Shown here in pieces: positions 1 through 64,000 of a DNA stretch of 64,000 bases. Location of the stretch: positions 530,230 through 594,229 of the forward strand of contig OZ246403.1 in assembly GCA_965230925.1 (NCBI GenBank), given 5' to 3'. The notes under the pieces are model-generated. The model was not told the origin of the DNA and did no database searches. It saw nothing but the letters and a program-made list of their open reading frames with translations. Each line of letters starts with the position of its first letter. Position 1 is the first letter of the stretch. Both the position numbers and the translations under genes were made by a program. This stretch comes from an uncultured Candidatus Saccharibacteria bacterium (lineage in GTDB: Bacteria > Patescibacteriota > Minisyncoccia > Phycocordibacterales > JACOZG01).

Positions 1-1179
1 TCGGAGTTCGTGGAGATGTTTGTGGGCGTGGGAGCTTCGCGCGTGCGCGACCTTTTCAAGATGGCCAAGAAGACCGCCCCGGCGATTATTTTCATTGACG
101 AAATTGATGCGATCGGTCGCCATCGCGGTGGTGGTATGGGTGGCGGCAATGACGAGCGCGAGCAGACTTTAAACCAAATTCTCGTTGAGATGGACGGCTT
201 CGAGCCCAATGAGAAATTAATTGTGATGGCAGCGACCAACAGACCCGATGTGCTCGATGTCGCCTTGCTCCGTCCCGGCCGCTTCGATCGCCGCGTGGTG
301 CTGGATAAGCCAGATCTTAAGGATCGCGAAGAAATTCTCGGGATTTATGCGCGCAAGAAGCCGCTCCATGAAGATGTGAACTTGCGCGTCATTGCTCAGC
401 GCACACCTGGTTTCTCTGGTGCCGACCTTGCCAACGTGATGAACGAAGGCGCGATCTTGGCCGCGCGCGAGAATCGTAAACAGATTACGCAATATGATCT
501 CATTCGCTCGGTGGAGAAGGTGATTCTTGGGCCAGAGCGGAAGAGTCATATCTTGTCGGAGCGAGAGAAGAAAATTACGGCTTATCATGAGATGGGCCAC
601 GCCCTGATTGGCTCGGTCTTGCCGCACTCGGATCCGGTGCATAAAGTCTCGATTATTTCTCGCGGTCACGCGGCGGGCTACACGCTCAAGCTGCCGTTTG
701 AAGATCGCAAACTCGAGTCGAAGAAAGAATTCCTCGATGAAATTGCGGCGCTTCTCGGTGGTTACGCGGCGGAACAAATGGTCTTTGGCGATATTACTAC
801 CGGGGCCTCCAATGACTTGGCGGTCGCGACGTACACGGCGCGGAATATGGTGACCAAGTATGGCATGAGCGAGAAGCTTGGTCCGGTGGCCTTCGACACC
901 GGTGGCGAGCGCCATCTCATCAGCACCGGGCAATTGGTGGAGAAAGCGTCATCGGAGGCGGTGTCAGCGCTTATTGATCAAGAAATTTCTAAAATTCTTA
1001 ATGAAGGTCTGGCTCGTGCCAATCAGGTGCTCACCGAGAAGCGCGCCGTCCTCGACGCGATGTCGGAAGAATTAATCAAAGTTGAAACCCTCGACCACGA
1101 AGATTTCGACAAACTTCTCATTTTGAACGGGATTAAGCCGAAGAAGGAGGAAGAGAAAGAAACAGAAGCAGTTGCTTAA
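1..1179 (+). CDS. ftsH: ATP-dependent zinc metalloprotease FtsH, C-terminal part (5' end lies outside the window)
   Basis: The frame is open to the window edge. AAA+ second region of homology and arginine finger are present ([12 protein letters not shown]). The M41 peptidase HEMGHA zinc motif is present (HEMGHAL). Confidence 0.9.
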
Positions 1180-1194
1180 TATATAAAAACAAAA

Positions 1195-1226
1195 TTCCCA
1201 CCAGAGGCCGCGAGGCGTGGTGGGAA
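1195..1226 (-). terminator. GC-rich hairpin (ttcccaccag...ctggtgggaa) between convergent ftsH and peroxiredoxin genes
   Basis: Perfect stem cccacc/ggtggg with extended pairing. On the minus strand it is followed by a T-run (rc of atataaaaacaaaa). Likely terminates the minus-strand gene and possibly ftsH. Confidence 0.5.
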
Positions 1227-1250
1227 CGAAGATTGCTTTGCTGTTGTCCT

Positions 1251-1760
1251 TCACGAATCGTAAATCTCGATAGCTTGTTCGAGGACGGCATGGGGATTGG
1301 CAGCCGCATCAGTAATATTGTCGACAACGTCGATGATTGTGCCATCGAGTATGAGAAGAGTGACCCGCCGGTAGTAAAACCTTCCCTCACAATCGAAGAC
1401 TTCGAGCCCAAGGATTTGTCGGAGCAGGAGGTCCTTGTCTGACAAAAAGTGATACCGGATGGTTCTACTGACCTGGAATCTCTCCAGGGTGGTGAGGTCT
1501 CTCGAACTCACGCCGAAAAGTTGGATTCCTTTTCGACGAAAGTCCTCAGCGAGATCGCTGAAACAAAGGCATTCTCCCACACACCCCACAGCACCGGGTA
1601 TGTCATACCATCCTTGAGGAACCGTATCTCCCGGAGGTATGGCGCCAGGATGAACCTGAAGAATCATTCTTCCGGGAATTTGTTCAATCGGAACTCTAGT
1701 TCCGTCGGTACAGACAAACGACACTCTCGGTAAAACCCGACCAATTAGTGCGTGCGGCAT
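1251..1760 (-). CDS. peroxiredoxin (Bcp/PrxQ-like, AhpC/TSA family)
   Basis: Thioredoxin-fold pattern: PGAVGCVGECLCFSD resembles TPGCTxEACxFRD, and FGVSSRDLTTLERF...HFLSDKD...GRFYYRRVTLLILDGTI matches the Bcp VLGVS.D....F....L.FPLLSD...RaTFvID pattern. Assignment from motif recall only. Confidence 0.6.
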   Translation of the reverse strand: MPHALIGRVLPRVSFVCTDGTRVPIEQIPGRMILQVHPGAIPPGDTVPQGWYDIPGAVGCVGECLCFSDLAEDFRRKGIQLFGVSSRDLTTLERFQVSRTIRYHFLSDKDLLLRQILGLEVFDCEGRFYYRRVTLLILDGTIIDVVDNITDAAANPHAVLEQAIEIYDS

Positions 1761-1875
1761 GAGTAGCCCCTCTCAATGTTCTATATTACCCCGCGATGCT
1801 CTCGCGGTGTGAGGCCACAAGCAATGCCCGTGACATTTCTAAACTAGATCACATAAAGTTTTTTGTCAAATTACT

Positions 1876-1904
1876 TTGAAAACAGTAGCTTTTTTATCTA
1901 AATC
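1876..1904 (+). promoter_or_regulatory. candidate sigma70-like promoter upstream of first SBP gene (TTGAAA-17-TAAATC)
   Basis: Hexamers ttgaaa (1876-1881) and taaatc (1899-1904) with a 17-nt spacer, about 40 nt upstream of the ATG at 1943. Weak match, by eye only. Confidence 0.2.
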
Positions 1905-1942
1905 GGCTATGATTGGGCCATTATTAGGCTAAAGCCAAAGGG

Positions 1943-3067
1943 ATGAAAAAAATTATTTGGATTATCGTTATTGTTGTCATCGTCGGACTTCTCGTTTGGT
2001 CCCGGCGGGGGGGCGAAACAGATAAGCCGGCAAATAGTATTGAACCGGTTAAGCTCGGGGTAATTATTTCTCAAACTGGGGTGGCCTCAGCTTTTGGTGA
2101 GATGTCGAAGTTTGGGATTGAAATGGCGGTAAAGGAGATTAATGAGGCGAGCGGAATGGCTACTCCGATGGTAGAAGTGGTCTATGAAGATGATCGGACG
2201 GATCCAAAAGCTGCTACCGGTCTCTACCAGAAACTAACGAGCATCGATAAGGTTGATGCGATTATTGGCAGCAACTTCGATTTCGTAACGCAACCCATTT
2301 TCGCTTTGGCTGAAACCACGGGTACGGTGGTGATCTCTCCTTCCTCCCCACGAATTCCTGGTGCCTTCGAGACCAATGCTAATAGTTTCGTGATGATGAG
2401 TGACTTCTCAAAAATTATTTCTGAACTCAAGCCGTATCTCACCGGCAAGTCATATAAGCAACTTGGTATTATTCACTTCGCTTCTGCCTTCGGTGCCGAG
2501 ATCACCAAGACGCTCAAAGAAATTAATGGGGGTTTGAACAAGCCAGAAGTGGTAGAAGAAACATACAATCAGATTGGAGGTAACGATTTCCGCACGGCAA
2601 TTCTGAAGCTTAAGACCGCTGGTGTGGATGTTTTGTTCCTCGATATGGCTGGTCCTGATCCCCTCACCTTTGTTCGTCAGGCCAAGCAACTTGGTTATGC
2701 GCCAACTTTGATTGCCGACACGGCAGTTAAGGATTCCCTCGCTGCCGCGGGGGCCGATCAATCGCTCTTTAATGGAGTGGTAGTGCTCAATTGGGATGTG
2801 ACGACAGATACCTTCGCCGCCAAGTTCCGTGCCCTCCACGGTCGCGACCCGGGTAACTCGGTGAATCGCGCTTATGACGCGGTGTATATTCTCGTTAATG
2901 CCGTATTGGCGACCGAGACTTCTCAAGAAATCCCTGCCTTCCTAGAGAAAACTCAATTTAATACGCCCAATGGCGACTTCCGCTTTAGCCCTGAGCACGC
3001 GGCGCTCAATACGCCTGTGGCAATCGAAGTTATTCAAGACGGTAAGTTTACGCCATTAGCAAATTAA
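1943..3067 (+). CDS. ABC transporter substrate-binding protein, Leu/Ile/Val-binding (LivJ/LivK, Peripla_BP_6) family, paralog 1, N-terminal TM anchor
   Basis: N-terminus MKKIIWIIVIVVIVGLLVW (hydrophobic anchor, no lipobox). It is followed by the PBP type-I signature KLGVIISQTGVASAFGE. Length 374 aa. Confidence 0.85.
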   Translation: MKKIIWIIVIVVIVGLLVWSRRGGETDKPANSIEPVKLGVIISQTGVASAFGEMSKFGIEMAVKEINEASGMATPMVEVVYEDDRTDPKAATGLYQKLTSIDKVDAIIGSNFDFVTQPIFALAETTGTVVISPSSPRIPGAFETNANSFVMMSDFSKIISELKPYLTGKSYKQLGIIHFASAFGAEITKTLKEINGGLNKPEVVEETYNQIGGNDFRTAILKLKTAGVDVLFLDMAGPDPLTFVRQAKQLGYAPTLIADTAVKDSLAAAGADQSLFNGVVVLNWDVTTDTFAAKFRALHGRDPGNSVNRAYDAVYILVNAVLATETSQEIPAFLEKTQFNTPNGDFRFSPEHAALNTPVAIEVIQDGKFTPLAN

Positions 3068-3071
3068 TAAT

Positions 3072-4181
3072 ATGAAAAAAATTATTTGGGTTATTGTTAT
3101 CGTTGTCATCATCGGGCTTTTTGTTTGGTCTGGAAGGAAGAAGGAGGGAACGACGCCAACGGGAACTGCTGAACCCTTGAAGATTGGCGCCATCTTGCCG
3201 CTCACTGGTCCGATTGCGAATGGGGGTGAGTTTGCGCGCCATGGCGCTGAACTCGCGCTTGAAGACGTGAATAAAGATGGAGAAAAAGTCCAGGTATTTT
3301 TTGAAGATTATCAATACGACGCGAAGCAGGCGGTGGGGACCTACAACAAGTTGCGTGACACTGACGGGGTGAATGCTATTTTCGCCTTTGGTACGCCAGC
3401 GGGAATGCCGCTTTCTCCGGTGGCCAATCAGGCAAAGGTTCCGCTCCTCACCATTCTCGCCGGCACGAGTTACTCTACGCCAAACGATTATACGTACCGA
3501 GTAGTGGGAAGTGGTAAGACGGATGCGAAAGCCGCGGTGGATGTTCTCGTAGATAAATTAGGGAAAAAGAAAATTGCCGTGGTGTCTCTCAACAATGACT
3601 ACGGTTCAGGCACCTTAGAAGAATTTAAGAAGCTTATTGTGGGGAAGGCTGAAGTGGTTGCGGCCGAGAGTGCGGCACCTGGCGTGACCGATTACCGCAC
3701 CCAATTAACTAAGGTGAAGGCGGCGAATCCTGATGCGATCTTCTTACCCACGCTTTATAAAGAAGGTGGGACAATTATCAAACAAGCGAAGGAAATGGGG
3801 ATTAACGCCACCTTCATGTGTGGTCAGCCCTGCGAGAATCCAGAATTTCTCGCTGCGGCAGGAGCGGCGGCGGAAGGGGCTTTTGTTATGACGCCGACGA
3901 ATCAAGATACGTATGGCTTCGGTACCCGCTACCAGGAGCGATATGGTATACCACCGAGCTATATTGCCTTGCGGAGTTACGATGCGATTAAGATGTTGGC
4001 CGCGGCGGCCGAAGGGTGCCGGGAGGGAAATTACGCGGGCGAGTGTTTGAAAATGAAGCTAGATAGCTTACGTAATTTCCCTGGCCTTTCATTCCCCATT
4101 ACCTTTGACGAGAATGGTGACATTACCGACATGTTCTCGATTAAGGTTGTTCGCGATGGAAAGTTCGTTCCTTATGAATAA
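3072..4181 (+). CDS. ABC transporter substrate-binding protein, LivJ/LivK family, paralog 2
   Basis: MKKIIWVIVIVVIIGLFVW anchor and LKIGAILPLTGPIANGGE motif. 4-nt spacing to previous gene. Confidence 0.85.
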   Translation: MKKIIWVIVIVVIIGLFVWSGRKKEGTTPTGTAEPLKIGAILPLTGPIANGGEFARHGAELALEDVNKDGEKVQVFFEDYQYDAKQAVGTYNKLRDTDGVNAIFAFGTPAGMPLSPVANQAKVPLLTILAGTSYSTPNDYTYRVVGSGKTDAKAAVDVLVDKLGKKKIAVVSLNNDYGSGTLEEFKKLIVGKAEVVAAESAAPGVTDYRTQLTKVKAANPDAIFLPTLYKEGGTIIKQAKEMGINATFMCGQPCENPEFLAAAGAAAEGAFVMTPTNQDTYGFGTRYQERYGIPPSYIALRSYDAIKMLAAAAEGCREGNYAGECLKMKLDSLRNFPGLSFPITFDENGDITDMFSIKVVRDGKFVPYE

Positions 4182-4206
4182 ATTAAAAGTTAATTATAAT
4201 TAAAAT

Positions 4207-5349
4207 ATGAAAAAGATAATTTGGATCATCGTTATTGTGGTAGTGATTGGTTTGCTTGTCTGGGCTGGGAAGGGAACCGATACCACCATGCCCCCGACTG
4301 GTTCCACCGAGCCGATTAAGATTGGCCTCGTTACACCGCTCACCGGTGATGCGGCTGCTTTGGGAGAGTTTATGAAAAATGTTACTGATCTCGCGGTAGC
4401 AGAAATAAATGAAGCTGGTGGGGTGAATGGTCAGATGATGGAAATTATCTACGAAGACGGTAAGTGTTCAGGAGCGCCGTCGGTAAGTGCTACCCAGAAA
4501 CTGCTCTCTAGCGATCAGGTAAAAATTATTATGGGTGCTGAGTGTAGTGGAGGAGTGTTGGCTATGTTGCCGGTGACTGATCAGGCAGGAGTTTTCGTTT
4601 TCTCGAGCAGTGCCACGAGCCCAGACTTGTCTGACAAGAGCCCGCTCTTTGCGAGAACTATCCCAAGCGATGCGAGCCAGGGACGAGTTTTGGCCGAGGC
4701 GGCTATTACCCGAGGGTGGAAGAAGGTTTTTGTGATTCAAGAATCTTCAGATTATGCTCTTGGTATCTTCCGAGCTTTTGAATCAAATTATCCCGCTACT
4801 GCCGGTACGATTACGAAAGAAGAATATCCAGCTAATACGACAGATTTCCGCTCCATTCTTGCTAAGGCTAAGACTGCTCAGCCAGATGCTATGCTCTTTA
4901 TCCCCCAATCGCCAGGAACGGCAGAGCGCCTGATTAAAAACTTCAGTGACCTGAAGTGGAACGTGCCGGTAATGGCCGACGACGTTATTGGTGGTAACCC
5001 TCCGCTCTTGTCTAACTTTAAGGATTCAGTAGAAGGAATGTTGGTAGCAGAGCAAGCCCTCGACCAGACGAATACCAAGTTTCAAACTTTAGACAGTAAT
5101 TACAAGACAAAATACAACAAAGAATTGGTTTACAAGACCTACGGTCAAGCTCAATACGATTTGGTCTACTTGGTTAAAGAGGGTCTCATGAAGTTCGGGA
5201 ATGATCCGATGAAGATTGCCGCTTGGGTGAGAACGGTGGCTGATTGGGAAGGTGCTTCGGGTAAAGTCACGATCGGCATGAATGGCGACCGGATTGGTGG
5301 CCATGTGGTAAGAGTGGTTGCTGGCGGTGTGGTGACAGACGTGAAATAA
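4207..5349 (+). CDS. ABC transporter substrate-binding protein, LivJ/LivK family, paralog 3
   Basis: MKKIIWIIVIVVVIGLLVW anchor and IKIGLVTPLTGDAAALGE motif. Confidence 0.85.
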   Translation: MKKIIWIIVIVVVIGLLVWAGKGTDTTMPPTGSTEPIKIGLVTPLTGDAAALGEFMKNVTDLAVAEINEAGGVNGQMMEIIYEDGKCSGAPSVSATQKLLSSDQVKIIMGAECSGGVLAMLPVTDQAGVFVFSSSATSPDLSDKSPLFARTIPSDASQGRVLAEAAITRGWKKVFVIQESSDYALGIFRAFESNYPATAGTITKEEYPANTTDFRSILAKAKTAQPDAMLFIPQSPGTAERLIKNFSDLKWNVPVMADDVIGGNPPLLSNFKDSVEGMLVAEQALDQTNTKFQTLDSNYKTKYNKELVYKTYGQAQYDLVYLVKEGLMKFGNDPMKIAAWVRTVADWEGASGKVTIGMNGDRIGGHVVRVVAGGVVTDVK

Positions 5350-6216
5350 GTGGACATCCTTCCTCAACTTATACTCAATAGTTTGATTGCGGGGGCGATC
5401 TATAGTTTGGTCGCGCTCGGATTCAACCTCATCTATAGTACGGTCAAATTTTTCGACCTCGGTTACGGCGCGCTCACGGCGGTGGGCGGGTATGCTACGT
5501 TCTTTCTCTTCAAGATGAACGGCTTTAATCTTTATCTCGCGGTCATCGCGGGGATGATTGTCGCTGGCTTCATCAGCTTCCTCGCCGATCGCTTGGTGTA
5601 TCGGCAGTTGCGCGCCCGCAAGGCTTCCGGCATGGTCTTCCTCGTCGCGGCGCTTGGGATTTTCACTTTGCTCCAAGCGCTCATTGCGATTTTCTTCACC
5701 AGCCAATTCCAGACGCTCTTCCCGGCGAGCGCGAGTTCTCAGGTCTACGACATTGGTGGTGCCGTGATTACCCACGTGCAACTGGTGATTCTCATCACCG
5801 GTCTCGTGCTCATGACCTTGCTCGGAATTCTCTTAAAGAAAACTTTGTTTGGTAAAGCGATTAAAGCGGTGGCTGATGATGAAGAGGTGGCGAAGATTGT
5901 GGGCATTAATACCAATACGATTATCAGCGCCGTGTTCTTCATCGGCGGCGCGATTGGTGGCCTCGCGGGGATTCTCGTTGGCTTCGATACCGGGATTGAG
6001 CCGACCATGGGCCTCTCGCTTCTCCTCAAGGGTGTGATTGCCTCGATTATCGGCGGGATCGGCAATATTTACGGCGGTGTCCTCGGGGCTTTCCTCCTCG
6101 GTGTGGTCGAGAACTTCGGTATCTGGAAAATTTCTGGCGAGTGGAAAGATGCGATCGCCTTCGCCCTGCTCATCGTGTTTTTGCTTTTTAGACCTAGTGG
6201 TTTATTGAGACGATGA
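5350..6216 (+). CDS. livH: branched-chain amino acid ABC transporter permease (LivH-like)
   Basis: GTG start directly after the SBP3 stop. The product is polytopic and ends ...LLFRPSGLL, typical of LivH/LivM permeases. Confidence 0.8.
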   Translation: MDILPQLILNSLIAGAIYSLVALGFNLIYSTVKFFDLGYGALTAVGGYATFFLFKMNGFNLYLAVIAGMIVAGFISFLADRLVYRQLRARKASGMVFLVAALGIFTLLQALIAIFFTSQFQTLFPASASSQVYDIGGAVITHVQLVILITGLVLMTLLGILLKKTLFGKAIKAVADDEEVAKIVGINTNTIISAVFFIGGAIGGLAGILVGFDTGIEPTMGLSLLLKGVIASIIGGIGNIYGGVLGAFLLGVVENFGIWKISGEWKDAIAFALLIVFLLFRPSGLLRR

Positions 6217-6261
6217 GCAGGGCGAGAAATCCGAAGCCCGAATATCGAAACTCGAAACAAT

Positions 6262-6630
6262 ATGCCAAGCACCGAAAATCAAAATTCAAAACGGTATGAC
6301 CTTGAAGAACGGACAAAGGCTTTCGCCAGACGCGTGAGGGACTTCGTGAAAGGTTTGCCGAGAACTACAGCCGTGTTTGAAGACAGTAAACAGGTGGTGC
6401 GGTCCTCGGGCTCGGTTGGGGCGAATTATATTGAGGCTAATGAGGCATTAAGTAAAAAAGATTTTCTAATGCGGATTAAAATTTGTCGTAAGGAAGCGAA
6501 AGAAACCGCTTTCTGGTTAGACTTACTAGAAGCGGGCGACAAGCTTGGTGACAGTGAGCGACGCAATTTGATCCAGGAAGCCAAAGAGCTTATGATGATC
6601 TTTGGGGCGATTTTAAAGAAGAGCGAATGA
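6262..6630 (+). CDS. four-helix-bundle protein (23S rRNA intervening-sequence protein / Avd-like family, TIGR02436)
   Basis: 122 aa with the family motifs SVGANYIEANEALSKKDFLMRIKICRKEAKETAFWL (compare GANIAEG...SKKDFI.F..IA.GS..E..T.L). Inserted between livH and livM and flanked by complementary repeats. Confidence 0.7.
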   Translation: MPSTENQNSKRYDLEERTKAFARRVRDFVKGLPRTTAVFEDSKQVVRSSGSVGANYIEANEALSKKDFLMRIKICRKEAKETAFWLDLLEAGDKLGDSERRNLIQEAKELMMIFGAILKKSE

Positions 6631-6703
6631 TGTTTATGATTTCCTTGTTTATAAATTTGAATTTGTTTCGGATTTCGAAATTCGAATTTCGTGCTTTTAA
6701 CTT

Positions 6704-7570
6704 ATGGAATACTTAATTCACCTCGCAATTCTTGTTGGCATCTACTCGATTCTCGGGATTAGTCTCAACTTGGTGGTTGGATTCACTGGCTTATTGAGCA
6801 TCACCCAAGCGGCCTTCTATGGTCTCGGTGCCTACGCCACGGCGATCTTGCTCACGAGCTTCGGGCTTAACTTCTTTCTTGCCACCATCATCGGCATTGC
6901 GCTCACCGCAGTCATAAGCCTTTTGGTTGGTCTTGTTTTGAGTCGCTTCCGCGGCGATTACTATGCGCTCGGTTCCTTCGGTTTCAACATTATTCTCTAC
7001 AGCATCTTTCTCAATTGGCAGTCGCTGACCCGCGGCCCGCTTGGCATCCCAGGCATCGGCCGGCCGAGTTTGTTTGGTTTCTCTTTTTCTTCCAATCTGT
7101 CTTTTCTCATTTTAACTTTCATCTTTGCTCTTTTGACTTTCCTTTTCTCCCGGTGGCTCACCACGTCTTCCTTCGGCCGCGTCCTCAAAGCCATTCGCGA
7201 AGATGAACCGGCGCTTCAAGTCTTTGGCTATCGTACCATTTACTTCAAGCTCGCGATTTTTGTAATTTCTTCCGGCGTGGCGGCGCTTGCGGGATCACTC
7301 TTCGCTTCCTACATTACCTTCATCGACCCGTCGAGCTTCGTTCTCTTCGAATCCATTTTTATCCTCGCCATTATAATCTTGGGTGGCCTCGCCAACCTCA
7401 AGGGCTCCGTCTTGGGCGCACTTTTTCTCATCCTCTTGCCTGAGGCCTTGCGCTTCGTCGGCTTCCCCTCCGACATCGCCGCCCAGATGCGCCAAGTGGT
7501 GTACGGCTTGATTCTCGTTCTCCTCATGCTCTACCGCCCGCAGGGATTGGTTGGAGAATATAAATTGTGA
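6704..7570 (+). CDS. livM: branched-chain amino acid ABC transporter permease (LivM-like)
   Basis: Polytopic membrane protein ending ...LYRPQGLVGEY. Followed by SBP genes and then the LivG-like ATPase. Confidence 0.8.
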   Translation: MEYLIHLAILVGIYSILGISLNLVVGFTGLLSITQAAFYGLGAYATAILLTSFGLNFFLATIIGIALTAVISLLVGLVLSRFRGDYYALGSFGFNIILYSIFLNWQSLTRGPLGIPGIGRPSLFGFSFSSNLSFLILTFIFALLTFLFSRWLTTSSFGRVLKAIREDEPALQVFGYRTIYFKLAIFVISSGVAALAGSLFASYITFIDPSSFVLFESIFILAIIILGGLANLKGSVLGALFLILLPEALRFVGFPSDIAAQMRQVVYGLILVLLMLYRPQGLVGEYKL

Positions 7571-7582
7571 TAAGGTAAAAAT

Positions 7583-8707
7583 ATGAAGAAACTCGTTTGG
7601 CTTATCGTTATCGTAGTAGTAATTGGTCTCATTGCTTGGGCGAGTACCAAATCCGAACCATCGATTACGGGCGAGACAATTAAGATCGGAGCCGTGTTGC
7701 CGATGACCGGAGCTGGGGCGGCGTATGGCGAGGATCAGAAGAGGGCAATTTCTTTGGCTGTAGAGGAGATCAATGCTGCTGACGGAATTGGTGGCCGGTT
7801 ACTTGAGGTAATTTACGAAGATGACCAAACTGATCCGAAGTTCTCGGTGTCAGCGGCACAAAAGTTGATTAATGTTGATGGGGTCAAAGTAATCATTGGT
7901 GGTGTCTGGGATCATTTGGCAAATGCTATTGCCCCAGTTATTGATCAAGAGAAAATTGTTTTGATCAGTCCATCAGTAAATGCGGACACGGTTGGTATCT
8001 CAAGCCCGTACTTTTTCATGACCTATCCGCCAGTGGCGAGTACTCGTCCGGCATTCGAAAAATTTTTAGCAAAATTTCCAAATGCCAAGGTGGTGACTAT
8101 GACTTGGAACAATAACTGGGGTCTCGGTAATGCGAAAGTTTTTAAAGAAGCGGTGGCGAAAACGGGTGGGCAGGTGGTGAAGGAAATCGTTTTGACGAAG
8201 CCAGATGGGAATGATATCCAACGCGAACTTACCTTACTCGCTCCACTGAATCCGGACATTATCTTCACGGTAATGAATTTCAGCGACACGGCTGTGTTTG
8301 CCCGAAAGAAGAGCGAATTGGGAATCAAGGCCACAGCCCTCAATCACTATAATCTAGCAACGGCATATCTCAACGGCCAAATTCCTAATGAATTTATGGA
8401 AGGGTTGTATGTATTTAAAAATTCTCCCTCGAGCACTGAGTTTGTCGAGAAATATAAGAACCGCTATCAGATGGAACTCCAAATTCCTGATGCCGACTCG
8501 GCCTACGACGCTGTTCAAGTAATTAAACTTGCGCTCGAGAATAATGAGGGTGATTACAGCGCCGAAACCTTAATGTCAGGAATTCATGCGATTAAGAATT
8601 ATCAAGGCGCTTCAGGTTTGATCGACTTCAGCCAAACCAATTACACCGAGAACAAAAAACCAGTGCTTGAATTATTCCAAGGTGGTAAATTTGTGGAAAT
8701 AAAATGA
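7583..8707 (+). CDS. ABC transporter substrate-binding protein, LivJ/LivK family, paralog 4
   Basis: MKKLVWLIVIVVVIGLIAW anchor and IKIGAVLPMTGAGAAYGE motif. Confidence 0.85.
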   Translation: MKKLVWLIVIVVVIGLIAWASTKSEPSITGETIKIGAVLPMTGAGAAYGEDQKRAISLAVEEINAADGIGGRLLEVIYEDDQTDPKFSVSAAQKLINVDGVKVIIGGVWDHLANAIAPVIDQEKIVLISPSVNADTVGISSPYFFMTYPPVASTRPAFEKFLAKFPNAKVVTMTWNNNWGLGNAKVFKEAVAKTGGQVVKEIVLTKPDGNDIQRELTLLAPLNPDIIFTVMNFSDTAVFARKKSELGIKATALNHYNLATAYLNGQIPNEFMEGLYVFKNSPSSTEFVEKYKNRYQMELQIPDADSAYDAVQVIKLALENNEGDYSAETLMSGIHAIKNYQGASGLIDFSQTNYTENKKPVLELFQGGKFVEIK

Positions 8708-9801
8708 AGAAATTTATCTGGATCATCGTCATTCTCGTTGTGCTCGTTTTACTTTTCTTAACCAATGTAAAACCTCAATCACCGACTTCTGATGGGCCAA
8801 TTAAAATCGGAGCAATTCTCCCTTTGTCGGGAGATTTTGGATCAATTGGGGAGGAGATTAGACGAGGAGCGGAACTGGCGGTTGAGGAACTTGGTAAACA
8901 GGGGAAAGAAATTATTTTAATCAGCGAAGATGACCAGTTTTTGCCAGTGAGAGCAGCTTCGGCAGCCAACAAATTAGCGGTGATTGATAAAGTGGACGCA
9001 GTGTTTACCGCCGTTGGCGAAGAGGCGCGGCCAGTTACCAAAATATTTAATGACAACAAAGTTCCTCTGCTGGTGGCCTTTGATAGTAATGAAGAACTGA
9101 AAAAGTCTGGTGACTACATTTTTAGTATCGGTTTCGGGACAGAAGCAAATGGAGAAAAGTTGGCTACCTATACTTATAACACGTTGGGTCTAAAGAAGAT
9201 CGCTGTTTTGAGTCATGTGGATAATGTGGCAGATATTTTATCCGAGGCGTTCAAAAACAAATTCACTCAACTGGGAGGGACAATCAGTTCTCACGATCGT
9301 ATTCAGACCACCGAAGACAATTTCCGTACCTATATTGTGAAGGTGAAAGCAGATCAACCCGATGGAGTGTATTTTGTGTTCCTTCCTCCCAGTAATGAAA
9401 TATTTCTGAAACAAACCGGTCAGCTTGGGCTAAAGACCACCCTCTTGGGCAGTGATGCCATCCAAAAGTTTGAGATTGAGAATGCTGGTCCAGCGGCAGA
9501 AGGCCTTATCTTTACAGGCTTTTATGTTGAGGATGAGGAAGGAATTACTCAGTTATACAAGAACAAGTTTGGTAAAGAGCCAGACAATCCGGCCTTTGTG
9601 GCTTCCGGCTACGATTCAATTATTACTCTGGCCGCTGGGAAAACTATTGCCAATGAAGAAAAGATTACGTTGCGAGAGGCGTTGATGCGCGTTAGCACCA
9701 ATGAGACCACCTTCCCAGTAAACATGAACGGCACCCAATTTTCTGAAAGGCTAGAAAAGATTTATAAAGTTACTAACGGCGAATCCCAAGTGATCGAATA
9801 G
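8704..9801 (+). CDS. ABC transporter substrate-binding protein, LivJ/LivK family, paralog 5
   Basis: ATGA overlap with previous gene. MKKFIWIIVILVVLVLLF anchor and IKIGAILPLSGDFGSIGE motif. Confidence 0.85.
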   Translation: MKKFIWIIVILVVLVLLFLTNVKPQSPTSDGPIKIGAILPLSGDFGSIGEEIRRGAELAVEELGKQGKEIILISEDDQFLPVRAASAANKLAVIDKVDAVFTAVGEEARPVTKIFNDNKVPLLVAFDSNEELKKSGDYIFSIGFGTEANGEKLATYTYNTLGLKKIAVLSHVDNVADILSEAFKNKFTQLGGTISSHDRIQTTEDNFRTYIVKVKADQPDGVYFVFLPPSNEIFLKQTGQLGLKTTLLGSDAIQKFEIENAGPAAEGLIFTGFYVEDEEGITQLYKNKFGKEPDNPAFVASGYDSIITLAAGKTIANEEKITLREALMRVSTNETTFPVNMNGTQFSERLEKIYKVTNGESQVIE

Positions 9802-9814
9802 AGTTATAAAAAGT

Positions 9815-10909
9815 ATGAAAAAATTAATCTGGATCGTCATTATCTTAATAATCCTTGGGGCGATTTGGTTTGTGGTTGGTAAACAAGAACCAGTGACTTC
9901 TGGTGAATCCATTAAGCTTGGTGTTATTGTCGGTACGAGTGGTCAATACGCTCCAGCCGGGGAGGCTTATGTCAAAGGTTTTAATTTGGCTTTAGAGCAA
10001 TGGAATAATTCTTCCCAAACACCTAAATTTGAAGCTGTTTTCGAAGATGATGGATTTGAAGCCGTAAAGGGATTATCGGCCTACAAAAAATTACGCGAGG
10101 CCAACAAAGTGAATGGATACGCTATTCTTTCTTCCTTCACTATTGATGCAGTCTACGATCTGGTTCATCAAGAGGATAAGCCAGTAGCGTTGGGATTTGA
10201 ACAAAGTCGGCCAGCTGAGGCCGATAATATTTTTCAAGTTTTGCCAGCAGCTAAACCGGTTCAGGCTGGCTTGGGACAGAAAATGAAAGAGTTGGGATAC
10301 CAGAAGCCGGCTGCCGCGGTGAGCAATAATACGCCCGTTTATCAAAATTTTTATGACGGCTTTAGAGAGGGTTACGGATCAGAAGTGCAGAAATTTGAAA
10401 TTGGGAGTGATGTTGGAGGGATTCGATCCCAGGCTTTGGCTTTGTTAGCCGCTCGGCCTGATGTTATCGCTTTCTTTATGGCACCCAAAGAGGGTGCTTT
10501 GTTGGTGAAAGAGATTCTAAAAATTACAACCTCGGAGAATCGACCTGATTTTGCTTTTGACCAAAGTGTGCAGTCGGGATCAACCGATTACCAATCTATC
10601 CTTGCCGGCGAACTCACAAAAATTGATGGTAGTCTCGTCTCTATGTCGAGGAATGATCTGAGCGAAATGTTCAAAAGTGCATTCAAAGAGAAATATAGTA
10701 TGGATGTACCATTTGGTGCTGATATGGGCTATAACTCCTTTACGCTTCTCGCGTCAACCTATGATTCTGACCCGAACATTTGGATTAATAATATGAAAAT
10801 GGCTCGTATCGCAGGCTCGGATGGTGAGATTTATTTTGATGAAAATGGTCTCAGAGTACCAAACATATTTTTTGGTACCATAAAGAACGGTCAGGTTCTT
10901 ACTCAGTAA
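9815..10909 (+). CDS. ABC transporter substrate-binding protein, LivJ/LivK family, paralog 6
   Basis: MKKLIWIVIILIILGAIWF anchor and IKLGVIVGTSGQYAPAGE motif. Confidence 0.8.
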   Translation: MKKLIWIVIILIILGAIWFVVGKQEPVTSGESIKLGVIVGTSGQYAPAGEAYVKGFNLALEQWNNSSQTPKFEAVFEDDGFEAVKGLSAYKKLREANKVNGYAILSSFTIDAVYDLVHQEDKPVALGFEQSRPAEADNIFQVLPAAKPVQAGLGQKMKELGYQKPAAAVSNNTPVYQNFYDGFREGYGSEVQKFEIGSDVGGIRSQALALLAARPDVIAFFMAPKEGALLVKEILKITTSENRPDFAFDQSVQSGSTDYQSILAGELTKIDGSLVSMSRNDLSEMFKSAFKEKYSMDVPFGADMGYNSFTLLASTYDSDPNIWINNMKMARIAGSDGEIYFDENGLRVPNIFFGTIKNGQVLTQ

Positions 10910-10912
10910 TTT

Positions 10913-11644
10913 ATGCCCACGCTGCAGACAAAAAATGTGGTGAAGCGTTTTGACGGGGTCCATGCGGTGGATCATCTTTCGGTTGAGTTCCGGCCCGGGG
11001 AAATTACGGGGATCATCGGTCCCAATGGCTCGGGCAAGTCGACTTTGATTAATACTCTCACTGGGATGATCCCGCTCGATGGCGGTGTAGTGAAAATTGC
11101 CGATACCGGGCTTGAACGGATTGAGGCCTTCGACGTTATTAATTACGGCATTACCCGCACCTTCCAAGACGTGCGACTCTTTGAGCAAATGCCGGTGCTC
11201 GACAATGTTCTGGTGGTGCTCACCGAGCGGCAGGTTTTTGCCTCGCTCTTCGAGCGTCATAGGGCTTTCCACCTCGAGCAGGCCGAGGCGGTGCTCACTC
11301 GTGTGGGTCTCTGGGGTAAGCGCCATGAACTGGCCGCCAATCTCTCCTACGGCCAGCGCAAGCTCCTCGAGATCGCCCGAGCGCTTGCGATGAAGGCCGA
11401 GATTTACTTTTTCGACGAGCCCTTTGCCGGTCTCTTCCCCGAGATGGTGAAGACGGTGGTGGTGGTGCTCCAGGAGTTGCGCGCGGCGGGGAAAGCGATT
11501 ATTCTCGTAGAGCACAATATGGACTTGATCCGCGAGCTTTCCGATCGGGTGATCGTGATGGATAGCGGTAAGCTCCTCGCCGAGGGTGAGCCAGAAGCGG
11601 TGCTGAAGCGGCCGGAAGTAATAGAGGCTTATTTAGGAGAATAA
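10913..11644 (+). CDS. livG: branched-chain amino acid ABC transporter ATP-binding protein (LivG-like)
   Basis: Walker A GPNGSGKST, ABC signature LSYGQRKLLEIARAL, Walker B IYFFDEP, H-loop VEHNM, and a C-terminal ...IEAYLGE. Confidence 0.85.
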   Translation: MPTLQTKNVVKRFDGVHAVDHLSVEFRPGEITGIIGPNGSGKSTLINTLTGMIPLDGGVVKIADTGLERIEAFDVINYGITRTFQDVRLFEQMPVLDNVLVVLTERQVFASLFERHRAFHLEQAEAVLTRVGLWGKRHELAANLSYGQRKLLEIARALAMKAEIYFFDEPFAGLFPEMVKTVVVVLQELRAAGKAIILVEHNMDLIRELSDRVIVMDSGKLLAEGEPEAVLKRPEVIEAYLGE

Positions 11645-11653
11645 TTTTTTAAT

Positions 11654-12739
11654 ATGAACAAAATCATTGGTTGGATTGTTGCGGTCATTCTGGTCGGTAT
11701 TATTGCCTGGACATTTGTTGGCAAAGATCAGCCGGCGGCAAACGGCTTTAATCTAGGACTAATTAGTATTTTGAGCGGGGATTATGCCGTGGTGGGAGAA
11801 AATATTCGCAATGGTGTGATTTTAGCTAGTGAAGAATACAATCAGGCTCATCCAGATGCCCAAATTAAACTTGTTACAGAAGACGATGGATTTAATGGTG
11901 GTAAGGGTTTGAGTGCCTATCGGAAAATGACCACGGTCGACAACATTGATGCGTTGATTAATGTTTCTACACCAACTATTGATGCAATTTACGAAGCGGT
12001 GACGGCGACGAAGTTACCGGTGATCCAGCTCGGTGAACAAGGCCGTGAGCCGAGTGATGATAATGTGATTGGTATCTTTCCGAGTAGTATTGCTTCGGAA
12101 TATGACTACGGTGTTTATCTGAGGAATAAAGGGATCACCCAGATGGACTTAGTGTATACCAATATCGATGCCATGGTTCGTTTCGTCGATAGCTTCAAGA
12201 AGGGTTTCCAAGGCCAAACGACTGATTTCATCATTCAAGCTGACGAGAAGGATCTTCGAACCCATGCTCTCAAGGTGGCCGTGGCTAATCCGTCTACCCT
12301 CGGCTTGTTCATTGTTCCTCAGCAAGGGGCGCAGTTTATGAAGGAATTTTTGAAGGTGAAGAAAACTGATCCACAGCTTTTCTTTGATGCCAATTTCCAA
12401 TCCGGCTTTTCTGATTATGAGCGGATTCTCGGTGATCTCACGGTCTTAGACGGAACCTTGGTTGGTACCGTAGATTCAACGGTTGCGGATTCATTTAAAG
12501 AGGCGTACAAAAAGCGCTTTAATTCTGATGCCGGATTTTTGGCCGATATGGGGTATGACGCCTTCAACCTTCTCGTTGCTACGCGCAATGCCGATCAGGT
12601 GGCGTGGCTCAATAATCTTAAGAAGGCTAATTATAGCGGAGTGAGCGGCAATATTCAGTTTGATCCAGCCGGCAATCGCCAACCAAAAACGAAAGTGATG
12701 GTGGTGAAAAATGGAGTGATTAGTGATCTAGAGCAATAA
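11654..12739 (+). CDS. ABC transporter substrate-binding protein, LivJ/LivK family, paralog 7 (MNK subgroup)
   Basis: MNKIIGWIVAVILVGIIAW anchor. The product has a PBP type-I fold, 361 aa. Confidence 0.8.
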   Translation: MNKIIGWIVAVILVGIIAWTFVGKDQPAANGFNLGLISILSGDYAVVGENIRNGVILASEEYNQAHPDAQIKLVTEDDGFNGGKGLSAYRKMTTVDNIDALINVSTPTIDAIYEAVTATKLPVIQLGEQGREPSDDNVIGIFPSSIASEYDYGVYLRNKGITQMDLVYTNIDAMVRFVDSFKKGFQGQTTDFIIQADEKDLRTHALKVAVANPSTLGLFIVPQQGAQFMKEFLKVKKTDPQLFFDANFQSGFSDYERILGDLTVLDGTLVGTVDSTVADSFKEAYKKRFNSDAGFLADMGYDAFNLLVATRNADQVAWLNNLKKANYSGVSGNIQFDPAGNRQPKTKVMVVKNGVISDLEQ

Positions 12740-12745
12740 ATTAAT

Positions 12746-13756
12746 ATGAACAAAGTCATCAAGATTATTATCGCCATTATTGTTCTCGGATTCTTGGTCT
12801 GGGCCGTGGGAACAAAGTCGGAGCCAAATGAGCCCGGAGAAAACACCCCGATCAAGATTGGTGTTATCGCACCGCTGACTGGTCCGGTGGCGGATTATGG
12901 TGAAGAGGTGCGCAAGGGCGTAATGGCTGGCGCTCCGGCGAGTGGTGTGGAATTTGTGTTTGAAGATGATAAGTGTGATCCGAAAGAGGCGGTCTCAGCC
13001 TTTAAGAAGCTCGCTGAGTTCGATAAGATGCAGTTCATCATTGGTCCGGCTTGTGGCTCGTCGCAAGAGGCGATTGTGCCCTTGCTCGCCGGGAAGGAAA
13101 TAATGACGGTGGTGCCAGCTGCGGCCTCTTCAGCTCTCTATGCGCAAAGTGGCAATAACTTTTTCAACATCCAGTACTCGCTCCAAGATGAATCCAAGTT
13201 CGTGGCCGAGAAAATGACCGCGCTCGGTTATACCAAGGTGGCGCTCGTGAGTTACGCCAATGCTTTCTCCAAGGCCCATGCCGACAGTTTCCGCGAGCAC
13301 TTCGCTGGCACTATTGCCATTGATTCCGTGATCACTGACGAGAACACCAATCTCGCCACCGAGGTGACCAAGATTAAAGCGGCGCGAGTAGACGCGATTT
13401 ACTCACCCGACATTTCTTTTTTCTTCGCGAGTGGTCTCGCTAAACTCCGTGAGCAAGGAGTGATTGCGCCTGTCTTTTCTACCTATGTAGTGGAGTTGCC
13501 GGCTGTGCGCGAGGTGGTGGCCGATGTAATGTATTCTTACCCCGCCGAGATTGCCGATACCGAAGCAGCGGTTTTTGGTCTCTCCAAGCGCGCGGCGGAA
13601 TTACTTTCTCAAACGGTGCTTGAATGCGAGGGTGCTTACCAATGCGTGCACGACAAACTCACCTCCTCTGGCCCCTTCGACCAAAACGGCATCTACCGCC
13701 GCAGCATGCTTCTGAAGCAAATTAAGAACAGTGTGCCGACCGTTATTAATAGTTAA
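12746..13756 (+). CDS. ABC transporter substrate-binding protein, LivJ/LivK family, paralog 8
   Basis: MNKVIKIIIAIIVLGFLVW anchor and IKIGVIAPLTGPVADYGE motif. Shorter at 336 aa. Confidence 0.75.
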   Translation: MNKVIKIIIAIIVLGFLVWAVGTKSEPNEPGENTPIKIGVIAPLTGPVADYGEEVRKGVMAGAPASGVEFVFEDDKCDPKEAVSAFKKLAEFDKMQFIIGPACGSSQEAIVPLLAGKEIMTVVPAAASSALYAQSGNNFFNIQYSLQDESKFVAEKMTALGYTKVALVSYANAFSKAHADSFREHFAGTIAIDSVITDENTNLATEVTKIKAARVDAIYSPDISFFFASGLAKLREQGVIAPVFSTYVVELPAVREVVADVMYSYPAEIADTEAAVFGLSKRAAELLSQTVLECEGAYQCVHDKLTSSGPFDQNGIYRRSMLLKQIKNSVPTVINS

Positions 13757-13765
13757 CGTATTATC

Positions 13766-14824
13766 ATGAACAAAACAATTGGCATCGTTGTCGCCATCAT
13801 CATTATTTTACTTATCGTCTGGGGAGTGAAGTCGAATCAACCCGCAGCACCCGGAGAAAATACGCCAATCAAAATTGGTGCCGTTTTACCTCTCACTGGC
13901 GGTGCGGCGGCTCTGGGTGAGCCAATGAAAAACGGAATGGAATTAGCGCTCAAAGATAAAAGTAATATCATTGTTCAGTATGAAGACAGTAAGGGGATAC
14001 CTGCTGAGGGTGCTTCGGCCTATCATCGTCTCATTGCTGGTGGAGTGAATGCTGTGGTGTCGGCTTATAGCAACGTGAGTGTGCCGCTTACGAAGATTGC
14101 CGAACAAAATAAAGTTCCGCTTCTGATGTCGCTCGTGGCTGCTGACAATGTCACCAATGAATATTCTTATCGTTACTATGCCACGGCGCAAAGTTATGTC
14201 GCCCCGGCCTTCACTGATCCTGCTTCGCCACTCAAGGATGTGACAGATATCGCCGTGATTTATCGTAATGATGAATATGGTAACTCAGTCAAAGCGCGGA
14301 TCACCGAGATGGCAGCGCAACATAATAAAAAGATTCTTATTGCTGAGCCTTATCAGACCAACGAAACTGATTTCTCTACCCATCTCACCAAGATTAAAGC
14401 AGCGAAGCCACAAGCGCTTCTCTTTGTTGATGGAACTCCAGCAGAAGGGGTGGCGATTCTAAAGAAAATTGATGAGTTAAAGCTAAATCTCTTGGTGATG
14501 GAAACGTCGGCAATCTTCTCTGATCCGGCCGTGCAGAAGCAGGCTCCGTTGATGACTTTTTACACCGCAGCTTTCCGCTTCTCACTTCCCGAAGACAACA
14601 CTGAATTTAAAAAGTTATATATGGACACGTATGGCACTTCACCCAACTTCGGTGCGGCTTTTGGCTACGATATTGGGACATGGCTTGCCGATTGCGTTGG
14701 TCAGGGTTCTGATGTTCAGCAATGTTTGTCGCAAACAAACTCCGTCAACGGCTTAACGGGTGAAATTACCAATATCACTAATCACGAAATTAATCCGCCC
14801 ATGTTCTTGGTGAAAGTGAACTAG
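13766..14824 (+). CDS. ABC transporter substrate-binding protein, LivJ/LivK family, paralog 9
   Basis: MNKTIGIVVAIIIILLIVW anchor and IKIGAVLPLTGGAAALGE motif. Confidence 0.8.
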   Translation: MNKTIGIVVAIIIILLIVWGVKSNQPAAPGENTPIKIGAVLPLTGGAAALGEPMKNGMELALKDKSNIIVQYEDSKGIPAEGASAYHRLIAGGVNAVVSAYSNVSVPLTKIAEQNKVPLLMSLVAADNVTNEYSYRYYATAQSYVAPAFTDPASPLKDVTDIAVIYRNDEYGNSVKARITEMAAQHNKKILIAEPYQTNETDFSTHLTKIKAAKPQALLFVDGTPAEGVAILKKIDELKLNLLVMETSAIFSDPAVQKQAPLMTFYTAAFRFSLPEDNTEFKKLYMDTYGTSPNFGAAFGYDIGTWLADCVGQGSDVQQCLSQTNSVNGLTGEITNITNHEINPPMFLVKVN

Positions 14825-14843
14825 ATTGTGGTAGAGTAGAAGG

Positions 14844-15941
14844 ATGAACAAAACCGTCGGTTGGATTATCGCGATAATTGTTATTGTTGGCGCTTTCTGG
14901 TGGCTCAACCGAGGCCCGATTTCCGGGCCTTCAACGGATGGTCCAATCAAGATTGGCGCCCCGCTGATTTTATCAGGAGATTTTGCCAAGTATGGTGAAC
15001 GAGCCAGACGATCGATTGATTTGGCGGTAGAGAAATTTAACCAAGAACATCCGGAGATTAATGTGCAAGTGGTGTATGAAGATACTCATGCGGATCCCAA
15101 GCAGGCAGTTTCGGCCTATCGAAAATTAGTTGATCTCGATAGGGTTCAAGCTATTGTTGGTCCCTTGTTGCAAGTAGAAATGGCGGCGCTTTTGCCCCAG
15201 ATTCAGCAGGATAATATTCCCGTGTTTAGTATGGCGCCCGTCACCCGTGACTTGCGTGCTGACACTTCGAATCCTTTGGTGATCTGGCCTGACCCCACGC
15301 TGGAGGCGGGGCAAATTGCTGAATACGTTTTTAACCAAGGAGTGAAGACCGTCGCAATTCTTGGTACGCAAGATAGTTGGGAGAATGAAGTTTCTGGAGC
15401 TTTTGCGAGTAAATTTACCGCGCCCGGTGGTACTGTGACCGCCCAAGAAATTGTTTTACCCACTGCAAGTGATGTGCGTTTGGCGGTAACTAAGGTTGTT
15501 GGGACGAAGCCAGAAGCCGTTTTTCTCGGCACGTATTACAAGTTTTTCCCTTTCATTAAATCTTTAAACGAACAGGGTTACAAAGGCAAACTGTATAGTA
15601 TCGAGATTGATACCTATCTCGCTGAAGAAGCGGGGGCGCTCGCGAACGGTTTGCGTTTTATTTCTCCAGACTTTTATACTCCAGGTTTTACCGCCGAATA
15701 TCAAAATCGGTATAGCGAAGTGCCAAGTTTACCCGCTGGCCAATCCCACGACGCCGCTCAAATTCTGTTGTCGCTTATTGCTGAAGGAAAAACAGGGGAC
15801 GATCTCATAGATGCTATGGGAGCCTTGAAAGAATTTAACGGTGTGTCTGGTAAAATTATTTTCACTGATGATCACCGCGCCACCTTCCCGCTTTCAATTT
15901 TTGAGCTCCAAGATGGCCAGATTAAAAAATTAGAAAATTAA
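14844..15941 (+). CDS. ABC transporter substrate-binding protein, LivJ/LivK family, paralog 10
   Basis: MNKTVGWIIAIIVIVGAFWW anchor and IKIGAPLILSGDFAKYGE motif. Confidence 0.8.
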   Translation: MNKTVGWIIAIIVIVGAFWWLNRGPISGPSTDGPIKIGAPLILSGDFAKYGERARRSIDLAVEKFNQEHPEINVQVVYEDTHADPKQAVSAYRKLVDLDRVQAIVGPLLQVEMAALLPQIQQDNIPVFSMAPVTRDLRADTSNPLVIWPDPTLEAGQIAEYVFNQGVKTVAILGTQDSWENEVSGAFASKFTAPGGTVTAQEIVLPTASDVRLAVTKVVGTKPEAVFLGTYYKFFPFIKSLNEQGYKGKLYSIEIDTYLAEEAGALANGLRFISPDFYTPGFTAEYQNRYSEVPSLPAGQSHDAAQILLSLIAEGKTGDDLIDAMGALKEFNGVSGKIIFTDDHRATFPLSIFELQDGQIKKLEN

Positions 15942-16669
15942 TGCCCACGGAAACCCTTCTTGAGCTTAAGAATATTCATGTTCACTACGGCGGGGTGCGG
16001 GCGCTGGATGGTGCGAGTGTGAAGGTGGACGAAGGAGAAGTGGTGGCTTTGATGGGGCCGAACGGTGCGGGCAAGAGCACGGCCTTGAAGGCGATGTTTG
16101 GTCTCGCGCCGATTGATGAAGGCGAGGTGCGCTGGCATGGGGAGACCATTAAACCGGTGCCGCACGAGGTGGTGGCGCGCGGGATTGCCTTTGTACCTCA
16201 GGGCCGGCGAGTCTTCCGTCATCTCACCGTGCTCGAGAATTTAGAAATTGGCGGCTTCGTGGTGAAGAATAAGAAGTTGATCGCTGAGCGGATTACAGAA
16301 GTGCTGGATCTCTTGCCCGCCTTGAAGCCCAAGCTCAAAGCCAAGTCGGGAACCTTAAGTGGCGGTCAGCAACAGATGCTCGCTATCGCTCGCGGGCTCA
16401 TGGTGGACCCAAAGGTTTTATTGCTCGACGAACCATCTTTAGGTCTCGCGCCGAAGATTGTGAAAGAAGTTTTCGAAGTAATTAAAGAAATTGGCGAGAA
16501 GCGACGGATTGCGATCGTGATCGTGGAGCATAATCTTAAGACTCTGCTCGCCATCGCCACTCGCGCCTATGTGCTAGATAAAGGGCGGGTGGCCGCCGAG
16601 GGTAAACCCGCCGACCTCTTATCTGCCGGTATTTTGCAAAAAGTGTTCTTGGGAGAAGCGGTAAGCTAG
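15941..16669 (+). CDS. livF: branched-chain amino acid ABC transporter ATP-binding protein (LivF-like)
   Basis: TAATG overlap with SBP10. Walker A GPNGAGKST and signature LSGGQQQMLAIARGL. The segment GIAFVPQGRRVFRHLTVLENLEIGGF is typical of LivF. Confidence 0.85.
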   Translation: MPTETLLELKNIHVHYGGVRALDGASVKVDEGEVVALMGPNGAGKSTALKAMFGLAPIDEGEVRWHGETIKPVPHEVVARGIAFVPQGRRVFRHLTVLENLEIGGFVVKNKKLIAERITEVLDLLPALKPKLKAKSGTLSGGQQQMLAIARGLMVDPKVLLLDEPSLGLAPKIVKEVFEVIKEIGEKRRIAIVIVEHNLKTLLAIATRAYVLDKGRVAAEGKPADLLSAGILQKVFLGEAVS

Positions 16670-16676
16670 GTTTTTG

Positions 16677-16748
16677 TGCGCGCTCTTGGATTCGAACCAA
16701 GGACCGGTCGTGTATAAGACGACTGCTCTACCGCTGAGCTAAGCGCGC
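16677..16748 (-). tRNA. tRNA with anticodon UAU (putative tRNA-Ile reading AUA)
   Basis: The rc folds as a cloverleaf: GCGCGCT-TA-GCTC-AGCGGTA-GAGC-A-GTCGT-CTTATAC-ACGAC-CGGTC-CTTGG-TTCGAAT-CCAAG-AGCGCGC-A. All four stems are Watson-Crick. Anticodon loop CUUAUAC gives UAU. No encoded CCA. Confidence 0.7.
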
Positions 16749-16860
16749 AAGGGGGGTTGTCCACACCCGTAGAAATATAGCAGAATTTATGCTAATCTAA
16801 TACTTGCCAAAGGGAAGTGGTTTTTATGGCTAACTTTGGCCTTAATATTAGCTTAAATTC

Positions 16861-17664
16861 ATGAATAAATATTTTATTAGTGGCGCATTAGCGCTCACGT
16901 TAGTGTTGACCCCCGCGTTTGGCATCGCAGCTAAAGTTCACGCTGCGCAGACAGAGAAAAACAGTCGACCAAGTTTATGGTCAAGAATTTTGTCGCGGTT
17001 TAATGATCGACCGGCGCCAAAGGTGGTGAAGCCAATCGAGCCTGTAATTGTTCCGCCAGAGACGGTTCTTCCTATTCCCGAGCCGCAAGTTAATGTTCTC
17101 GCCATGGTTTCTAGTAACCCTCCTTCTGGAGCGGTAATTTCTGGTCAGCCCTGGAGCACAGATGGCGCTCTTTATGGTGGTTCTAAGATTCAAATTATTG
17201 AGGTAACGATGTCGAATACGGCGACCGCGATGGTGGCAGAGGACTTCGAAGTTACTTCACCTAACCCAGACACGCCGAGGGTGGTGAGCTTGATGCCAAG
17301 CGAGAAGAACAATACCGTAAAATTGGTGCTCCAATACCCACTTCCTCTTGGTGTTTGGACCACGATTACTCACAAGGCTAGCGGCAGTAAGATTGTGCTT
17401 GGGCGCTTGCCTGGCGATGTTAATCAAGACGGTGCTTTTACCCCCCACGATATCTTGAAGATGGTAGATTATCAGAACGGTGTGGCAGATTTGCCTCTCT
17501 ATGCCGTTGACATGGATAATAGTGAGGCCTTTACTCCTGCTGACTTCTTGCGGCTCATTGATTTAATCAATGGTGCTGACAAGCTTGATCCGGTGGGAGA
17601 AGCCCGATGGTTTGGCCGCTCACTTGGTCCGAACCCACTTACGAGCCAGCCAACAGCGAACTAA
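16861..17664 (+). CDS. secreted protein with C-terminal conserved module plus type-I dockerin-like repeats
   Basis: Signal peptide MNKYFISGALALTLVLTPAFGIAAKVHA. C-terminal GDVNQDGAFTPHDILKMVDY...DMDNSEAFTPADFLRLIDLINGAD resembles the dockerin double Ca-binding repeat. Confidence 0.6.
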   Translation: MNKYFISGALALTLVLTPAFGIAAKVHAAQTEKNSRPSLWSRILSRFNDRPAPKVVKPIEPVIVPPETVLPIPEPQVNVLAMVSSNPPSGAVISGQPWSTDGALYGGSKIQIIEVTMSNTATAMVAEDFEVTSPNPDTPRVVSLMPSEKNNTVKLVLQYPLPLGVWTTITHKASGSKIVLGRLPGDVNQDGAFTPHDILKMVDYQNGVADLPLYAVDMDNSEAFTPADFLRLIDLINGADKLDPVGEARWFGRSLGPNPLTSQPTAN

Positions 17665-17687
17665 TAAATTTATCCACTTTCCCAAAA

Positions 17688-17715
17688 AGACCTCTCAACG
17701 GAGAGGTCTTTTTGT
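17688..17715 (+). terminator. rho-independent terminator (agacctctc-aacg-gagaggtct + T-run)
   Basis: Perfect 9-bp stem, 4-nt loop, followed by ttttt. Confidence 0.6.
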
Positions 17716-17732
17716 GTTATGATGTCGAGCGT

Positions 17733-19646
17733 ATGAAAAAATTTACCCTTTTATCTTTATTTTTAGCCTTAATTTTTATTAGTCCAATTGCGGCCCGAGC
17801 TCAAGATACGAGCAAGCTTGATTACTCTAGCCTGCTTAAAATCTTGGAACAGCTTCGAAGTCAGAAGGCTGTTCCTTCCGTGACCGTTACGCCGGTTGAC
17901 GGTGTTTTTAAACCCGTTGATGTGCCTGTCGCCTTCAAGATTGGTGAGAGTGGCCCTGAGGTGAGAGCGATCCAAGAAAAACTTCGTGCCTCCGGCGACT
18001 TCACTTATCCAGAAATTACTGGTTATTACGGCAAAGTCACCGATGATGCGGTGAAGAAGTATGAGGCGCGAACCAAAGAGAAAATTCTTAAGCCGCAACC
18101 AATTGCAAGACCGTTCCCAATGTGGCCAGTTTCTGGAGCGGGTCTCGGTAATTTCTCGGTGAAGGAAATAAACGCCGCGATTGCTGAAGCTTATAGTGGA
18201 AATGATAAAACCGGAGTTTGGAAGGAAATTCCTGGTAGTAAAGAGTACAGCCAATTTCAGTCCGGCCCAATTAATTGCAATGGCGCCAATACTTGCATTG
18301 ATGGTCTTTACAACTTTGCCCAGATTTCTCGGGTGGCAGTAAATTCTTCTGGTAATGTGGCGGTGGTGGCGGTAAATACTGGATATGTGTATCCGGAGGG
18401 GCAACTTATTAAGAAGGGAGATACTCAGGTGCCAGCAGTTTTTCCTACTTTCGCTTATGGTGGACCTCGTCCGACGCTGTACCCAATAGAAAAGAAGGTT
18501 GATGGTCGCGTGGTACTCGGTATGCCGTATCGATTGTATGAATATCCTACCGAGACGGAGTTTTCTCGCTCCAATGTTAGCGACCTCAACTTCAAAGGGG
18601 AAAACCTTTTGTTTGTTCTGGTAACAGGGCAGAAGAATTATCATGACACTCGTGGTTTGGTAGACGCGAGTGACACCTATCCCTTCACGGTTCAGCTCGA
18701 TCGCGCTACCGATATGTATCAATTGGTGCCTGGTCAGAAAACAGAATACCCAACACCAATAACAAGTGGTATCCAAGTGATCTCACCCAATGGTGGCGAG
18801 GGGCTTGCCTTGGGAACAACTTATCGAGTGGCTTGGAATACAAAATATAATTTTCCCGCAGACATTTTCCTTGTTGACCAAACGGCTCTTGCGCCAATTC
18901 AAATTGGTGATGAATACACTGGTTATTTTGACTGGGTAGTTGGAAAAAGAAACAGAAATTCTGATCGAGAAATAAAGCCAGGAAGTTATTTTATTAAAGT
19001 TTGTGTATTAGCTGATCCTTCAGACGAGAAAAGCGTAGTTTGTGACCAAAGTGATTCTTACTTCAAAATTTATTCTGACACTCAGACAGGTGAACCAAAG
19101 CCCGGGGTTTTTGGAATCATGAGCAGTGTCCCGAGTTCGGGCGCGGTTGATGCGCGGATGCCATCGAATCCTGATGGTTCAACGGTCAGTGGTTGGCAAA
19201 CATTTGAATTGATCTTCAATGAAGGCAATGCGGCGAAGATGAGATCACTTAAGCCGAGCGACTTTCTGGTGAAAAACACCGGCGCCGGGTCGCTTAAAGT
19301 CTCTTCTGTTGAAGTGCTTGGTGAGAACAATATCCGGGTAAAGCTAGATAAACCAATTCCGGTTGGTCAGTGGACGCTCATTGTTCATGAAGATTCTGGT
19401 ACCTACGCCAATTTTGGCTTCTTGCCGGCCGACAGTAATGGCGACGGTGTAGTTAATTCCACTGACCTTTTGCTTCTCATTGATGTAAACAATCAGGCCA
19501 AGAAAGCGGAAGTGTGGCAGGTAGATATTGATCGCAGTGGGGTGGTAAATATTCTCGATCAACTAATGTGGATTAACCTGATCAATGGTGCCGACGCCTT
19601 CGACATTTGGCTCAATAAATCATTGCCGCCACTTTACGGAAACTAA
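17733..19646 (+). CDS. secreted surface protein: PG_binding_1-like domain + Kre9/KNH-like Ig-like domain + conserved module + type-I dockerin-like repeats
   Basis: Start taken at MKKFTLLSLFLALIFISPIAARA; the upstream part of the 17607 ORF overlaps the previous gene. FKIGESGPEVRAIQEKLRASGDFTYPEITGYYG resembles the peptidoglycan-binding motif. ISPNGGE...W matches the Ig-like motif. C-terminal DSNGDGVVNSTDLLLLID and DIDRSGVVNILDQLMWINLINGADA form the dockerin pair. Confidence 0.65.
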   Translation: MKKFTLLSLFLALIFISPIAARAQDTSKLDYSSLLKILEQLRSQKAVPSVTVTPVDGVFKPVDVPVAFKIGESGPEVRAIQEKLRASGDFTYPEITGYYGKVTDDAVKKYEARTKEKILKPQPIARPFPMWPVSGAGLGNFSVKEINAAIAEAYSGNDKTGVWKEIPGSKEYSQFQSGPINCNGANTCIDGLYNFAQISRVAVNSSGNVAVVAVNTGYVYPEGQLIKKGDTQVPAVFPTFAYGGPRPTLYPIEKKVDGRVVLGMPYRLYEYPTETEFSRSNVSDLNFKGENLLFVLVTGQKNYHDTRGLVDASDTYPFTVQLDRATDMYQLVPGQKTEYPTPITSGIQVISPNGGEGLALGTTYRVAWNTKYNFPADIFLVDQTALAPIQIGDEYTGYFDWVVGKRNRNSDREIKPGSYFIKVCVLADPSDEKSVVCDQSDSYFKIYSDTQTGEPKPGVFGIMSSVPSSGAVDARMPSNPDGSTVSGWQTFELIFNEGNAAKMRSLKPSDFLVKNTGAGSLKVSSVEVLGENNIRVKLDKPIPVGQWTLIVHEDSGTYANFGFLPADSNGDGVVNSTDLLLLIDVNNQAKKAEVWQVDIDRSGVVNILDQLMWINLINGADAFDIWLNKSLPPLYGN

Positions 19647-19649
19647 ACT

Positions 19650-20171
19650 TTGAATGTGAGTGTAAGAGAACATGATGCTCTACGTCACCAGCTTTTAGAA
19701 GCTCATGACGCCTGGTCGAAAGCGATTTTTCGCCATCTTTCCTTCCGAGTAAGAGATCGTGAGCGGGTTCTTGAGCTGACGCAAGAGGTCTTTCTTCGTG
19801 CTTGGCAAATGCTCTCTCGAGGAGAAAAGGTGGAGAATATGCGAGCCCTTCTCTATCGTATTGCCCGCAATCTGACCATTGATGAGTACCGCAAGCCGAA
19901 GACGGAATCGCTTGATGCCCTAACTGAAGCGACTGATTTTGAGCCGGTAGATCCGCGGGAGGAAAACTTGGTTGATCAGCTTGATGGGGCGCGGATGCGC
20001 GAACTGGTGCTCAAGCTTGAACCGCTTTACCGGGAGCCTTTGGTCTATCGTTATATTGATGATCTGGCGGTGAAGGAGATCGCGAGTCTCCTCGGAGAGA
20101 CAGAAAACGTGATCTCTGTTCGGCTTCATCGCGGTTTAGCCAAGCTCCGCGAGCTTATTTTAAAATCATGA
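19650..20171 (+). CDS. ECF (sigma-70 family group 4) RNA polymerase sigma factor
   Basis: Region 2 (LTQEVFLRAWQ..., RNLTIDEYRK) and a region 4 HTH (LVYRYIDDLAVKEIASLLGETENVISVRLHRGLAKLRE). 173 aa. TTG/GTG start 4 nt after the previous stop. Confidence 0.8.
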   Translation: MNVSVREHDALRHQLLEAHDAWSKAIFRHLSFRVRDRERVLELTQEVFLRAWQMLSRGEKVENMRALLYRIARNLTIDEYRKPKTESLDALTEATDFEPVDPREENLVDQLDGARMRELVLKLEPLYREPLVYRYIDDLAVKEIASLLGETENVISVRLHRGLAKLRELILKS

Positions 20172-20240
20172 ATCCCGTTACAAATTCAGCCAACCTAACT
20201 ATGAGTAAGATTATTAAGTGTGTTAAATTTGTAACGGGAT
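20172..20240 (+). promoter_or_regulatory. perfect 15-bp inverted repeat (atcccgttacaaatt / aatttgtaacgggat) spanning sigma stop to anti-sigma start
   Basis: Arms at 20172-20186 and 20226-20240 with a 39-nt loop. The right arm contains the ATG (20239) of the downstream gene. Seen directly in sequence. Confidence 0.4.
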
Positions 20241-20718
20241 GAATCACTTAGAACGCGCCCTGGGGCGAGCAAAAAACGAAATGAATTTGACCGAGGCCGA
20301 GGAGGCGAGTCTTAAGCAGGCTTTGGAGTGGAAAATGGGTGAGGAGAAACTGGTAAGAATCCCCGAAGACTATCGTCATCATGCTTGGTGGCGGGGTTTA
20401 GCCCTAGTTTTGCCACTCATTGTCATTTTTATCGCGGCGCGTCAAGTAACGGCACCAAGGCCGGACGTGTTGCCGCAAGTGTCGGATAGTGCTACCGAAA
20501 TGGTTGTACCCATGACGGTTCCCGTTGCTCCAGTTGCACCTCCTCCGGCACCGGTAATGCTGAAGCGAATGCCGGTGGTGGAACCGCCGGTGGCGCCAGT
20601 AGAGCCTCAGTTTCCTACGATGACGCCGTCAGCGGGTGGACTGATGTCTGTTCCAGAAGATGAGACAGAGTTGCTACGAGCCACCACGTCCACAAGTACG
20701 ATTGAGATTGAAGAATAA
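20239..20718 (+). CDS. putative anti-sigma factor / membrane-anchored regulator (single TM, Pro/Val-rich extracytoplasmic tail)
   Basis: Immediately downstream of the ECF sigma. One TM helix (WWRGLALVLPLIVIFIAA) and a low-complexity PVAPVAPPPAPV tail. No recognisable zinc-finger anti-sigma N-domain, so assignment is by context only. Confidence 0.4.
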   Translation: MNHLERALGRAKNEMNLTEAEEASLKQALEWKMGEEKLVRIPEDYRHHAWWRGLALVLPLIVIFIAARQVTAPRPDVLPQVSDSATEMVVPMTVPVAPVAPPPAPVMLKRMPVVEPPVAPVEPQFPTMTPSAGGLMSVPEDETELLRATTSTSTIEIEE

Positions 20719-20728
20719 TAAATTTATA

Positions 20729-23059
20729 ATGAATAATATGAAAAAAATAAACATCCTCTTGCTTGGTCTTGCTTTGGTGGGGGGCTTGGTAATGCCCACC
20801 ACGACGCGAGCCCAAATTACTAGTCCTTGGGAAGAAACGGCTTATTTGCCGCCGTGGTCTCCTGTTCAAACCGAAGTGCGGTTTAAGATTGGTGAGAGTG
20901 GTCCCGAGGTGCGAGCGATCCAAGAGAAGCTTCGTGCTTCTGGCGATTTTACCTATCCTGAAATCACTGGCTATTACGGTCAACTGACTGATGCCGCGGT
21001 GAAGAAGTATGAATTGAGAACTGGGCAGAAAATTATTAAACCAATGCCGAGACCGCTTCCAATGCCACCAGTTAGCAGTGATGATATCACGGTGCTTTCA
21101 CCAAATGGCGGGGAAAAATTAAATATAGGAGACAAGTTTAATATTAGTTGGTCAATTAAAGATGGTAAGATAGATTTTCCGTCGATAAGTATTCATTTGC
21201 GAGAGCACCTTACCTGTACACCAGAAAACCATCCCAACGACCCATTCTTTTGCTCTTTGTGGGATCCCGCCCCACCGAAGTCCTATGCAGTAATAGTTGG
21301 TGCTCCTAATTCGCTAAAGAACGGTGGAAGCTATGCTTGGTTAGTTGGTAGAGCGCAAAGAATTGATGACGATATTGTTTCTTACTTAAACATCCCTTCT
21401 GGAAAATATTTCCTAGAAATATGTTATTCGCAGATAATTCCAATTGCTGGAGGATTAACAAACAACACTTCCCGAGCTCAGGTTTGTGATAAGAGTGATT
21501 CCTATTTCACTATTTCTTCTAACGACATCATTCCTTATCCTCGACCATTCGGCAATCAACCACCGGTAATTCACGGTGTCTCTGGTCCGACGGTGTTACG
21601 AGTGGGCGAGGCGGGTGAGTGGTCAGTGAAGGCGAGTGATCCAGAGAACGGTAGCTTGAAGTATGCTATTGATTGGGGTGATCGAAGGGCTTCAGCTGGT
21701 GCGGAGGGCTTGCCTTCAGTGTTTGGTCTTACGTTTGATACGACTCAGAAAAGCACCTTTACTCACAGCTATGGTTCCGCCGGTACTTATACGATTACTT
21801 TTGCGGTAAGTGACGATTGGGGTAATAGCGCCAAGTCCAGCATGACGGTGCGAGTAGGTAATAGTGTTGTTGGTAATAATAAAGTCCAAGTAATTTCACC
21901 TAACGGTGGTGAATCGTTGCTTGCTTACTCCAACGCCACTATTACTTGGCAGTCTCCTAGTGCTAAGGTTGATTTATATTTGCAGCCAGATTGGTCTTGT
22001 CCTGCTGGTTATGCTTGTCCGGCCGTAATGCCACAGCCTTACCTTCTCGATAAGAATATTTCTGGAAATGTGTATTACTGGATTGTGGCGACTGATGTAA
22101 ACAATAAAAGAATTCCGAGCGGAAGTTATAAAATAGAAATTTGTCCGGCTGGGTCTGACTCGGGTTGTGATTCTAGTGACAATTCTTTCAGAATTTATTC
22201 TAATAGCAACTTGCCGGCAGAGGCTGAAGGTGAGCTGAGTGTGGACGTTGTAACTTCAAAGAGCGAGAAAACTCTTACCAGTGCGCGACTCTCGGTGCAC
22301 ACAAGTAGCGGGCGCTTTGTGGCCACGGGCAATACAAGCGATGGCCCGGAAATCTTTAGCGACTTAGCTTATGGTTCTTATGTGGTCTACGCTCAGGCCT
22401 CTGGTTATGCGCCAGCGAGAAAGGCTTTCACCCTCTCGGCCAAAAAGCCTTCAGCCACGGTGGTGATTAAACTTAAGACGGCGAAAACGGTAGATATGCC
22501 CAAGGTGGTAACTTCAGGTATTGTCTCGAGTAATCCGCCAAATGGTGCTATCGATGCGCGGATGCCCTCGAATGTGAACGGCTCCGGCTTCTGGCAAGGT
22601 TGGAATCAATTTGTACTTAAAATTGCTGGAGTAAATACGGCCAGCCTCACTCCAACTGACTTTGCCATGAAGACAACCGGCGGAGTGTCGACGAAGATCA
22701 ATGACGTTTCTGTTGCAACCGGCGATTCAACTCTTGGTGTGATTCTTACTACCCAGTATGGCGTGCCAATTCCGGAAGGCGAGCGGACGGTTATCAGACA
22801 TGAGGCGAGTGGTACTGAGATTTGTCTCGGGTATCTCCCCGGCGACGTGGACGGTAGCGCCAAGGTGGACGGTGCCGACTTGCTTGCCCTCATTGATGCG
22901 ATCAACGGCGTGAAGACCTTGCCAGATTATTCTACCGATCTCAACCGCGACGGTGTGACGAACAATGAAGATCAGCTTACTTGGATTGATCTCACTAACG
23001 GCGCCGACGCCTACAGCGCTTGGTTTGGCGAGACCTTGCCCAAGTGTCCGAAGATCTAA
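20729..23059 (+). CDS. large secreted surface protein: PG_binding_1-like + Kre9/KNH Ig-like x2 + PKD-like + conserved module + type-I dockerin-like repeats
   Basis: Start taken at MNNMKKINILLLGLALVGG. The FKIGESGPEVRAIQEKLRASGDFTYPEITGYYG stretch is identical to the 17733 protein. A PKD-like domain is present (YAIDWGD...GTYTITFAVSDDWGN). C-terminal GDVDGSAKVDGADLLALIDAINGV...DLNRDGVTNNEDQLTWIDLTNGADA forms the dockerin pair. Confidence 0.65.
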   Translation: MNNMKKINILLLGLALVGGLVMPTTTRAQITSPWEETAYLPPWSPVQTEVRFKIGESGPEVRAIQEKLRASGDFTYPEITGYYGQLTDAAVKKYELRTGQKIIKPMPRPLPMPPVSSDDITVLSPNGGEKLNIGDKFNISWSIKDGKIDFPSISIHLREHLTCTPENHPNDPFFCSLWDPAPPKSYAVIVGAPNSLKNGGSYAWLVGRAQRIDDDIVSYLNIPSGKYFLEICYSQIIPIAGGLTNNTSRAQVCDKSDSYFTISSNDIIPYPRPFGNQPPVIHGVSGPTVLRVGEAGEWSVKASDPENGSLKYAIDWGDRRASAGAEGLPSVFGLTFDTTQKSTFTHSYGSAGTYTITFAVSDDWGNSAKSSMTVRVGNSVVGNNKVQVISPNGGESLLAYSNATITWQSPSAKVDLYLQPDWSCPAGYACPAVMPQPYLLDKNISGNVYYWIVATDVNNKRIPSGSYKIEICPAGSDSGCDSSDNSFRIYSNSNLPAEAEGELSVDVVTSKSEKTLTSARLSVHTSSGRFVATGNTSDGPEIFSDLAYGSYVVYAQASGYAPARKAFTLSAKKPSATVVIKLKTAKTVDMPKVVTSGIVSSNPPNGAIDARMPSNVNGSGFWQGWNQFVLKIAGVNTASLTPTDFAMKTTGGVSTKINDVSVATGDSTLGVILTTQYGVPIPEGERTVIRHEASGTEICLGYLPGDVDGSAKVDGADLLALIDAINGVKTLPDYSTDLNRDGVTNNEDQLTWIDLTNGADAYSAWFGETLPKCPKI

Positions 23060-23081
23060 ACTAAATAAAACGCTTGATCCC

Positions 23082-23115
23082 AAAGCCGCACCTTGGTGCG
23101 GCTTTGTTGTTTTTA
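23082..23115 (+). terminator. rho-independent terminator (aaagccgcacc-tt-ggtgcggcttt + T-run)
   Basis: 11-bp perfect stem followed by gttgttttt. Confidence 0.6.
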
Positions 23116-23159
23116 ATCAACACGGTACAATTAGTAATTATTAGCAATAATACCTAACC

Positions 23160-24329
23160 GTGAATTTTAAATTAGACGAAGGAAAATTATTCACTCTCTT
23201 ACTTGTAATTATTATTCTTTCCGGCCTCTCTTTGTTTTTTCAGGTTGTTAATTTACAAATACAAGGTTCTAATTCACCGGCCTTAGTTAAAAACGGTTCT
23301 CAATTTGAGGTGCAAGAGAGGCCGTCATTTGAACCGTCTTTACCAGCCCGTCAGAGATATGTGATTACTGACGTGGGTTCCCTCACGGAACCGAGTTTTG
23401 TTGAGTCGGTTTCCGTTAACTCTTCTGGTTGGGTGGTGGGTAACGCTAATGGTGGTGATGGGTACCCTAGACCAATTTTGTCTCGTGATGGTCACATTCA
23501 AGCTTTGGGTTTTCCTTCACCAGGCATTTTGCGTGGTTGGGCTCGGGATATAAACGATGGTGGGTCAGCGGTGGGTAGTGTGGAAGACGGTGTTATCGAG
23601 AAGCCTGTTTGGTGGAACAGCAGTTTCTTGCCGCAAATGTTACCTACGGGTACAGCCGCTCGTGGGCAAGCAGATGGGATTAATAATTTGGGTGAGATTG
23701 TGGGCAATATTGTCCAGATTGGACCAAAGGCGGTTAAGTGGAGCGGTGGCCAGATGACTCTTTTGGAAAGTTTGGGTGGTAGTAAATCTTATGCCCATGA
23801 CATAAATGACGGCGGAAAAATTGTTGGATCCTCAACCCTGACAAACAATGAAACATACTTTTTTGCTTGCCTTTGGGATAAGGGGCAAGTTGTGGAGCTC
23901 GGTGCCTTACCCGATGGTCTGGGAAGTTCTGCAGAGGCTATAAATGAGAACGGTGAAGCCGTTGGTTTTTCCTTTACCCCGCACCACAATTTTCCTGGTG
24001 GTGGGCAGGTGAAGAGGGCTGTTGCTTGGCGTGATGGGGAGATTGTTGATTTGGGTAGCTTGCCTGGAAATGTAGATTTTTCCTACGCTCTTGGGATTAA
24101 TGACCGTGGTTGGATTGTGGGTTCTAGCGGCGGCGGTTTTGGTCAAGAGTCAGTGGCAACATTGTGGCGCGACGGTGTAATTATTGATTTGAACACTTAC
24201 TTACCAGAAAATTCTGGTTGGTATCTGCTTGAGGCGCATGACATTAATGAGAGAGGTGAAATTACCGGCATTGGTTACTTAGAAGGCTTTAGTAATCAAA
24301 GTCGGGGGTTTGTTATGAAGCCGGTATAG
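23160..24329 (+). CDS. membrane-anchored extracellular HAF-family repeat protein
   Basis: N-terminal TM anchor. It carries at least six repeats of the DIN(D/N)xG.IVG type (DINDGGSAVGS, INNLGEIVGN, DINDGGKIVGS, INENGEAVGF, INDRGWIVGS, DINERGEITG), matching the HAF extracellular repeat. Confidence 0.55.
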   Translation: MNFKLDEGKLFTLLLVIIILSGLSLFFQVVNLQIQGSNSPALVKNGSQFEVQERPSFEPSLPARQRYVITDVGSLTEPSFVESVSVNSSGWVVGNANGGDGYPRPILSRDGHIQALGFPSPGILRGWARDINDGGSAVGSVEDGVIEKPVWWNSSFLPQMLPTGTAARGQADGINNLGEIVGNIVQIGPKAVKWSGGQMTLLESLGGSKSYAHDINDGGKIVGSSTLTNNETYFFACLWDKGQVVELGALPDGLGSSAEAINENGEAVGFSFTPHHNFPGGGQVKRAVAWRDGEIVDLGSLPGNVDFSYALGINDRGWIVGSSGGGFGQESVATLWRDGVIIDLNTYLPENSGWYLLEAHDINERGEITGIGYLEGFSNQSRGFVMKPV

Positions 24330-24334
24330 TTTGT

Positions 24335-26461
24335 TTATTCAAAATGTAATTCGCTTGGCTTCTTGAGCTGAGTGAGAAGGGAAGGATGATGGTTTAGATT
24401 AGGATCAGCGGTGAGAAGCCGTCCGGCCTCAAGTCGGGCGGCTTCGACCATTTTGAGATTTTGCAAAGCTTCCATGCCGAGATCGGAGATGCCCCATTGT
24501 TTACCCGTACCAGAGAGCGAGCCGGCACCGCGGAGTTTGAGATCAAGCTCGGCGAGTTCAAAACCATTTTTCGCTTTTTGCAGAGCTTCCAGGCGCGGGA
24601 GAATCGTTTTGGTCTCTTTGGTGGTAAACAAATAGCAGTAAGATTGCGCTGTACTGCGCATCACGCGGCCGCGGAGTTGGTGTAGTTGAGCGAGTCCGAA
24701 GCGCTCGGCGCCTTCAATCACGATCACTGTGGCGTTTGGAATATTAACCCCAACCTCAACCACTGAAGTGGAGACGAGAATTTGAATCTTATTTTCTTTG
24801 AAGTCGCTAATCACTTGCTCTTTATCGGCCGGCTTCAACTTGCTGTGGAGGAGTCCGACGGTGTAATGCGGGAATTTCTCGGCAATAATTTTTGCCTCTT
24901 GTTTCGCTGATTTGGTCTCGAGCGCGAGTTCTTTGGAGGGATCAGGCTCGTCGATGCGCGGGCAAATGATATAGGCTTGATGACCAGCTTCTAGTTCTTG
25001 ATGAATTTTCTGATAAGCTTCCGTTCGCCGATTTTCTGGAATCACTTCCGTAATTACTGGCCGCCGACCCGGCGGCATTTCATCGAGAAGGGTGAGATCA
25101 AGATCGCCATAAATCGTTAATGCGAGCGTGCGGGGAATCGGCGTCGCCGTCATACTCAAGAGATGGGGCGCGCGCGCATTTTTCTTCACCAAATTGGCGC
25201 GCTGATTGATGCCGAAGCGATGTTGTTCATCAATAATCACATACGCCAAGTTTTTAAATTTCACCGATTTCTGAATGAGCGCTTGGGTGCCAAGGAGAAT
25301 GGCGATTTCACCACCGGCGACCCACTTGAGCATCTGCGCGCGCGAGATATGGGTGTCTTGTCTGCCACCGCTAATGCCAATCTTCGACGGGAATTTACGA
25401 CACTCGGTGCCGGTGATGAGACCAATGTTGATCGGCAAGTGGGCGAAGTAATCAATAAATGATTCATAATGTTGGCGAGCGAGAATTTCCGTCGGTGCCA
25501 TATAGGCTACCTGCAGGCTGGTCTTCACCACTGCGTAGGCTGTGGCCGCGGCTACCAAGGTTTTTCCCGAACCAACGTCACCCTCGAGGAGGCGCGTCAT
25601 AGGTTTATCGGCCGCGAAGTCGAGGGTAATTTGCTCAATTGCGCGGTTCTGCGCTGCGGTTGCTGCGAAGGGGAAGCGCTTGAGAAATTTTTCTAATTCA
25701 TCTTTGTCGCTCTTAATCACGAAGCCGCCGCCGGCTTGATATTCTTTCCGCGTGCGCTGACGTTCGAGTTGGATGAGAAAAACTTCTTCGAAGGCAAAGC
25801 GTTTGCGCGCGGCCACGGCATCCGCTTCTTTCTGCGGTTGATGAATAAAGACCAGTGCGCTCTCGAGATTAGGCAGATGATAGCGAGCAATAATTTCTGC
25901 TGGCAGAGTTTCGGTCACTTTCTTCGCCAGCCTATTCTCCAAAAGTTTTTTAATATGATGCTCAAACCAGAGCGAAGACAGACTTTTTGTCTCCGGATAA
26001 ACGGGGGCAAAGTTTCCTGTTTCCGGCTCGCGCATAATTTCTAAATCGCTGATACCAGAAATCGCCGGGTTCGCAATATATTTTTCTCCTTTGCGCTCAG
26101 TCACTTTGCCCGAGACGCGCACCAGCGCTCCTTCCGGCGCCTTCTTGGCCATATAGGCTTGATGAAACCAAAGCAATTTTATTTTCCCTGTTTGGTCTTC
26201 GAGCCAGAGCTCGGCCATCGGCATTTTCTTATAAAACGCTTTGGCTGTTTTCGCTTTTATAATCTGACCATGGAGAGTGACCGTATCACCCACGGCGAGT
26301 TCCGCAATTGTCTTCGTCGGCGCCGGTGTTTCGTAGCGACTGGGAAAATAAAATAATAAAGCTCGTAAAGTCTTGAGTTTGAGTTTAACTAAAGCACGGA
26401 CTTGGTTTGGATTGAGCCGAAAATGTGTTTCAATGAAGTCATTAGGCGCCATGCGGCCCAT
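24335..26461 (-). CDS. recG: ATP-dependent DNA helicase RecG
   Basis: 708 aa. Wedge/OB N-terminal domain, helicase motif I GDVGSGKT, motif II DEQHRFG, and a C-terminal helicase domain. Confidence 0.9.
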   Translation of the reverse strand: MGRMAPNDFIETHFRLNPNQVRALVKLKLKTLRALLFYFPSRYETPAPTKTIAELAVGDTVTLHGQIIKAKTAKAFYKKMPMAELWLEDQTGKIKLLWFHQAYMAKKAPEGALVRVSGKVTERKGEKYIANPAISGISDLEIMREPETGNFAPVYPETKSLSSLWFEHHIKKLLENRLAKKVTETLPAEIIARYHLPNLESALVFIHQPQKEADAVAARKRFAFEEVFLIQLERQRTRKEYQAGGGFVIKSDKDELEKFLKRFPFAATAAQNRAIEQITLDFAADKPMTRLLEGDVGSGKTLVAAATAYAVVKTSLQVAYMAPTEILARQHYESFIDYFAHLPINIGLITGTECRKFPSKIGISGGRQDTHISRAQMLKWVAGGEIAILLGTQALIQKSVKFKNLAYVIIDEQHRFGINQRANLVKKNARAPHLLSMTATPIPRTLALTIYGDLDLTLLDEMPPGRRPVITEVIPENRRTEAYQKIHQELEAGHQAYIICPRIDEPDPSKELALETKSAKQEAKIIAEKFPHYTVGLLHSKLKPADKEQVISDFKENKIQILVSTSVVEVGVNIPNATVIVIEGAERFGLAQLHQLRGRVMRSTAQSYCYLFTTKETKTILPRLEALQKAKNGFELAELDLKLRGAGSLSGTGKQWGISDLGMEALQNLKMVEAARLEAGRLLTADPNLNHHPSLLTQLKKPSELHFE

Positions 26462-26467
26462 TCTAAC

Positions 26468-27472
26468 ATGAACTTTTGGCTTTTAATTTTGAGTCTTTTT
26501 GCGACGCCGAGCGCGGGTGTGGCGCTCAATTGGCAAACTGTTTCGACCCCGAGTCCTTGGACGGCGCGGGATGCTCAGGAGGTTTTTATTTGGGATGATC
26601 GTCTTTGGCTCACAGGTGGTCTTACTGGTGTTTGGGACAAGGCGCACAACCAGGTGAATTATTGGGACATGCCGCACTGGAATGATTTGTGGTCGAGTAA
26701 GGATGGCGAGATGTGGCAACGCGAGGCTGAACATCTTTCTTTCCCGCCCCGGCGATCACTTTCTGTTGTTTCGTTCAAAGACAAGCTTTGGATGCTCGGT
26801 GGTTGGAGTTCGCTCGATGGTTACAAGAGCGATGTTTGGACTTCGACAAATGGAAAAGACTGGCAGTGGCTTGTTTCTGCGGCACCGTGGAAGGCTCGTG
26901 AAGGGCAAACGCTGACGGTTTTTAATAATGAATTATGGTTACTTGGTGGAGTAAATTTTGATACCCGAGAAGTTTTTCATGACATTTGGTCGAGCGTTGA
27001 TGGCTTCACTTGGCAGTGGCGCGGGCAAGCTCCATGGTCTGGGCGTTATGATCATGCGGTTGAGGTTTTTGATAATCGTCTCTGGCTCACTGGTGGTTTG
27101 GATACGAGCGGCGAAGGTAAGAGCGATACTTGGGCTTCGGTTGATGGTCTAAGCTGGACGCTTGTTGACGCCAATGCTCTCTGGGGTAAACGGCATGGTC
27201 ATGAATTACTAGCGATCAAAGATCGCCTATGGCTTGTGAGTGGCTGGAACACCACCGCCGATCATGGGAGCGCGGAGGTTTGGTTGTCTAAAGACGGAGT
27301 GTTTTGGGAGAAAACGGCTGACACGCCAAAGTGGCTTGGTCGAGAAGATCATGCGATCATATTTTTCCGCGACAAACTCTGGCTCATGGGCGGCATGGCC
27401 GACGGCTTTGTTTGGCGTAATGATATTTGGTCAACCGCCGTGCCAGAGATCGAAATTGAGACTAACCCTTAA
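26468..27472 (+). CDS. secreted Kelch-repeat beta-propeller protein
   Basis: Signal peptide MNFWLLILSLFATPSAGVA. Six repeats carry the W...(D/N)xLWLxGG signature (DDRLWLTGG, DKLWMLGGW, NELWLLGGV, DNRLWLTGGL, KDRLWLVSGW, RDKLWLMGGM). The start codon is 6 nt from the divergent recG start. Confidence 0.55.
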   Translation: MNFWLLILSLFATPSAGVALNWQTVSTPSPWTARDAQEVFIWDDRLWLTGGLTGVWDKAHNQVNYWDMPHWNDLWSSKDGEMWQREAEHLSFPPRRSLSVVSFKDKLWMLGGWSSLDGYKSDVWTSTNGKDWQWLVSAAPWKAREGQTLTVFNNELWLLGGVNFDTREVFHDIWSSVDGFTWQWRGQAPWSGRYDHAVEVFDNRLWLTGGLDTSGEGKSDTWASVDGLSWTLVDANALWGKRHGHELLAIKDRLWLVSGWNTTADHGSAEVWLSKDGVFWEKTADTPKWLGREDHAIIFFRDKLWLMGGMADGFVWRNDIWSTAVPEIEIETNP

Positions 27473-27950
27473 TTTCAGGTAAGCTCTGAGTGGAGAGAAA
27501 ACGGATGGCAATTTCTCGGCCCGAGTTATCGCGTAGCGCTACGTCTACGGCAGGATCAAAGACCTTGTCACCGTTGTCGCTTAAGAGGAGAGCGTAATAA
27601 TATTTTCCTTCTTCGGTGAGTTCGAGTAAGTTTACTACGCCGGTGGTATCGGTGCCGGCGCTAAAGTATTGCGTGCCAATTGTTTTGCCGGGTGTTGCCC
27701 CTTCTTCGTCCGTAATAATTACCCAACCGCCAGCTGACGTGGTGACGGAAGAGACATACACAATCGCGCCGGGGAATTGATCGTTTACCATGAGGCTATT
27801 ATTGCGATTGGCTTGATTTGTCGGAATGCCGCCGACAGCCGCGGTATTACCATTGTTTTCTGGCGCACCTTTAAAGACCCAGAAGGAAATACCAAGGGCG
27901 ATAACCACTAATACAACAACAGTAACAACGAAATTTTTTGAGTTTTCCAT
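27462..27950 (-). CDS. hypothetical membrane-anchored protein (N-terminal TM, beta-rich ectodomain)
   Basis: 162-aa ORF with a VVTVVVLVVIALGISFWVF anchor. No recognisable family. Confidence 0.4.
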   Translation of the reverse strand: MENSKNFVVTVVVLVVIALGISFWVFKGAPENNGNTAAVGGIPTNQANRNNSLMVNDQFPGAIVYVSSVTTSAGGWVIITDEEGATPGKTIGTQYFSAGTDTTGVVNLLELTEEGKYYYALLLSDNGDKVFDPAVDVALRDNSGREIAIRFLSTQSLPEIKG

Positions 27951-28009
27951 GACCCTGATTGTACCACTCGCGGCTCATTTGGCAACCGTGATTCTGGTAT
28001 ACTTTTGCC

Positions 28010-29149
28010 ATGCGTTTAGTCATCGATCAAAGTGGTATAGCCGAAGCAAGATTGCAATCTACGGTAACAAGTTTGTATGAGTCATTACCGCAACTCGCTG
28101 AAGAACCGTTTTTCAAATTACCGAACGACGTTCAAGTTCTAGAACAGGTGCAAAAATTAGTGAAGGAGAAAATCACGCCCCATCTCAAATATATTATTCT
28201 CGTCGGCATTGGTGGCTCGAGTGAGGGTGCACAAGCGATTTATGAAGCCTTGGGTGTGGGCGGTAAGAAAAAAATAATTTTTCTCGAAGGCTTGGAACCC
28301 AATTTGCCGAGCACTTTGGCCGATTTGTTTTCACAGATTAAGCATCCGGAAGAAATTTTGGTAACAGTCATTAGTTTCAGTGGCACTACTGTTGAAACGC
28401 GACTTAATGCTGAGCTGGTGACAGCCGAGCTTGCCAAACGCTGGCCCAAAAATTACGAGGAACGCATAGTTCATGTTTCGCAACAAGCTGGAGCGGATCT
28501 CATGGTCCCACCCGGCATTGGTGGTCGTTACTCCCTTTTTGCCCACGATGTTCTCTTTCCGCTCGCCGCGGCCGGTATTGATATTGCCGCCCTGCGCGCT
28601 GGCGCCGCCGAGATTAGCGAGTGGCTCTTGGCACCGGACCTCTCGAACCCGGCTATTCTTCTCGCCGCGCTCGATTACCTCGCGCTGGAGGATGGTCGCG
28701 GCCTGCTCGTGGATTGGTTTGACCGGCCGAGCCTCGAGAGCCTCGGCAAGTGGGGGCGGCAACTCGTGGCCGAGAGTTTGGGTAAAGATGGCGATGGTCC
28801 CACGCCGCTTCTCGCCGTGGCCGAGAATGATCGCCACTCTCTTCTCCAGCTCGATCTCGGTGGGCCGGATAATAAATTTTTTCACTTCATTTCGACCGAT
28901 CGCGACACGGGGAATGAAAAAATAATCAAAGTAAAGCGCGCTATCAACGAGGCTGTGCTCCAGAGTTATCGCCGCGCGCGGCGGCCCTACCTCGAGCTCA
29001 TCTTGCCCGATCTCTCGCCGCGCTCCTTGGGCGCCTACTGCCAACTCCGCTTCGCCGCCACCGTGCTCTTTGCCCATCTCCTCGACGTGAACCCCTTCAA
29101 CCAGCCCGACGTGGAGGGGTATAAGAATTCACTGAAAGGTTTGCTATAA
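28010..29149 (+). CDS. pgi: glucose-6-phosphate isomerase (short form)
   Basis: PGI signatures VGIGGSSEG, ISFSGTTVETRLN (SKSGTT.ET) and GGRYSLFAHDVLFPLAAAGIDIAALRAGA (GGRYSLWSAIG...). Confidence 0.75.
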   Translation: MRLVIDQSGIAEARLQSTVTSLYESLPQLAEEPFFKLPNDVQVLEQVQKLVKEKITPHLKYIILVGIGGSSEGAQAIYEALGVGGKKKIIFLEGLEPNLPSTLADLFSQIKHPEEILVTVISFSGTTVETRLNAELVTAELAKRWPKNYEERIVHVSQQAGADLMVPPGIGGRYSLFAHDVLFPLAAAGIDIAALRAGAAEISEWLLAPDLSNPAILLAALDYLALEDGRGLLVDWFDRPSLESLGKWGRQLVAESLGKDGDGPTPLLAVAENDRHSLLQLDLGGPDNKFFHFISTDRDTGNEKIIKVKRAINEAVLQSYRRARRPYLELILPDLSPRSLGAYCQLRFAATVLFAHLLDVNPFNQPDVEGYKNSLKGLL

Positions 29150-29156
29150 TCCGACC

Positions 29157-29969
29157 ATGGCCTATCTTTTATTCGACATCGGTGGGACGAAAACGCGGTT
29201 GGCGCTCTCGGAAGACGGCAAGACATTTGGCGTGCCGGAGATTTTTGCGACGCCGAAGAACTTTGATGAAGGGATGCGGATGATTGAGGAGCGGGCGAGG
29301 ACCTTGGCGGAAGGGCAGGAGCTGGAGCGAGCCGCGGGCGGTATTTCTGGCACACTTAATCCCGATAAGACCACGCTCACTCACGCTACTCACTTGCCTG
29401 AATGGGTTAATGAGCCGCTCTTAGAACGTTTGCAAATTGCGCTCGACACCACGGTGACACTGGAGAATGATACAGCGGTGGTTGGTTTGGGCGAGGCGAT
29501 GGCTGGTGCGGGACGAGGGTTTGGCGTGGTGGTCTATCTCACGGTGAGCACGGGTGTTGGCGGAGTTAAAATTGAGCGGGGGAAGATTGATAGCCACACT
29601 TTCGGTTTCGAACCTGGTTTTCAGATTATTAATGAAGCGACGGGGGAGACGCTTGAGAGTGCGATCTCGGGCACGGCAATTGCGAAGAAGTATGGCAAGG
29701 CGCCGCGAGAGATCACGGACCAGGCCGTGTGGGATGAATGCGCGCGGATTCTCGCCGTGGGTGTGCACAACGCGATTCTTCATTGGTCGCCGGAGGTGGT
29801 GGTGATTGGTGGCAGTATGATGAAGGCGCCAGCGGGGATTAATGTGGCGGCAGTGACTGAACACTTGGCTAAATTACCTAATCCTTTGCCCGTTTATCCG
29901 CCCCTCAAGGCCGCGGCGCTCGGTGATTTGGGTGGCATCCACGGCGCTCTCGCTTTGCTCTCGGAGTAA
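29157..29969 (+). CDS. ROK-family sugar kinase (putative glucokinase)
   Basis: N-terminal LFDIGGTKTRLAL (ROK/glucokinase ATP-binding motif). 270 aa. Adjacent to pgi. Confidence 0.7.
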   Translation: MAYLLFDIGGTKTRLALSEDGKTFGVPEIFATPKNFDEGMRMIEERARTLAEGQELERAAGGISGTLNPDKTTLTHATHLPEWVNEPLLERLQIALDTTVTLENDTAVVGLGEAMAGAGRGFGVVVYLTVSTGVGGVKIERGKIDSHTFGFEPGFQIINEATGETLESAISGTAIAKKYGKAPREITDQAVWDECARILAVGVHNAILHWSPEVVVIGGSMMKAPAGINVAAVTEHLAKLPNPLPVYPPLKAAALGDLGGIHGALALLSE

Positions 29970-29988
29970 GGCGGTTTATACTATCGGC

Positions 29989-32900
29989 ATGAAAATTCAT
30001 CGCCGATTTTTTGTTGCTCTTTTATTAATTACTTTATTAGTTCCCGCTGTTAGTCGCGCACAAACCTCGCTTGATTTACTCCGAAGTTTTCTCAACATTC
30101 TTCAGATGCGTCTTGCGGGGACTGGTGGTGGCATGAACGCCGCGCCACGGCCTATTGGCGACTCGGGGATCCACATGCCAGAGGATGCCACTATTTTCCA
30201 AGGAGTTCAGCCAGCTATAAGCCCTGCTCCAATTCCTAACCGTGAACCGAATGCCAATGCTGGTGCGGATCAAACCCTTGCCCCGGGTGTGACCCAAGTT
30301 ACCCTCAATGGTTCTCTGTCGAGCGACTCTGATGGTCAAATTGTTTCTTATGTTTGGCGCAAGGGAAATTTTGTAGTGGGAACGGTGATGAATCCAACCA
30401 TTTCTCTCCCGGTAGGAACGCACACTATTACCCTCACGGTCACTGACGATGACGGGGCGCGTGATACCGATAGTGTAAACATTACAATAACCCCACCTGA
30501 CCAGAATCAAGAGCCTGTTGCCAACGCTGGTCCGGATCAGGTGGCCAATACGGGGACGCTTGTTTCTTTCAACGGAGCAAACTCAATAGATCCTGATGGT
30601 ACTATTACCCAACACCATTGGGATTTCGGTGACGGTGCTAGTATGGACGGGGCGACAGCTTTTCATACATACAGTACCCCTGCTGTACATACTGCCAGGC
30701 TTACCGTTACTGATGATGATGGGGCAACTGACGATGATACTGCTCTGATCACGGTGAGTATCGCTGACCCCTGCTCCTCCAACCTTCTTCCTGCCGCAAG
30801 CGCTGGCACTGACCAAACCGTTACCGAAGGCGCTACCGTTTCTTTCACCGGCACCGGTCTCGATCTTGATGGCACTATTACGGGTTACGCTTGGAACTTC
30901 GGTGACGGCAGCACTGGAAGTGGAGTAACACCCACCCACGTTTACACCACCACCGGTGTCTACACCGCCACTCTCACTGTCACGGATAATTGTGGTGCGT
31001 CGGCGAGTGACACCAGTACAATTACCATCAATGGAGTTAATTCTTGCGTTGATAATTCCGCTCCTCTTGCTAACGCGGGGATGGATCGTGTTGTTGGTGT
31101 TGGGGAAACGATATCCTTTAGTGGTTTAGATTCTGTTGATCCAAATATGGGAGACACTATTTTGAGTTACATGTGGTCTTTTGGGGATGGTTTTGGTGGG
31201 GTGTTTGGCGCTAACCAGAATCATGTTTATGACGAACCGGGAACTTATATTGCCCACTTGGTTGTGAAGGATGAATGCCAGTTTGTTCATTCTGATTCGG
31301 TTGAAATAACGGTTTTGGGTGTTCAGAACACCCCGCCCACTATCGTTTCAGTTTCTGGTGGCCCTACAACCATTACTTGGCCAAACAATTTCACTACTTT
31401 TTCTGCGGTGGTTACTGATGACCACCCTGAAATGCTGGTTTATCAGTGGGTTAAAGAAAGTGATTCCCAAGCAGAGGCGATACTAGAGCAATATTCTTTA
31501 ACGACCCCAGTATCTTTTCCCACAAAAAATAAAATTTACAAGTATCGTCTAAAGGTAACTGATAATGGGATTAGTGGAAGTGCGCCAGTTTTGTCAGACT
31601 TGATATCAATCTTTGTAGCAAATGGTTCTGGGTCTTGTTCGAATAACCACGTTCCAAATCTTACTGCAAACCCATCGGGTAACATCGGTGCGCAGGTAAA
31701 CCAAAATATAATTTTTTCTGGTTCAGCTACGGATCAAGATTCTGGACAAACCATAACTTATAAATGGAATTTTGGTGATGGTAGTGCCGAGATTGAGCAG
31801 GCGAATACAAATCATGCGTACAACACCTCCGGTGTTTATCTGGCTTATTTAACTGCCAGAGACAGTTGTGGTTCCGTGTCGATTAAACCTTCACGCATTG
31901 ATGTTTCTTCTTTGCAGGCAGAGTATTCTGTAAGTCGTCTGCTAGAGACAGAATGGGGTCGTCTAGTTTGGTCACCGTCAATTAATTTAGGTAGCGAAAC
32001 TGTCTCTAAAAACGAGTTTCTAAAGTTCAATGGCACCCTGTCTACGGGAGGACCATTTTCTCTACTAAGTTGGTTGTTTGGTGATGGGGGATTTGAGACG
32101 GGAGAAGTGGTTTATCATCAATATGATGATGTTGGTAATTATGGTGCCGCCCTATCTGTGTTTAGTCCTACGCAACAGAATATTTCGACCAACACAAAAA
32201 CGGTAAACGTGACAAATAAGATGACCTTCCTCGACGCCATGGGTCTAGCCGACGATTCTTCCATGGACATCGTCGCTCTCGGTTCCTACGCCTACACCAC
32301 CCACTCTACTGGTCTTCTCACTACTCTAGACATTTCTAACCCCAGCAATATGCAGATTACCAGCGCGTTCTCTGCTCCTATTGGTCGAGCGATCGCCGCC
32401 GCCAACAATCATGTTTATGTTGGCGCCTCCAGTCTTGGCCTCACCACGTACACCGCTACGGCTAACCCCACCTTTGTCGGTACCTACAACACCAACACGG
32501 TCGATGGTCAAAGCGTTCGAGACTTGATGGCTGAAGGCAAAGTGGTTTTCATGGCTGCTGGTCCGGCTGGTCTCAAGATTGTGAATATGAGTGACCCGGC
32601 CAATCCCACGGTTATTGCTTCAAAACTTTTGCCCAATAATGCTACGGCTGAAGTAATTCTGATTCAAGACGGCAGAGCCTATATCGCTGATACCTCAATG
32701 CGTGTTCACATCTACGATATCTCAATGATTAATGTGAATAATCCTGTGCCAGCTAACCCGATTCTTATTTCTACTCTTTCCCCCGGCTGGAATGTACACC
32801 AACTCGCTAGGGTGGGTGACGACACATTGGTTGCCCAAGCCAATCCCGGTGGTATGCATATTTATGATATTACTAACCCCGCAAGCCCCATTTTCCTCAC

Positions 32901-33189
32901 CAATTATGATTACTCTTCTGACGCTGGCGGTTTGTCTCCCGGTGGTATTCTTGGAACGGAAGACGGCTCCCTCTACGCTACCATGGGTCAAGTGATCGGT
33001 ATCGGCACTAGTGTGGCGCGAGTGAGCCTCCACAACCCTAGCGAACCCCGGATCATGGAATGGCTATCCCTCAATTCACAGGTAGCTGGTATCAACCGCG
33101 GACCATTCTTTGCCAATGATGATGTTTATGGGCGCATTCTTCTAATGGCCAATAGCAAGTACAAGGCGGTGGCGGTGGATGTGCCGTAG
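29989..33189 (+). CDS. giant secreted protein: multiple PKD domains + C-terminal LVIVD-repeat beta-propeller-like region (copy 1)
   Basis: Start at MKIHRRFFVALLLITLLVPAVSRAQ. Repeated WDFGDG...HVY...GTYTATLTVTD units (PKD). C-terminal repeats of the form AGPAGLKIVNMSDPANP / YDISMINVNNPVP / YDITNPASP resemble the LVIVD repeat. Confidence 0.7.
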   Translation: MKIHRRFFVALLLITLLVPAVSRAQTSLDLLRSFLNILQMRLAGTGGGMNAAPRPIGDSGIHMPEDATIFQGVQPAISPAPIPNREPNANAGADQTLAPGVTQVTLNGSLSSDSDGQIVSYVWRKGNFVVGTVMNPTISLPVGTHTITLTVTDDDGARDTDSVNITITPPDQNQEPVANAGPDQVANTGTLVSFNGANSIDPDGTITQHHWDFGDGASMDGATAFHTYSTPAVHTARLTVTDDDGATDDDTALITVSIADPCSSNLLPAASAGTDQTVTEGATVSFTGTGLDLDGTITGYAWNFGDGSTGSGVTPTHVYTTTGVYTATLTVTDNCGASASDTSTITINGVNSCVDNSAPLANAGMDRVVGVGETISFSGLDSVDPNMGDTILSYMWSFGDGFGGVFGANQNHVYDEPGTYIAHLVVKDECQFVHSDSVEITVLGVQNTPPTIVSVSGGPTTITWPNNFTTFSAVVTDDHPEMLVYQWVKESDSQAEAILEQYSLTTPVSFPTKNKIYKYRLKVTDNGISGSAPVLSDLISIFVANGSGSCSNNHVPNLTANPSGNIGAQVNQNIIFSGSATDQDSGQTITYKWNFGDGSAEIEQANTNHAYNTSGVYLAYLTARDSCGSVSIKPSRIDVSSLQAEYSVSRLLETEWGRLVWSPSINLGSETVSKNEFLKFNGTLSTGGPFSLLSWLFGDGGFETGEVVYHQYDDVGNYGAALSVFSPTQQNISTNTKTVNVTNKMTFLDAMGLADDSSMDIVALGSYAYTTHSTGLLTTLDISNPSNMQITSAFSAPIGRAIAAANNHVYVGASSLGLTTYTATANPTFVGTYNTNTVDGQSVRDLMAEGKVVFMAAGPAGLKIVNMSDPANPTVIASKLLPNNATAEVILIQDGRAYIADTSMRVHIYDISMINVNNPVPANPILISTLSPGWNVHQLARVGDDTLVAQANPGGMHIYDITNPASPIFLTNYDYSSDAGGLSPGGILGTEDGSLYATMGQVIGIGTSVARVSLHNPSEPRIMEWLSLNSQVAGINRGPFFANDDVYGRILLMANSKYKAVAVDVP

Positions 33190-33291
33190 GAGTTAGTTGG
33201 TAAATGTTGCCGACTAAGTAAATTTCTTCTCCAGTTTTGGTTATCAACAGCATTCTATACCGCTTCAAATAAGGCGGTTTATACTATCAAC

Positions 33292-36200
33292 ATGAAAATT
33301 CATCGCCGATTTTTTGTTGCTCTTTTACTAATTACTTTGTTAATTCCCACCGTCTCCCGGGCGCAGACCTCACTTGATCTTCTTCGGAGCTTTTTGAATA
33401 TTCTTCAGATGCAACTTTCTGGAGCCGGGGGCGGGATGAATGCTGCGCCACGACCACCCATCGAGCCACCCGGTTGGTTTTTGGATGAATATGATGCGAA
33501 TGTTCAGTTAGAGAATCATACTAGCTTATCACCCACACCCAACCAAGATCCTATTGCCCATGCTGGTGCGGATCAAACCCTTGCCCCGGGTGTGACCCAA
33601 GTTACCCTCAATGGTTCTTTGTCGAGTGACTCCGATGGTCAGATTGTTTCTTATGTTTGGCGCCGCGGCAGCTCGGTGGTTGGTCTTTCTGTAAACCCGA
33701 CGATTTCTTCTCTCGCTGTTGGTACCCACACCATTACGCTCACAGTTATTGACGATGATGGCGCCCGCGATACCGACAGTGTAAACATTACGATTACTGC
33801 CGCTCCTGATCCTTGTCTCAACAATCAAGCACCGACCGCTGTGCTTCAAGGACCGGCTACCGGCGAAATCAATCAAAACCTATTGTTCTCCGGGTTTCTC
33901 TCGACTGATCCTGAAACTGAACTTGGTTCACTACAATATCGCTTTACCTTTGGCGACGGTGTTGTGTCTGAATGGCAAAGTGCCACCGCAGATATTTTCC
34001 ATCATTACACTGCTGCTGGTATTTACACTGTTTCTTTGGAAGTTCGTGACTCTTGTGGGGCCATCGATGTTTCTGAACCACGACAAGTCGATATTGCTCC
34101 GAACCAAGCTCCTGTTGCCGATGCTGGCCCCGACCAGGTTGCCGATGCCGGGTCGCTAGTTTCTTTCTACGGCAACAATTCCTATGACCCTGACCTTTGG
34201 GGTGCGATTACCGAATACCACTGGGATTTTGGCGATGGTGCCAGCATGAATGGTCAAAGCGCTTTTCACGTCTACAGTACTCCCGCAATTTACACCGCTA
34301 CTCTCACCGTGACTGATGATGGTGGTGCTATTGATAATGACACTGCCCTGATCACAGTAAGCGTTTCTAATCCCTGCGCTAATAATAATCCACCCACGGC
34401 AAGTGCTGGTCTTGACCAAACGATCAATGAGGATACTTCTGTCTTTTTCGCCGGTTCTGGTACCGACACTGATGGTACCATCACTAGCTATGTTTGGGAC
34501 TTCGGTGATGGTGATACTGGAAACGGAGCAACTCCCACCCACGTTTACACTACTCCTGGATCATATTTTGCTACCCTCACGGTGACCGACAATTGTGGCG
34601 CCACCAGCTCTGATCAAGCTACTGTGACCGTTACAAGTTCAGCCCCTGCTCAAGTCCCACCTCGTGTTAATGCTGGTGTTGACCAAAGTAATCTCTCTTT
34701 CCCTACCACCGTTTCTTTGACCGGGTCAGTTGTCGGTTTCCCTGCCGGTTACAGTGTTGTGTGGACTAAAGTAGCTGGTCCCGGTACGGTTAATTTCTCA
34801 AATGGCAGCGGTCTTCAAACAAACGCCACCTTCTCAGCCGCCGGTCTCTACACCCTTAAGCTTACTGCAACCTCAGGTAGCTTAACCAGATCTGATACCG
34901 TTCAAATTGTTTTCAATCAAACAGTTTCAGTTAACGCTGGTCCTGACCGGATTCTCAATCTTTCGACCAGTAATCACCAAGGGTCCATTACCCTTGATGC
35001 TTCGGTAACAGCGAGTGACCCCGCTCCACTCTCATATTCTTGGTCTCAGGTTTCTGGACCATCTCAGCTCTCTATTACTGATAATCAAATTGCCGACATT
35101 GCCATTTCTTCTACTAAGGCCGGAACATATGTCTTGCGCTTGTTGGTGTCTGGTCCTGGTGTTATTCCGGTCCAGGACACCATGACACTCTTTGTTCGTG
35201 ACTTAGAGGCCGGAGAAACTAAAACTGTTGTTTGGCCAGCAACTGCCACTCTCTCAGGTGTTGCCACCAATTTCCCGACTGATACCACCTATCAATGGTC
35301 ACAGCAATCCGGTCCGGCAAATGGTGCCGTGTTCTCTCCCCCCAACAGCTTAAGCACCACAGTGAGTTTTCCTTCTCAACCCTCTGCGAGCGGAGACATT
35401 TACCAGTTACGTCTCACTGCTACTCCGCCAGGTGAGTCACCAATCATCGACACCGTTCAGGTTAATGTTAATCCAACCGGTAGTTTGGGTGTTAATGCCG
35501 GACCAGATCAATTAAACCTGGTATTTACTTCGCCCTCAGCTACGATCAACCTTACTGGTACAGCGGTTAATGTCCCTTCTGGTACCGCCTACAAATGGAC
35601 GAGAACCTCAGGTCCTGCTGCAGGAGTTGTGTTTTCACCTAGCGATACAGTTCTTAGTCCCACAGTGACCTTAACCCAAGCTGGGAATTACACCTTCCAA
35701 CTAAAAGCCACGCCCCCAGCTGGAGTTCAGATGATTGATTCAGTGAATATTACTTTCAATCTTAACCCTACCAATGTTCTCGCTGAAGCATCGCCTCATT
35801 ACTTAACCTGGCCTAATGATTCAACGAGCTTAAACACTCACTTCTCTGATTCTAATCCTGGGGTGGTAAATGCCGCCTGGACGCAATATTCTGGGCCAAC
35901 GGGTGGAAACACCACGTTTGCTAATGAAAATGCTTTCGATACCACGGCGACCTTCAATCAAACCGGGCAATTCGGTCTTAGGGTTGTGCTTAATGATGGG
36001 TTAGCTTTTTCACCACAAGACGAAATTTCAGTTAATGTCTATCCCGCTTGTGATGCAAACAATCAACCACCAGTAGCTTCAGGTAGTTATGATCAATGGG
36101 CGCAAGTTAATCACCCGGTACCTTTGTCTGGGTCTGCACCCATTGCCTCCAGTGACTCCGACGGTCTCATTGCTTCACATTACTGGGATTTTGGAGACGG

Positions 36201-37641
36201 AAGTTTTGCGGTCGGGAGTTCCCTTTCCCATAGCTACAGTCAGCCAGGAACCTATACTGCTACTCTGACTGTGGCTGATAATTGTGGGCAGGTAGCTACC
36301 AAAGAAATTAAAGTTCACGTTATACCCGTTACTCCTGGGGCCTTCAACCCAATTCTCAAACTTTATAAACTCGAGACAGTAAACCCAATTACCGGTGAAG
36401 AAAACTGGACCGAGCTTGTGGGAAACAATCTCGCGGTGAGCACTGGTGATTTCATCCGCTTCGATTTGCTTTCTAGTACCGGTAGCCTCGGTTTATTTAG
36501 CTGGAGTACCAATGCTGGTGCTGGAGAATCTCAGTCATTCTACGGTGGTCTTGCTAACTTTATCCGTTTCATCGAACCGAGTGATAACAATTCTCCGTAT
36601 CAGTTGAATGTTACTGTCTACTCTGAAGATTTTTCCTCCCAAGTTAATTTCACGAGAACCATTGAAGCAAACAATCTTCTCACTTTCCTGGATGATGGTA
36701 GTCCGATTAACGGAGAAAATTCTTTTGATGTGGCGGTAGATGGTAATTTGGCTTTTACCGCGCACAACAATAGTCTGTTGAGCAAAATCGATATCACCAA
36801 TCTTCCTAATATTCAAGTAGTAAATTCTGTTAGTGCGCCCGGAGGTCAAACAGCCATTGCTGCTTCCAATAACCACGTGTATGTTGGTGCCGGTAATCAG
36901 GGAATATTTATCTACCGTCAAGATGATCTTGATCACCTTACGACCTATAACACTTCTGGTCAGGATGGACAGAGTGTCCGTGATCTTTACGCGAGAGGCA
37001 AGGTTGTTATCGTGGCTGCTGGTAATCCGGGGATCAAGGTGCTTGATATGACTAATCCTGCTCAGCCAAACCTGATTGCGAATATCGACCTCCCTCTGGC
37101 TAATGATAGCGCTTCTCGTTTAGTGGTGACTGGTAGTCGGCTATATGTTTCTAGTGTCAATCGGGTTTATGTCTACGATATTTCTGGCCTTAACTTTAAT
37201 AACCCTCAGCCCTTTACTCTTCAGTTACTAGGGACGCTGGCGATGAATGCTCCTGGAGTTTCTGTGTTTGGGATATATGTTTCTGGAGATATCTTACTCG
37301 TTGATGGCGGTGGAAAAATGTTCCTTTACAGCTTGGTAGATCTCTCAAACATCGTTCAGGTTGGCTACTTTGATCCCGGCATTCAACAGGCGGGCATGTT
37401 TTCTGTTTTTGACGGTCGCGCTTACTTTACGACGGGACCGATTTCTGGCTATGGCACATCAGTCTTTCGCGTTGATGTGGCAAACCCATCTTCCCCACAG
37501 ATTGTAGAAACTCTATCCCCTCAAGTAATTTCTGGGACGTTAAGAAATCCGGTTTTGCATGATGTGGGAGGGGGTCTAGGGAAAGTATTCTTCTACGCGG
37601 CGTCGGAGGATGTGATTGTGGCGATTGATGTTGCCGACTAA
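33292..37641 (+). CDS. giant secreted protein: multiple PKD domains + C-terminal LVIVD-repeat region (copy 2, tandem paralog)
   Basis: Same N-terminus (MKIHRRFFVALLLITLLIPTVSRAQTSLDLLRSFLNILQM). Same PKD and LVIVD architecture, 1449 aa. Flanking non-coding sequence is also duplicated. Confidence 0.7.
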   Translation: MKIHRRFFVALLLITLLIPTVSRAQTSLDLLRSFLNILQMQLSGAGGGMNAAPRPPIEPPGWFLDEYDANVQLENHTSLSPTPNQDPIAHAGADQTLAPGVTQVTLNGSLSSDSDGQIVSYVWRRGSSVVGLSVNPTISSLAVGTHTITLTVIDDDGARDTDSVNITITAAPDPCLNNQAPTAVLQGPATGEINQNLLFSGFLSTDPETELGSLQYRFTFGDGVVSEWQSATADIFHHYTAAGIYTVSLEVRDSCGAIDVSEPRQVDIAPNQAPVADAGPDQVADAGSLVSFYGNNSYDPDLWGAITEYHWDFGDGASMNGQSAFHVYSTPAIYTATLTVTDDGGAIDNDTALITVSVSNPCANNNPPTASAGLDQTINEDTSVFFAGSGTDTDGTITSYVWDFGDGDTGNGATPTHVYTTPGSYFATLTVTDNCGATSSDQATVTVTSSAPAQVPPRVNAGVDQSNLSFPTTVSLTGSVVGFPAGYSVVWTKVAGPGTVNFSNGSGLQTNATFSAAGLYTLKLTATSGSLTRSDTVQIVFNQTVSVNAGPDRILNLSTSNHQGSITLDASVTASDPAPLSYSWSQVSGPSQLSITDNQIADIAISSTKAGTYVLRLLVSGPGVIPVQDTMTLFVRDLEAGETKTVVWPATATLSGVATNFPTDTTYQWSQQSGPANGAVFSPPNSLSTTVSFPSQPSASGDIYQLRLTATPPGESPIIDTVQVNVNPTGSLGVNAGPDQLNLVFTSPSATINLTGTAVNVPSGTAYKWTRTSGPAAGVVFSPSDTVLSPTVTLTQAGNYTFQLKATPPAGVQMIDSVNITFNLNPTNVLAEASPHYLTWPNDSTSLNTHFSDSNPGVVNAAWTQYSGPTGGNTTFANENAFDTTATFNQTGQFGLRVVLNDGLAFSPQDEISVNVYPACDANNQPPVASGSYDQWAQVNHPVPLSGSAPIASSDSDGLIASHYWDFGDGSFAVGSSLSHSYSQPGTYTATLTVADNCGQVATKEIKVHVIPVTPGAFNPILKLYKLETVNPITGEENWTELVGNNLAVSTGDFIRFDLLSSTGSLGLFSWSTNAGAGESQSFYGGLANFIRFIEPSDNNSPYQLNVTVYSEDFSSQVNFTRTIEANNLLTFLDDGSPINGENSFDVAVDGNLAFTAHNNSLLSKIDITNLPNIQVVNSVSAPGGQTAIAASNNHVYVGAGNQGIFIYRQDDLDHLTTYNTSGQDGQSVRDLYARGKVVIVAAGNPGIKVLDMTNPAQPNLIANIDLPLANDSASRLVVTGSRLYVSSVNRVYVYDISGLNFNNPQPFTLQLLGTLAMNAPGVSVFGIYVSGDILLVDGGGKMFLYSLVDLSNIVQVGYFDPGIQQAGMFSVFDGRAYFTTGPISGYGTSVFRVDVANPSSPQIVETLSPQVISGTLRNPVLHDVGGGLGKVFFYAASEDVIVAIDVAD

Positions 37642-37743
37642 GTAAATTTCTTCTCCAGTTTTGGTTATCAACAGCTTTTGTAGGTTATCATTAGTGGTGA
37701 GAGTAAAATATCTCCGTTATTAGTTAATTTTTATCAAAAATCT

Positions 37744-40074
37744 ATGGCCGGAGCCCAAAAAATTGCCAAAATTGCCAAAAATTCACTGAAAAGCGTGAAA
37801 AAGCGTGATGGAACAACAGTTCCGTTCGAAGAAGAGCGAATTGTGGTGGCGGTGGGCAAGGCGATGAAGGCTTCTGGCGAGGGCACCGAGGCGCAGGCTG
37901 CACAAGTGGCTAAGTCGGTGACTAAGGATCTTACGGCTCTGGTTAAGGAAATGGGGGCGGGCTTTATTCCGTCTGTGGAGGGGGTGCAAGATTTGGTGGA
38001 GAAGCAGCTCATTCTCCATAATTTGGTAAAAACTTCTAAGGCCTACATTCTCTATCGTCAGCGTCGCACCGATTTGCGTCAACAGATCGGCGAAGTGCCC
38101 AAAGAGGTAAGGGAACTGGTCACCGAGAGTAAGAAATATTTCCGCAATCAACTTTCCGAGTTTGTTTATTACACCACTTACTCCCGTTGGCTTGATGATA
38201 AGAATCGTCGCGAGACTTGGCTTGAGACGGTAGGTCGTTACTTGAGTTTTATGAAGGAGAATTTGGGGGACAAGTTGAAAGATAAGGAATATGCCGAGAT
38301 TCGCGAGTATATGCTGGCGATGAAAGCTCTTGGTTCGATGCGCCTTTTGCAGTTCTCGGGTAAGCCGGCAGCGCGAGATAATGTGGCCGCTTACAATTGC
38401 GCTTACACCGCCCCTTCAAGTTGGCAAGACTTTGGCGAGATTGTATATATTCTCATGCGCGGGACGGGGATTGGCTTCTCGGTGGAGGAGCAAAATATTG
38501 GTGTACTCCCCATGATTAAACGTCAGACAGGAGAGAAGGCTACCACCCATGTGATCCCCGATAGCGCCGAAGGTTGGGCAGACTCTCTGGTGCATGGGAT
38601 GAAGACTTGGGCGGCGGGGAAGGATGTTATTTTTGATTACTCGGAGTTGCGACCGCGCGGGGCACGACTCAAGACTATGGGCGGCCGCTCATCGGGGCCG
38701 GATCCACTGCGTAATTTGCTTAACTTTACTCGGGAGCGGATGCTGGCGCGCCAGGGTCGCCGCCTTAAGACTATTGATGCTCACGATATTATTTGCAAGA
38801 TCGGCGAGGTGGTGGTGGCGGGTGGGGTGCGCCGCTCGGCCCTGATCTCGCTCTCTGGTCTCGACGATGTGGAAATGCGCGAGGCCAAGAATGGCCAATT
38901 TTATCTCACGAATCCCGAGCGTTCGATGGCCAACAATTCGGTGTCTTACAATGAGAAGCCGACGATGCCGCAATTTTTGGATGAGTGGGTAAATTTGGCC
39001 AAGGCTGGTTCGGGCGAGCGGGGCATCTTCAATCGTGGTGGACTTAAATCGCAATTGCCGACGCGCCGGTGGAAAGTCTTTGAAAAAGACCTCGACACTT
39101 CGGGGACTAATCCTTGCGGCGAGATTGTGCTCAAGTCGAAGCAATTTTGTAATCTCTCGGAAGTGGTGGCGCGACCAGAAGATACGGAAGAAAGTTTGAT
39201 GGAAAAGGTGCGCATCGCGACTATTCTCGGTACTTATCAAGCGACCTTAACTCACTTCCCATATCTTTCTAAGGCTTGGAAGGAACACTGTGAGGAAGAG
39301 GCCTTGCTTGGTGTCTCGATTACCGGTCAATGGGATGCACCAGTGCTCCGCTCGCCAGCGGTGTTTCGGAAACTTAAAGAAGTGGCAATTGAGACCAATC
39401 GCAAATATGCCGAGCGTTTTGGTGTCAATCGCTCAACTTGTATTACGACAGTAAAGCCGTCGGGGAATGGTTCCCAACTTTTCGATTCATCTTCTGGGAT
39501 GCATCCGCGTCATGCGCCGTATTACATTCGTCGCGTGCGCATTGAGGGCCATAATCCCATTTTCCACATGCTTAAAGATATGGGTGTGCCCTATCATCCG
39601 GAAGTGGGTCAAGACCCCACGACTGCCACTACCTTTGTCCTCGAATTTCCTATTCATGCGCCGAAGAGTAAGGTGTATAAAGATGGCCTTACCGCTATTG
39701 AGCAACTCGAATATTGGAAAATGGTGAAAGAGAATTACACCGAACATAATCCTTCTACTACGATTTCCGTGAGTGAGGACGAGTGGCTTAAGGTGGGGAA
39801 TTGGGTTTATGAGAATTGGGAAATGATTGGTGGACTCTCCTTCCTCCCGCGCTCCAACCACGTCTATCGCCTCGCGCCGTATGAAGAAATTACCGCCGAG
39901 CAATATGAAGAACTGGTGTCCAAGTTCCCAGCCATCGATTTCTCTAAGCTCGTGCTCTACGAGAAAGAAGATGAGACAACAGTAAAGAAAGAACTTGCCT
40001 GCGTCGCCGGCGTCTGCGAAATTGATCTCCCGACAGCAGAAGCGTTGCCTACGAGCTCAAGTTCGAAATCTTAA
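37744..40074 (+). CDS. nrdJ: ribonucleoside-diphosphate/triphosphate reductase, adenosylcobalamin-dependent (class II)
   Basis: 776 aa. Carries the class II active-site motif TNPCGEIVL and RNR barrel segments (MRGTGIGFS, GGRSSGPDPL). Confidence 0.8.
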   Translation: MAGAQKIAKIAKNSLKSVKKRDGTTVPFEEERIVVAVGKAMKASGEGTEAQAAQVAKSVTKDLTALVKEMGAGFIPSVEGVQDLVEKQLILHNLVKTSKAYILYRQRRTDLRQQIGEVPKEVRELVTESKKYFRNQLSEFVYYTTYSRWLDDKNRRETWLETVGRYLSFMKENLGDKLKDKEYAEIREYMLAMKALGSMRLLQFSGKPAARDNVAAYNCAYTAPSSWQDFGEIVYILMRGTGIGFSVEEQNIGVLPMIKRQTGEKATTHVIPDSAEGWADSLVHGMKTWAAGKDVIFDYSELRPRGARLKTMGGRSSGPDPLRNLLNFTRERMLARQGRRLKTIDAHDIICKIGEVVVAGGVRRSALISLSGLDDVEMREAKNGQFYLTNPERSMANNSVSYNEKPTMPQFLDEWVNLAKAGSGERGIFNRGGLKSQLPTRRWKVFEKDLDTSGTNPCGEIVLKSKQFCNLSEVVARPEDTEESLMEKVRIATILGTYQATLTHFPYLSKAWKEHCEEEALLGVSITGQWDAPVLRSPAVFRKLKEVAIETNRKYAERFGVNRSTCITTVKPSGNGSQLFDSSSGMHPRHAPYYIRRVRIEGHNPIFHMLKDMGVPYHPEVGQDPTTATTFVLEFPIHAPKSKVYKDGLTAIEQLEYWKMVKENYTEHNPSTTISVSEDEWLKVGNWVYENWEMIGGLSFLPRSNHVYRLAPYEEITAEQYEELVSKFPAIDFSKLVLYEKEDETTVKKELACVAGVCEIDLPTAEALPTSSSSKS

Positions 40075-40109
40075 CCCTTTACTTCTGTTGTTTTGTTTGG
40101 TAAAGTAAC

Positions 40110-40470
40110 GAAGCTTGGTGCTGAGTGATTGCTCGCCAAAAGCCCTTACAGGGCATTTAGGCGGGAGGAAAGTCCGAACACTGCGAATGATCTTTTGATC
40201 AGGGAAGGGTAGAAGGTAATTCCTTTCCGTCGTGAGACGGAGATGCGAACAGAAACGCCAAAGCCGAAAGGCAGAGGGTTCCCTCGTGGAATAGTTTTGC
40301 CGCAAGGCAAGAATGAAACGGCTAAACTCTTACCTCAGTGCAAGGTCGTGCTCCGACGTTCAAACTGAAAGGTTTGAAGTTGGAGAGTGCCGCTTGATCC
40401 GTCGGGTGACCGACGAGACAGATAAATAATCACACAGAACAGAATTCGGCTTACGGGCACCAAGTTTACC
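40110..40470 (+). ncRNA. rnpB: RNase P RNA (bacterial type A-like)
   Basis: Conserved P4 strands GGAAAGUCCGAAC (40163 region) and ACAGAAUUCGGCUUAC (40437-40452). The P1 5' strand gaagcttggtgc pairs with the 3' gcaccaagttt. The 3' region agacagataaataatcac...acagaattcggcttacggg parallels E. coli gAUAGAUGAAUGACUG...ACAGAACCCGGCUUAUCGG. No credible ORF lies in this interval. Confidence 0.75.
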
Positions 40471-40540
40471 CCGACGTAACGTCGGGGCAGGAATCAAAAA
40501 TTCTCCCTTTGCGGGGGAATTTTTGTGTTATGATTATTGG
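40469..40540 (+). terminator. tandem hairpins after rnpB (accccgacg-taa-cgtcgggg; aaattctccc...gggggaattt + T-run)
   Basis: Two GC-rich stem-loops, the second followed by tttttgtgtt. Confidence 0.5.
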
Positions 40541-42692
40541 CGCCATGGCAGTTGCTAAAGCAAAGAAGGTTAAAGTTTTTCCATTCGATCTCATTGTGTC
40601 GTGGCTTGTCTTCGCGTTGCCGCTCGTTGCGCTCATTTTTTTCTTACCGCTTGGTTTACCCCTCGAGTTTAGCAAGCAGGTAATAGTTGCGGTGCTTGTT
40701 TGCCTTGGTTTTGGTCTTTTTTTTCTCGCTCGGTTGCAAGACCAAACTTTCTCTTTCCCTGGGTATCCTCTTTTGCTTGCTTTTTTTTCCGTGGTTCTTG
40801 TTTCTGCTCTTTCTGGTCTTTTTTCTTCAGCCCGCCTTCCTGCCCTTTTTGGTTTGGGTGGAGAAACTTCTACCACGATTACTTTCGCTTTTGGTTTAGT
40901 GATTACTTTTCTTACCAGTCTTTATCTTAGAGATAAGACGCGGATTTTTTGGCTTATGCTTGGTTTGCTGATTGGTTTTCTTCTTGTTTTTCTGACTCAG
41001 ATTGTTCAGTTGATCACTAGTTGGAATTTTGTCTGGATCGGTTTTTCTTATGATGCGGCCGTATTTGCTGGTTTGGCGGCCGTGCTTTCTCTCTCGGCGC
41101 TGGAACTCTGGCCACTTAAGACTTCACCCTGGCGCTGGTTTATGGTTGTTGCCCTGGTACTTTCCCTTGCATACCTTGCCCTCGCCAATCTTGTGCCCTT
41201 GTGGTTTCTGATCACGCTCGTGTCACTCATTTTGCTTGTTTATCAATTGGTGGTTTCTTCGTCATGGACGTATGGCGTTTTGCGCCCATCGTTTTTTGTC
41301 CTCGTTGTCTCTCTGCTCTTTTTTCCACTTCTTGCCTCTCATACTAATTTACTCGGTTCAAGTTTGAATTGGGTGGGAGATAAAATTGGTTGGTCGCGGC
41401 CCTTAGAAATTAAATATCCTGCCACTTCCTTGTTTGGTCAATTACCTGAGACGGTTTTGGGTACTGGGCCAAGTACTTTTACTAGAGAGTGGATCAAGGA
41501 ATCACCGACCTTGGTCAATCGCAATGATGACGGAAAGACAATTTTTCCTTGGGGTCTGGGAACTTGGTTGCGCGCTCCGCTTGAGACTGGTTGGCTTGGG
41601 GTGGTGAGCTGGCTTGCTTTTCTTGGTACCCTTTTGTTTTATGGGGCGAAGTTTCTGAACCAACTTTTTGCGGGCAAGCGTGCCCCGGGCTTCTTCCTTA
41701 TTTTTCTCGGTGCGGTGTACTTGTGGTGTCTTAATTTGTTTTATGCGCCAGGTTTTGCCCTTACTGCCTTGACCTTCACTTTCACCGGTCTTGTTGTGGC
41801 TGAGGCAGCCGGTCTCGGCTTTATCCCAAGTCTTAATTACGAAGCGAAAGGGGTTGGCCGAACGATTTTTGTCACCCTTTCGGTTCTTCTTTTGATCGCG
41901 AGTGTTTTGGGAGGATATTTTTTCCTTCAACGATTAGTCGCGCGTTATCATTTCACTCGCGCCTTGGCTTATTCGCAAGAAGCAAATCAAACCGTGGCGG
42001 TGCGGGCTGAACTTGCTCGAGCCATTGAGCTAGAAGAAAATGATTTATATCTCCGGGCCCTTACCGAGTGGGGAACCCTTCGCTTGAATGAATTACTAGC
42101 AAGTAGTGGTTTGCCAGCCGAGACTCTTCAGCAAGAGGCGAGCGCGGCCATTACCACTGCCACCACGGCGGGTCAGCAAGCTCTCGCTTATCGAGAAAGT
42201 GCTGAAAATTGGTTTACCCTCGGCTCTTTTTATGAGCGGCTTATCCCACTTGAGATTAATGGAGCTTCCGCAGAAGCGATGAAGGCTTATCAAGCGGCTC
42301 AAGCCTTGAGTCCTTACGACCCAGTAATTCGCCAGGCTGAGTCTCGTCTGGCTGAGGCTGCTGGTGACTTAAATCAAGCGGCAGCGCTCGCCGGTGATGT
42401 GGTGCGCTTGGCTCCCACAGACTTTACCGCTTGGTTCCGCTTGGGCGTTCTTGCTTACCGTTTGAATGATATGGAAACTGCTCGTTTAACTCTTGAGCGC
42501 GCGCTTGTCTTGAATCCTGGCTACGCCAATGCCCGCTACTTCCTGGGCCTTACTTACGACAAACTTGGTCTCCGTGACGCGGCCCTTGACCAATTCACAG
42601 CTGTTGAGCAGACTAATCCTGATAACCAAGACGTGAAAGCAATTTTGAACAATTTACGGTCGGGTCAGCCAGCCCTCTCTACCGGCGAGTAG
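40530..42692 (+). CDS. polytopic membrane protein with C-terminal TPR repeats (possibly O-antigen ligase/Wzy_C-like)
   Basis: About 440 aa of multiple TM helices followed by TPR-like repeats (AWFRLGVLAYRLNDMETARLTLERALVLNPGYANARYFLGLTYDKLG). Start taken at the first ATG after the rnpB terminator. The family call is tentative. Confidence 0.45.
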   Translation: MIIGAMAVAKAKKVKVFPFDLIVSWLVFALPLVALIFFLPLGLPLEFSKQVIVAVLVCLGFGLFFLARLQDQTFSFPGYPLLLAFFSVVLVSALSGLFSSARLPALFGLGGETSTTITFAFGLVITFLTSLYLRDKTRIFWLMLGLLIGFLLVFLTQIVQLITSWNFVWIGFSYDAAVFAGLAAVLSLSALELWPLKTSPWRWFMVVALVLSLAYLALANLVPLWFLITLVSLILLVYQLVVSSSWTYGVLRPSFFVLVVSLLFFPLLASHTNLLGSSLNWVGDKIGWSRPLEIKYPATSLFGQLPETVLGTGPSTFTREWIKESPTLVNRNDDGKTIFPWGLGTWLRAPLETGWLGVVSWLAFLGTLLFYGAKFLNQLFAGKRAPGFFLIFLGAVYLWCLNLFYAPGFALTALTFTFTGLVVAEAAGLGFIPSLNYEAKGVGRTIFVTLSVLLLIASVLGGYFFLQRLVARYHFTRALAYSQEANQTVAVRAELARAIELEENDLYLRALTEWGTLRLNELLASSGLPAETLQQEASAAITTATTAGQQALAYRESAENWFTLGSFYERLIPLEINGASAEAMKAYQAAQALSPYDPVIRQAESRLAEAAGDLNQAAALAGDVVRLAPTDFTAWFRLGVLAYRLNDMETARLTLERALVLNPGYANARYFLGLTYDKLGLRDAALDQFTAVEQTNPDNQDVKAILNNLRSGQPALSTGE

Positions 42693-42695
42693 GCC

Positions 42696-44372
42696 ATGGT
42701 CCAGGGCGTGATTCGACTGTTTCAGCGGGAGTTTGGCCGCCTTGAAGAGGCGGCGCTTTTGCTTGGTGCCTCGGCCCTGGTCTCTCAGCTCTTAGCTCTT
42801 GTTCGCGACCGGCTACTTGCGGCGCGTTTTGGTGCGGGGGTTGATCTTGATATTTACTATGCCGCGTTTCGCGTCCCAGACCTTATCTACGTCGCGGTGG
42901 CCTCGCTTGTTTCTCTTACGGTGGTCATTCCGGTTTTAGTTACTCATCTCGACCAAGGCAACACGGCTCGAGCGAAGCGTTTTCTCGACAGTCTCTTTAC
43001 AGTTTTTAATATTTTGATGATCGTGGTTATGGCCGTGGCTTTTCTCCTTATGCCCATTATTACTCGGTTTTCAGCGCCGGGTTTTGGTGGCCCGGCAGCG
43101 GAGGAGCTCATTCAACTTTCACGTTTACTCCTACTCTCGCCGCTTTTTCTTGGTCTTTCTAATTTATTTGCAAGTATTACCCAATCGTTTAAGAAATTCT
43201 TTGTCTATGCCTTGAGCCCGGTTTTTTATAATCTTGGGATCATTGTTGGGATTATTTTCTTCACGCCGCAATTTGGTTTGCTTGGTCTTGGTCTTGGTGT
43301 GGCGCTCGGCGCCCTGTTGCATCTTCTGGTTCAAGTGCCGGTGGTAATGAGTTTGGGCCTTACGCCGATTCCTACTTTGCGAATTGCTTGGTCTGAGGTG
43401 AAGCAGACGATGTATTTATCTCTACCAAGAACTCTCGCGCTTTCCGTACACCAATTAGTAATTTTAATCTTGGTGGGACTTGCTTCCCTTATGGCCGCAG
43501 GATCAGTCGCCGTGTTTAACTTTGCCTACAATCTCCAGTCGGTGCCTATTGCGATTGTGGGCCTCAGTTACTCGGTTGCGGCCTTTCCCACTTTAGTCCG
43601 GCAATTTCATAATGGCGACAAGAAAATATTTCTCGAGCAGGTGAGTCGCGCTGTCCGCCAGATTATGTTTTGGTCAATTCCTTTCGCCGTTCTTTTAATT
43701 GTTCTTCGAGCGCAAATTGTTCGGGTCATTCTTGGCGCTGGTGAATTTGATTGGACCGACACGCGTTTAACGGCCGCGGCGGTTGCTGTGTTCTCTCTTT
43801 CTCTCGTAGCTCAGAGTTTGGTCTTGCTCTTTGTTCGCGCTTATTATGCGGCAGGGAAAACGCGTCAACCGCTTATCATCAACTCCCTTTCTTCTCTTCT
43901 TGTTGTGATTTTTGCTGGTCTTTTGGTTTGGTGGTTTAAAGCTGATTCCGCTTTGGCCTCGCCACTCGCTCTTCTCTTGCGTCTAGGTGATGTGCCTGGA
44001 GCCGAAATGGTTATTTTACCCACCGCTTTTTCCCTTGGCCTTTTGATTAACTGGCTGGTTCTCGCACGATTCTTCCGACGCGATTTTGGCCCGCTTGCGG
44101 GGGTGGGCCGCGCCTTTTGGCAAATTGTTGTCGCCAGTTTGGCTGGCGGGGTTGCGAGTTATCTTGTTCTCAATGTTTTAGCTCCCGAGCTCGAGCAAAA
44201 CACTTTCAGTGGAATTTTTACGCAAGGTTTAGTGGCAGGGCTCGTCGGAATTGGCGTAATTGTGTTAGGGTTAAGACTGCTTGGCAACCGAGAGCTTGCT
44301 GATGTCAGCCGCGCCTTTTCTCAGCGTTTTTGGCGGACTAAGGTCATTGCTCCGGAGCCGAGTGAGATGTAA
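42696..44372 (+). CDS. murJ: lipid II flippase MurJ (MviN)
   Basis: LGASALVSQLLALVRDRLLAARFGAGVDLDIYYAAFRVPDLIY matches the MurJ N-terminal signature. 558 aa, polytopic. Confidence 0.8.
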   Translation: MVQGVIRLFQREFGRLEEAALLLGASALVSQLLALVRDRLLAARFGAGVDLDIYYAAFRVPDLIYVAVASLVSLTVVIPVLVTHLDQGNTARAKRFLDSLFTVFNILMIVVMAVAFLLMPIITRFSAPGFGGPAAEELIQLSRLLLLSPLFLGLSNLFASITQSFKKFFVYALSPVFYNLGIIVGIIFFTPQFGLLGLGLGVALGALLHLLVQVPVVMSLGLTPIPTLRIAWSEVKQTMYLSLPRTLALSVHQLVILILVGLASLMAAGSVAVFNFAYNLQSVPIAIVGLSYSVAAFPTLVRQFHNGDKKIFLEQVSRAVRQIMFWSIPFAVLLIVLRAQIVRVILGAGEFDWTDTRLTAAAVAVFSLSLVAQSLVLLFVRAYYAAGKTRQPLIINSLSSLLVVIFAGLLVWWFKADSALASPLALLLRLGDVPGAEMVILPTAFSLGLLINWLVLARFFRRDFGPLAGVGRAFWQIVVASLAGGVASYLVLNVLAPELEQNTFSGIFTQGLVAGLVGIGVIVLGLRLLGNRELADVSRAFSQRFWRTKVIAPEPSEM

Positions 44373-46132
44373 TGCCAATCAGAAATTTTTCGATTATTGC
44401 CCATATTGACCACGGCAAGTCAACGCTTGCTGACCGACTGCTAGAGGCGACCGGCGCTATTGAGAAGCGGCGGATGCGCGAGCAGTTTCTTGACATGATG
44501 GAACTCGAGCGCGAGCGCGGCATCACGATTAAGATGCAGCCGGTGCGCTTGAGTTATCAAGGTCATATTTTAAATCTCATCGACACGCCCGGCCACATCG
44601 ATTTTTCTTATGAAGTCTCGCGCGCTCTCGCGGCCGTGGAAGGAACTCTACTTTTAGTAGACGCCACGCGCGGTGTGCAGGCGCAAACCCTTTCCGTTCT
44701 CGCCATGGCCCAAGAGCTCAACCTCGTTATCATTCCGGTGATTAACAAAATTGATTTACCGGTAGCGCGGGTCGAGGAGACCAAGCAGGAAATTATTCAC
44801 TTACTTCACTGTAAGCCAGAAGACATTATTTTAGTCTCAGCAAAAACAGGGGAAGGCCTTGAAGACTTGCTTAAAGCGATTGTGGCCAAGGTTCCGGCGC
44901 CAAAAGCTGAAGTGAGTGCCGCTAGTCTTCAGGGTCTCGTTTTCGATTTTGAATATTCGCCGCATCGAGGTGTTATTGTTTATACGCGACTTTTCCAAGG
45001 GGAAATTAAACCTGGCGATGAATTAATGTTTGCCACTTCTCGCCGACGTTTTAAGGTCATTGAAGTGGGTGTGTTTCGACCGGAAAAAGTAGCTACGGAA
45101 GCATTGCGCCCGGGTGAAATTGGTTATGTGGTGACCGGGATTAAGGAGACCGGCCAAGCCAAAGTGGGTGATACCTTAGTTTCTGCTCGCGCTCCAGCAC
45201 CAGCGCTTCCCGGTTACGGTGAGGCAAGGCCAGTAGTCTGGGCGTCATTGTATCCGGAAAATCAAGATGATTTCGTAAGTTTGCGTCAGGCGCTCGGCGC
45301 GCTTCAGCTTTCTGATTCTTCCTTTTCTTTTGAAGAAGAGTCGTCTGGCGCTCTCGGCCGTGGTTTCCGAGTTGGTTTTCTGGGGATGCTTCACTTAGAG
45401 ATTATTACCGAGCGCCTGCGGCGAGAATTTAAATTACAGCTTGTTGTGACTTTGCCCTCCATTAGTTATGAGGTAAGTGGTAAACTCATTTATTCTCCAC
45501 ACCTTTTTCCCGATGATCCGAAGAGTGAAGTAATTCAAGAAACCTGGGTGAGCGCCAAAATTATTACACCACCAGATTATTTAGGAGAAATTATTAAACT
45601 TCTCAATGAGCACGAGGGTCACATTGCTGAGACCGAGAGCTGGAGCGAGACTAGAACGGTGGTCCGTGCCGAGATGCCCTTGCGGGAACTCATGCGGCAA
45701 TTCTTTGATGAATTGAAAAGCGCGACTTCAGGCTTTGCCTCGCTTACTTATGAGCCGATTGCTTGGCGACCGGCTGATGTGGTGCGACTCGATATCTTGG
45801 TGGCAGAAGAGTTGGTGCCGGCTTTTTCGCGCGTGGTGGCCAGGGCGCGACTTCAGGTAGAAGCTGAGGCTTTGGTAGAGAAATTGGCCGACCTTTTACC
45901 CCGCCAACTTTTCGTCTTGAAGATTCAAGCTAAGGCTCTCGGGCGAATTCTCTCGTCACGCTCCTTGAGCGCGCTTAAGAAAGATGTGACCGGCTATCTC
46001 TACGGTGGTGATATTACCCGCAAGCGCAAACTCTGGGAGAAGCAAAAGCGCGGTAAGAAAAAACTCCTCGAGCGAGGGAAAGTAGACATCCCACAAGATG
46101 TGTTTCTGGCGATGCTTAACTCAAGAAAATAG
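44372..46132 (+). CDS. lepA: elongation factor 4 (LepA)
   Basis: N-terminus IRNFSIIAHIDHGKSTLADRLLE, G-domain motifs DTPGH and NKID, and a LepA C-terminal domain. Confidence 0.9.
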   Translation: MPIRNFSIIAHIDHGKSTLADRLLEATGAIEKRRMREQFLDMMELERERGITIKMQPVRLSYQGHILNLIDTPGHIDFSYEVSRALAAVEGTLLLVDATRGVQAQTLSVLAMAQELNLVIIPVINKIDLPVARVEETKQEIIHLLHCKPEDIILVSAKTGEGLEDLLKAIVAKVPAPKAEVSAASLQGLVFDFEYSPHRGVIVYTRLFQGEIKPGDELMFATSRRRFKVIEVGVFRPEKVATEALRPGEIGYVVTGIKETGQAKVGDTLVSARAPAPALPGYGEARPVVWASLYPENQDDFVSLRQALGALQLSDSSFSFEEESSGALGRGFRVGFLGMLHLEIITERLRREFKLQLVVTLPSISYEVSGKLIYSPHLFPDDPKSEVIQETWVSAKIITPPDYLGEIIKLLNEHEGHIAETESWSETRTVVRAEMPLRELMRQFFDELKSATSGFASLTYEPIAWRPADVVRLDILVAEELVPAFSRVVARARLQVEAEALVEKLADLLPRQLFVLKIQAKALGRILSSRSLSALKKDVTGYLYGGDITRKRKLWEKQKRGKKKLLERGKVDIPQDVFLAMLNSRK

Positions 46133-46249
46133 GGCTGGGATATAGAGCAAAATCATTCCGGCGATCACGATAATACTGACAATGGTCCAGAAGATTTGAA
46201 GCTTCTTTTTGTGACTTTTTTGGAGTAACATGAGGAGTATTGTAAAGCA

Positions 46250-46654
46250 ATGATTAATCACTTTCAAGGGTCGAAGAAGAAGCGCTCCTGGTTTTTCTCG
46301 CCAGTGGTTTTTGTCCTCTTGTTGCTTCTCATGGTTGTTCTGTTAAAATCGGTTTGGGCGCTCTATGGCAAGAGCCAGTTGGTTGGTACCGAGCGTGGTC
46401 GAGCTTATGAAGAATGGCATGAGCTCGATCTGCGCCGGCAAGGACTTGAGGCGAAGGTGGCGAGCCTCCAGACTGATCGAGGAATTGAGGCTGAGCTTAG
46501 GGAAAAGTTCGCGATTGTGAAGCCGGGAGAGAAGGTGGTGAGCATTGTGGAAGATGAGGCGGCGCTGGAGGTGACACCCCAAACTCCCACCTGGTGGGAG
46601 AAGTTCAAAGGCGGGATTAGTTTAGTGGTAGGACGATTGCTTCCCAAGCAATAG
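46250..46654 (+). CDS. FtsB/DivIC-like septum formation initiator
   Basis: N-terminal TM, coiled coil (LDLRRQGLEAKVASLQ), and GIEAELREKFAIVKPGEKVV resembling the FtsB C-terminal motif. The last 44 nt overlap tRNA-Gly. Confidence 0.5.
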   Translation: MINHFQGSKKKRSWFFSPVVFVLLLLLMVVLLKSVWALYGKSQLVGTERGRAYEEWHELDLRRQGLEAKVASLQTDRGIEAELREKFAIVKPGEKVVSIVEDEAALEVTPQTPTWWEKFKGGISLVVGRLLPKQ

Positions 46655-46681
46655 GCGCGGGTTCGATTCCCGCATCCCGCA
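46611..46681 (+). tRNA. tRNA-Gly (anticodon CCC)
   Basis: Cloverleaf GCGGGAT-TA-GTTT-AGTGGTA-GGAC-G-ATTGC-TTCCCAA-GCAAT-AGGC-GCGGG-TTCGATT-CCCGC-ATCCCGC-A with a perfect acceptor stem. No encoded CCA. Confidence 0.75.
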
Positions 46682-46684
46682 CCC

Positions 46685-46972
46685 ATGTCAGAAACATTTA
46701 AACGTGTGCAAGAAGACTTTGTTTGCGAACACTGTGGGGTGGAAGTGCGGGGGAATGGGTATACCAATCATTGCCCCGAGTGTCTCTGGAGCAAGCATGT
46801 GGACATTAATCCAGGTGATCGCGCCGAGGGTTGTAATGGGCTCATGAAGCCAGTTAATTTAGAGCAGAAGGCGGGGGAATTTGTGATCACTCACGCCTGC
46901 GAAGGTTGTGGTAAAACGCGGCCCAATAGAGCGGCGCCGGGAGACAACCTTGCTTCGCTTCTCTCCGCTTGA
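46685..46972 (+). CDS. small zinc-ribbon protein (RNHCP-domain-like)
   Basis: 95 aa with paired Cys motifs CEHCG...NHCPEC and CEGCGK. YTNHCPEC resembles the RNHCP family signature. Starts 4 nt after tRNA-Gly. Confidence 0.45.
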   Translation: MSETFKRVQEDFVCEHCGVEVRGNGYTNHCPECLWSKHVDINPGDRAEGCNGLMKPVNLEQKAGEFVITHACEGCGKTRPNRAAPGDNLASLLSA

Positions 46973-46987
46973 TAGAATTCTGGCACT

Positions 46988-47233
46988 ATGAAAAAGGTGG
47001 TAATTTATACAACCCCAACGTGTACCTATTGCCGGATGGCAAAGCAGCTCTTCCAAGAGCACAATGTTCAGTATGAGGAATACAATGTGGCAACTGATCT
47101 AAAACGTCGGGAAGAAATGGTAAACAAGAGTAGTCAGATGGGTGTGCCGGTGATTACAATTGCCGACGATGGCCGAGAAGAAGTGATTGTGGGGTTCGAC
47201 GAGAGGCGACTCCGCAAATTGCTTGGGGTATAA
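46988..47233 (+). CDS. glutaredoxin-like protein (NrdH/Grx family)
   Basis: 81 aa. VIYTTPTCTYCRMAK carries the CxxC motif, and GVPVITI is the conserved glutaredoxin segment. Confidence 0.7.
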   Translation: MKKVVIYTTPTCTYCRMAKQLFQEHNVQYEEYNVATDLKRREEMVNKSSQMGVPVITIADDGREEVIVGFDERRLRKLLGV

Positions 47234-47240
47234 ATTTCTC

Positions 47241-47312
47241 GTCCCTATAGTTCAATGGATAGAACAACCCCGTCCTAAGGGGTAAATGTGGGTTCGATTC
47301 CTGCTGGGGACA
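47241..47312 (+). tRNA. tRNA-Arg (anticodon CCU)
   Basis: Cloverleaf GTCCCTA-TA-GTTC-AATGGATA-GAAC-A-ACCCC-GTCCTAA-GGGGT...TTCGATT...TGGGGAC-A. Anticodon loop GUCCUAA gives CCU. Confidence 0.75.
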
Positions 47313-47331
47313 TTCGTGTTATACTTTAGCC

Positions 47332-47610
47332 GTGGCATACGGTGATGATCATCAGAGTTTCCGCGAGCTCACAGAGCTAGCGCGCGAGAATAATAAGATT
47401 CTCCGCGGTTTGAGGCGCACGGCGCGTTGGCATGGATTTTTCTCTTTTATTAAGTGGGTAGTTATTCTTGTTTCGATTGCTGCCTCCTACTACTATTTGC
47501 AGCCCCAAATTGACAACCTGCGTGATCTCAAGGGTTCTATTCCCTCGCTTGACGAGGCGATCGAAAACCTGAAGAATCTATCTGATCAATTGCCAAATGC
47601 GGGTAATTGA
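47332..47610 (+). CDS. hypothetical small membrane protein
   Basis: 92-aa ORF with one TM (FFSFIKWVVILVSIAASYYYL), wedged between tRNA-Arg and tRNA-Phe. Confidence 0.35.
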   Translation: MAYGDDHQSFRELTELARENNKILRGLRRTARWHGFFSFIKWVVILVSIAASYYYLQPQIDNLRDLKGSIPSLDEAIENLKNLSDQLPNAGN

Positions 47611-47613
47611 CTT

Positions 47614-47689
47614 GCCGAGGTAGCTCAGTTGGTAGAGCGTCCGCCTGAAGAGCGGTAGGTCGCCGGTTCAAGCCCGGCCCTCGGCACCA
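47614..47689 (+). tRNA. tRNA-Phe (anticodon GAA)
   Basis: Cloverleaf GCCGAGG-TA-GCTC-AGTTGGTA-GAGC-G-TCCGC-CTGAAGA-GCGGT-AGGTC-GCCGG-TTCAAGC-CCGGC-CCTCGGC-A-CCA. CCA is encoded. One 27:43 mismatch. Confidence 0.75.
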
Positions 47690-47744
47690 CAGTTGTTTTT
47701 TATCTCGGTTTGTTGTATAAATAAAAGCGGATCTTCTTCTTTCT

Positions 47745-47972
47745 TTGGAGACTTGTATGTTGAAAAGAGTAGTTAGAGATTCCACTGGTGATGAGCGTGA
47801 GGTTGAAGGTGTGCCGGTTGTTTTTGTTGAGCGCCAGACGCGGAGTAAAAAAGTAACCAAGTCGTTGGTGAAAAGTACCGAACCGCAACAGTCAAAAGAA
47901 ACTCCCACACAAGACCAACTGTTTCTCGACACCACCTGGATCGTTCCTCCTGGCCATAGTTGGGCCGACTAA
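47745..47972 (+). CDS. hypothetical small protein (low confidence)
   Basis: 75-aa ORF following tRNA-Phe. No family features. Possibly not expressed. Confidence 0.2.
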   Translation: METCMLKRVVRDSTGDEREVEGVPVVFVERQTRSKKVTKSLVKSTEPQQSKETPTQDQLFLDTTWIVPPGHSWAD

Positions 47973-47993
47973 CTCGCAAATCAGGTAACCAAA

Positions 47994-48020
47994 AAAGCGC
48001 GCCCCGGAGGAGCGCGCTTT
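47994..48020 (-). terminator. bidirectional GC hairpin (aaagcgcgc-cccggagga-gcgcgcttt) downstream of hsp20
   Basis: 9-bp perfect stem. On the minus strand it is followed by tttttt (rc of aaaaaa at 47991-47996). Confidence 0.5.
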
Positions 48021-48027
48021 CCCATCT

Positions 48028-48501
48028 CTAGAGTGTTTTTATTTTCAACCGCTTCGTTTTTTCTTTATCAATCTTGGGCAAGGTAATGGTGAGCAAGCCA
48101 TGACTCTCAGTTGCTTCAGCGTCTTCGGCTTCCACTTCGGCCGGCAGGAGAATAGTACGAGAGAATGAACCCCAATAGAGTTCTTGTTGGAAGTAATCGT
48201 CGTTGTGGACACTCATTTCTTCTTCCCGCTTACCTTTAATCGTCACCATTTCGCGGGTGATCGTGACATTAATATCCTCAAGTCGTACCCCGGCCACCAT
48301 CGTCTTAATCACAATCGAGTTCGGGGTTTGATACACGTCAACAGCGAGCTCTCCTTCTTCGGCCGATTCCTTCATCCAGCCACTTTTAGGATCCTCTTCT
48401 TCAGCGTTGAGGGATGGTTCAGGAGTTTCTGCAGGCGCGTCATTATTTAAACTAATGCTGCCAGTTAGTCGCTCGAAGAATGATTTTCTATTTTTGAACA
48501 T
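48028..48501 (-). CDS. Hsp20/alpha-crystallin family small heat-shock protein
   Basis: Alpha-crystallin domain with the C-terminal GLLTITLPK motif. 157 aa. Confidence 0.85.
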   Translation of the reverse strand: MFKNRKSFFERLTGSISLNNDAPAETPEPSLNAEEEDPKSGWMKESAEEGELAVDVYQTPNSIVIKTMVAGVRLEDINVTITREMVTIKGKREEEMSVHNDDYFQQELYWGSFSRTILLPAEVEAEDAEATESHGLLTITLPKIDKEKTKRLKIKTL

Positions 48502-49237
48502 TATAAATTAGATTTGGTCGCACCGTGGCCTTCACTTGTTCAAACACCATAATAATGAAAACAGTGAAGAGCCACAGAAGGGCAAAGACTTGCACCAATT
48601 CTCCCACATCAATCGAGCCAGTGAATGGATCTTTCCGTAGGTTAATTATAAAAAGATTAAACATTGCATGCAACATCACGGCTGTGATTAAGCCTAAAAT
48701 GGAGTAACACCAACGCTTGATTTGTGACTTCTTGTAGAAGGCGAGAGCAATGAGGCCACCGAGGATGGCGGAGGAAACCACGTGGAGTAAGGTGGCGCCA
48801 AGGAAGCGGAGATTGCCGGTGAGGAGAAAGTCGACCCCGCTACGATCGAAGAGGTAAAGCGTATTTTCTACCGCCGCGAAGCCGAGTGCCGCAGTGATAA
48901 GATAAATCATTGCATCGGTCGGTTCGTCGAAGTTCTTGGTCCGGAAGGCGAGGAAGTAGGCCGCTCCCCACTTTAGCAACTCCTCAATCACCGCCCACAA
49001 GAGCCAAATTAGTTTCTGGTTCTGAATACTGTCGATGAAGTGGAGATCAGACACGGCGCGCTCCATCCAGAGGGCAATACCGACAGTAATGCCCCCAGCA
49101 ATGAAGACGCGGACAATCATTCCGTTTGGTTCCGGACGTAATTTGTCTTCCTTGAGCCAGAACCAGAGCCAGACTAGAGTAGGGAGGGCGCCACCAAGAA
49201 TAGGGTAAAGATAGTTTACGACTTGGTCGATTGCCAT
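48488..49237 (-). CDS. PrsW-family intramembrane metalloprotease
   Basis: Polytopic. Motifs EELLKWG (EExxK), FAAVENTLY (FxxxE) and HVVSSAILGG, as in PrsW/anti-sigma-W protease family. Confidence 0.6.
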   Translation of the reverse strand: MAIDQVVNYLYPILGGALPTLVWLWFWLKEDKLRPEPNGMIVRVFIAGGITVGIALWMERAVSDLHFIDSIQNQKLIWLLWAVIEELLKWGAAYFLAFRTKNFDEPTDAMIYLITAALGFAAVENTLYLFDRSGVDFLLTGNLRFLGATLLHVVSSAILGGLIALAFYKKSQIKRWCYSILGLITAVMLHAMFNLFIINLRKDPFTGSIDVGELVQVFALLWLFTVFIIMVFEQVKATVRPNLIYNVQK

Positions 49238-51312
49238 ATTTCTTCGGTGATGAATGGCATAAATGGAGAAAGCAAAGTTAAGCTCTTTGCTAAAATTTGC
49301 TCCAAAACTTTTACTCCAGATTTTTTATCTGGGCGTCCTTTCACCTCCTCAATAATTATATCAGCGAAGCGATGCCAGAAGTAGTGGTATAACTTCTCGG
49401 CGGCCAAGTAGAAGCGATATTTTTCCATATCAACCTTAACTTCTTTTTCGAGTTCAGTAAGTTCTTCGAGGTGTTGCTTGTCAGTTTCAGAAAATTCGGC
49501 ATCGGTCGGATCACCAACCTCATCTTTTTGGGTTAGCACAAATCTCGTGGCATTCCAGATTTTATTGGCAAAGTGTTTATACGCCTTAATCTTGTCTTCC
49601 GAAATGCGACTATCATTACCGGGACTCGTACCAATAATGAGCGACATCCGGACAGCGTCCGCGCCATATTTCGCAATCATTTCTAGTGGGTCAATGATGT
49701 TCCCGAGCGACTTACTCATCTTTTTGCCACCCTCGTCGCGCACCAGGCCGTGCATATACACTTCCTTAAACGGCACCTCGCCGAGCAAGTATTGACTCAT
49801 CAAGATCATTCGTGCGACCCAGAAGAAGATAATGTCGTAACCCGTCTCCATCATCGAGAGCGGGTGATAGCGCTTAAATTCTGGTGTTTCTGCGGGCCAG
49901 CCAAGCGTAGAGAATGACCACAAACCGCTTGAGAACCAAGTGTCTAGTGTATCCGGATCTTGCTCCCAGCCTTCGCCAGTTGGGGCTTCAACATCAACGT
50001 AAATCTCATCGCCCGAACCGCTTGTCGCGCTTCGGTACCAAACAGGAATCTGGTGGCCATACCAGATTTGCCGCGAGATGCACCAGTCGCGTAAGTTATC
50101 AATCCATTGGAAATAAATCTTCGCAAATCTTTCTGGAACAATTTTAATTTGCCCGTTAACGACCGGCTCGCGCATTAATTCTTTCAGTGTTTTCCCACCG
50201 CGCGCCGCGATCGGCTTATTCACATCCACGAACCACTGCTTCAAGATTTGCGGCTCAATAATTTCACCCCCGCGGCTATTGGTCGGCACAGCGTGAATGT
50301 AATTCTCATCAATTTTTTCTACCAAGCCTTTGGCTTGTAACTTCTCGACAATCATCGGCCGTGCTTTCTTAATATGCAAGCCAGAGAATTCTCCCGCAAT
50401 CGGCAGCAGTTTACCTTTCAGATCAATCACCTGTTCTTTCTCCAGCTTATGCCGCTCGGCGATCTCCCAGTCGGTGGCATCGTGCGCGGGCGTAATCGTC
50501 ATCACGCCGGTGCCGAAGGTCCTGTCGATCGCCTCGTCCTTAATCACGGTCGCGGTAATCGGACCGTTAATCCACTCGAGTTCCAACTTCTGCCCATGCG
50601 CCCAGTCTTTATACCGCTCGTCGGCCGGATGCATCACCACGTACTTATCGCCAAACTTGGTCTCTGGTCGCGCCGTGCCAATAGTGAAGGGGCCGTATTT
50701 TAGATAATAAAATTTCTCGGTTACTTCCTTGGTCTCAATCTCGTCGTCCGACACCGTGGTTTGCATTTTCGGATCCCAATTCACCAGCCGCTCGCCGCGA
50801 TAAATGAGACCATCGTCGTACATACGTTTAAACGCCGTGCGCACGGCAAGACTGCGCGGTTCATCGAGGGTGAAGGCCTCGCGCGACCAATCAAGCGAAG
50901 CGCCGAGCTTCTTAATCTGATTCACAATCGTGTCGTGACTCGCGGTGGCAAAGTCGCGCACCCGGCGCAAGAATTCTTCCCGCCCCAAATCGTGGCGCGT
51001 CTTGCCTTCTTTCTTATAAATTTCACTCTCCACCTTCGCTTGCGTGGCAATCGCGGCGTGATCCGTGCCCGGGATCCAGAGTACGTCCTTACCCAAGAGG
51101 CGAGCGTAGCGAGCCATAATGTCTTCAATCGTCACCATGGCGGCATGACCCATGTGTAAAACGCCGGTCACATTCGGCGGCGGCAGAACCATCGAAAAAG
51201 GCTCCTTTCCAGAATCCGGTTGAGGCGTAAAGTCACCTCGTTCTAACCACAATTTATATATCCGTTCCTCCGTCTCGGCCGGATTATAAGGCTTCAGAAA
51301 TTTTGGATCCAT
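49216..51312 (-). CDS. valS: valine--tRNA ligase (short form, 698 aa)
   Basis: HIGH-region PPNVTGVLHMGHA (ValRS-type) and KMSKSLGN. Lacks the long C-terminal coiled-coil extension of typical ValRS. Confidence 0.85.
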   Translation of the reverse strand: MDPKFLKPYNPAETEERIYKLWLERGDFTPQPDSGKEPFSMVLPPPNVTGVLHMGHAAMVTIEDIMARYARLLGKDVLWIPGTDHAAIATQAKVESEIYKKEGKTRHDLGREEFLRRVRDFATASHDTIVNQIKKLGASLDWSREAFTLDEPRSLAVRTAFKRMYDDGLIYRGERLVNWDPKMQTTVSDDEIETKEVTEKFYYLKYGPFTIGTARPETKFGDKYVVMHPADERYKDWAHGQKLELEWINGPITATVIKDEAIDRTFGTGVMTITPAHDATDWEIAERHKLEKEQVIDLKGKLLPIAGEFSGLHIKKARPMIVEKLQAKGLVEKIDENYIHAVPTNSRGGEIIEPQILKQWFVDVNKPIAARGGKTLKELMREPVVNGQIKIVPERFAKIYFQWIDNLRDWCISRQIWYGHQIPVWYRSATSGSGDEIYVDVEAPTGEGWEQDPDTLDTWFSSGLWSFSTLGWPAETPEFKRYHPLSMMETGYDIIFFWVARMILMSQYLLGEVPFKEVYMHGLVRDEGGKKMSKSLGNIIDPLEMIAKYGADAVRMSLIIGTSPGNDSRISEDKIKAYKHFANKIWNATRFVLTQKDEVGDPTDAEFSETDKQHLEELTELEKEVKVDMEKYRFYLAAEKLYHYFWHRFADIIIEEVKGRPDKKSGVKVLEQILAKSLTLLSPFMPFITEEIWQSTKS

Positions 51313-51337
51313 TGGGCTTATCCTATCAAAAAACGGC

Positions 51338-52591
51338 TTATTTTAAAACCAAATTACCGTTGGCGGAGAAATTTTTTTTGGTAACTTTTTTCTTTTGAAC
51401 AAGGCGAAGGTAAGCAGCTGCGCCGATCATGGTGGCATTGTCGGTGGTGAGGGGTTGGTCGGGGACCAAAAGAGTAAGCCTTTGGCGTGTTAACTTTTGA
51501 GAAGAATTTTTATTAAACTCGGTAACGTGATTTTCAAAATGTTTGCGGAGCGCAGTATTCGCAATCACGCCGCCGCCGATGAGGAGGGTGCGGGGTTTAA
51601 ATTTCTCCACGGCGCGGAAGGTTTTGGTGGCCAGGACCTCAATCACCGCTTCTTGGAATTCGTGGGCAATAGCGGCCTTGGTCTTTTCATCAAGTGTTCC
51701 TAACTTTTGAGTCAAATAAAGTACCGCAGTTTTTAAACCAGAAAAAGAAAAGTCGAAGTCAGGCGAGTTGAGCATCGGCCGCGGTAAGGTCACAGAAATC
51801 GCTCCACTTGCGCCTTCGGACGCCGTCTGGGTCGGCGTGGCCAGTTGCGGCTCCAAGCGAGTCGCTGTTGCTGCTAACTTCGAGAGCGCGGGGCCGCCGG
51901 GGTACGGGAGACCGAGAATGCGCGCTACCTTGTCGAAGGCTTCTCCCACCGCATCATCGCGCGTTTGGCCAATCACTTTATACTTGCCCCAATTTTTCAT
52001 GAGCACAATCTCGGTATGACCGCCCGAGACGAGGAGAGCAAGAGCGGGGAACACGAGCTTCGTTAGCTTGTTAGCTGCAGTAGCTTGAACGAGAGGGGAA
52101 ACCACATGCCCTTCCATGTGATTAATCGGGATCACCGGCAAATTCCACACCGCGCCGAGCGCCTTGGCGAAGTTGATCCCAACCCACAGCGCCGGCTCCA
52201 GCCCCGGGCCTTGGGTCACAGCGATTGCGTCTATCTTTGGAATTTTAATTTTCGGAATTTCGGCGATGAAAACTTCTCGCAATTCACGTTCGCGCTCGAG
52301 AATTTTTACTACTTTCTTCGCCATGCCGAATCCGCCGTTTTGGCGGAGAAGGTGGGTCGGTTTATTAAGTTTTGCTTGCTCAAGTGCCCGAACCAAGAGG
52401 GGAACCAAGTTGCGTTGATGTTCCCTCTTGGCCAAGTTGGGCACCACGCCGCCAAACGGCGCATGAATTGCCGTTTGCGAGCTCACCAAGTGGGCAAGCA
52501 CTTTAAAAATTGGCTTCTTCAAGCCTCCCTTTCCGTCCACCACGCTAATCGCTGTCTCATCGCAACTTGTCTCGATGGCTAAGATTCGCAT
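51338..52591 (-). CDS. tsaD: tRNA N6-adenosine threonylcarbamoyltransferase TsaD (with lineage-specific insertions)
   Basis: N-terminal ILAIETSCDETAISVV and metal-binding HMEGH. It is 417 aa against the usual 340 because of two inserted segments. Confidence 0.8.
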   Translation of the reverse strand: MRILAIETSCDETAISVVDGKGGLKKPIFKVLAHLVSSQTAIHAPFGGVVPNLAKREHQRNLVPLLVRALEQAKLNKPTHLLRQNGGFGMAKKVVKILERERELREVFIAEIPKIKIPKIDAIAVTQGPGLEPALWVGINFAKALGAVWNLPVIPINHMEGHVVSPLVQATAANKLTKLVFPALALLVSGGHTEIVLMKNWGKYKVIGQTRDDAVGEAFDKVARILGLPYPGGPALSKLAATATRLEPQLATPTQTASEGASGAISVTLPRPMLNSPDFDFSFSGLKTAVLYLTQKLGTLDEKTKAAIAHEFQEAVIEVLATKTFRAVEKFKPRTLLIGGGVIANTALRKHFENHVTEFNKNSSQKLTRQRLTLLVPDQPLTTDNATMIGAAAYLRLVQKKKVTKKNFSANGNLVLK

Positions 52592-52888
52592 TTACGCCGC
52601 CTTTCTCGAAGTTCTCTTTAATCTGTCTAATTCTCGCTCGTTTGATTGATGTCTTTGGCCAATCTGCATCTTTTTTTGTTCTAACTCTCGAAGTTCAGCC
52701 TCTTCCTTTTCCAGTTCTAGTTTTATTTTCGCTGCCTCCTGTTCTTTTGCCGTTAATTTGGTTTTAACCTTTTGGACTTCTTGATTCTCTGCTTTGATCT
52801 CTCTGTCTAGTTCTCCTAGCTCGCGTTTTTCTTCTTCTACTTTTTTCTCGAAATCTTGCAAGGCTTCTGCAGAATCATTATTGTGCAT
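52592..52888 (-). CDS. hypothetical coiled-coil protein
   Basis: 98 aa, E/K-rich heptad-like sequence throughout. Directly upstream of tsaD (stop/start abut). Confidence 0.35.
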   Translation of the reverse strand: MHNNDSAEALQDFEKKVEEEKRELGELDREIKAENQEVQKVKTKLTAKEQEAAKIKLELEKEEAELRELEQKKMQIGQRHQSNERELDRLKRTSRKAA

Positions 52889-52917
52889 GTTTAATTTGTT
52901 GTTTGATAAAGGCTTTC

Positions 52918-52992
52918 TGGTGACCCTACCGGGAATCGAACCCGGATTAACGGCTTGAAAAGCCGGCGTCCTAACCGTTAGACGATAGGGCC
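52918..52992 (-). tRNA. tRNA-Glu (anticodon UUC)
   Basis: rc is GGCCCTA-TC-GTCT-AACGGTTA-GGAC-G-CCGGC-TTTTCAA-GCCGT-TAAT-CCGGG-TTCGATT-CCCGG-TAGGGTC-A-CCA. Anticodon loop UUUUCAA gives UUC. One 27:43 mismatch. CCA encoded. Confidence 0.6.
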
Positions 52993-53035
52993 GAATGGTG
53001 GGCCCGCCTACGACTGAGTCGCGCGCTGCCCATTG

Positions 53036-53758
53036 TTAGGTTACAAGGAACTGTGGTCGGAACCTAAGGTTTCTTCTGAGTCCGGCGGTAATAAGATTCA
53101 CCTTCCGTTTTGGGTATGACGGGTGGCGAAAGTTAAGCGGGATCTCCTCTTGGATGACCTGCCATCTTCTTCTCGACAGGCGGAGTTCGTTGAAGATTTT
53201 GCCAGTCTTGAGGCTTCTGAGATCTGCCTTGCTTATTACTACCGCTTTTTCGTCTGGTCGACAAGCGAACACCCCGGTTTTAAGGTGCCCGTTTTTAGAC
53301 AGGGCCACCATCAGTTCAATGTCGAACAGATAAACTTCGGTGGTATTAAAGTAGAGCATTGTGCGGATTTCCTGCTCTGATCTACACCTGGCCATCTCGG
53401 TTTTTGATGGCTTGTTGCCAAACGCTCTTGTTCTTCGGTTGGTGTAAACATACACCAGGTAAAACACTTGATGGTAAGGAAATCCTCGAGCAAGTTCCGC
53501 ATGGCGATTGATTTGATACAAAGCAAATCTCAAGACGCTTACCGTGTTTCTTCCCTTCACGTCTACTCCCGTTCTGTTCGACACCACCATGTCGACGTCC
53601 CCGTAGTCGCTCTCAACAGCTTCTGCGTCTAGAGCTTTAAGAGACAGGTGTTCGTAAAATCTCCTTACTGTTTCTAGTTTTGAAGGACTGCCTGGTCCAC
53701 TGAGACCAGCAACGGTTCGCATCCAGCGTCTTCCTGCCGGACTATATTTTTTTTCCAA
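53036..53758 (-). CDS. hypothetical Arg-rich protein with candidate PD-(D/E)xK nuclease-like motif
   Basis: 240-aa ORF between tRNA-Glu and tRNA-Ser. The segment GDVDMVVSNRTGVDVKG shows D...(D)xK spacing typical of the restriction-endonuclease-like fold. No other recognisable family features. Confidence 0.4.
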   Translation of the reverse strand: MEKKYSPAGRRWMRTVAGLSGPGSPSKLETVRRFYEHLSLKALDAEAVESDYGDVDMVVSNRTGVDVKGRNTVSVLRFALYQINRHAELARGFPYHQVFYLVYVYTNRRTRAFGNKPSKTEMARCRSEQEIRTMLYFNTTEVYLFDIELMVALSKNGHLKTGVFACRPDEKAVVISKADLRSLKTGKIFNELRLSRRRWQVIQEEIPLNFRHPSYPKRKVNLITAGLRRNLRFRPQFLVT

Positions 53759-53851
53759 GGTTCTTCACCTCCTTCCTTTCTGTTCCCCAAGATACCATGC
53801 CCGCGAGCTTTTGAAAATTGATCCGAAGTGCTAGGATCAGGGTTGTTTTTT

Positions 53852-53938
53852 GGAGGCGTGGCAGAGAGGTCTAACGCGCCGCACTCGAAATGCGGTTGGG
53901 GGGCAACCCCCTCGGAGGTTCGAATCCTCCCGCCTCCG
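53852..53938 (+). tRNA. tRNA-Ser (anticodon CGA), type II with long variable arm
   Basis: GGAGGCG...anticodon arm CCGCA-CTCGAAA-TGCGG, variable arm TTGGGGGGCAACCCCCTC, T-arm GGAGG-TTCGAAT-CCTCC, acceptor 3' CGCCTCC-G. Confidence 0.8.
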
Positions 53939-54053
53939 TCTTCGCCACGACGTAGCTTTAGCAAAGTCGGGCTTTAAACCTATTTTGTGGCTACGACGTG
54001 ACACGGTCCGTTGGGTAGCGAAAAGTAGAAGTTTTTGGTAGATTTACTACACT

Positions 54054-54125
54054 GCGCGCTTAGCTCAGTGGTAGAGCATCTCATTGACGTTGAGAGGGCC
54101 GGGGGTTCAAATCCCTCAGCGCGCA
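54054..54125 (+). tRNA. tRNA-Val (anticodon GAC)
   Basis: GCGCGCT-TA-GCTC-AGTGGTA-GAGC-A-TCTCA-TTGACGT-TGAGA...TTCAAAT...AGCGCGC-A. The 5' half is nearly identical to the UAU tRNA at 16677. Confidence 0.8.
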
Positions 54126-54151
54126 CCGTTCGATTCCACTCACGGTAAACC

Positions 54152-55081
54152 TTATTTTCCCGTGTGTAAGTAAACGTAAATATCTTCGAGCGCTTTAATG
54201 GCGTCGCCCGCGGCGATATTGTTTTGGTGGTAGAGACCATCAGCGCAGTCGCCCGCGGCCCAGATACCGGCCGTGGTGGCCCGCTGATTCTTAGGGTCAA
54301 CAACGACGGAGCCATAAGGATTAAGCGTGGTAACCTCTTTGAGGAATTCTGTGGTCGGTGTGAAGCCGATCTCGACGAAGACGCCACCAGTTGCGAGCTC
54401 ATGATTCTCACCGGTAATTTTATCTTTATAAACCAGCGCGGTGACAAATTTATCACCCTTCACTTCCACGGTTTCGGCGTTTTTAATCGCTTTCATTTTA
54501 GGATTGGCGAGGACTTTCTCGACAGTAATTGGATCAGCCTTGAACTCGGCGCTGTGATGAATCATGGTGACGGAATTGGTGTAGGCGAGGAGTTGGAGTG
54601 CGGTCTCGAAGCCGGCATTGCCGCCGCCAATCACGACGACGTTGCGACCAGAGAAGAGTGGTCCATCACAGGTAGCGCAATAAGTAATTCCTTTTTGTTC
54701 AAACGTGTCGGCGCCAGGCACGGTGAGTTTGCGGCGATGAGCGCCGGTGGTGACGAGAACGGTCTTGGCTTCGAAGGTGTCGCCATTATCAGCGGTGACG
54801 AGGAAATTGCCGTCTTTTTTCTCAACCTTGGCCACCTTGAGACTCGTTTTGATTTCTAAACTCTCGCCTTGATGGGCGTACAAATGATCTTTAAGCGCTG
54901 TGGCCAGGTCTTCGCCCGAAATTGCTTTTGTGCCGACCCAGTTCTCGATACTCGGCGAGACAATGCTCTGACCGCCGAAGTCGTAGGTTATTAAAACGGT
55001 TTTAATTTTCTTCCGCGCGGCATAAATACCAGCCGCCACGCCCGCAGGTCCACCACCTAAAATGGCTAAATCATAAATCAT
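54152..55081 (-). CDS. trxB: thioredoxin-disulfide reductase
   Basis: FAD motif ILGGGPAGVAAGIYAA and the redox-active CATCDG. NADPH motif present (VVIGGGNAG). 309 aa. Confidence 0.9.
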   Translation of the reverse strand: MIYDLAILGGGPAGVAAGIYAARKKIKTVLITYDFGGQSIVSPSIENWVGTKAISGEDLATALKDHLYAHQGESLEIKTSLKVAKVEKKDGNFLVTADNGDTFEAKTVLVTTGAHRRKLTVPGADTFEQKGITYCATCDGPLFSGRNVVVIGGGNAGFETALQLLAYTNSVTMIHHSAEFKADPITVEKVLANPKMKAIKNAETVEVKGDKFVTALVYKDKITGENHELATGGVFVEIGFTPTTEFLKEVTTLNPYGSVVVDPKNQRATTAGIWAAGDCADGLYHQNNIAAGDAIKALEDIYVYLHTGK

Positions 55082-55093
55082 CGGCCTATTGTA

Positions 55094-56302
55094 CTATTTA
55101 TTTTTCGGTCGACGCAAGAAAGCGGGAATCGATGACCAGTCATCCTCATCTTCTTCTGTTACATTATTTTCGCGTGGCGGTGGGAAGATTCTTCCAGCTG
55201 GCGGCTTGCTCGTTAGAGAATCAATTTTCTTGATTCCCGCTGGTGCTTTAAGACCAAAGTCAGGTGTTGCCGAGGGGGGTTCTGTGGGAGTTGAAGGGGT
55301 TTCTGGTTTTGTCTCACCGAAGGAGGCCATGGGTCGTTTGCGCGAATTTTCGGGGAAGCCGGTGGCGATAACGGTTACTCGGATTTCGTTTTTCGCTAAT
55401 TTATCGCTATGAATGGCGCCGAAAATAATTTTGGCATTTGGATCGACTGATTCCGTAATTACCTTGGCCGATTCTTGAATTTCAAACATCGTCATGTCGC
55501 TACCGCCGGCAATGGCGAAGAGGACACCCTTAGCCCCGTCAATCGAGAGATCAAGGAGCGGAGAATTAATCGCGGCCTTGGCGGCTTCTACCGCCCGATT
55601 GTCTCCCGCCGCGGAGCCAATACCCATGAGGGCCGACCCAGCATTGGCCATAATCGAGCGAATGTCGGCGAAGTCAACGTTGATGATGCCCGGCGTGGTA
55701 ATGAGGTCGGAAAGCCCTTCTACGGCTTGGCGCAAGACCTCATCACAAATAGCGAAGGCTGAGAGACAGGTGGTAGTTTTATCAATAATTCCGAGGAGGC
55801 GGTCGTTTGGAATCACCACAATGGCATCAACTTCTTTGCGCAATTCTTCAATCCCTTTCTCGGCAATTTGCATCCTTTGATTGCCTTCGAAGAAAAAGGG
55901 TTTGGTAACAATGGCGATAGTGAGAATTCCTTGGTCTTTGGCTGTCTTGGCTACGAAGGGAGCGGCGCCGGTGCAACTGCCACCACCCTCACCACCAGCA
56001 ATGAAGATCATGTCGGCACCCTTAATCATGGTCTGAATTTCTTCAGCCGTTTCTTCTGCGGCTTTGCGACCGAGTTCCGGGTTCATGCCGGTGCCAAGAC
56101 CGCGAGTTAGGGTTTTCCCGATATGGATTTTTTTCTTAGCGAGTGAGTGGTGGAGATGTTGAGCGTCAGTATTGATGGCGATAAAATCAACCCCTTTGAC
56201 ATTACTTTTGACCATGTGGTTGACGGCATTGGTGCCGGAGCCACCCACTCCCAGAACTTTAATCCGGGCAAAAGTCTCAATTTCCGGGTTGATTTTTGGC
56301 AT
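55094..56302 (-). CDS. ftsZ: cell division GTPase FtsZ
   Basis: Tubulin signature GGGTGTGAAP, N-terminal VLGVGGSGTNAV, and a C-terminal variable linker. Confidence 0.95.
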   Translation of the reverse strand: MPKINPEIETFARIKVLGVGGSGTNAVNHMVKSNVKGVDFIAINTDAQHLHHSLAKKKIHIGKTLTRGLGTGMNPELGRKAAEETAEEIQTMIKGADMIFIAGGEGGGSCTGAAPFVAKTAKDQGILTIAIVTKPFFFEGNQRMQIAEKGIEELRKEVDAIVVIPNDRLLGIIDKTTTCLSAFAICDEVLRQAVEGLSDLITTPGIINVDFADIRSIMANAGSALMGIGSAAGDNRAVEAAKAAINSPLLDLSIDGAKGVLFAIAGGSDMTMFEIQESAKVITESVDPNAKIIFGAIHSDKLAKNEIRVTVIATGFPENSRKRPMASFGETKPETPSTPTEPPSATPDFGLKAPAGIKKIDSLTSKPPAGRIFPPPRENNVTEEDEDDWSSIPAFLRRPKNK

Positions 56303-56350
56303 AGATCGCCACTACATTACCAGCAAAGCATAGGGAGCGCAAACGCCGTT

Positions 56351-57511
56351 TTAAGGCCAAAGTTCTTTGACCCAACGGAAGAAACGATGTTTAGTTCGGT
56401 GAATCATTTTGAGGCCAAAACTGTCTTCATTTTCACCCCCAGAGCCGAAGAGGGCAAGGCCGTAAGCCACAATTGCGCCAGCGTCTTTAATCGGTAATTG
56501 TTGAGTGTCGGGATTGATGTTGAGCACGCGCGCAGGCAAACGCAGAGCATCTTTAGCGAGTTTTTCAATTCCTTCGAGTCCAGAACCACCGCCGGTAAGA
56601 ATGACGCCCGCTGGGAGTAAACCGTTTCGCCCTAACTTTTTTAATTGACCTTCAATCAGCTCAAACATATCTGAAAGTCTGGCTTCCACAATTTCATCAA
56701 GTTTCTTTTTAGCTACCAACATTGGCTCGATACCAAGCTTCACCTTTTCTGCTTCTTCTGGAGGTAAGCGTAAACCGAGGGCAATGTCATTGGTAATATC
56801 GGTGGAGCCAAGAGGGAAAATTTGGAGAGCAATTGGTAGACCGTCTTCGAAGACAGCGATTGAGGTAGTTTGAGAACCGATATTAACGAGAATAGCACCG
56901 ACGGCTTTCTGATTGGGTGTGAGCGCCGCGAGTCCGGCGGCGAGTGGTGCCGCGATAATATCTTCAACAGTGAGGCCGGCTTGCTCCACCACCTTCACTA
57001 GATTGTTCAAAGGCTGGGTAAGATAGGTAACGAAAAAAGTTTTTACCTCGAGCTTGGTACCCTTCATGCCCTCTGGGCGGCCAATCACGCGCTCACCATC
57101 GAGTTTAAAAGCGAGGGGAATGGTATGAATGATGCGGCGATTACTGAGGTCGGTGAGGGAGAGTTCGCTGGCTTCAATCACGCGGGTTACATCGCCCTCG
57201 GTAATCTCGAGATCAGCTCGCGAGACAATAATTTGCCCTTCGCCAATTTTACCCGCGAGTGGTACGCCGCCGAGGCCGAGGACTACGCTCCTGAGGCTTA
57301 CTTTCACAATTTTTTCCGCTTCCGCAATGGCAGCGCGAATACTTTCAGCCGCTTCGTCGAAGTTTACAACGTAACCTCGCTTGAGGCCGCGACTCTCTTT
57401 TTTAACCAAGGCTAACACCCGCGGCAGTTTATTACCTTTAAGGTTTTCGCACACCGCGACCCTGATGAAAGCGGTGCCAATGTCCAGGCCAACAATTAAA
57501 TTGCCGCGCAT
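56351..57511 (-). CDS. ftsA: cell division protein FtsA
   Basis: Actin-like ATPase. N-terminal IVGLDIGTAFIRVAV and LTGGGSGLEGI. Located upstream of ftsZ. Confidence 0.85.
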   Translation of the reverse strand: MRGNLIVGLDIGTAFIRVAVCENLKGNKLPRVLALVKKESRGLKRGYVVNFDEAAESIRAAIAEAEKIVKVSLRSVVLGLGGVPLAGKIGEGQIIVSRADLEITEGDVTRVIEASELSLTDLSNRRIIHTIPLAFKLDGERVIGRPEGMKGTKLEVKTFFVTYLTQPLNNLVKVVEQAGLTVEDIIAAPLAAGLAALTPNQKAVGAILVNIGSQTTSIAVFEDGLPIALQIFPLGSTDITNDIALGLRLPPEEAEKVKLGIEPMLVAKKKLDEIVEARLSDMFELIEGQLKKLGRNGLLPAGVILTGGGSGLEGIEKLAKDALRLPARVLNINPDTQQLPIKDAGAIVAYGLALFGSGGENEDSFGLKMIHRTKHRFFRWVKELWP

Positions 57512-57866
57512 ACTTTTTTTCAGCGACCTCCATTCTACTACCGTGGTCGAGCCCTTTCAAATGAAGCAAACCGTGGATAAAAAGAAAACCGAGACCCCAT
57601 GAGGCACCGCGGTGAGGATTAAGGAAAATTTCTCCGGTTGTTTTTGAAAGCGGAAAACTCAAAACATTGGCTGATTTGTCTTTACCGCGGTGAAGGCGAT
57701 TGAGGGTTCGTGATCGTCGATCGCCGACAAAGACGAGGCTCAATTCATACTTTTTACCAAGAATTTTGTCCTTAGCCTTTTGCCAAGGAAAAGAAAGGGG
57801 TTTTGTTTTTGTAAAATTCCGGACGGCTAACAAACTAGATTTTCCCAAGCTTTTTGAGACGTTCAT
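57438..57866 (-). CDS. ybeY: endoribonuclease YbeY (rRNA maturation factor)
   Basis: Zinc motif IHGLLHLKGLDHG (H..LH..G.DH) and LSLVFVGDRRSRTLNRLHRGKDKSANVLSFP. The ORF as drawn overlaps ftsA by 74 nt and rpsU by 32 nt, so the true start may be an internal alternative codon. Confidence 0.65.
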   Translation of the reverse strand: MNVSKSLGKSSLLAVRNFTKTKPLSFPWQKAKDKILGKKYELSLVFVGDRRSRTLNRLHRGKDKSANVLSFPLSKTTGEIFLNPHRGASWGLGFLFIHGLLHLKGLDHGSRMEVAEKKYARQFNCWPGHWHRFHQGRGVRKP

Positions 57867-58053
57867 TGGCTTGACGGCGGTCGAGGCGCACCAGAGCTGC
57901 TTTTTTACGTTTGAAGTAGGACTGCGTTCGTTCTTGGAAGCGGCCCGCCTTTACCTTGCGAATAAGACCAGAACCTTGGACGCGTTTAGAGAAGCGTCGC
58001 AACAGGCTCGACGTTGATTCATTGGCTTGGCGATTGACGATAATGGTAGCCAT
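57835..58053 (-). CDS. rpsU: 30S ribosomal protein S21
   Basis: 72 aa, basic. LRRFSKRVQGSGLIRKVKAGRFQERTQSYFKRKKAALVR matches the S21 consensus. Confidence 0.8.
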   Translation of the reverse strand: MATIIVNRQANESTSSLLRRFSKRVQGSGLIRKVKAGRFQERTQSYFKRKKAALVRLDRRQANERLKKLGKI

Positions 58054-58090
58054 ATTTTTTGAGTGACTTTAGGCTAACACAAAAGCTTTT

Positions 58091-59182
58091 TTAGGGCAAT
58101 GGGGTAAGGAGAACTGCCCGGGTTTGGCCAAGATACTGGCCCCAACCAACAATAGACCCAGAGTTATTAATTGCTCGCGCGGCCTCGATTTTCCAATGAG
58201 TACCTGGTTCAATTAAATCATTCAAATCTTGCATTACCCCGTTTTCATAAATGAAAGCGCGCGGACCGGTAATGGTTTTCACCTGACCCACAATTTTTCC
58301 GTCATTGTTAATGTCGTAAGCCACACTGCCTTCGCTGCCCCGACCGAGATCACCGAGTAAGGTGGCTGCTGCCCAGTTATGGTGAGAAGTCTCGGTCCAG
58401 AGGGCTGCTTGTTTGGGTGTGCCAATTGTGCCAACCATGGTGTGGGTGTTATTGATGGCATAAACCGTAGCTGGAACACTGGTGGTGAAGGGAAGCGGCA
58501 GCCACTGGCCGGCTAAATTGCGCCAGGCTTCACCTCGGATAATTCCAGTACTACCGGTTGGCAATTTTCGATTGCCAACTGCCACGACACCGCTCGGATC
58601 AAGGTCATAGGCTTGCGTTTGATGACAGGCTTTGCAGAAATTTAGGTCGAGCGGTAAGCCGCCCTCGTTGAGCCAAATGGTGGCGCTTGGAATAATCCCA
58701 CCCTGATGAGAGAACGGGGACCAACCAAGCGCTTGACCACTCTCGCCCATACCGAGCACCTCGCTCCACTGGTCAGCGCCGAAGGTACCGGCGTAATTGG
58801 GGTTAAGAGTACGCGTGATGACCCAACCAGCACCGGTGTTTTGCCAGACCACACCGCGCGTATTGCGTCCCACCGTATCACTCATAAGTTCTGAATTGCC
58901 GGCAATCGTGCCACTCGCATCAATCGCCACACCCTCACTCATATTTGAATCAGGGAGAGGAGGCAGTATTTCTAAATTGCCGTTTTCCCAGGCAAAGCCG
59001 CGGCGAGAACCATCTTCGAGTTTGAGCCAGCCGGTAACTTGCCCGGCATCATTAATGTCATAAGCCTGGGCTTCGCCATCAAAGTGGCCGAGACTGGTGA
59101 TGGTGTATTGCGCCTCACCACGCGCGGCAGTGAAAGTTACCAAGCCGAGCGTCAGGATGAAGATGGCAAGAAATTGTTTCAC
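58091..59182 (-). CDS. secreted HAF-family repeat protein (paralog of 23160..24329)
   Basis: Signal peptide MKQFLAIFILTLGLVTFTAARGEA. Repeats YDINDAGQVTGW, IDASGTIAGN, YDINNDGKIVGQ, INNSGSIVGW. Confidence 0.55.
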   Translation of the reverse strand: MKQFLAIFILTLGLVTFTAARGEAQYTITSLGHFDGEAQAYDINDAGQVTGWLKLEDGSRRGFAWENGNLEILPPLPDSNMSEGVAIDASGTIAGNSELMSDTVGRNTRGVVWQNTGAGWVITRTLNPNYAGTFGADQWSEVLGMGESGQALGWSPFSHQGGIIPSATIWLNEGGLPLDLNFCKACHQTQAYDLDPSGVVAVGNRKLPTGSTGIIRGEAWRNLAGQWLPLPFTTSVPATVYAINNTHTMVGTIGTPKQAALWTETSHHNWAAATLLGDLGRGSEGSVAYDINNDGKIVGQVKTITGPRAFIYENGVMQDLNDLIEPGTHWKIEAARAINNSGSIVGWGQYLGQTRAVLLTPLP

Positions 59183-60468
59183 TTTAAGCCCTTGAGATAC
59201 TCACCAAGTTTAGCGATTTTTACCGTGTCTTGTGAGCGAGTGGTGAGATTTCTCACAATCACCGACTCTTCGATTGCTTCTTTTTGACCAAGAATAATGG
59301 CATAGGGAACTTGCAGTTTTTCGGCGAGGGCGAGTTGGGTGCCGAGCGAGTCTTTTGGTAATGATTGAGCCAGGGGAATTTTTGCTTTGCGCAGAATCTC
59401 GATTACCGCGAGGCTTTTGAGTTTGGCCTCATAACTGAGTTGGATGAAGAAGACTTTAGGCTTTTTTACAATGCGCGGACTAAGTTGGTGAATATCGGGA
59501 AGGAGGAGAATCCGATCAAGACCAATACCTACACCAGCAGCTGGAACATCGCGGCGGGAACCAAGCGCCTTGGCTAAGTAATCATAGCGACCGCCACCGC
59601 CAAGCGATAAACCGGCACCAGTTTCATCCACTTTCACAAACTCAAAGACAGTGCGGGAATAATAATCAAGACCACGAACCAGGCTGTTATCAATTTCGTA
59701 GGTGATATTGAGGGCTTCTAGGTATTCGAGCACTTCGCGGAAATGCGCTTTGCAGGCTGGACACAAGGTGCTTACGGCTGACGGGGCTTCTGCTTTAATT
59801 GCTTGGCATTTTGGTTCTTTGCAATCGAGAAGACGTAGAGGGTTTGTTTTGAAGCGCTCGCGACAATCGGGGCAAACTTCTTTTAGGTGTTTCTTGTAGT
59901 AATTAATCAGTTCGCGACGATAAGTCGGTCGGCATTCTTTGTCACCCAGACTATTAATTTTTACCGTCAGATCTTTTACCCCCGCCTCCTCGAAGATGAG
60001 TGTAGAAATTTTGATAATCGTGGCATCGGCAATGCTTTTACTCGTGCCAATTACCTCCAAGCCAAATTGATAAAATTGGCGATAGCGGCCCTTCTGCGGA
60101 TTGTCATGACGGAAATAAGGACCATGATAATAGAGCATTACCGGTTGCGGCTGGGCTTGCATACCGTTTTCGAAATAGGCGCGCATGACCGGCGCCGTGC
60201 CCTCTGGCCGCAGAGCGAGCTTGTCGCCACCCTTGGTGCGGAGGGTATAAATTTCTTTCTGAACAATATCGGTGTCGGTGCCTACGCCCGAGGTAAACAA
60301 GTTTTCAAATTCGAGCACTGGTGTCTCGATTGGCGTGAAGCCGTAGTAATGAGCAATTTCGGCGGCTTTCTCAATTAGGCCTTGATAGGCATAGCAAGTG
60401 GGGCCAATGAGATCGCGCATCCCCTTCGGTAGTCGCAACAAGTCAGACTCGGTTCCTTTTTTGGTCAT
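59179..60468 (-). CDS. hisS: histidine--tRNA ligase
   Basis: Class II aaRS. N-terminal PKGMRD, motif 2 YYHGPYFRHDNPQKGRYRQFYQFGLEVIG, and a C-terminal anticodon-binding domain. Confidence 0.9.
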   Translation of the reverse strand: MTKKGTESDLLRLPKGMRDLIGPTCYAYQGLIEKAAEIAHYYGFTPIETPVLEFENLFTSGVGTDTDIVQKEIYTLRTKGGDKLALRPEGTAPVMRAYFENGMQAQPQPVMLYYHGPYFRHDNPQKGRYRQFYQFGLEVIGTSKSIADATIIKISTLIFEEAGVKDLTVKINSLGDKECRPTYRRELINYYKKHLKEVCPDCRERFKTNPLRLLDCKEPKCQAIKAEAPSAVSTLCPACKAHFREVLEYLEALNITYEIDNSLVRGLDYYSRTVFEFVKVDETGAGLSLGGGGRYDYLAKALGSRRDVPAAGVGIGLDRILLLPDIHQLSPRIVKKPKVFFIQLSYEAKLKSLAVIEILRKAKIPLAQSLPKDSLGTQLALAEKLQVPYAIILGQKEAIEESVIVRNLTTRSQDTVKIAKLGEYLKGLK

Positions 60469-60470
60469 AA

Positions 60471-60968
60471 TTAATTATTTTTTCCTGGCAGCCAGGCAAG
60501 TTCGGAAATTGGGAAGAGGCGCAAGAGAACACGCCCAGTGATCAGCTTGTCGGGTACTGGACCCCAAGCGCGCGAGTCGAGACTCTGTGGGCGATTGTCA
60601 CCGAGAACATAATATTCACCCTCTTCGAGTATGCGCTTCCCTTCAGGTAACTCAACTTCGTCGCCTGGCAGACCCTCAATGCGCTTGATGAAGAACTTGG
60701 TTTCGTCTTTTGGATAACGGAAAACGACCACTTCTCCGCGTTCTGGTTCTCGGAAATGGTAGGATAGTTCATCCACAATGAGGTATTGGCCATTTTGGAA
60801 GGTGGGCACCATTGACTCTCCGGCAACGATGAAGGGTTGAGCCACATAAGTTCGAACGGGGACGACGATTACGAGAGTTACAATCACAAACTTAAGGATT
60901 TCCCACGCTCCCTGCTTGAATTTATCCATAATTTTTGGCATTTTATTACAAAAGTCGATATAGTACAA
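60471..60968 (-). CDS. lepB: signal peptidase I
   Basis: Catalytic Ser box GESMVPTF, Lys box region, and YYVLGDNRPQSLDSR. Confidence 0.8.
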   Translation of the reverse strand: MYYIDFCNKMPKIMDKFKQGAWEILKFVIVTLVIVVPVRTYVAQPFIVAGESMVPTFQNGQYLIVDELSYHFREPERGEVVVFRYPKDETKFFIKRIEGLPGDEVELPEGKRILEEGEYYVLGDNRPQSLDSRAWGPVPDKLITGRVLLRLFPISELAWLPGKNN

Positions 60969-60976
60969 ATCTACCT

Positions 60977-61579
60977 ATGGCAACATCGTTTATTATTGTG
61001 GGATTGGGGAACCCGGGAGAAGAATATGAGACCACGCGCCACAATACGGGGCGGATTTTACTCGATGCTTGGCGGAAGAAACACGATTTTCCTGACTGGG
61101 AAAAGGATAAAACACTCAATGCTCTGGTAAGTAAGGGGAAAGTGGGTAAACAACTCGTAACTTTGTGCCTACCTGAGACGATGATGAACAATTCTGGTAA
61201 AAGTGTGAAGTTGCTTTGCAAAACACCAAAAGAGGCAAAAAACCTTGTTGTTGTTTACGACGATCTCGATTTACCACTAGGCTCTTTACGAGTGAGTTTT
61301 AATCGTGGTTCGGGTGGGCATCATGGTGTGGAGTCAATTATTAAGGCCTTGAAAACACGGGAGTTTGCGCGTCTACGCGTGGGGATTAGCAAGGTTACAT
61401 CGGCGGGTAAGTCAAAGAAGGTATCAGCCGAGAAGGTGGTTGATTTTATTTTAGGTAAATTTAGCCCCGCGGAGCTCGCGGGGCTAAAGAAGGTGACCTC
61501 AAAGGTGGTAACTGGTCTCGACACCATTCTTGAGAAGGGTGTCGAATTGGCGATGAACGAGATTAACTCTTCTTTTTAG
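60977..61579 (+). CDS. pth: peptidyl-tRNA hydrolase
   Basis: Start at MATSFIIVGLGNPGEEYETTRHNTGRILLD (Pth signature with catalytic His). The upstream 14 codons of the 60935 ORF overlap lepB. Confidence 0.85.
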   Translation: MATSFIIVGLGNPGEEYETTRHNTGRILLDAWRKKHDFPDWEKDKTLNALVSKGKVGKQLVTLCLPETMMNNSGKSVKLLCKTPKEAKNLVVVYDDLDLPLGSLRVSFNRGSGGHHGVESIIKALKTREFARLRVGISKVTSAGKSKKVSAEKVVDFILGKFSPAELAGLKKVTSKVVTGLDTILEKGVELAMNEINSSF

Positions 61580-62681
61580 CCTCAGGGTAAGAGAGAATGA
61601 GCTTTTGGCTCTTTGGGTCAAAGACTGAGATAACAAAATTGTAGCTTTTACCAAGGGCGAGTTGAGTGCGTAGCATTTCTTCGGTGCCAAATTCTGAAAC
61701 GTGGACAAGCCCGGCCACCCCTTCTTCAATTGAAGCCAAGGCACCATATTTATTGTATTTAATGATTACCCCTTTCACGGTGTCGCCCTTGTGATACTTC
61801 TGACCCGCTTCTTCCCAAGGGTTTTTCTTTAGCGCTTTGATCGAGAGTGAGACTTTATCATCCTTAATCTCAATAACTTTAGCTTTGATTTTATCGCCGA
61901 GGCGGAAGAAGTCGCGAGGGTTCTCTACCAGCGACCAAGCAATTTCCGAAATATGAACTAAACCCTCGAAGCCTTCCTCGAGTTTTACGAAAACGCCAAA
62001 ATCGACAATACCACTCACTTCACCCTCTACAGTATCGCCAAGATTATACTTAGCCACAATTTCCTTGCGGCTCTTATTGTTGACTACTTTCTCCGAGAAA
62101 ATTAGCTTTCCTTCCTTTGGATCAGCCCCAATGATAAAAACTTGCAACTTTTCTCCCACGAGCTTGCGGAGTTCCTCCACAATCTTATCGCGGTCACCAT
62201 CGGCCACTTTCGGATAATGTTCTGCCTTGAGTTGAGAAGTGGGGACGAAACCGTCGAGATTTTGCCAAGTGAGAATTAAACCACCTTTATTGGCGGCCTT
62301 TACTGGAAGATCAAAAACTTCTTTATTTTCAATGGCCCGACGAGCCTCACTCCAGACGAGGGCTTGCTTAGCTTCTTTGAGCGAGAGCTCAATATAGCCA
62401 TCTTCACCCTCACTTTCCGTTACCTTGGCGGTAACAATGTCACCAATGTTGATATCTTTAATTAGATCGCGGGCGTTTAAGTATTCCCGACCGAAGATTA
62501 GGCCGGTACCGAAGGGTGCCAAGTCGATAAATAGGGTCATCTTATCCTTGGCGATGACGGTGCCTTCCACCAAGGAGCCTGGGGCCGGCATCGCTGGCAT
62601 CGTTCGCAAGATTTCGTCCATCCACGAAGATGGCTCAGCTACTACCTCGGCATTTCCCTTCATTTCTTCCTTAATAATCAT
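61563..62681 (-). CDS. S1 RNA-binding domain protein (30S ribosomal protein S1-like, 4 S1 domains)
   Basis: 372 aa. It has four S1-domain-like repeats (GTVIAKDKMTLFIDL..., GDIVTAKVTE..., GDTVEGEVSGIVDFGVFVKLEEGFEGLVHISE..., GDTVKGVIIKYNKYGALASIEEGVAGLVHVSE). Confidence 0.7.
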   Translation of the reverse strand: MIIKEEMKGNAEVVAEPSSWMDEILRTMPAMPAPGSLVEGTVIAKDKMTLFIDLAPFGTGLIFGREYLNARDLIKDINIGDIVTAKVTESEGEDGYIELSLKEAKQALVWSEARRAIENKEVFDLPVKAANKGGLILTWQNLDGFVPTSQLKAEHYPKVADGDRDKIVEELRKLVGEKLQVFIIGADPKEGKLIFSEKVVNNKSRKEIVAKYNLGDTVEGEVSGIVDFGVFVKLEEGFEGLVHISEIAWSLVENPRDFFRLGDKIKAKVIEIKDDKVSLSIKALKKNPWEEAGQKYHKGDTVKGVIIKYNKYGALASIEEGVAGLVHVSEFGTEEMLRTQLALGKSYNFVISVFDPKSQKLILSYPEAKKKS

Positions 62682-62779
62682 AGTGGGGTAATTATAGCGA
62701 AGAAGCTCTCTTTGGCAAGGCTGGAGGGTAAAAAGGGTCTAGCGCTGAGGCTTATTTTCTGCTAAACTAGGGGCATAAA

Positions 62780-63394
62780 ATGATTATTACCTACCACGGC
62801 GGGGGGCTTATTAAGGCCCAATTAGGAGATAAAATTGTCGCTTTCAATCCAATCGGCAAGGATGCCGACGAGAAGCCAGTGCGCTTTGGGGCCAATTTGG
62901 TTCTCGTTTCGCTCAACCATCCGCTTTATAACGGCGTAGAGTTTATGGCGCACGGGTCAAAGACACCCCTGGTGATCGATGGTCCGGGAGAATATGAGGC
63001 TGATGAGGTTTTTGTTAGAGGTTTACTTTCTGCTGGACCGGAGGGGAAGATTAACACTATTTACTCAGTGCTTTTTGAAGACATTCGCCTGGTTCATCTT
63101 GGTGCCTTGGTGGAGTCGAAGCTCGATGATAAAATCCGCGAGGCGATTGGTGTAGTGGAAATCTTGTTTGTTCCAGTGGGTGATGGTCGCTTGGTGCCGG
63201 CTGAAGCCGCCAAGCTCGCTCTTTCCTTCTCGCCCAAGGTGATTATTCCGGTTGATTATGCGGGCGACAATAAGGCGCTTCAGGCTTTTCTTAAAGAAAT
63301 TGGTAATAGTTCTGAGACTTTAGATAAACTGACAATAAAGAAGAAAGATCTTGTTACCGAAGAAGTAAAAACAGTTGTGCTCAAAGTGTCATGA
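62780..63394 (+). CDS. hypothetical protein (possible MBL-fold/UPF0173-like hydrolase)
   Basis: 204-aa ORF. Only the N-terminal pattern MIITYHGGGLIKA...IVAFNP loosely resembles the UPF0173 family. Not supported by full motifs. Confidence 0.3.
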   Translation: MIITYHGGGLIKAQLGDKIVAFNPIGKDADEKPVRFGANLVLVSLNHPLYNGVEFMAHGSKTPLVIDGPGEYEADEVFVRGLLSAGPEGKINTIYSVLFEDIRLVHLGALVESKLDDKIREAIGVVEILFVPVGDGRLVPAEAAKLALSFSPKVIIPVDYAGDNKALQAFLKEIGNSSETLDKLTIKKKDLVTEEVKTVVLKVS

Positions 63395-63618
63395 AAGAAT
63401 ATCTAGATCAATTGCGAGCTAAGCCAGAGTCGAGCCGTCGGCGGATCGCCTTTTTTACTTCGCTTGCGTTTACTCTTTTAATTGGGGGAGTTTGGCTTAC
63501 TAATTTGCGATTTTCTGAGAAGGCGCTTGTCGCCAAGAATAATCAAGACTCTCGTGGTGCTATTGAGCGTATTCGGGCTGGGTGGGAATCGATTACGGCG
63601 TCGGTAATTAAGAAATAA
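63391..63618 (+). CDS. hypothetical small membrane protein
   Basis: 75 aa, one TM ([18 protein letters not shown]). ATGA overlap with the upstream gene. Directly precedes gyrA. Confidence 0.3.
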
Positions 63619-63619
63619 T

Positions 63620-64000
63620 ATGGCTGAAGAAACTCGAGATAAAGTTATTCCGATTGATATTGTGACCGAGATGAAGGACTCGTATCTCGACTATTCGATG
63701 AGCGTGATTGTGGATCGCGCTTTGCCCGATGTCCGCGATGGTCTTAAGCCCGTACACCGGCGTTTGCTCTACGCCATGCACGAGCTCGGACTATATTCTA
63801 AGTCACGTTTCCGTAAATCAGCGCTCGTGGTGGGTGATGTGCTCGGTAAATATCATCCGCATGGTGATCCGGCTTGTTACGGTGCCTTGGTCCGGTTGGC
63901 TCAAGATTTCTCAATGCGTTACCCGCTCGTGACGGGCCAAGGAAACTTCGGTTCGGTTGACGGCGATTCGGCGGCGGCGATGCGTTATACCGAGGTTAAA
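63620..64000 (+). CDS. gyrA: DNA gyrase subunit A, N-terminal part (3' end lies outside the window)
   Basis: ATG at 63620, frame open to the window end. [29 protein letters not shown]...AMRYTE matches the GyrA N-terminus up to the active-site region. Confidence 0.9.

Follow-up and report, generated by a model that had tools for sequence, protein, structure and literature searches.

A probable MITE insertion at the junction of an ECF sigma factor gene and a putative anti-sigma gene

The window, i.e., the whole stretch of 64,000 nucleotides analysed here, carries two neighbouring genes of interest. The upstream one encodes sigma-70 regions 2 and 4 only (Pfam Sigma70_r2 and Sigma70_r4_2) and matches the NCBIfam superfamily model TIGR02937, sigma70-ECF, with 67.5 bits (cutoff 42.9), and is thus assigned to the ECF type; P0001 is 99% identical to this sigma factor. 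The downstream protein found no match in Pfam, NCBIfam or a PDB sequence search. It aligns from M1 to L002:3500-3979 with 58% identity, and it is termed a putative anti-sigma factor from its position, its one transmembrane helix and the recurrence of the gene pair in L002. The features of the junction, read as discussed below, are as follows.

19650 to 20171, forward strand: ECF-type sigma factor gene, 171 aa long in the public call, which begins at GTG 19656; stop codon TGA at 20169-20171
20168 to 20170, forward strand: ghost start codon, probably the original anti-sigma ATG, upstream of the insertion and overlapping the sigma stop; it aligns with the ATG position of the orthologue
20168 to 20242, forward strand: 24-codon ORF (MNPVTNSANLTMSKIIKCVKFVTG, then stop), probably made by the insertion, with an ATGA overlap at both ends; candidate ribosome relay
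20169 to 20172: left target-site duplication TGAA, which includes the sigma stop codon
20173 to 20239: MITE-like element of 67 bp (TCCCGTTACAAATT, a 39-nt core and AATTTGTAACGGGA), absent from the loci L002-L004, with the same arms found elsewhere
20173 to 20186: left terminal inverted repeat, 14 nt; the arm of the first-pass annotation has 15 nt, since it includes the final A of the TGAA duplication
20187 to 20225: variable, AT-rich (67%) core forming the hairpin loop, which differs in length and sequence among copies
20226 to 20239: right terminal inverted repeat, 14 nt, ending in A 20239, which is base 1 of the present anti-sigma ATG
20239 to 20718, forward strand: putative anti-sigma gene, encoding a single-pass membrane protein of 159 aa; start codon conserved with the orthologue
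20240 to 20243: right target-site duplication TGAA; its TG completes the anti-sigma ATG, and its TGA is the stop codon of the mini-ORF

The most conspicuous of these features had been described in the first-pass annotation as a perfect 15-bp inverted repeat, and it was recovered as such. The left arm, ATCCCGTTACAAATT, occupies 20172-20186 and begins directly 3' of the sigma stop codon, and its exact reverse complement, AATTTGTAACGGGAT, occupies 20226-20240 and ends within the ATG at 20239-20241, the earliest start of the downstream ORF; the loop between the arms measures 39 nt. The repeat can be extended, imperfectly, to 36-nt arms with 75% complementarity. By our own arithmetic, 64 kb should contain by chance about 0.006 perfect 15-bp inverted repeats whose loop is no longer than 100 nt, and only three perfect ones of at least 14 nt within 150 nt occur in the whole window; the repeat is, therefore, beyond chance. 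The junction is identical in an independent assembly (Logan SRR12816581, L001), which argues against an assembly artefact. The free energy of the hairpin, proposed earlier as a check, was predicted at -23.3 kcal/mol for the RNA (z = -3.9 to -4.4), with none of 200 shuffled sequences equally stable, and at -13.3 kcal/mol (z = -4.3) for the DNA. Three further features had been absent from the first-pass annotation. A direct repeat, ATGAATC, brackets the inverted repeat (20168-20174 and 20239-20245); the sigma stop codon is overlapped, in an ATGA, by an ATG at 20168; and this ATG opens the 24-codon ORF, whose own stop codon, TGA at 20240-20242, overlaps the anti-sigma ATG.

The spacing of the two genes is also unusual in comparison with related loci. 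The gap here is 67 nt. In the orthologous loci (L002, L003 and L004) the spacer is missing, and the anti-sigma gene starts at an ATG 14 nt before the end of the sigma gene. In more distant relatives the genes are either +1 or +9 nt apart or overlap by 8 or 29 nt; tight spacing or overlap of the sigma gene and its downstream gene is the norm among relatives. ATGA or 1-nt overlaps are also found at other places in the window.

These orthologous loci provide a first empty site. The sigma factor is 66% identical there, the downstream protein is 58% identical from M1, and the gene order is the same, with flanking PG_binding and PKD/dockerin genes. In a MAFFT alignment with the window, a single clean gap of about 71 nt was obtained, i.e., the 67-bp element plus a 4-bp duplication; at this identity of 66% the orthologue is fairly distant, and a loss there and a gain here are formally inseparable. 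Removal of the 71 nt from the window leaves AAAATCATGAATCACTTAG, for which the L002 counterpart is GCAACATGGAAACGCTTAA, and the predicted empty junction of the window locus reads AAAATCATGAATCACTTAGAACG.

A second empty site comes from an unrelated context. L019 has three copies of an unrelated GTAG-type REP, and one of them is split by an insert of exactly 88 nt, made up of an 84-bp element with the same arms and the tetranucleotide CGAG; this fixes the target duplication at 4 bp. The same length emerges from the flanking direct repeats of 16 non-redundant copies taken together. Here, 68 of 96 positions match, against 35 +/- 6 after permutation, and none of 5000 permutations reached 68. Position by position, the counts give a 4-bp duplication (identical in 12 to 14 of the 16 copies) and terminal repeats of 14 nt, the complementarity of the arms running 2 nt past the 12 nt used for the search (14 and 15 of the 16 copies). 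Across copies, the duplicated target has the form YNNR and is often TGAA. A 6-bp duplication, which had also been considered, gave way to the 4-bp one in view of these counts and of the empty site in L019.

The other copies were found through an exact-arm search (CCGTTACAAATT, a gap, AATTTGTAACGG), so the conservation of the arms among them follows from the design of the search. Outside the window it yielded 17 exact-arm sites in 16 loci (7 sites in 6 loci of GTDB genomes, together with 10 metagenome loci), and chance alone would give about 0.1 sites in the 596 Gb scanned, by our own arithmetic. The assemblies that bear them are labelled Patescibacteria, Saccharibacteria, Omnitrophica and Planctomycetia, labels which may be imperfect for metagenome-assembled genomes. 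The family thus obtained spans 37-88 bp, with cores that vary from about 5 to 56 nt and 4-bp flanking duplications. One Planctomycetia genome has three copies on two contigs, and L012 has three within 600 bp. Five of the 16 copies lie exactly on start codons, start-codon copies being found at rplX, pth, an ECF sigma gene and the gene of a secreted protein. In Planctomycetia genes for pilin-like (type IV) proteins, the copies are inserted in frame and add 22 or 29 codons, and some other copies abut tRNA-Pro. An exact-arm search of viral contigs gave no match.

Within the 64-kb window the element is present as a single copy (the genome is roughly 716 kb), and neither a second copy nor a half-site was found there. 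At up to 3 mismatches, the window contains three arm matches where 2.3 are expected; an arm with one mismatch at 34628 was set aside, as it lies in coding sequence and lacks a partner.

Taken together, these observations make it likely that the inverted repeat represents the terminal repeats of a 67-bp non-autonomous element (a MITE, 20173-20239), which was inserted in the TGAA of an ancestral ATGA stop/start overlap. MITEs are described as elements shorter than 500 bp with terminal repeats of 4-30 bp, flanking direct repeats, AT-rich sequence and a stable transcript structure (PMC10969869). The element found here is 67 bp long, has perfect 14-nt terminal repeats and is flanked by a TGAA duplication with a matching empty site; it carries no transposase gene, its sole ORF being the 24-codon frame created by the insertion. 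Its mobilisation by a transposase acting in trans is assumed. The locus repeat would then be a member of an apparently undescribed MITE family, often placed exactly on start codons. In the article text available for searching, the end sequence YCCCGTTACAAATT led to no relevant paper, the only text matches being in unrelated work on Candida auris and plant root development, and no literature linking MITEs to the CPR in a relevant way was found.

How both genes could outlast such an insertion can be read from the junction. The left TGAA preserves the sigma stop codon, and the terminal A of the element, together with the TG of the right TGAA, re-forms the anti-sigma ATG. The frame opened by the ghost ATG runs through both arms and ends at the TGA that overlaps the rebuilt ATG. 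In the mRNA, the arms would pair in a hairpin of about -23 kcal/mol and bury the anti-sigma AUG. Ribosomes that finish the sigma gene may re-initiate at the ghost ATG and translate the mini-ORF, whose translation would melt the hairpin; termination at the second ATGA could then be followed by re-initiation on the anti-sigma gene. Coupling would thus survive as a two-step relay, probably of lower efficiency. The ORFs that begin at ghost starts are open through the core in four of the five start-codon copies (loop-shuffle P = 0.005), a figure to be read as post hoc and with n = 5, an open 24-codon frame by itself having a chance of about 25%. As judged from the sequence, a ribosome relay through the mini-ORF may, therefore, be what preserves coupling, and the insertion would be an accident that the locus tolerates and that may tune expression, and no purpose-built regulator. 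The first-pass annotation had expected that sigma and anti-sigma expression would be uncoupled; this is not established, as the ATGA at both ends of the mini-ORF could relay ribosomes.

Among the alternatives, the one that fares best, though unlikely, is that a cis-regulatory RNA hairpin evolved at the locus to sequester the anti-sigma start and to set sigma and anti-sigma expression independently. The predicted hairpin is indeed stable (z about -4) and includes the AUG, pairing two of its three bases along with the preceding 13 nt; this part of the earlier RNA claim stands, and the part that the structure evolved for this locus does not. Shine-Dalgarno sites are present at only 8 of the 41 large ORFs of the window, so the accessibility of start codons should matter in this genome and structure around them should affect initiation; co-option of the MITE after its insertion is also possible. 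However, the closest orthologues are devoid of the hairpin, the same arms and duplications occur in unrelated contexts and in other phyla, and there is no set of loci with a common hairpin. Nor does the structure match a known RNA. A permissive Rfam 15 scan of 19000-21500 detected no relevant family, and the only overlapping match, to a plant microRNA precursor model, reached 18 bits (E = 3.8), where the gathering score is 101.7, as a generic hairpin might. The first-pass annotation had itself stated that a dispersed repeat, or homologous loci lacking it, would refute its reading; the repeat is dispersed, with its arms and target duplications in unrelated contexts in other genomes, and L002-L004 lack it. 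On these sequence comparisons, an RNA regulator is refuted as the origin of the repeat.

Transcription signals were looked for at the same place. A promoter and terminator scan gave no terminator-like site at 20172-20245 and no forward promoter within the element; a weak 9/12 promoter-like site ends at 20166, and another 9/12 site lies on the minus strand. An intrinsic terminator was ruled out, as the AT-rich stem is followed by GAAUCAC, in place of a G+C-rich stem and a U run.

It is rather improbable that the repeat is of the REP/REPIN type, moved by a RAYT (Y1 HUH) transposase in place of the DDE enzyme on which a MITE would depend. Short, dispersed, hairpin-forming palindromic units are what such a system produces in gene-dense bacterial genomes, and the distance between one copy (L019 53-132) and a Y1_Tnp gene is 43 nt. 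Against this, the copies here are flanked by 4-bp target duplications, whereas to our knowledge Y1 transposition (IS200/IS605 and RAYT elements) makes none. Single arms are not palindromes and have no GTAG-type head. The RAYT-like gene of L019 has its own, different GTAG REPs, and it is one of these bona fide units that the element has entered. In the other 15 loci no Y1_Tnp gene adjoins the element, as judged by Pfam on the adjacent ORFs of L005, L007-L014, L016 and L020 and by ORF listing for the remaining loci.

A still weaker case can be made for a genuine gene for a 24-aa small protein between sigma and anti-sigma, with the inverted repeat being incidental. The frame is open, it overlaps its neighbours by ATGA at both ends, and peptides starting MNPVTN are encoded at other copies too. 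But the N- and C-terminal residues are simply the translated terminal repeats, the middle is not conserved among copies, the orthologue has no such ORF, and the L014 copy stops after 7 codons.

Least credible is the palindromic DNA operator for a dimeric regulator, suggested earlier on the perfect dyad symmetry over 15 bp: the 39 bp between the inner edges of the half-sites are a wide spacing for a dimer, the arm spacing in other genomes ranges from about 9 to 56 nt, unlike a fixed protein footprint, the flanking duplications indicate transposition, and the proposed search for further copies as regulator sites returned neither full nor half-sites above chance in the 64 kb.

Three smaller candidates were also discarded. 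A GIY-YIG nuclease gene is found only in L012 and was judged coincidental. The R''/R' core consensus of integron attC sites is RYYYAAC ... GTTRRRY, and these sites have no target duplications; by inspection, the arms do not fit it. An invertible promoter was rejected as no locus has both core orientations between the same flanks; in L009 and L010 the copies are oriented alike with respect to their genes.

The MITE insertion at this locus can be placed beside several known systems. Like the present element, bacterial MITEs such as the Correia elements of Neisseria are small non-coding sequences rich in AT, with terminal inverted repeats and a target-site duplication. Correia elements are co-transcribed with their neighbours into a long mRNA hairpin that may affect expression, as is predicted here. 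They duplicate TA, however, and the present family a YNNR tetranucleotide that is often TGAA. The present family is also much smaller (37-88 bp) and occurs in genomes of several phyla, with no promoter, IHF site or RNase III processing evident. In Correia elements, expression is altered via RNase III cleavage at the terminal repeats (PMC10969869). Rickettsia palindromic elements (RPEs) are likewise palindromic and selfish, and they persist in coding sequence through in-frame, translatable insertion (PMC10969869). Similarly, the present family is in frame in the pilin-like genes of Planctomycetia, and its start-codon copies keep an open frame. RPEs, in contrast, occur in Rickettsia alone, are about 150 bp long and code for a peptide that is conserved, whereas only the translated ends are conserved in the 37-88-bp family, and the element of the window lies between genes and not within one. 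With REP/REPIN sequences it shares no more than the short palindromic, dispersed form, differing in its duplications, its arms that are not self-palindromic, the lack of a RAYT link and its insertion into a GTAG-type REP.

As for the source of the transposase, a candidate lead is given by the IS families that have 5'-CC ends and duplicate 4 to 5 bp, namely IS1380, which is related to piggyBac. The ends found here, (Y)CCC...GGG(R), with their 4-bp duplication, presumably resemble the TTAA/CCC... ends of piggyBac. In the loci examined, neither an autonomous element bounded by such ends nor a transposase gene lying between them was detected, and no solitary or distant arm pairs enclosing one were seen. 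The junction can also be compared with the ATGA termination-reinitiation coupling of ECF gene pairs. The reconstructed ancestral junction is an ATGA, and both new junctions are again ATGA; unlike in the usual case, two successive re-initiations via the 24-codon ORF would be needed.

A wider proposal, which we put forward tentatively and hold to be more doubtful than the insertion itself, is that the element is one of a group of 'translation-compatible' MITEs, undescribed and spread across phyla, that would suit gene-dense genomes. Purine-ended termini, in combination with a TGAA/YNNR target, would rebuild the sequence that is displaced, and a stop-free core would relay ribosomes, so that mobile modules may set translational coupling. 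ATG or GTG start codons would have been rebuilt in this way in the window and in L005, L008, L011, L014 and L012, the Gly codon of the prepilin G/FT cleavage motif in L009 and L010, and the five 5' bases of tRNA-Pro in L015 and L017. The module in the window would set the ratio of anti-sigma to sigma.

For the locus itself, the hairpin should be annotated neither as a riboregulator nor as an operator; it would be an insertion scar that leaves both genes intact. For annotation in general, insertions of this kind can produce ghost starts, mini-ORFs, changes from ATG to GTG starts and longer leader peptides. The analysis also exposes what appears to be a family of very short MITEs, 37-88 bp long and conserved in their 14-nt ends, in assemblies of Patescibacteria/CPR, Omnitrophica and Planctomycetia. 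Its copies on start codons, in pilin leader peptides and at the 5' end of tRNA-Pro suggest how selfish DNA may persist where almost no intergenic space is available. If the relay is true, the locus would be a natural test of how translational coupling outlasts a stable hairpin placed in an ATGA overlap.

The inverted repeat lying between the ECF sigma gene and the putative anti-sigma gene is very probably the insertion of a MITE. When the sequence of 19400-21500 was re-read, all the coordinates assigned to the repeat by the first-pass annotation were found to be correct. The features concerned are as follows:

20169-20171: stop codon TGA of the ECF-type sigma gene (sequence)
20172-20186: left arm, ATCCCGTTACAAATT (sequence)
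20226-20240: right arm, exact reverse complement of ATCCCGTTACAAATT (sequence)
20239-20241: ATG, the earliest possible start of the ORF after sigma (ORF listing)

The arms are separated by 39 nt, and the repeat search places the pair at 20172-20240 as the strongest close-range inverted repeat of the window. An independent Logan assembly of the same locus (L001, SRR12816581) is identical at the repeat. The stable hairpin said to cover the anti-sigma start codon is borne out by the RNA fold, with a free energy of -23.3 kcal/mol (z about -4, none of 200 shuffles being as stable); the DNA fold of the region gives -13.3 kcal/mol. What had gone unnoticed is that ATGAATC brackets the inverted repeat as a direct repeat (20168-20174 and 20239-20245), that ATG 20168 overlaps the sigma stop as ATGA, and that this ATG starts a 24-codon ORF ending in TGA 20240-20242, which forms a second ATGA with the downstream ATG.

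Two other features were observed in the window. A second perfect inverted repeat of 16 nt (TCGCCCTGCTCATCGT / ACGATGAGCAGGGCGA, 33-nt loop) is present at 6161-6225; its left arm is within the C-terminal coding part of the ORF 5350-6216, and its right arm spans the stop of that ORF (TGA 6214-6216, again in ATGA). It has no obvious flanking direct repeat, and no T run follows it. At 17683-17714, a palindrome, perfect over 14 nt and with a loop of 4 nt (CAAAAAGACCTCTC ... GAGAGGTCTTTTTG), is bordered at each end by runs of A and T in the manner of a bidirectional terminator. It follows the gene 16861-17664 and falls within the mechanically listed ORF 17607-19646; therefore, the true start of this ORF is probably further downstream, at the signal peptide MKKFTLLSLF...

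The sigma protein carries the Sigma70_r2 and Sigma70_r4_2 domains (Pfam) and passes the NCBIfam TIGR02937 sigma70-ECF model. The downstream protein, of 159 aa, has a single transmembrane helix and a proline-rich C-terminus. Since it has no match in Pfam, NCBIfam or PDB, it is termed a putative anti-sigma factor only from where it lies, its topology and its conserved pairing. Paralogous secreted proteins are encoded on either side of the pair (16861-19646 and 20729-23059); they share a near-identical PG_binding_1 segment, FKIGESGPEVRAIQEKLRASGDFTYPEITGYYG, and dockerin-like C-terminal domains. The same arrangement occurs in L002, a locus with a 66%-identical sigma protein, which makes the secreted proteins a possible regulon of the sigma factor.

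A search with the sigma protein returned the product of the same gene at 99% identity (P0001) and two proteins at 66% (P0002 and P0003), the remainder being at 55% or below. The P0003 loci (L002-L004) have the gene order of the window, namely PG_binding proteins, sigma, 159-aa protein and PKD/dockerin protein, and in them the 159-aa gene begins 14 nt inside the sigma gene. The 159-aa proteins of the window and the orthologue are 58% identical and align from residue 1; thus, ATG 20239 is the conserved start. In the DNA alignment, about 71 nt are missing from L002 and L004 as one clean gap. In more distant relatives, the gene after sigma is a DUF5667 gene that either lies +1 or +9 nt away or overlaps sigma by 29 or 8 nt. 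Such pairs are therefore tightly coupled as a rule, from which the 67-nt spacer of the window departs, and the spacing is indeed as unusual as had been claimed.

The insertion can be read as follows:

20173-20239: element, 67 bp
20169-20172 and 20240-20243: duplicated TGAA

The reconstructed target, ...AAA TCA TGA ATC ACT TAG..., is an ATGA in which sigma stop and anti-sigma start overlap. With the element inserted, the sigma stop codon is retained in the left TGAA, while the present anti-sigma ATG is made of the terminal A of the element (20239) and two bases, TG, from the right TGAA. Upstream, the original ATG (20168-20170) is left behind as a 'ghost' start. As the second ATGA follows the first at a distance of 71 nt, the ghost ATG is necessarily in frame with the second TGA, and the core has no stop codon, which gives the 24-codon ORF.

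Terminal inverted repeats, target duplication and short dispersed copies are the defining features of MITEs (PMC10969869). The exact-arm pattern CCGTTACAAATT-N(25-55)-AATTTGTAACGG was scanned in 185,579 species-representative genomes and found at 7 sites in 6 loci, about 0.1 being expected by chance from our own arithmetic. The genomes are labelled Saccharibacteria (two genomes), Patescibacteria, Omnitrophica and Planctomycetia (three sites in one genome). The JGI metagenomes gave 10 further loci, and the viral contigs gave none. A dedicated riboregulator or operator, earlier proposed for the repeat, thus fails as its origin or purpose, since homologous loci are without the repeat and the repeat is dispersed, the grounds for refutation that the first-pass annotation had itself named.

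Among 16 non-redundant copies, 68 of 96 flanking direct-repeat positions are identical, against 35 +/- 6 when permuted (0 of 5000 permutations reached the observed value). Per-position counts give a 4-bp duplication, each base of which agrees in 12-14 of the 16 copies, and extend the inverted repeat 2 nt past the searched 12-mer, to ends YCCCGTTACAAATT. CPR-type copies have the termini T...A, the others C...G; the outer bases of the target are complementary (YNNR), and TGAA on either strand is the target in 4 of 16. Independently of the window, the duplication length is settled by comparing filled and empty sites in L019, a locus where one of three GTAG-type REP copies is interrupted by exactly 88 nt, an 84-bp element plus the duplicated CGAG. 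These REP copies (CCGTAGTGGTCGAGCTTGCTCGAC...CTCTGCCACTAC), unrelated to the element, flank a Y1_Tnp (RAYT-like) gene; the whole (34-776) is a separate REP/RAYT system, of which one REP was hit by the MITE.

The cores vary in both length and sequence. In the locus L012, three copies, two of them diverged or minimal and the shortest of 37 bp, occur within 600 bp (6989-7593). Between them is a small gene for a GIY-YIG nuclease (7170-7481), with a tRNA close downstream; no such gene adjoins the element in the other loci examined. Two copies are compound, having one more arm internally, at L011 1452-1531 (TTTTGTAATGGGG) and L014 495-567 (GGGGTAACGG), which suggests nesting or partial duplication of the element. 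The loci examined yielded no cognate transposase, and in the searchable part of the literature the end sequence occurs only in two unrelated papers.

Of the 16 exact-arm copies, five are placed precisely at a start codon, and Pfam confirms which genes these are and where they begin:

Window: putative anti-sigma gene
L005 6935-7002 (Saccharibacteria): ECF sigma gene, duplication TGTA
L008: gene of a secreted protein
L011: rplX, between rplN and rplX
L014: pth, after the L25 gene

That the window and L005 copies are both at ECF sigma systems is a coincidence; in L005, the sigma gene is followed, with a 4-nt overlap, by that of a small membrane protein. Copies with C...G termini rebuild the start codon as GTG, and in L011 the GTG is preceded by a ghost start that is still ATG; L011 also has a Shine-Dalgarno-like motif, GAGAGGAG, just within its right arm, upstream of rplX. 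Copies were also found in pilin-like genes and at tRNA genes:

L009 2444-2522; L010 3305-3362 and 3866-3944; L018 1315-1393: pilin-like genes
L015 934-983; L017 1433-1485; L012 7561-7593: abutting the 5' end of tRNA-Pro(CGG)

In each of these type IV pilin-like genes, three of them in the Planctomycetia genome, the insertion keeps the reading frame and falls exactly on the G|FT motif where prepilin is cleaved. The pilin-gene copies add 22 or 29 leader codons (PLQIN...KRKFVTG), regenerate the Gly codon and displace the Pfam N_methyl motif to residues 34-59. At the tRNA genes, the terminal CGGGG of the element doubles as the first tRNA bases, and the displaced 5' fragment stays upstream. The TGAA/YNNR target preference, with survival of harmless insertions only, can be enough to explain this pattern; that the element itself is adapted to start-codon and in-frame sites is a more novel reading, and an unlikely one.

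As for the effects of the MITE insertion in the window, the transcript should form a hairpin with a perfect 15-bp stem in which the first two bases of the anti-sigma AUG, A and U, are paired. A Shine-Dalgarno-like motif is present at only 8 of 41 large ORFs of the window, so start-codon accessibility should matter. Ribosomes ending at the sigma UGA would re-initiate at the ghost AUG, the same as before the insertion, translate the mini-ORF while unwinding the hairpin, stop at the second AUGA and then re-initiate on the anti-sigma gene. The ghost-start ORF is open through the AT-rich core in four of the five start-codon copies (window, L005, L008 and L011), ending from 4 nt past to 12 nt before the true start. 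With loop shuffling, P = 0.005 for at least four of five, in a post hoc test with n = 5, which lends this relay slight support. Alternatively, or in addition, the hairpin may reduce anti-sigma translation, or its stem may be cleaved by RNase III, as reported for Correia elements (PMC10969869).

Further downstream, a near-consensus promoter, TTGAGA-17-TATAAT (11/12 match), is present at 20702-20738, its -10 box ending 7 nt short of the PKD/dockerin start codon, ATG 20738. A TANNWT hexamer ends 6-7 nt upstream at 7 of 38 starts in the window; its position and the scarce Shine-Dalgarno motifs suggest that leaderless mRNAs are frequent in this CPR genome.

As a class, MITE insertion is ordinary. 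This element family, however, appears to be undescribed; it crosses phyla and, unusually, is associated with start codons and with in-frame sites.

Follow-up and report, generated by a model that had tools for sequence, protein, structure and literature searches.

How can two neighbouring genes whose silent sites are saturated with differences over most of their length share short stretches of nearly identical DNA? The question is raised by a tandem pair in a 64-kb window (the whole stretch of DNA analysed here), in which gene 1 (29989..33189) and gene 2 (33292..37641, also P0001) are both present as co-oriented open reading frames on the + strand, as are all features given below, and encode secreted proteins of 1066 and 1449 aa, each with a PKD array and an LVIVD beta-propeller. 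The mechanical reading frame of gene 1 begins with a GTG at 29923, overlaps the upstream ROK gene and yields 1088 aa, as does the NCBI call from the same codon (P0021); the ATG at 29989 is the one homologous to the gene 2 start. Of the lengths of 1088 and 1449 aa given in an earlier note on this DNA, the second is right for gene 2, whereas from the shared ATG gene 1 comes to 1066 aa. Nor is the stop of gene 1 premature, as that note had supposed: gene 1 aligns up to the final residues of gene 2 and its C-terminal ...KYKAVAVDVP is common to the homologue P0045, which marks the stop as native.

The signal peptide, PKD domains and C-terminal LVIVD region that the two proteins had been said to share are confirmed, and each protein is made up of a signal peptide of the Sec type, a conserved short helix, a PKD/Ig-like array and a C-terminal LVIVD beta-propeller. 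PKD_4, PKD and K319L-like PKD profiles (PF18911, PF00801, PF22352) match both proteins strongly in several tandem copies, with PKD_4 scoring 332.6 bits in gene 1 (six stretches) and 304 bits in gene 2, and the K319L-like profile 147.7 bits in gene 1 and 240.4 bits in gene 2 (seven stretches). An extra PKD domain of gene 2 (approximately aa 175-270, 33814..34101) is without a gene 1 counterpart. A full-length scan listed LVIVD (PF08309) for gene 1 only; the C-terminal segments scanned alone scored 52.8 bits for gene 1 (three stretches) and 28.7 bits for gene 2 (two stretches), the Pfam cut-off being 20.2 bits. The gene 2 propeller (36652..37638) is placed by this profile match, and that of gene 1 (32194..33186) by the profile, an AlphaFold2 model and PDB propeller matches. 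The model, of gene 1 aa 713-1066, has a pLDDT of 92.5, a pTM of 0.89 and about 30 strands in an all-beta propeller fold, and its best PDB matches are seven- or eight-bladed propellers at TM 0.6-0.7 and no more than 14% identity. LVIVD-repeat surface proteins, first described in Methanosarcina acetivorans, have repeats of 42 aa (PMC2447325); the likeness here consists of such repeats above the Pfam cut-off in a secreted protein with a predicted beta-propeller. The closest LVIVD-only matches are proteins of about 700 aa at 22-32% identity, several with a T9SS sorting domain. In Patescibacteria that parasitise methanogens, secreted PKD, Ig-like and peptidoglycan-binding proteins with predicted structures are among the highly expressed genes (PMC10936435), and the present proteins are alike to those of these Paceibacteria-type CPR bacteria as secreted multi-Ig/PKD proteins, their role here being putative. 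That both are cell-surface binding proteins is most likely, and an adhesive role is the one we infer for them.

The two genes are ancient, mosaic paralogues. Their proteins are 78% identical over the first 170 residues and about 70% identical over the next PKD domains; the middle module of gene 2 (approximately aa 421-1080, 660 aa; 34552..36531) is without a counterpart in gene 1 and most resembles P0002, a third paralogue encoded at a different locus of the same genome (55-82% aa and about 62% nt identity). The gene 1 propeller, in turn, is 69-73% identical to P0045 and P0057 of other organisms and only about 38% identical to gene 2. The older tandem duplication proposed in the earlier note is thus right as to age, these being old paralogues with saturated silent sites, but a plain duplication followed by divergence does not describe a pair that is mosaic with P0002, P0045 and P0057. 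Homologues from other bacteria (P0045, P0057, P0042, P0020 and P0100) follow the order of gene 1 collinearly for about 1000 aa, with 38-49% identity overall and a propeller module up to 73% identical; their N-terminal leaders differ, and none has the MKIHRRFF leader or the DNA tracts described below. In the two contigs examined (L064, L065) such PKD + LVIVD homologues are single-copy and lie in other genomic contexts. No orthologous tandem pair was found: the genome scan gave only unspecific matches to PKD domains and nothing related to the leader, and both metagenome scans were empty; the nearest LepA found was 68% identical. It is reasonable to postulate that, in this small-genome Patescibacteria (CPR, Paceibacteria-like) bacterium, the family was rebuilt by module exchange, with the middle of gene 2 having come from, or being common to, the third paralogue elsewhere in the genome, and with the body and propeller of gene 1 closer to homologues of other organisms than to gene 2.

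Against this background, near-identity in the pair is confined to exactly three tracts (A, B and C), which are the only exact repeats of at least 22 nt within the window. The absence of identical tracts beyond those quoted, which the earlier note had set as grounds for refutation, is what was found, but the three are significant by themselves. Tract A (29967..30035, aligned with 33270..33338) comprises 19 nt of upstream DNA, a 2-nt difference, the ATG and the first 15 codons; it had been described as 18 nt identical apart from 2 nt, and proves to be 19 identical nt (29967-29985), a GG/AA difference and a further 37 identical nt (29988-30024), or 56 of 58. Tract B (30257..30360, aligned with 33560..33663), previously put at about 100 nt, is 104 nt long, lies within the first PKD domain and contains four third-position synonymous transitions and one exact run of 59 nt. 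Tract C, for which 45 nt had been claimed, is exact over 48 nt (33204..33251 and 37628..37675). The near-identity of these short tracts is far beyond chance. Nei-Gojobori pS is 0.15-0.18 in tracts A and B (0.18 in A) and reaches 0.74-0.80, which is saturation, elsewhere in the pair, so the statement that neighbouring codons are diverged at synonymous sites stands. On a background of 70% identity the 59-nt run was reached in 0 of 2000 shuffles, and the longest run of third-position matches, 24, in 0 of 5000. Among identical residues, the codon itself is identical in 29 of 33 cases in B and 13 of 15 in A, against 82 of 198 outside (Fisher tests, 4e-7 and 8e-4, respectively). At least eight tandem substrate-binding-protein paralogues, arrayed elsewhere in this window, have no such repeat in common.

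Assemblers can be misled by paralogous repeats, and the DNA comes from a metagenome-assembled genome, so that the tracts might be products of assembly or polishing, that is, of a collapsed, chimeric or mis-joined pair or of patches made alike by reads mapped to the wrong copy. Contigs assembled independently (Logan, k=31) make this very improbable. L063 (30286-33233, 2.9 kb), L062 (33589-37657, 4.1 kb) and L061 (37646-44409) are all 100% identical to the window, and the first two, which cover the gene bodies and reproduce residues 100-1066 of gene 1 and 100-1449 of gene 2, are each recorded in five sequencing runs. The contigs break off within tracts B and C at a depth of exactly 30 nt (k-1), the pattern that tracts present twice in the reads should give: L063 and L062 end 30 nt into copies 1 and 2 of tract C, respectively, and L061 starts 30 nt before the end of copy 2. 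Contigs that match perfectly and break exactly at these tracts argue that the repeats are real and far shorter than a read; ordinary reads span exact repeats of at most 59 nt, and flanks that are 26-60% diverged keep reads from cross-mapping. The earlier note warned that such families are prone to assembly errors; for this pair, misassembly is very unlikely.

Silent-site divergence significantly lower in the tracts than in their flanks is one criterion by which gene conversion is recognised, and the best and simplest explanation is that one copy has been overwritten from the other by non-reciprocal exchange, clearest for the intragenic tract B, with a mechanism and direction that we infer. Tract B would be a plain intragenic conversion patch. 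Its RNA folding gives no structure signal (z -0.05 and +0.58), it has no match in Rfam, and an antisense reading frame within it is a by-product only, without a protein family. Because the CPR is a group rich in diversity-generating retroelements, a surface-protein gene of a CPR genome with a repeat some 100 nt long could also bring to mind a template/variable repeat pair. However, the four mismatches (C/T, C/T, T/C and A/G) are synonymous transitions of both kinds rather than adenine-specific, a pattern that refutes such an element. Its position is in a PKD domain near the N-terminus rather than a C-terminal variable domain, and the scan of neighbouring genes turned up no reverse transcriptase; we consider the chance of this origin negligible. 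For exchange between the neighbours, the absence of any long exact match between the pair and the distant P0002, with which no tract is common, fits a dependence on proximity. Conversion had been called ongoing and the family variable; with gene-body contigs from five runs identical to the window and no tract common to P0002, neither term is retained.

The remaining tracts sit on likely expression signals. In both gene 1 (29977..29982) and gene 2 (33280..33285) a putative -10-like box, TATACT, ends 6 nt ahead of the start, and a TANNNT hexamer ending exactly 6 nt before the start codon is found at 10 of 35 genes, Shine-Dalgarno-like motifs within 12 nt of the start being found at 2 of 35. Tract A thus likely carries a leaderless-type promoter, and conversion is not the sole force that could keep it alike. 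Spanning the stop codon of the ROK gene upstream is a terminator-like hairpin (29950..29974, -13.8 kcal/mol) whose 3' arm, AAGGCGG, is inside tract A, and the hairpin upstream of gene 2 (33259..33278, -8.9 kcal/mol, z -4.2) uses the same tract A arm with a different 5' arm. At the other end, an 11-bp hairpin formed by the spacer after the gene 1 stop and the start of tract C (33193..33217) folds at -12.3 kcal/mol (z -4.9, 0 of 200 shuffles), and tract C by itself has a weak fold (-7.7 kcal/mol, z -1.3). In A as in C, the tract starts with a hairpin 3' arm that pairs with a different 5' arm in each copy, which suggests constraint at the RNA level; a terminator function of these hairpins is putative.

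These signals bear upon a reading without recent exchange, in which the tracts, or at least A and C, would be old and kept identical by purifying selection on a nucleotide-level function, the 5' candidates being the hairpin with the -10 box and the leaderless start region, and the 3' candidates a terminator or an element of stability. Its attractions are the -10-like box at the preferred 6-nt spacing of the genome, the hairpin arm in tract A rebuilt with a different partner in each copy, the start of tract C at a hairpin 3' arm in both copies, and the location of A and C exactly at gene boundaries. Nevertheless, we regard it as unlikely. Promoters and terminators tolerate variation, so that identity of 48/48 and 56/58 on a saturated background exceeds normal constraint; the identity of tract A runs across 12 codons, silent sites included; and tract B lies inside a PKD domain without structure or motif signal. 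Furthermore, tract C copy 2 consists of the last 12 coding nt of gene 2, the stop and 33 nt of 3' flank, whereas copy 1 is non-coding, beginning 14 nt after the gene 1 stop and holding the terminal codons of gene 2 out of frame. The presence of these codons after a conserved stop argues that the copy was made by a copying event and not inherited in place.

Conversion is not without difficulty either. The placement of A and C is not where random conversion is expected: they lie exactly at the 5' and 3' gene boundaries, where flanking homology is lowest, which points to functional selection or another mechanism. RecA-type recombination is inefficient between flanks only 40-75% identical, which counts against conversion here. 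Of the recombination machinery, the window shows only RecG. On balance we think it probable that the pair are old, mosaic tandem paralogues in which three short tracts were homogenised later by gene conversion, with selection aiding A and C. The 48-104 nt tracts would have been homogenised much later on the old background by short-patch, non-reciprocal homologous recombination between neighbours, tract C with the 3' end of gene 2 as its source and a site just past the native gene 1 stop as its destination, and tract A extending from the 3' arm of the terminator-like hairpin through the -10 box, set 6 nt ahead of the start codon, to codon 15. Once converted, A and C are probably kept alike in part by selection for the same expression signals, on which both lie.

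A comparable arrangement is known from the Hop/Hom paralogues of H. pylori (babA/babB, sabA/sabB/hopQ and homA/homB), which have highly similar 5' and/or 3' ends with divergent middles, and in which RecA-dependent intragenomic gene conversion produces chimeras and concerted evolution of the end segments (PMC3960876). The differences are nonetheless considerable: those proteins are unrelated beta-barrel outer-membrane proteins rather than a PKD array with an LVIVD propeller, their loci are dispersed rather than tandem, their conserved segments run to hundreds of nt rather than 48-104 nt, and their conversion was observed between strains, whereas no variation is seen here across five runs. That such adhesin families work through conserved ends and variable middles (PMC3960876) also speaks for a reading of the tracts as functional recombination handles, the direct repeats A1/A2, B1/B2 and C1/C2 allowing precise deletion, hybrids or module replacement, and so a cassette-like variation of surface proteins on a minimal genome. 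The geometry fits, with the A repeats 3303 nt apart around gene 1, the C repeats 4424 nt apart around gene 2 and B internal, and the family is clearly mosaic. However, no variant contig was returned for the gene bodies, each in five runs, no recombinase or reverse transcriptase is found among the neighbouring genes scanned, no inverted repeat of at least 20 nt exists in the window (and none in 29500-38200), and P0002, with about 62% nt identity and no long exact match, attests only to an old exchange; we hold this reading to be quite improbable. Equally doubtful is its extension, in which the tracts would be maintained modules of leaderless promoter and 3' hairpin doubling as direct-repeat recombination anchors. 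If true, the tracts would let a CPR episymbiont with a minimal genome delete whole surface-protein modules, make hybrids of them or swap them between paralogues, and host-attachment proteins could be changed by a simple cassette system that needs no dedicated recombinase. Phase variation by site-specific inversion or of the shufflon type was rejected on the same lack of inverted repeats and neighbouring recombinases. Integron gene cassettes were rejected as well, given the weak folding of tract C alone, the lack of an integrase in the window and genes of 3-4 kb, typical cassettes being far smaller.

Under the preferred history of conversion on an old mosaic pair, the tracts need not be contemporaneous: tract C, with copy 1 wholly non-coding, has 0 differences in 48 nt, against 4 silent differences at 27 silent sites in tract B, which indicates that the tracts differ in age or in constraint.

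Two co-oriented open reading frames occupy the region, the second of which (gene 2, 33292-37641) encodes 1449 aa. The mechanical reading frame of gene 1 begins at a GTG at 29923 and gives the 1088 aa of the public call, P0021. Because this start falls within the upstream ROK-family gene, whose end is at 29969, and because an ATG at 29989 has the same context as the ATG of gene 2, we take gene 1 to be 29989-33189 (1066 aa); as such, of the sizes of 1088 and 1449 aa previously assigned to the pair, only the latter is retained. An N-terminal Sec-type signal peptide, MKIHRRFFVALLLITLL...SRA/QTS, opens both proteins and is their only hydrophobic segment. Sortase anchoring was considered and dismissed, as neither protein has an LPXTG motif or a C-terminal hydrophobic segment. 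Profile searches bore out the PKD and LVIVD content that the earlier note had read in both genes, with strong matches to PKD_4, PKD and K319L-like PKD in each protein, and with scores of 52.8 bits (gene 1) and 28.7 bits (gene 2) for the C-terminal segments of ~340 aa scanned alone, against a Pfam LVIVD cut-off of 20.2 bits. Modelled with AlphaFold2, aa 713-1066 of gene 1 give a confident (pLDDT 92.5, pTM 0.89), all-beta structure, for which the best structural matches in the PDB are 7- and 8-bladed propellers at identities of ≤14%; a search of the PDB by sequence returned no related solved structure.

Every identity quoted for the pair was recovered in the window sequence. Tract A (29967-30035 versus 33270-33338) consists of 19 exact nt, a GG/AA difference and 37 exact nt over the ATG and first 12 codons; tract B (30257-30360 versus 33560-33663) spans 104 nt with four third-position transitions and a 59-nt exact run; and tract C (33204-33251 versus 37628-37675) is exact over 48 nt. 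A self-comparison confirmed these three and yielded no further tracts: nowhere else in the 64-kb window is there an exact repeat of ≥22 nt. The earlier note had also regarded such adhesin families as prone to assembly errors. Looking up truncated products at the break points expected of a k=31 de Bruijn assembly led to three independent Logan contigs, L063 (window 30286-33233), L062 (33589-37657) and L061 (37646-44409), all 100% identical to the window. The first two are each recorded in five sequencing runs; one run is listed for L061, and three contigs carry its first gene. The contig ends all reach precisely k-1 (30 nt) into the exactly repeated portion of tract B or C, which indicates that the tract sequences are present twice in the reads, and since the exact repeats are ≤59 nt and are spanned by ordinary reads, their order is resolvable. 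Misassembly is highly improbable; the gene pair is correctly assembled. No sequence variation was found in the gene bodies across the five runs of L062 and L063, which speaks against the 'ongoing' variability once proposed for the family.

The ancestry of the pair is not that of a plain tandem duplication followed by divergence, as had been supposed. We compared gene 2 window by window with gene 1 and with P0002, a third paralogue of 2390 aa on the same NCBI contig (L001 10001-17173, between tRNA-Pro(UGG) and tRNA-Pro(GGG)). The first 420 aa of gene 2 are closest to gene 1 aa 1-320 (56-91% in 60-aa windows, except for an extra PKD at ~175-270), aa 421-1080 are closest to P0002 aa 1343-1998 (53-82% aa, ~62% nt), and the propeller, aa ~1120-1449, is nearer gene 1 than P0002 (28-62% versus 31-44%). 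The middle module of ~660 aa, common to P0002, has no counterpart in gene 1, and gene 2 is a three-part mosaic. P0002 itself has a different leader and lacks tracts A, B and C; recent exchange between it and the pair is ruled out by a longest exact match of ≤18 nt. Gene 1, in turn, is nearer to outside homologues than to gene 2: aa 79-1066 are 46-49% identical to P0057 and P0045, proteins of other organisms, and its propeller (window 32194-33186) reaches 69-73% aa with these two (~65% nt with the P0057 gene) versus ~38% with gene 2. P0057 and the more distant homologue P0100 are single-copy and lie in unrelated contexts (L064 5794-9453 and L065 5312-8710), the neighbours of P0100 being Gram-negative-type, and it is possible that the propeller module has spread laterally. 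A scan of GTDB representative genomes for an orthologous pair, using the N-terminal 170 aa, gave generic PKD matches only, and neither the leader alignment nor tract C DNA found a match in JGI metagenomes. Exact-protein look-ups of gene 2 (P0001), P0021 and the ROK, PGI and RecG proteins returned no record, and a protein search with the C-terminal 427 aa of gene 1 returned distant LVIVD proteins only, missing the known close homologues.

Against this old divergence the near-identical tracts exceed chance by far. In the codon alignment, the Nei-Gojobori silent-site difference between the genes is 0.18 in the coding part of tract A and 0.15 in tract B, whereas all remaining segments are saturated at 0.74-0.80. 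Identical residues share the same codon at 29/33 positions in tract B and 13/15 in tract A, versus 82/198 outside (Fisher test, 4e-7 and 8e-4, respectively), and the observed identity runs were reached in 0/5000 and 0/2000 shuffles. An internal control is provided by the window itself, where at least eight co-oriented tandem paralogues of Liv-type periplasmic substrate-binding proteins (Peripla_BP_6; 1943-16669, with permease and ABC ATPase genes) share no exact repeat of ≥22 nt. Together with the out-of-frame copy of tract C, the low silent divergence in tracts A and B upholds the proposal of gene conversion between old paralogues, and we consider the pair to be, with reasonable probability, ancient mosaic tandem paralogues that later underwent short-patch gene conversion. 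Old tandem paralogues would have formed first, with module exchange building the mosaic, and short patches would have been homogenised later by conversion between the adjacent copies. Conversion is the part of the first interpretation that survives; the claims of a simple duplication, of a premature stop, of ongoing variability and of a risk of misassembly do not.

Tract B is the cleanest case of conversion, being intragenic and devoid of RNA structure, Rfam match or antisense family. An embedded RNA was rejected there (no Rfam match, and folding no better than shuffles, z ~0), as was an antisense gene, which matches no protein family and owes its similarity to the sense strand. Tract A overlaps expression signals, and selection may contribute to its identity; nucleotide-level selection alone, without any conversion, is an unlikely explanation of the pattern. 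A diversity-generating retroelement has a negligible probability, since the mismatch pattern is wrong and the genes scanned yielded no reverse transcriptase. Inversion systems were excluded, no inverted repeats having been found.

The 3' ends are informative in a different manner. The stop of gene 1 had been thought premature; P0045 ends in the same ...KYKAVAVDVP, and the stop is therefore native. In gene 2, tract C comprises GAT GTT GCC GAC TAA and 33 nt of flank, and at gene 1 it lies 14 nt past the stop (GAT GTG CCG TAG) in a different frame. Copy 1 is an extra piece copied from the end of gene 2, and constitutes direct evidence of a non-reciprocal copying event. There are no differences in its 48 nt, copy 1 being entirely non-coding, where ~7 would be expected at the silent-site divergence of tract B, and tract C is therefore either younger than tract B or constrained. 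The 14-nt spacer after the gene 1 stop and the first 11 nt of tract C are near reverse complements and pair in an 11-bp hairpin (33193-33217; -12.3 kcal/mol, z -4.9). An RNA folding test excluded an integron attC identity for tract C.

Tracts A and C each start with the 3' arm of a hairpin (29950-29974 and 33259-33278; 33193-33217 and 37619-37635), which pairs with a 5' arm from outside the tract that has a different sequence in each copy; at tract A the 3' arm is AAGGCGG, and the hairpin is terminator-like in both copies. Possible explanations are a terminator-like function or fold-back synthesis during copying. Chance conversion alone would not be expected to place two of the three tracts precisely on gene boundaries, with their starts at hairpin arms. 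A programmed role of the tracts as 'recombination handles' is quite improbable; the neighbouring genes scanned yielded neither a recombinase nor a reverse transcriptase. With conversion as the preferred reading, its likeliest supplement is subsequent selection on the promoter and terminator modules that the two copies share.

As to the promoters, TATACT ends 6 nt upstream of the ATG in both genes. Of 35 gene starts in the window, two have a Shine-Dalgarno-like motif within 12 nt, and none has one at the customary -9 to -6, so that such motifs are almost absent. In 10 genes, among them the two directly upstream of the pair, the distance from the end of a TANNNT (-10-like) hexamer to the start codon is exactly 6 nt; any other distance occurs in ≤4. 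Starts at 4207, 28010, 29157, 29989 and 33292 are examples of those surveyed. We infer that both genes have leaderless promoters, so that each would be transcribed on its own, and the survey points to leaderless transcription as a widespread feature of this CPR genome. Leaderless starts bear on gene-start annotation, including the choice between 1088 and 1066 aa for gene 1, and this side observation may match the gene-pair finding in usefulness.

The LepA encoded in the window is ≤68% identical to any entry of the protein collection, the named organisms among its best matches being Candidatus Vogelbacteria, Paceibacterota and Parcubacteria, and the exact proteins of both genes lie on an NCBI contig of 715,934 bp, which together indicate a small-genome Patescibacteria (CPR) lineage that has been poorly sampled. 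The pair is preceded by RecG, a Kelch protein, a PGI-like protein and the ROK kinase, and followed by a class II ribonucleotide reductase, a TPR protein, MurJ and LepA. CPR bacteria have tiny genomes, and many depend on attachment to host cells; large secreted PKD/propeller proteins are thus candidates for host recognition, and we infer an attachment role for these two. The first description of LVIVD came from archaeal surface proteins (PMC2447325), and in parasitic Patescibacteria the highly expressed genes that have been modelled include those of secreted PKD/Ig-like proteins (PMC10936435). By domain content, the two are PKD and LVIVD-propeller secreted proteins unrelated to the H. pylori adhesin paralogues babA/babB, sabA/sabB/hopQ and homA/homB, although they resemble these in concerted-evolution behaviour, the latter being alike at their ends and divergent in the middle, with RecA-dependent conversion and with chimeras (PMC3960876). 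The mechanism is not new; the pair documents it cleanly and has the support of independent assemblies. The locus shows that module exchange and short-patch homogenisation between paralogues can shape such PKD/propeller genes, as they do the adhesin families of well-studied pathogens.

Elsewhere in the window, secreted proteins with dockerin, peptidoglycan-binding and PKD domains are clustered at 16861-23059, around an ECF sigma factor gene at 19650-20171 and, at 20239-20718, a possible anti-sigma gene. A tRNA-Ile with anticodon UAU, an uncommon bacterial means of reading AUA, lies at 16676-16748 (-). Finally, a signal-peptide end of the form ..[ST]RAQ is common to several secreted proteins (window 29989-30150 and 33292-33450, the ORFs at 16861-17664 and 17607-19646, and L001 10001-10150), followed directly in some by an amphipathic helix (SLDLLRSFLNILQM, LDYSSLLKILEQL, SLWSRILSRF, and LIWELLSRINQISLL in P0002); end and helix may together form a lineage-specific sorting or anchoring motif.
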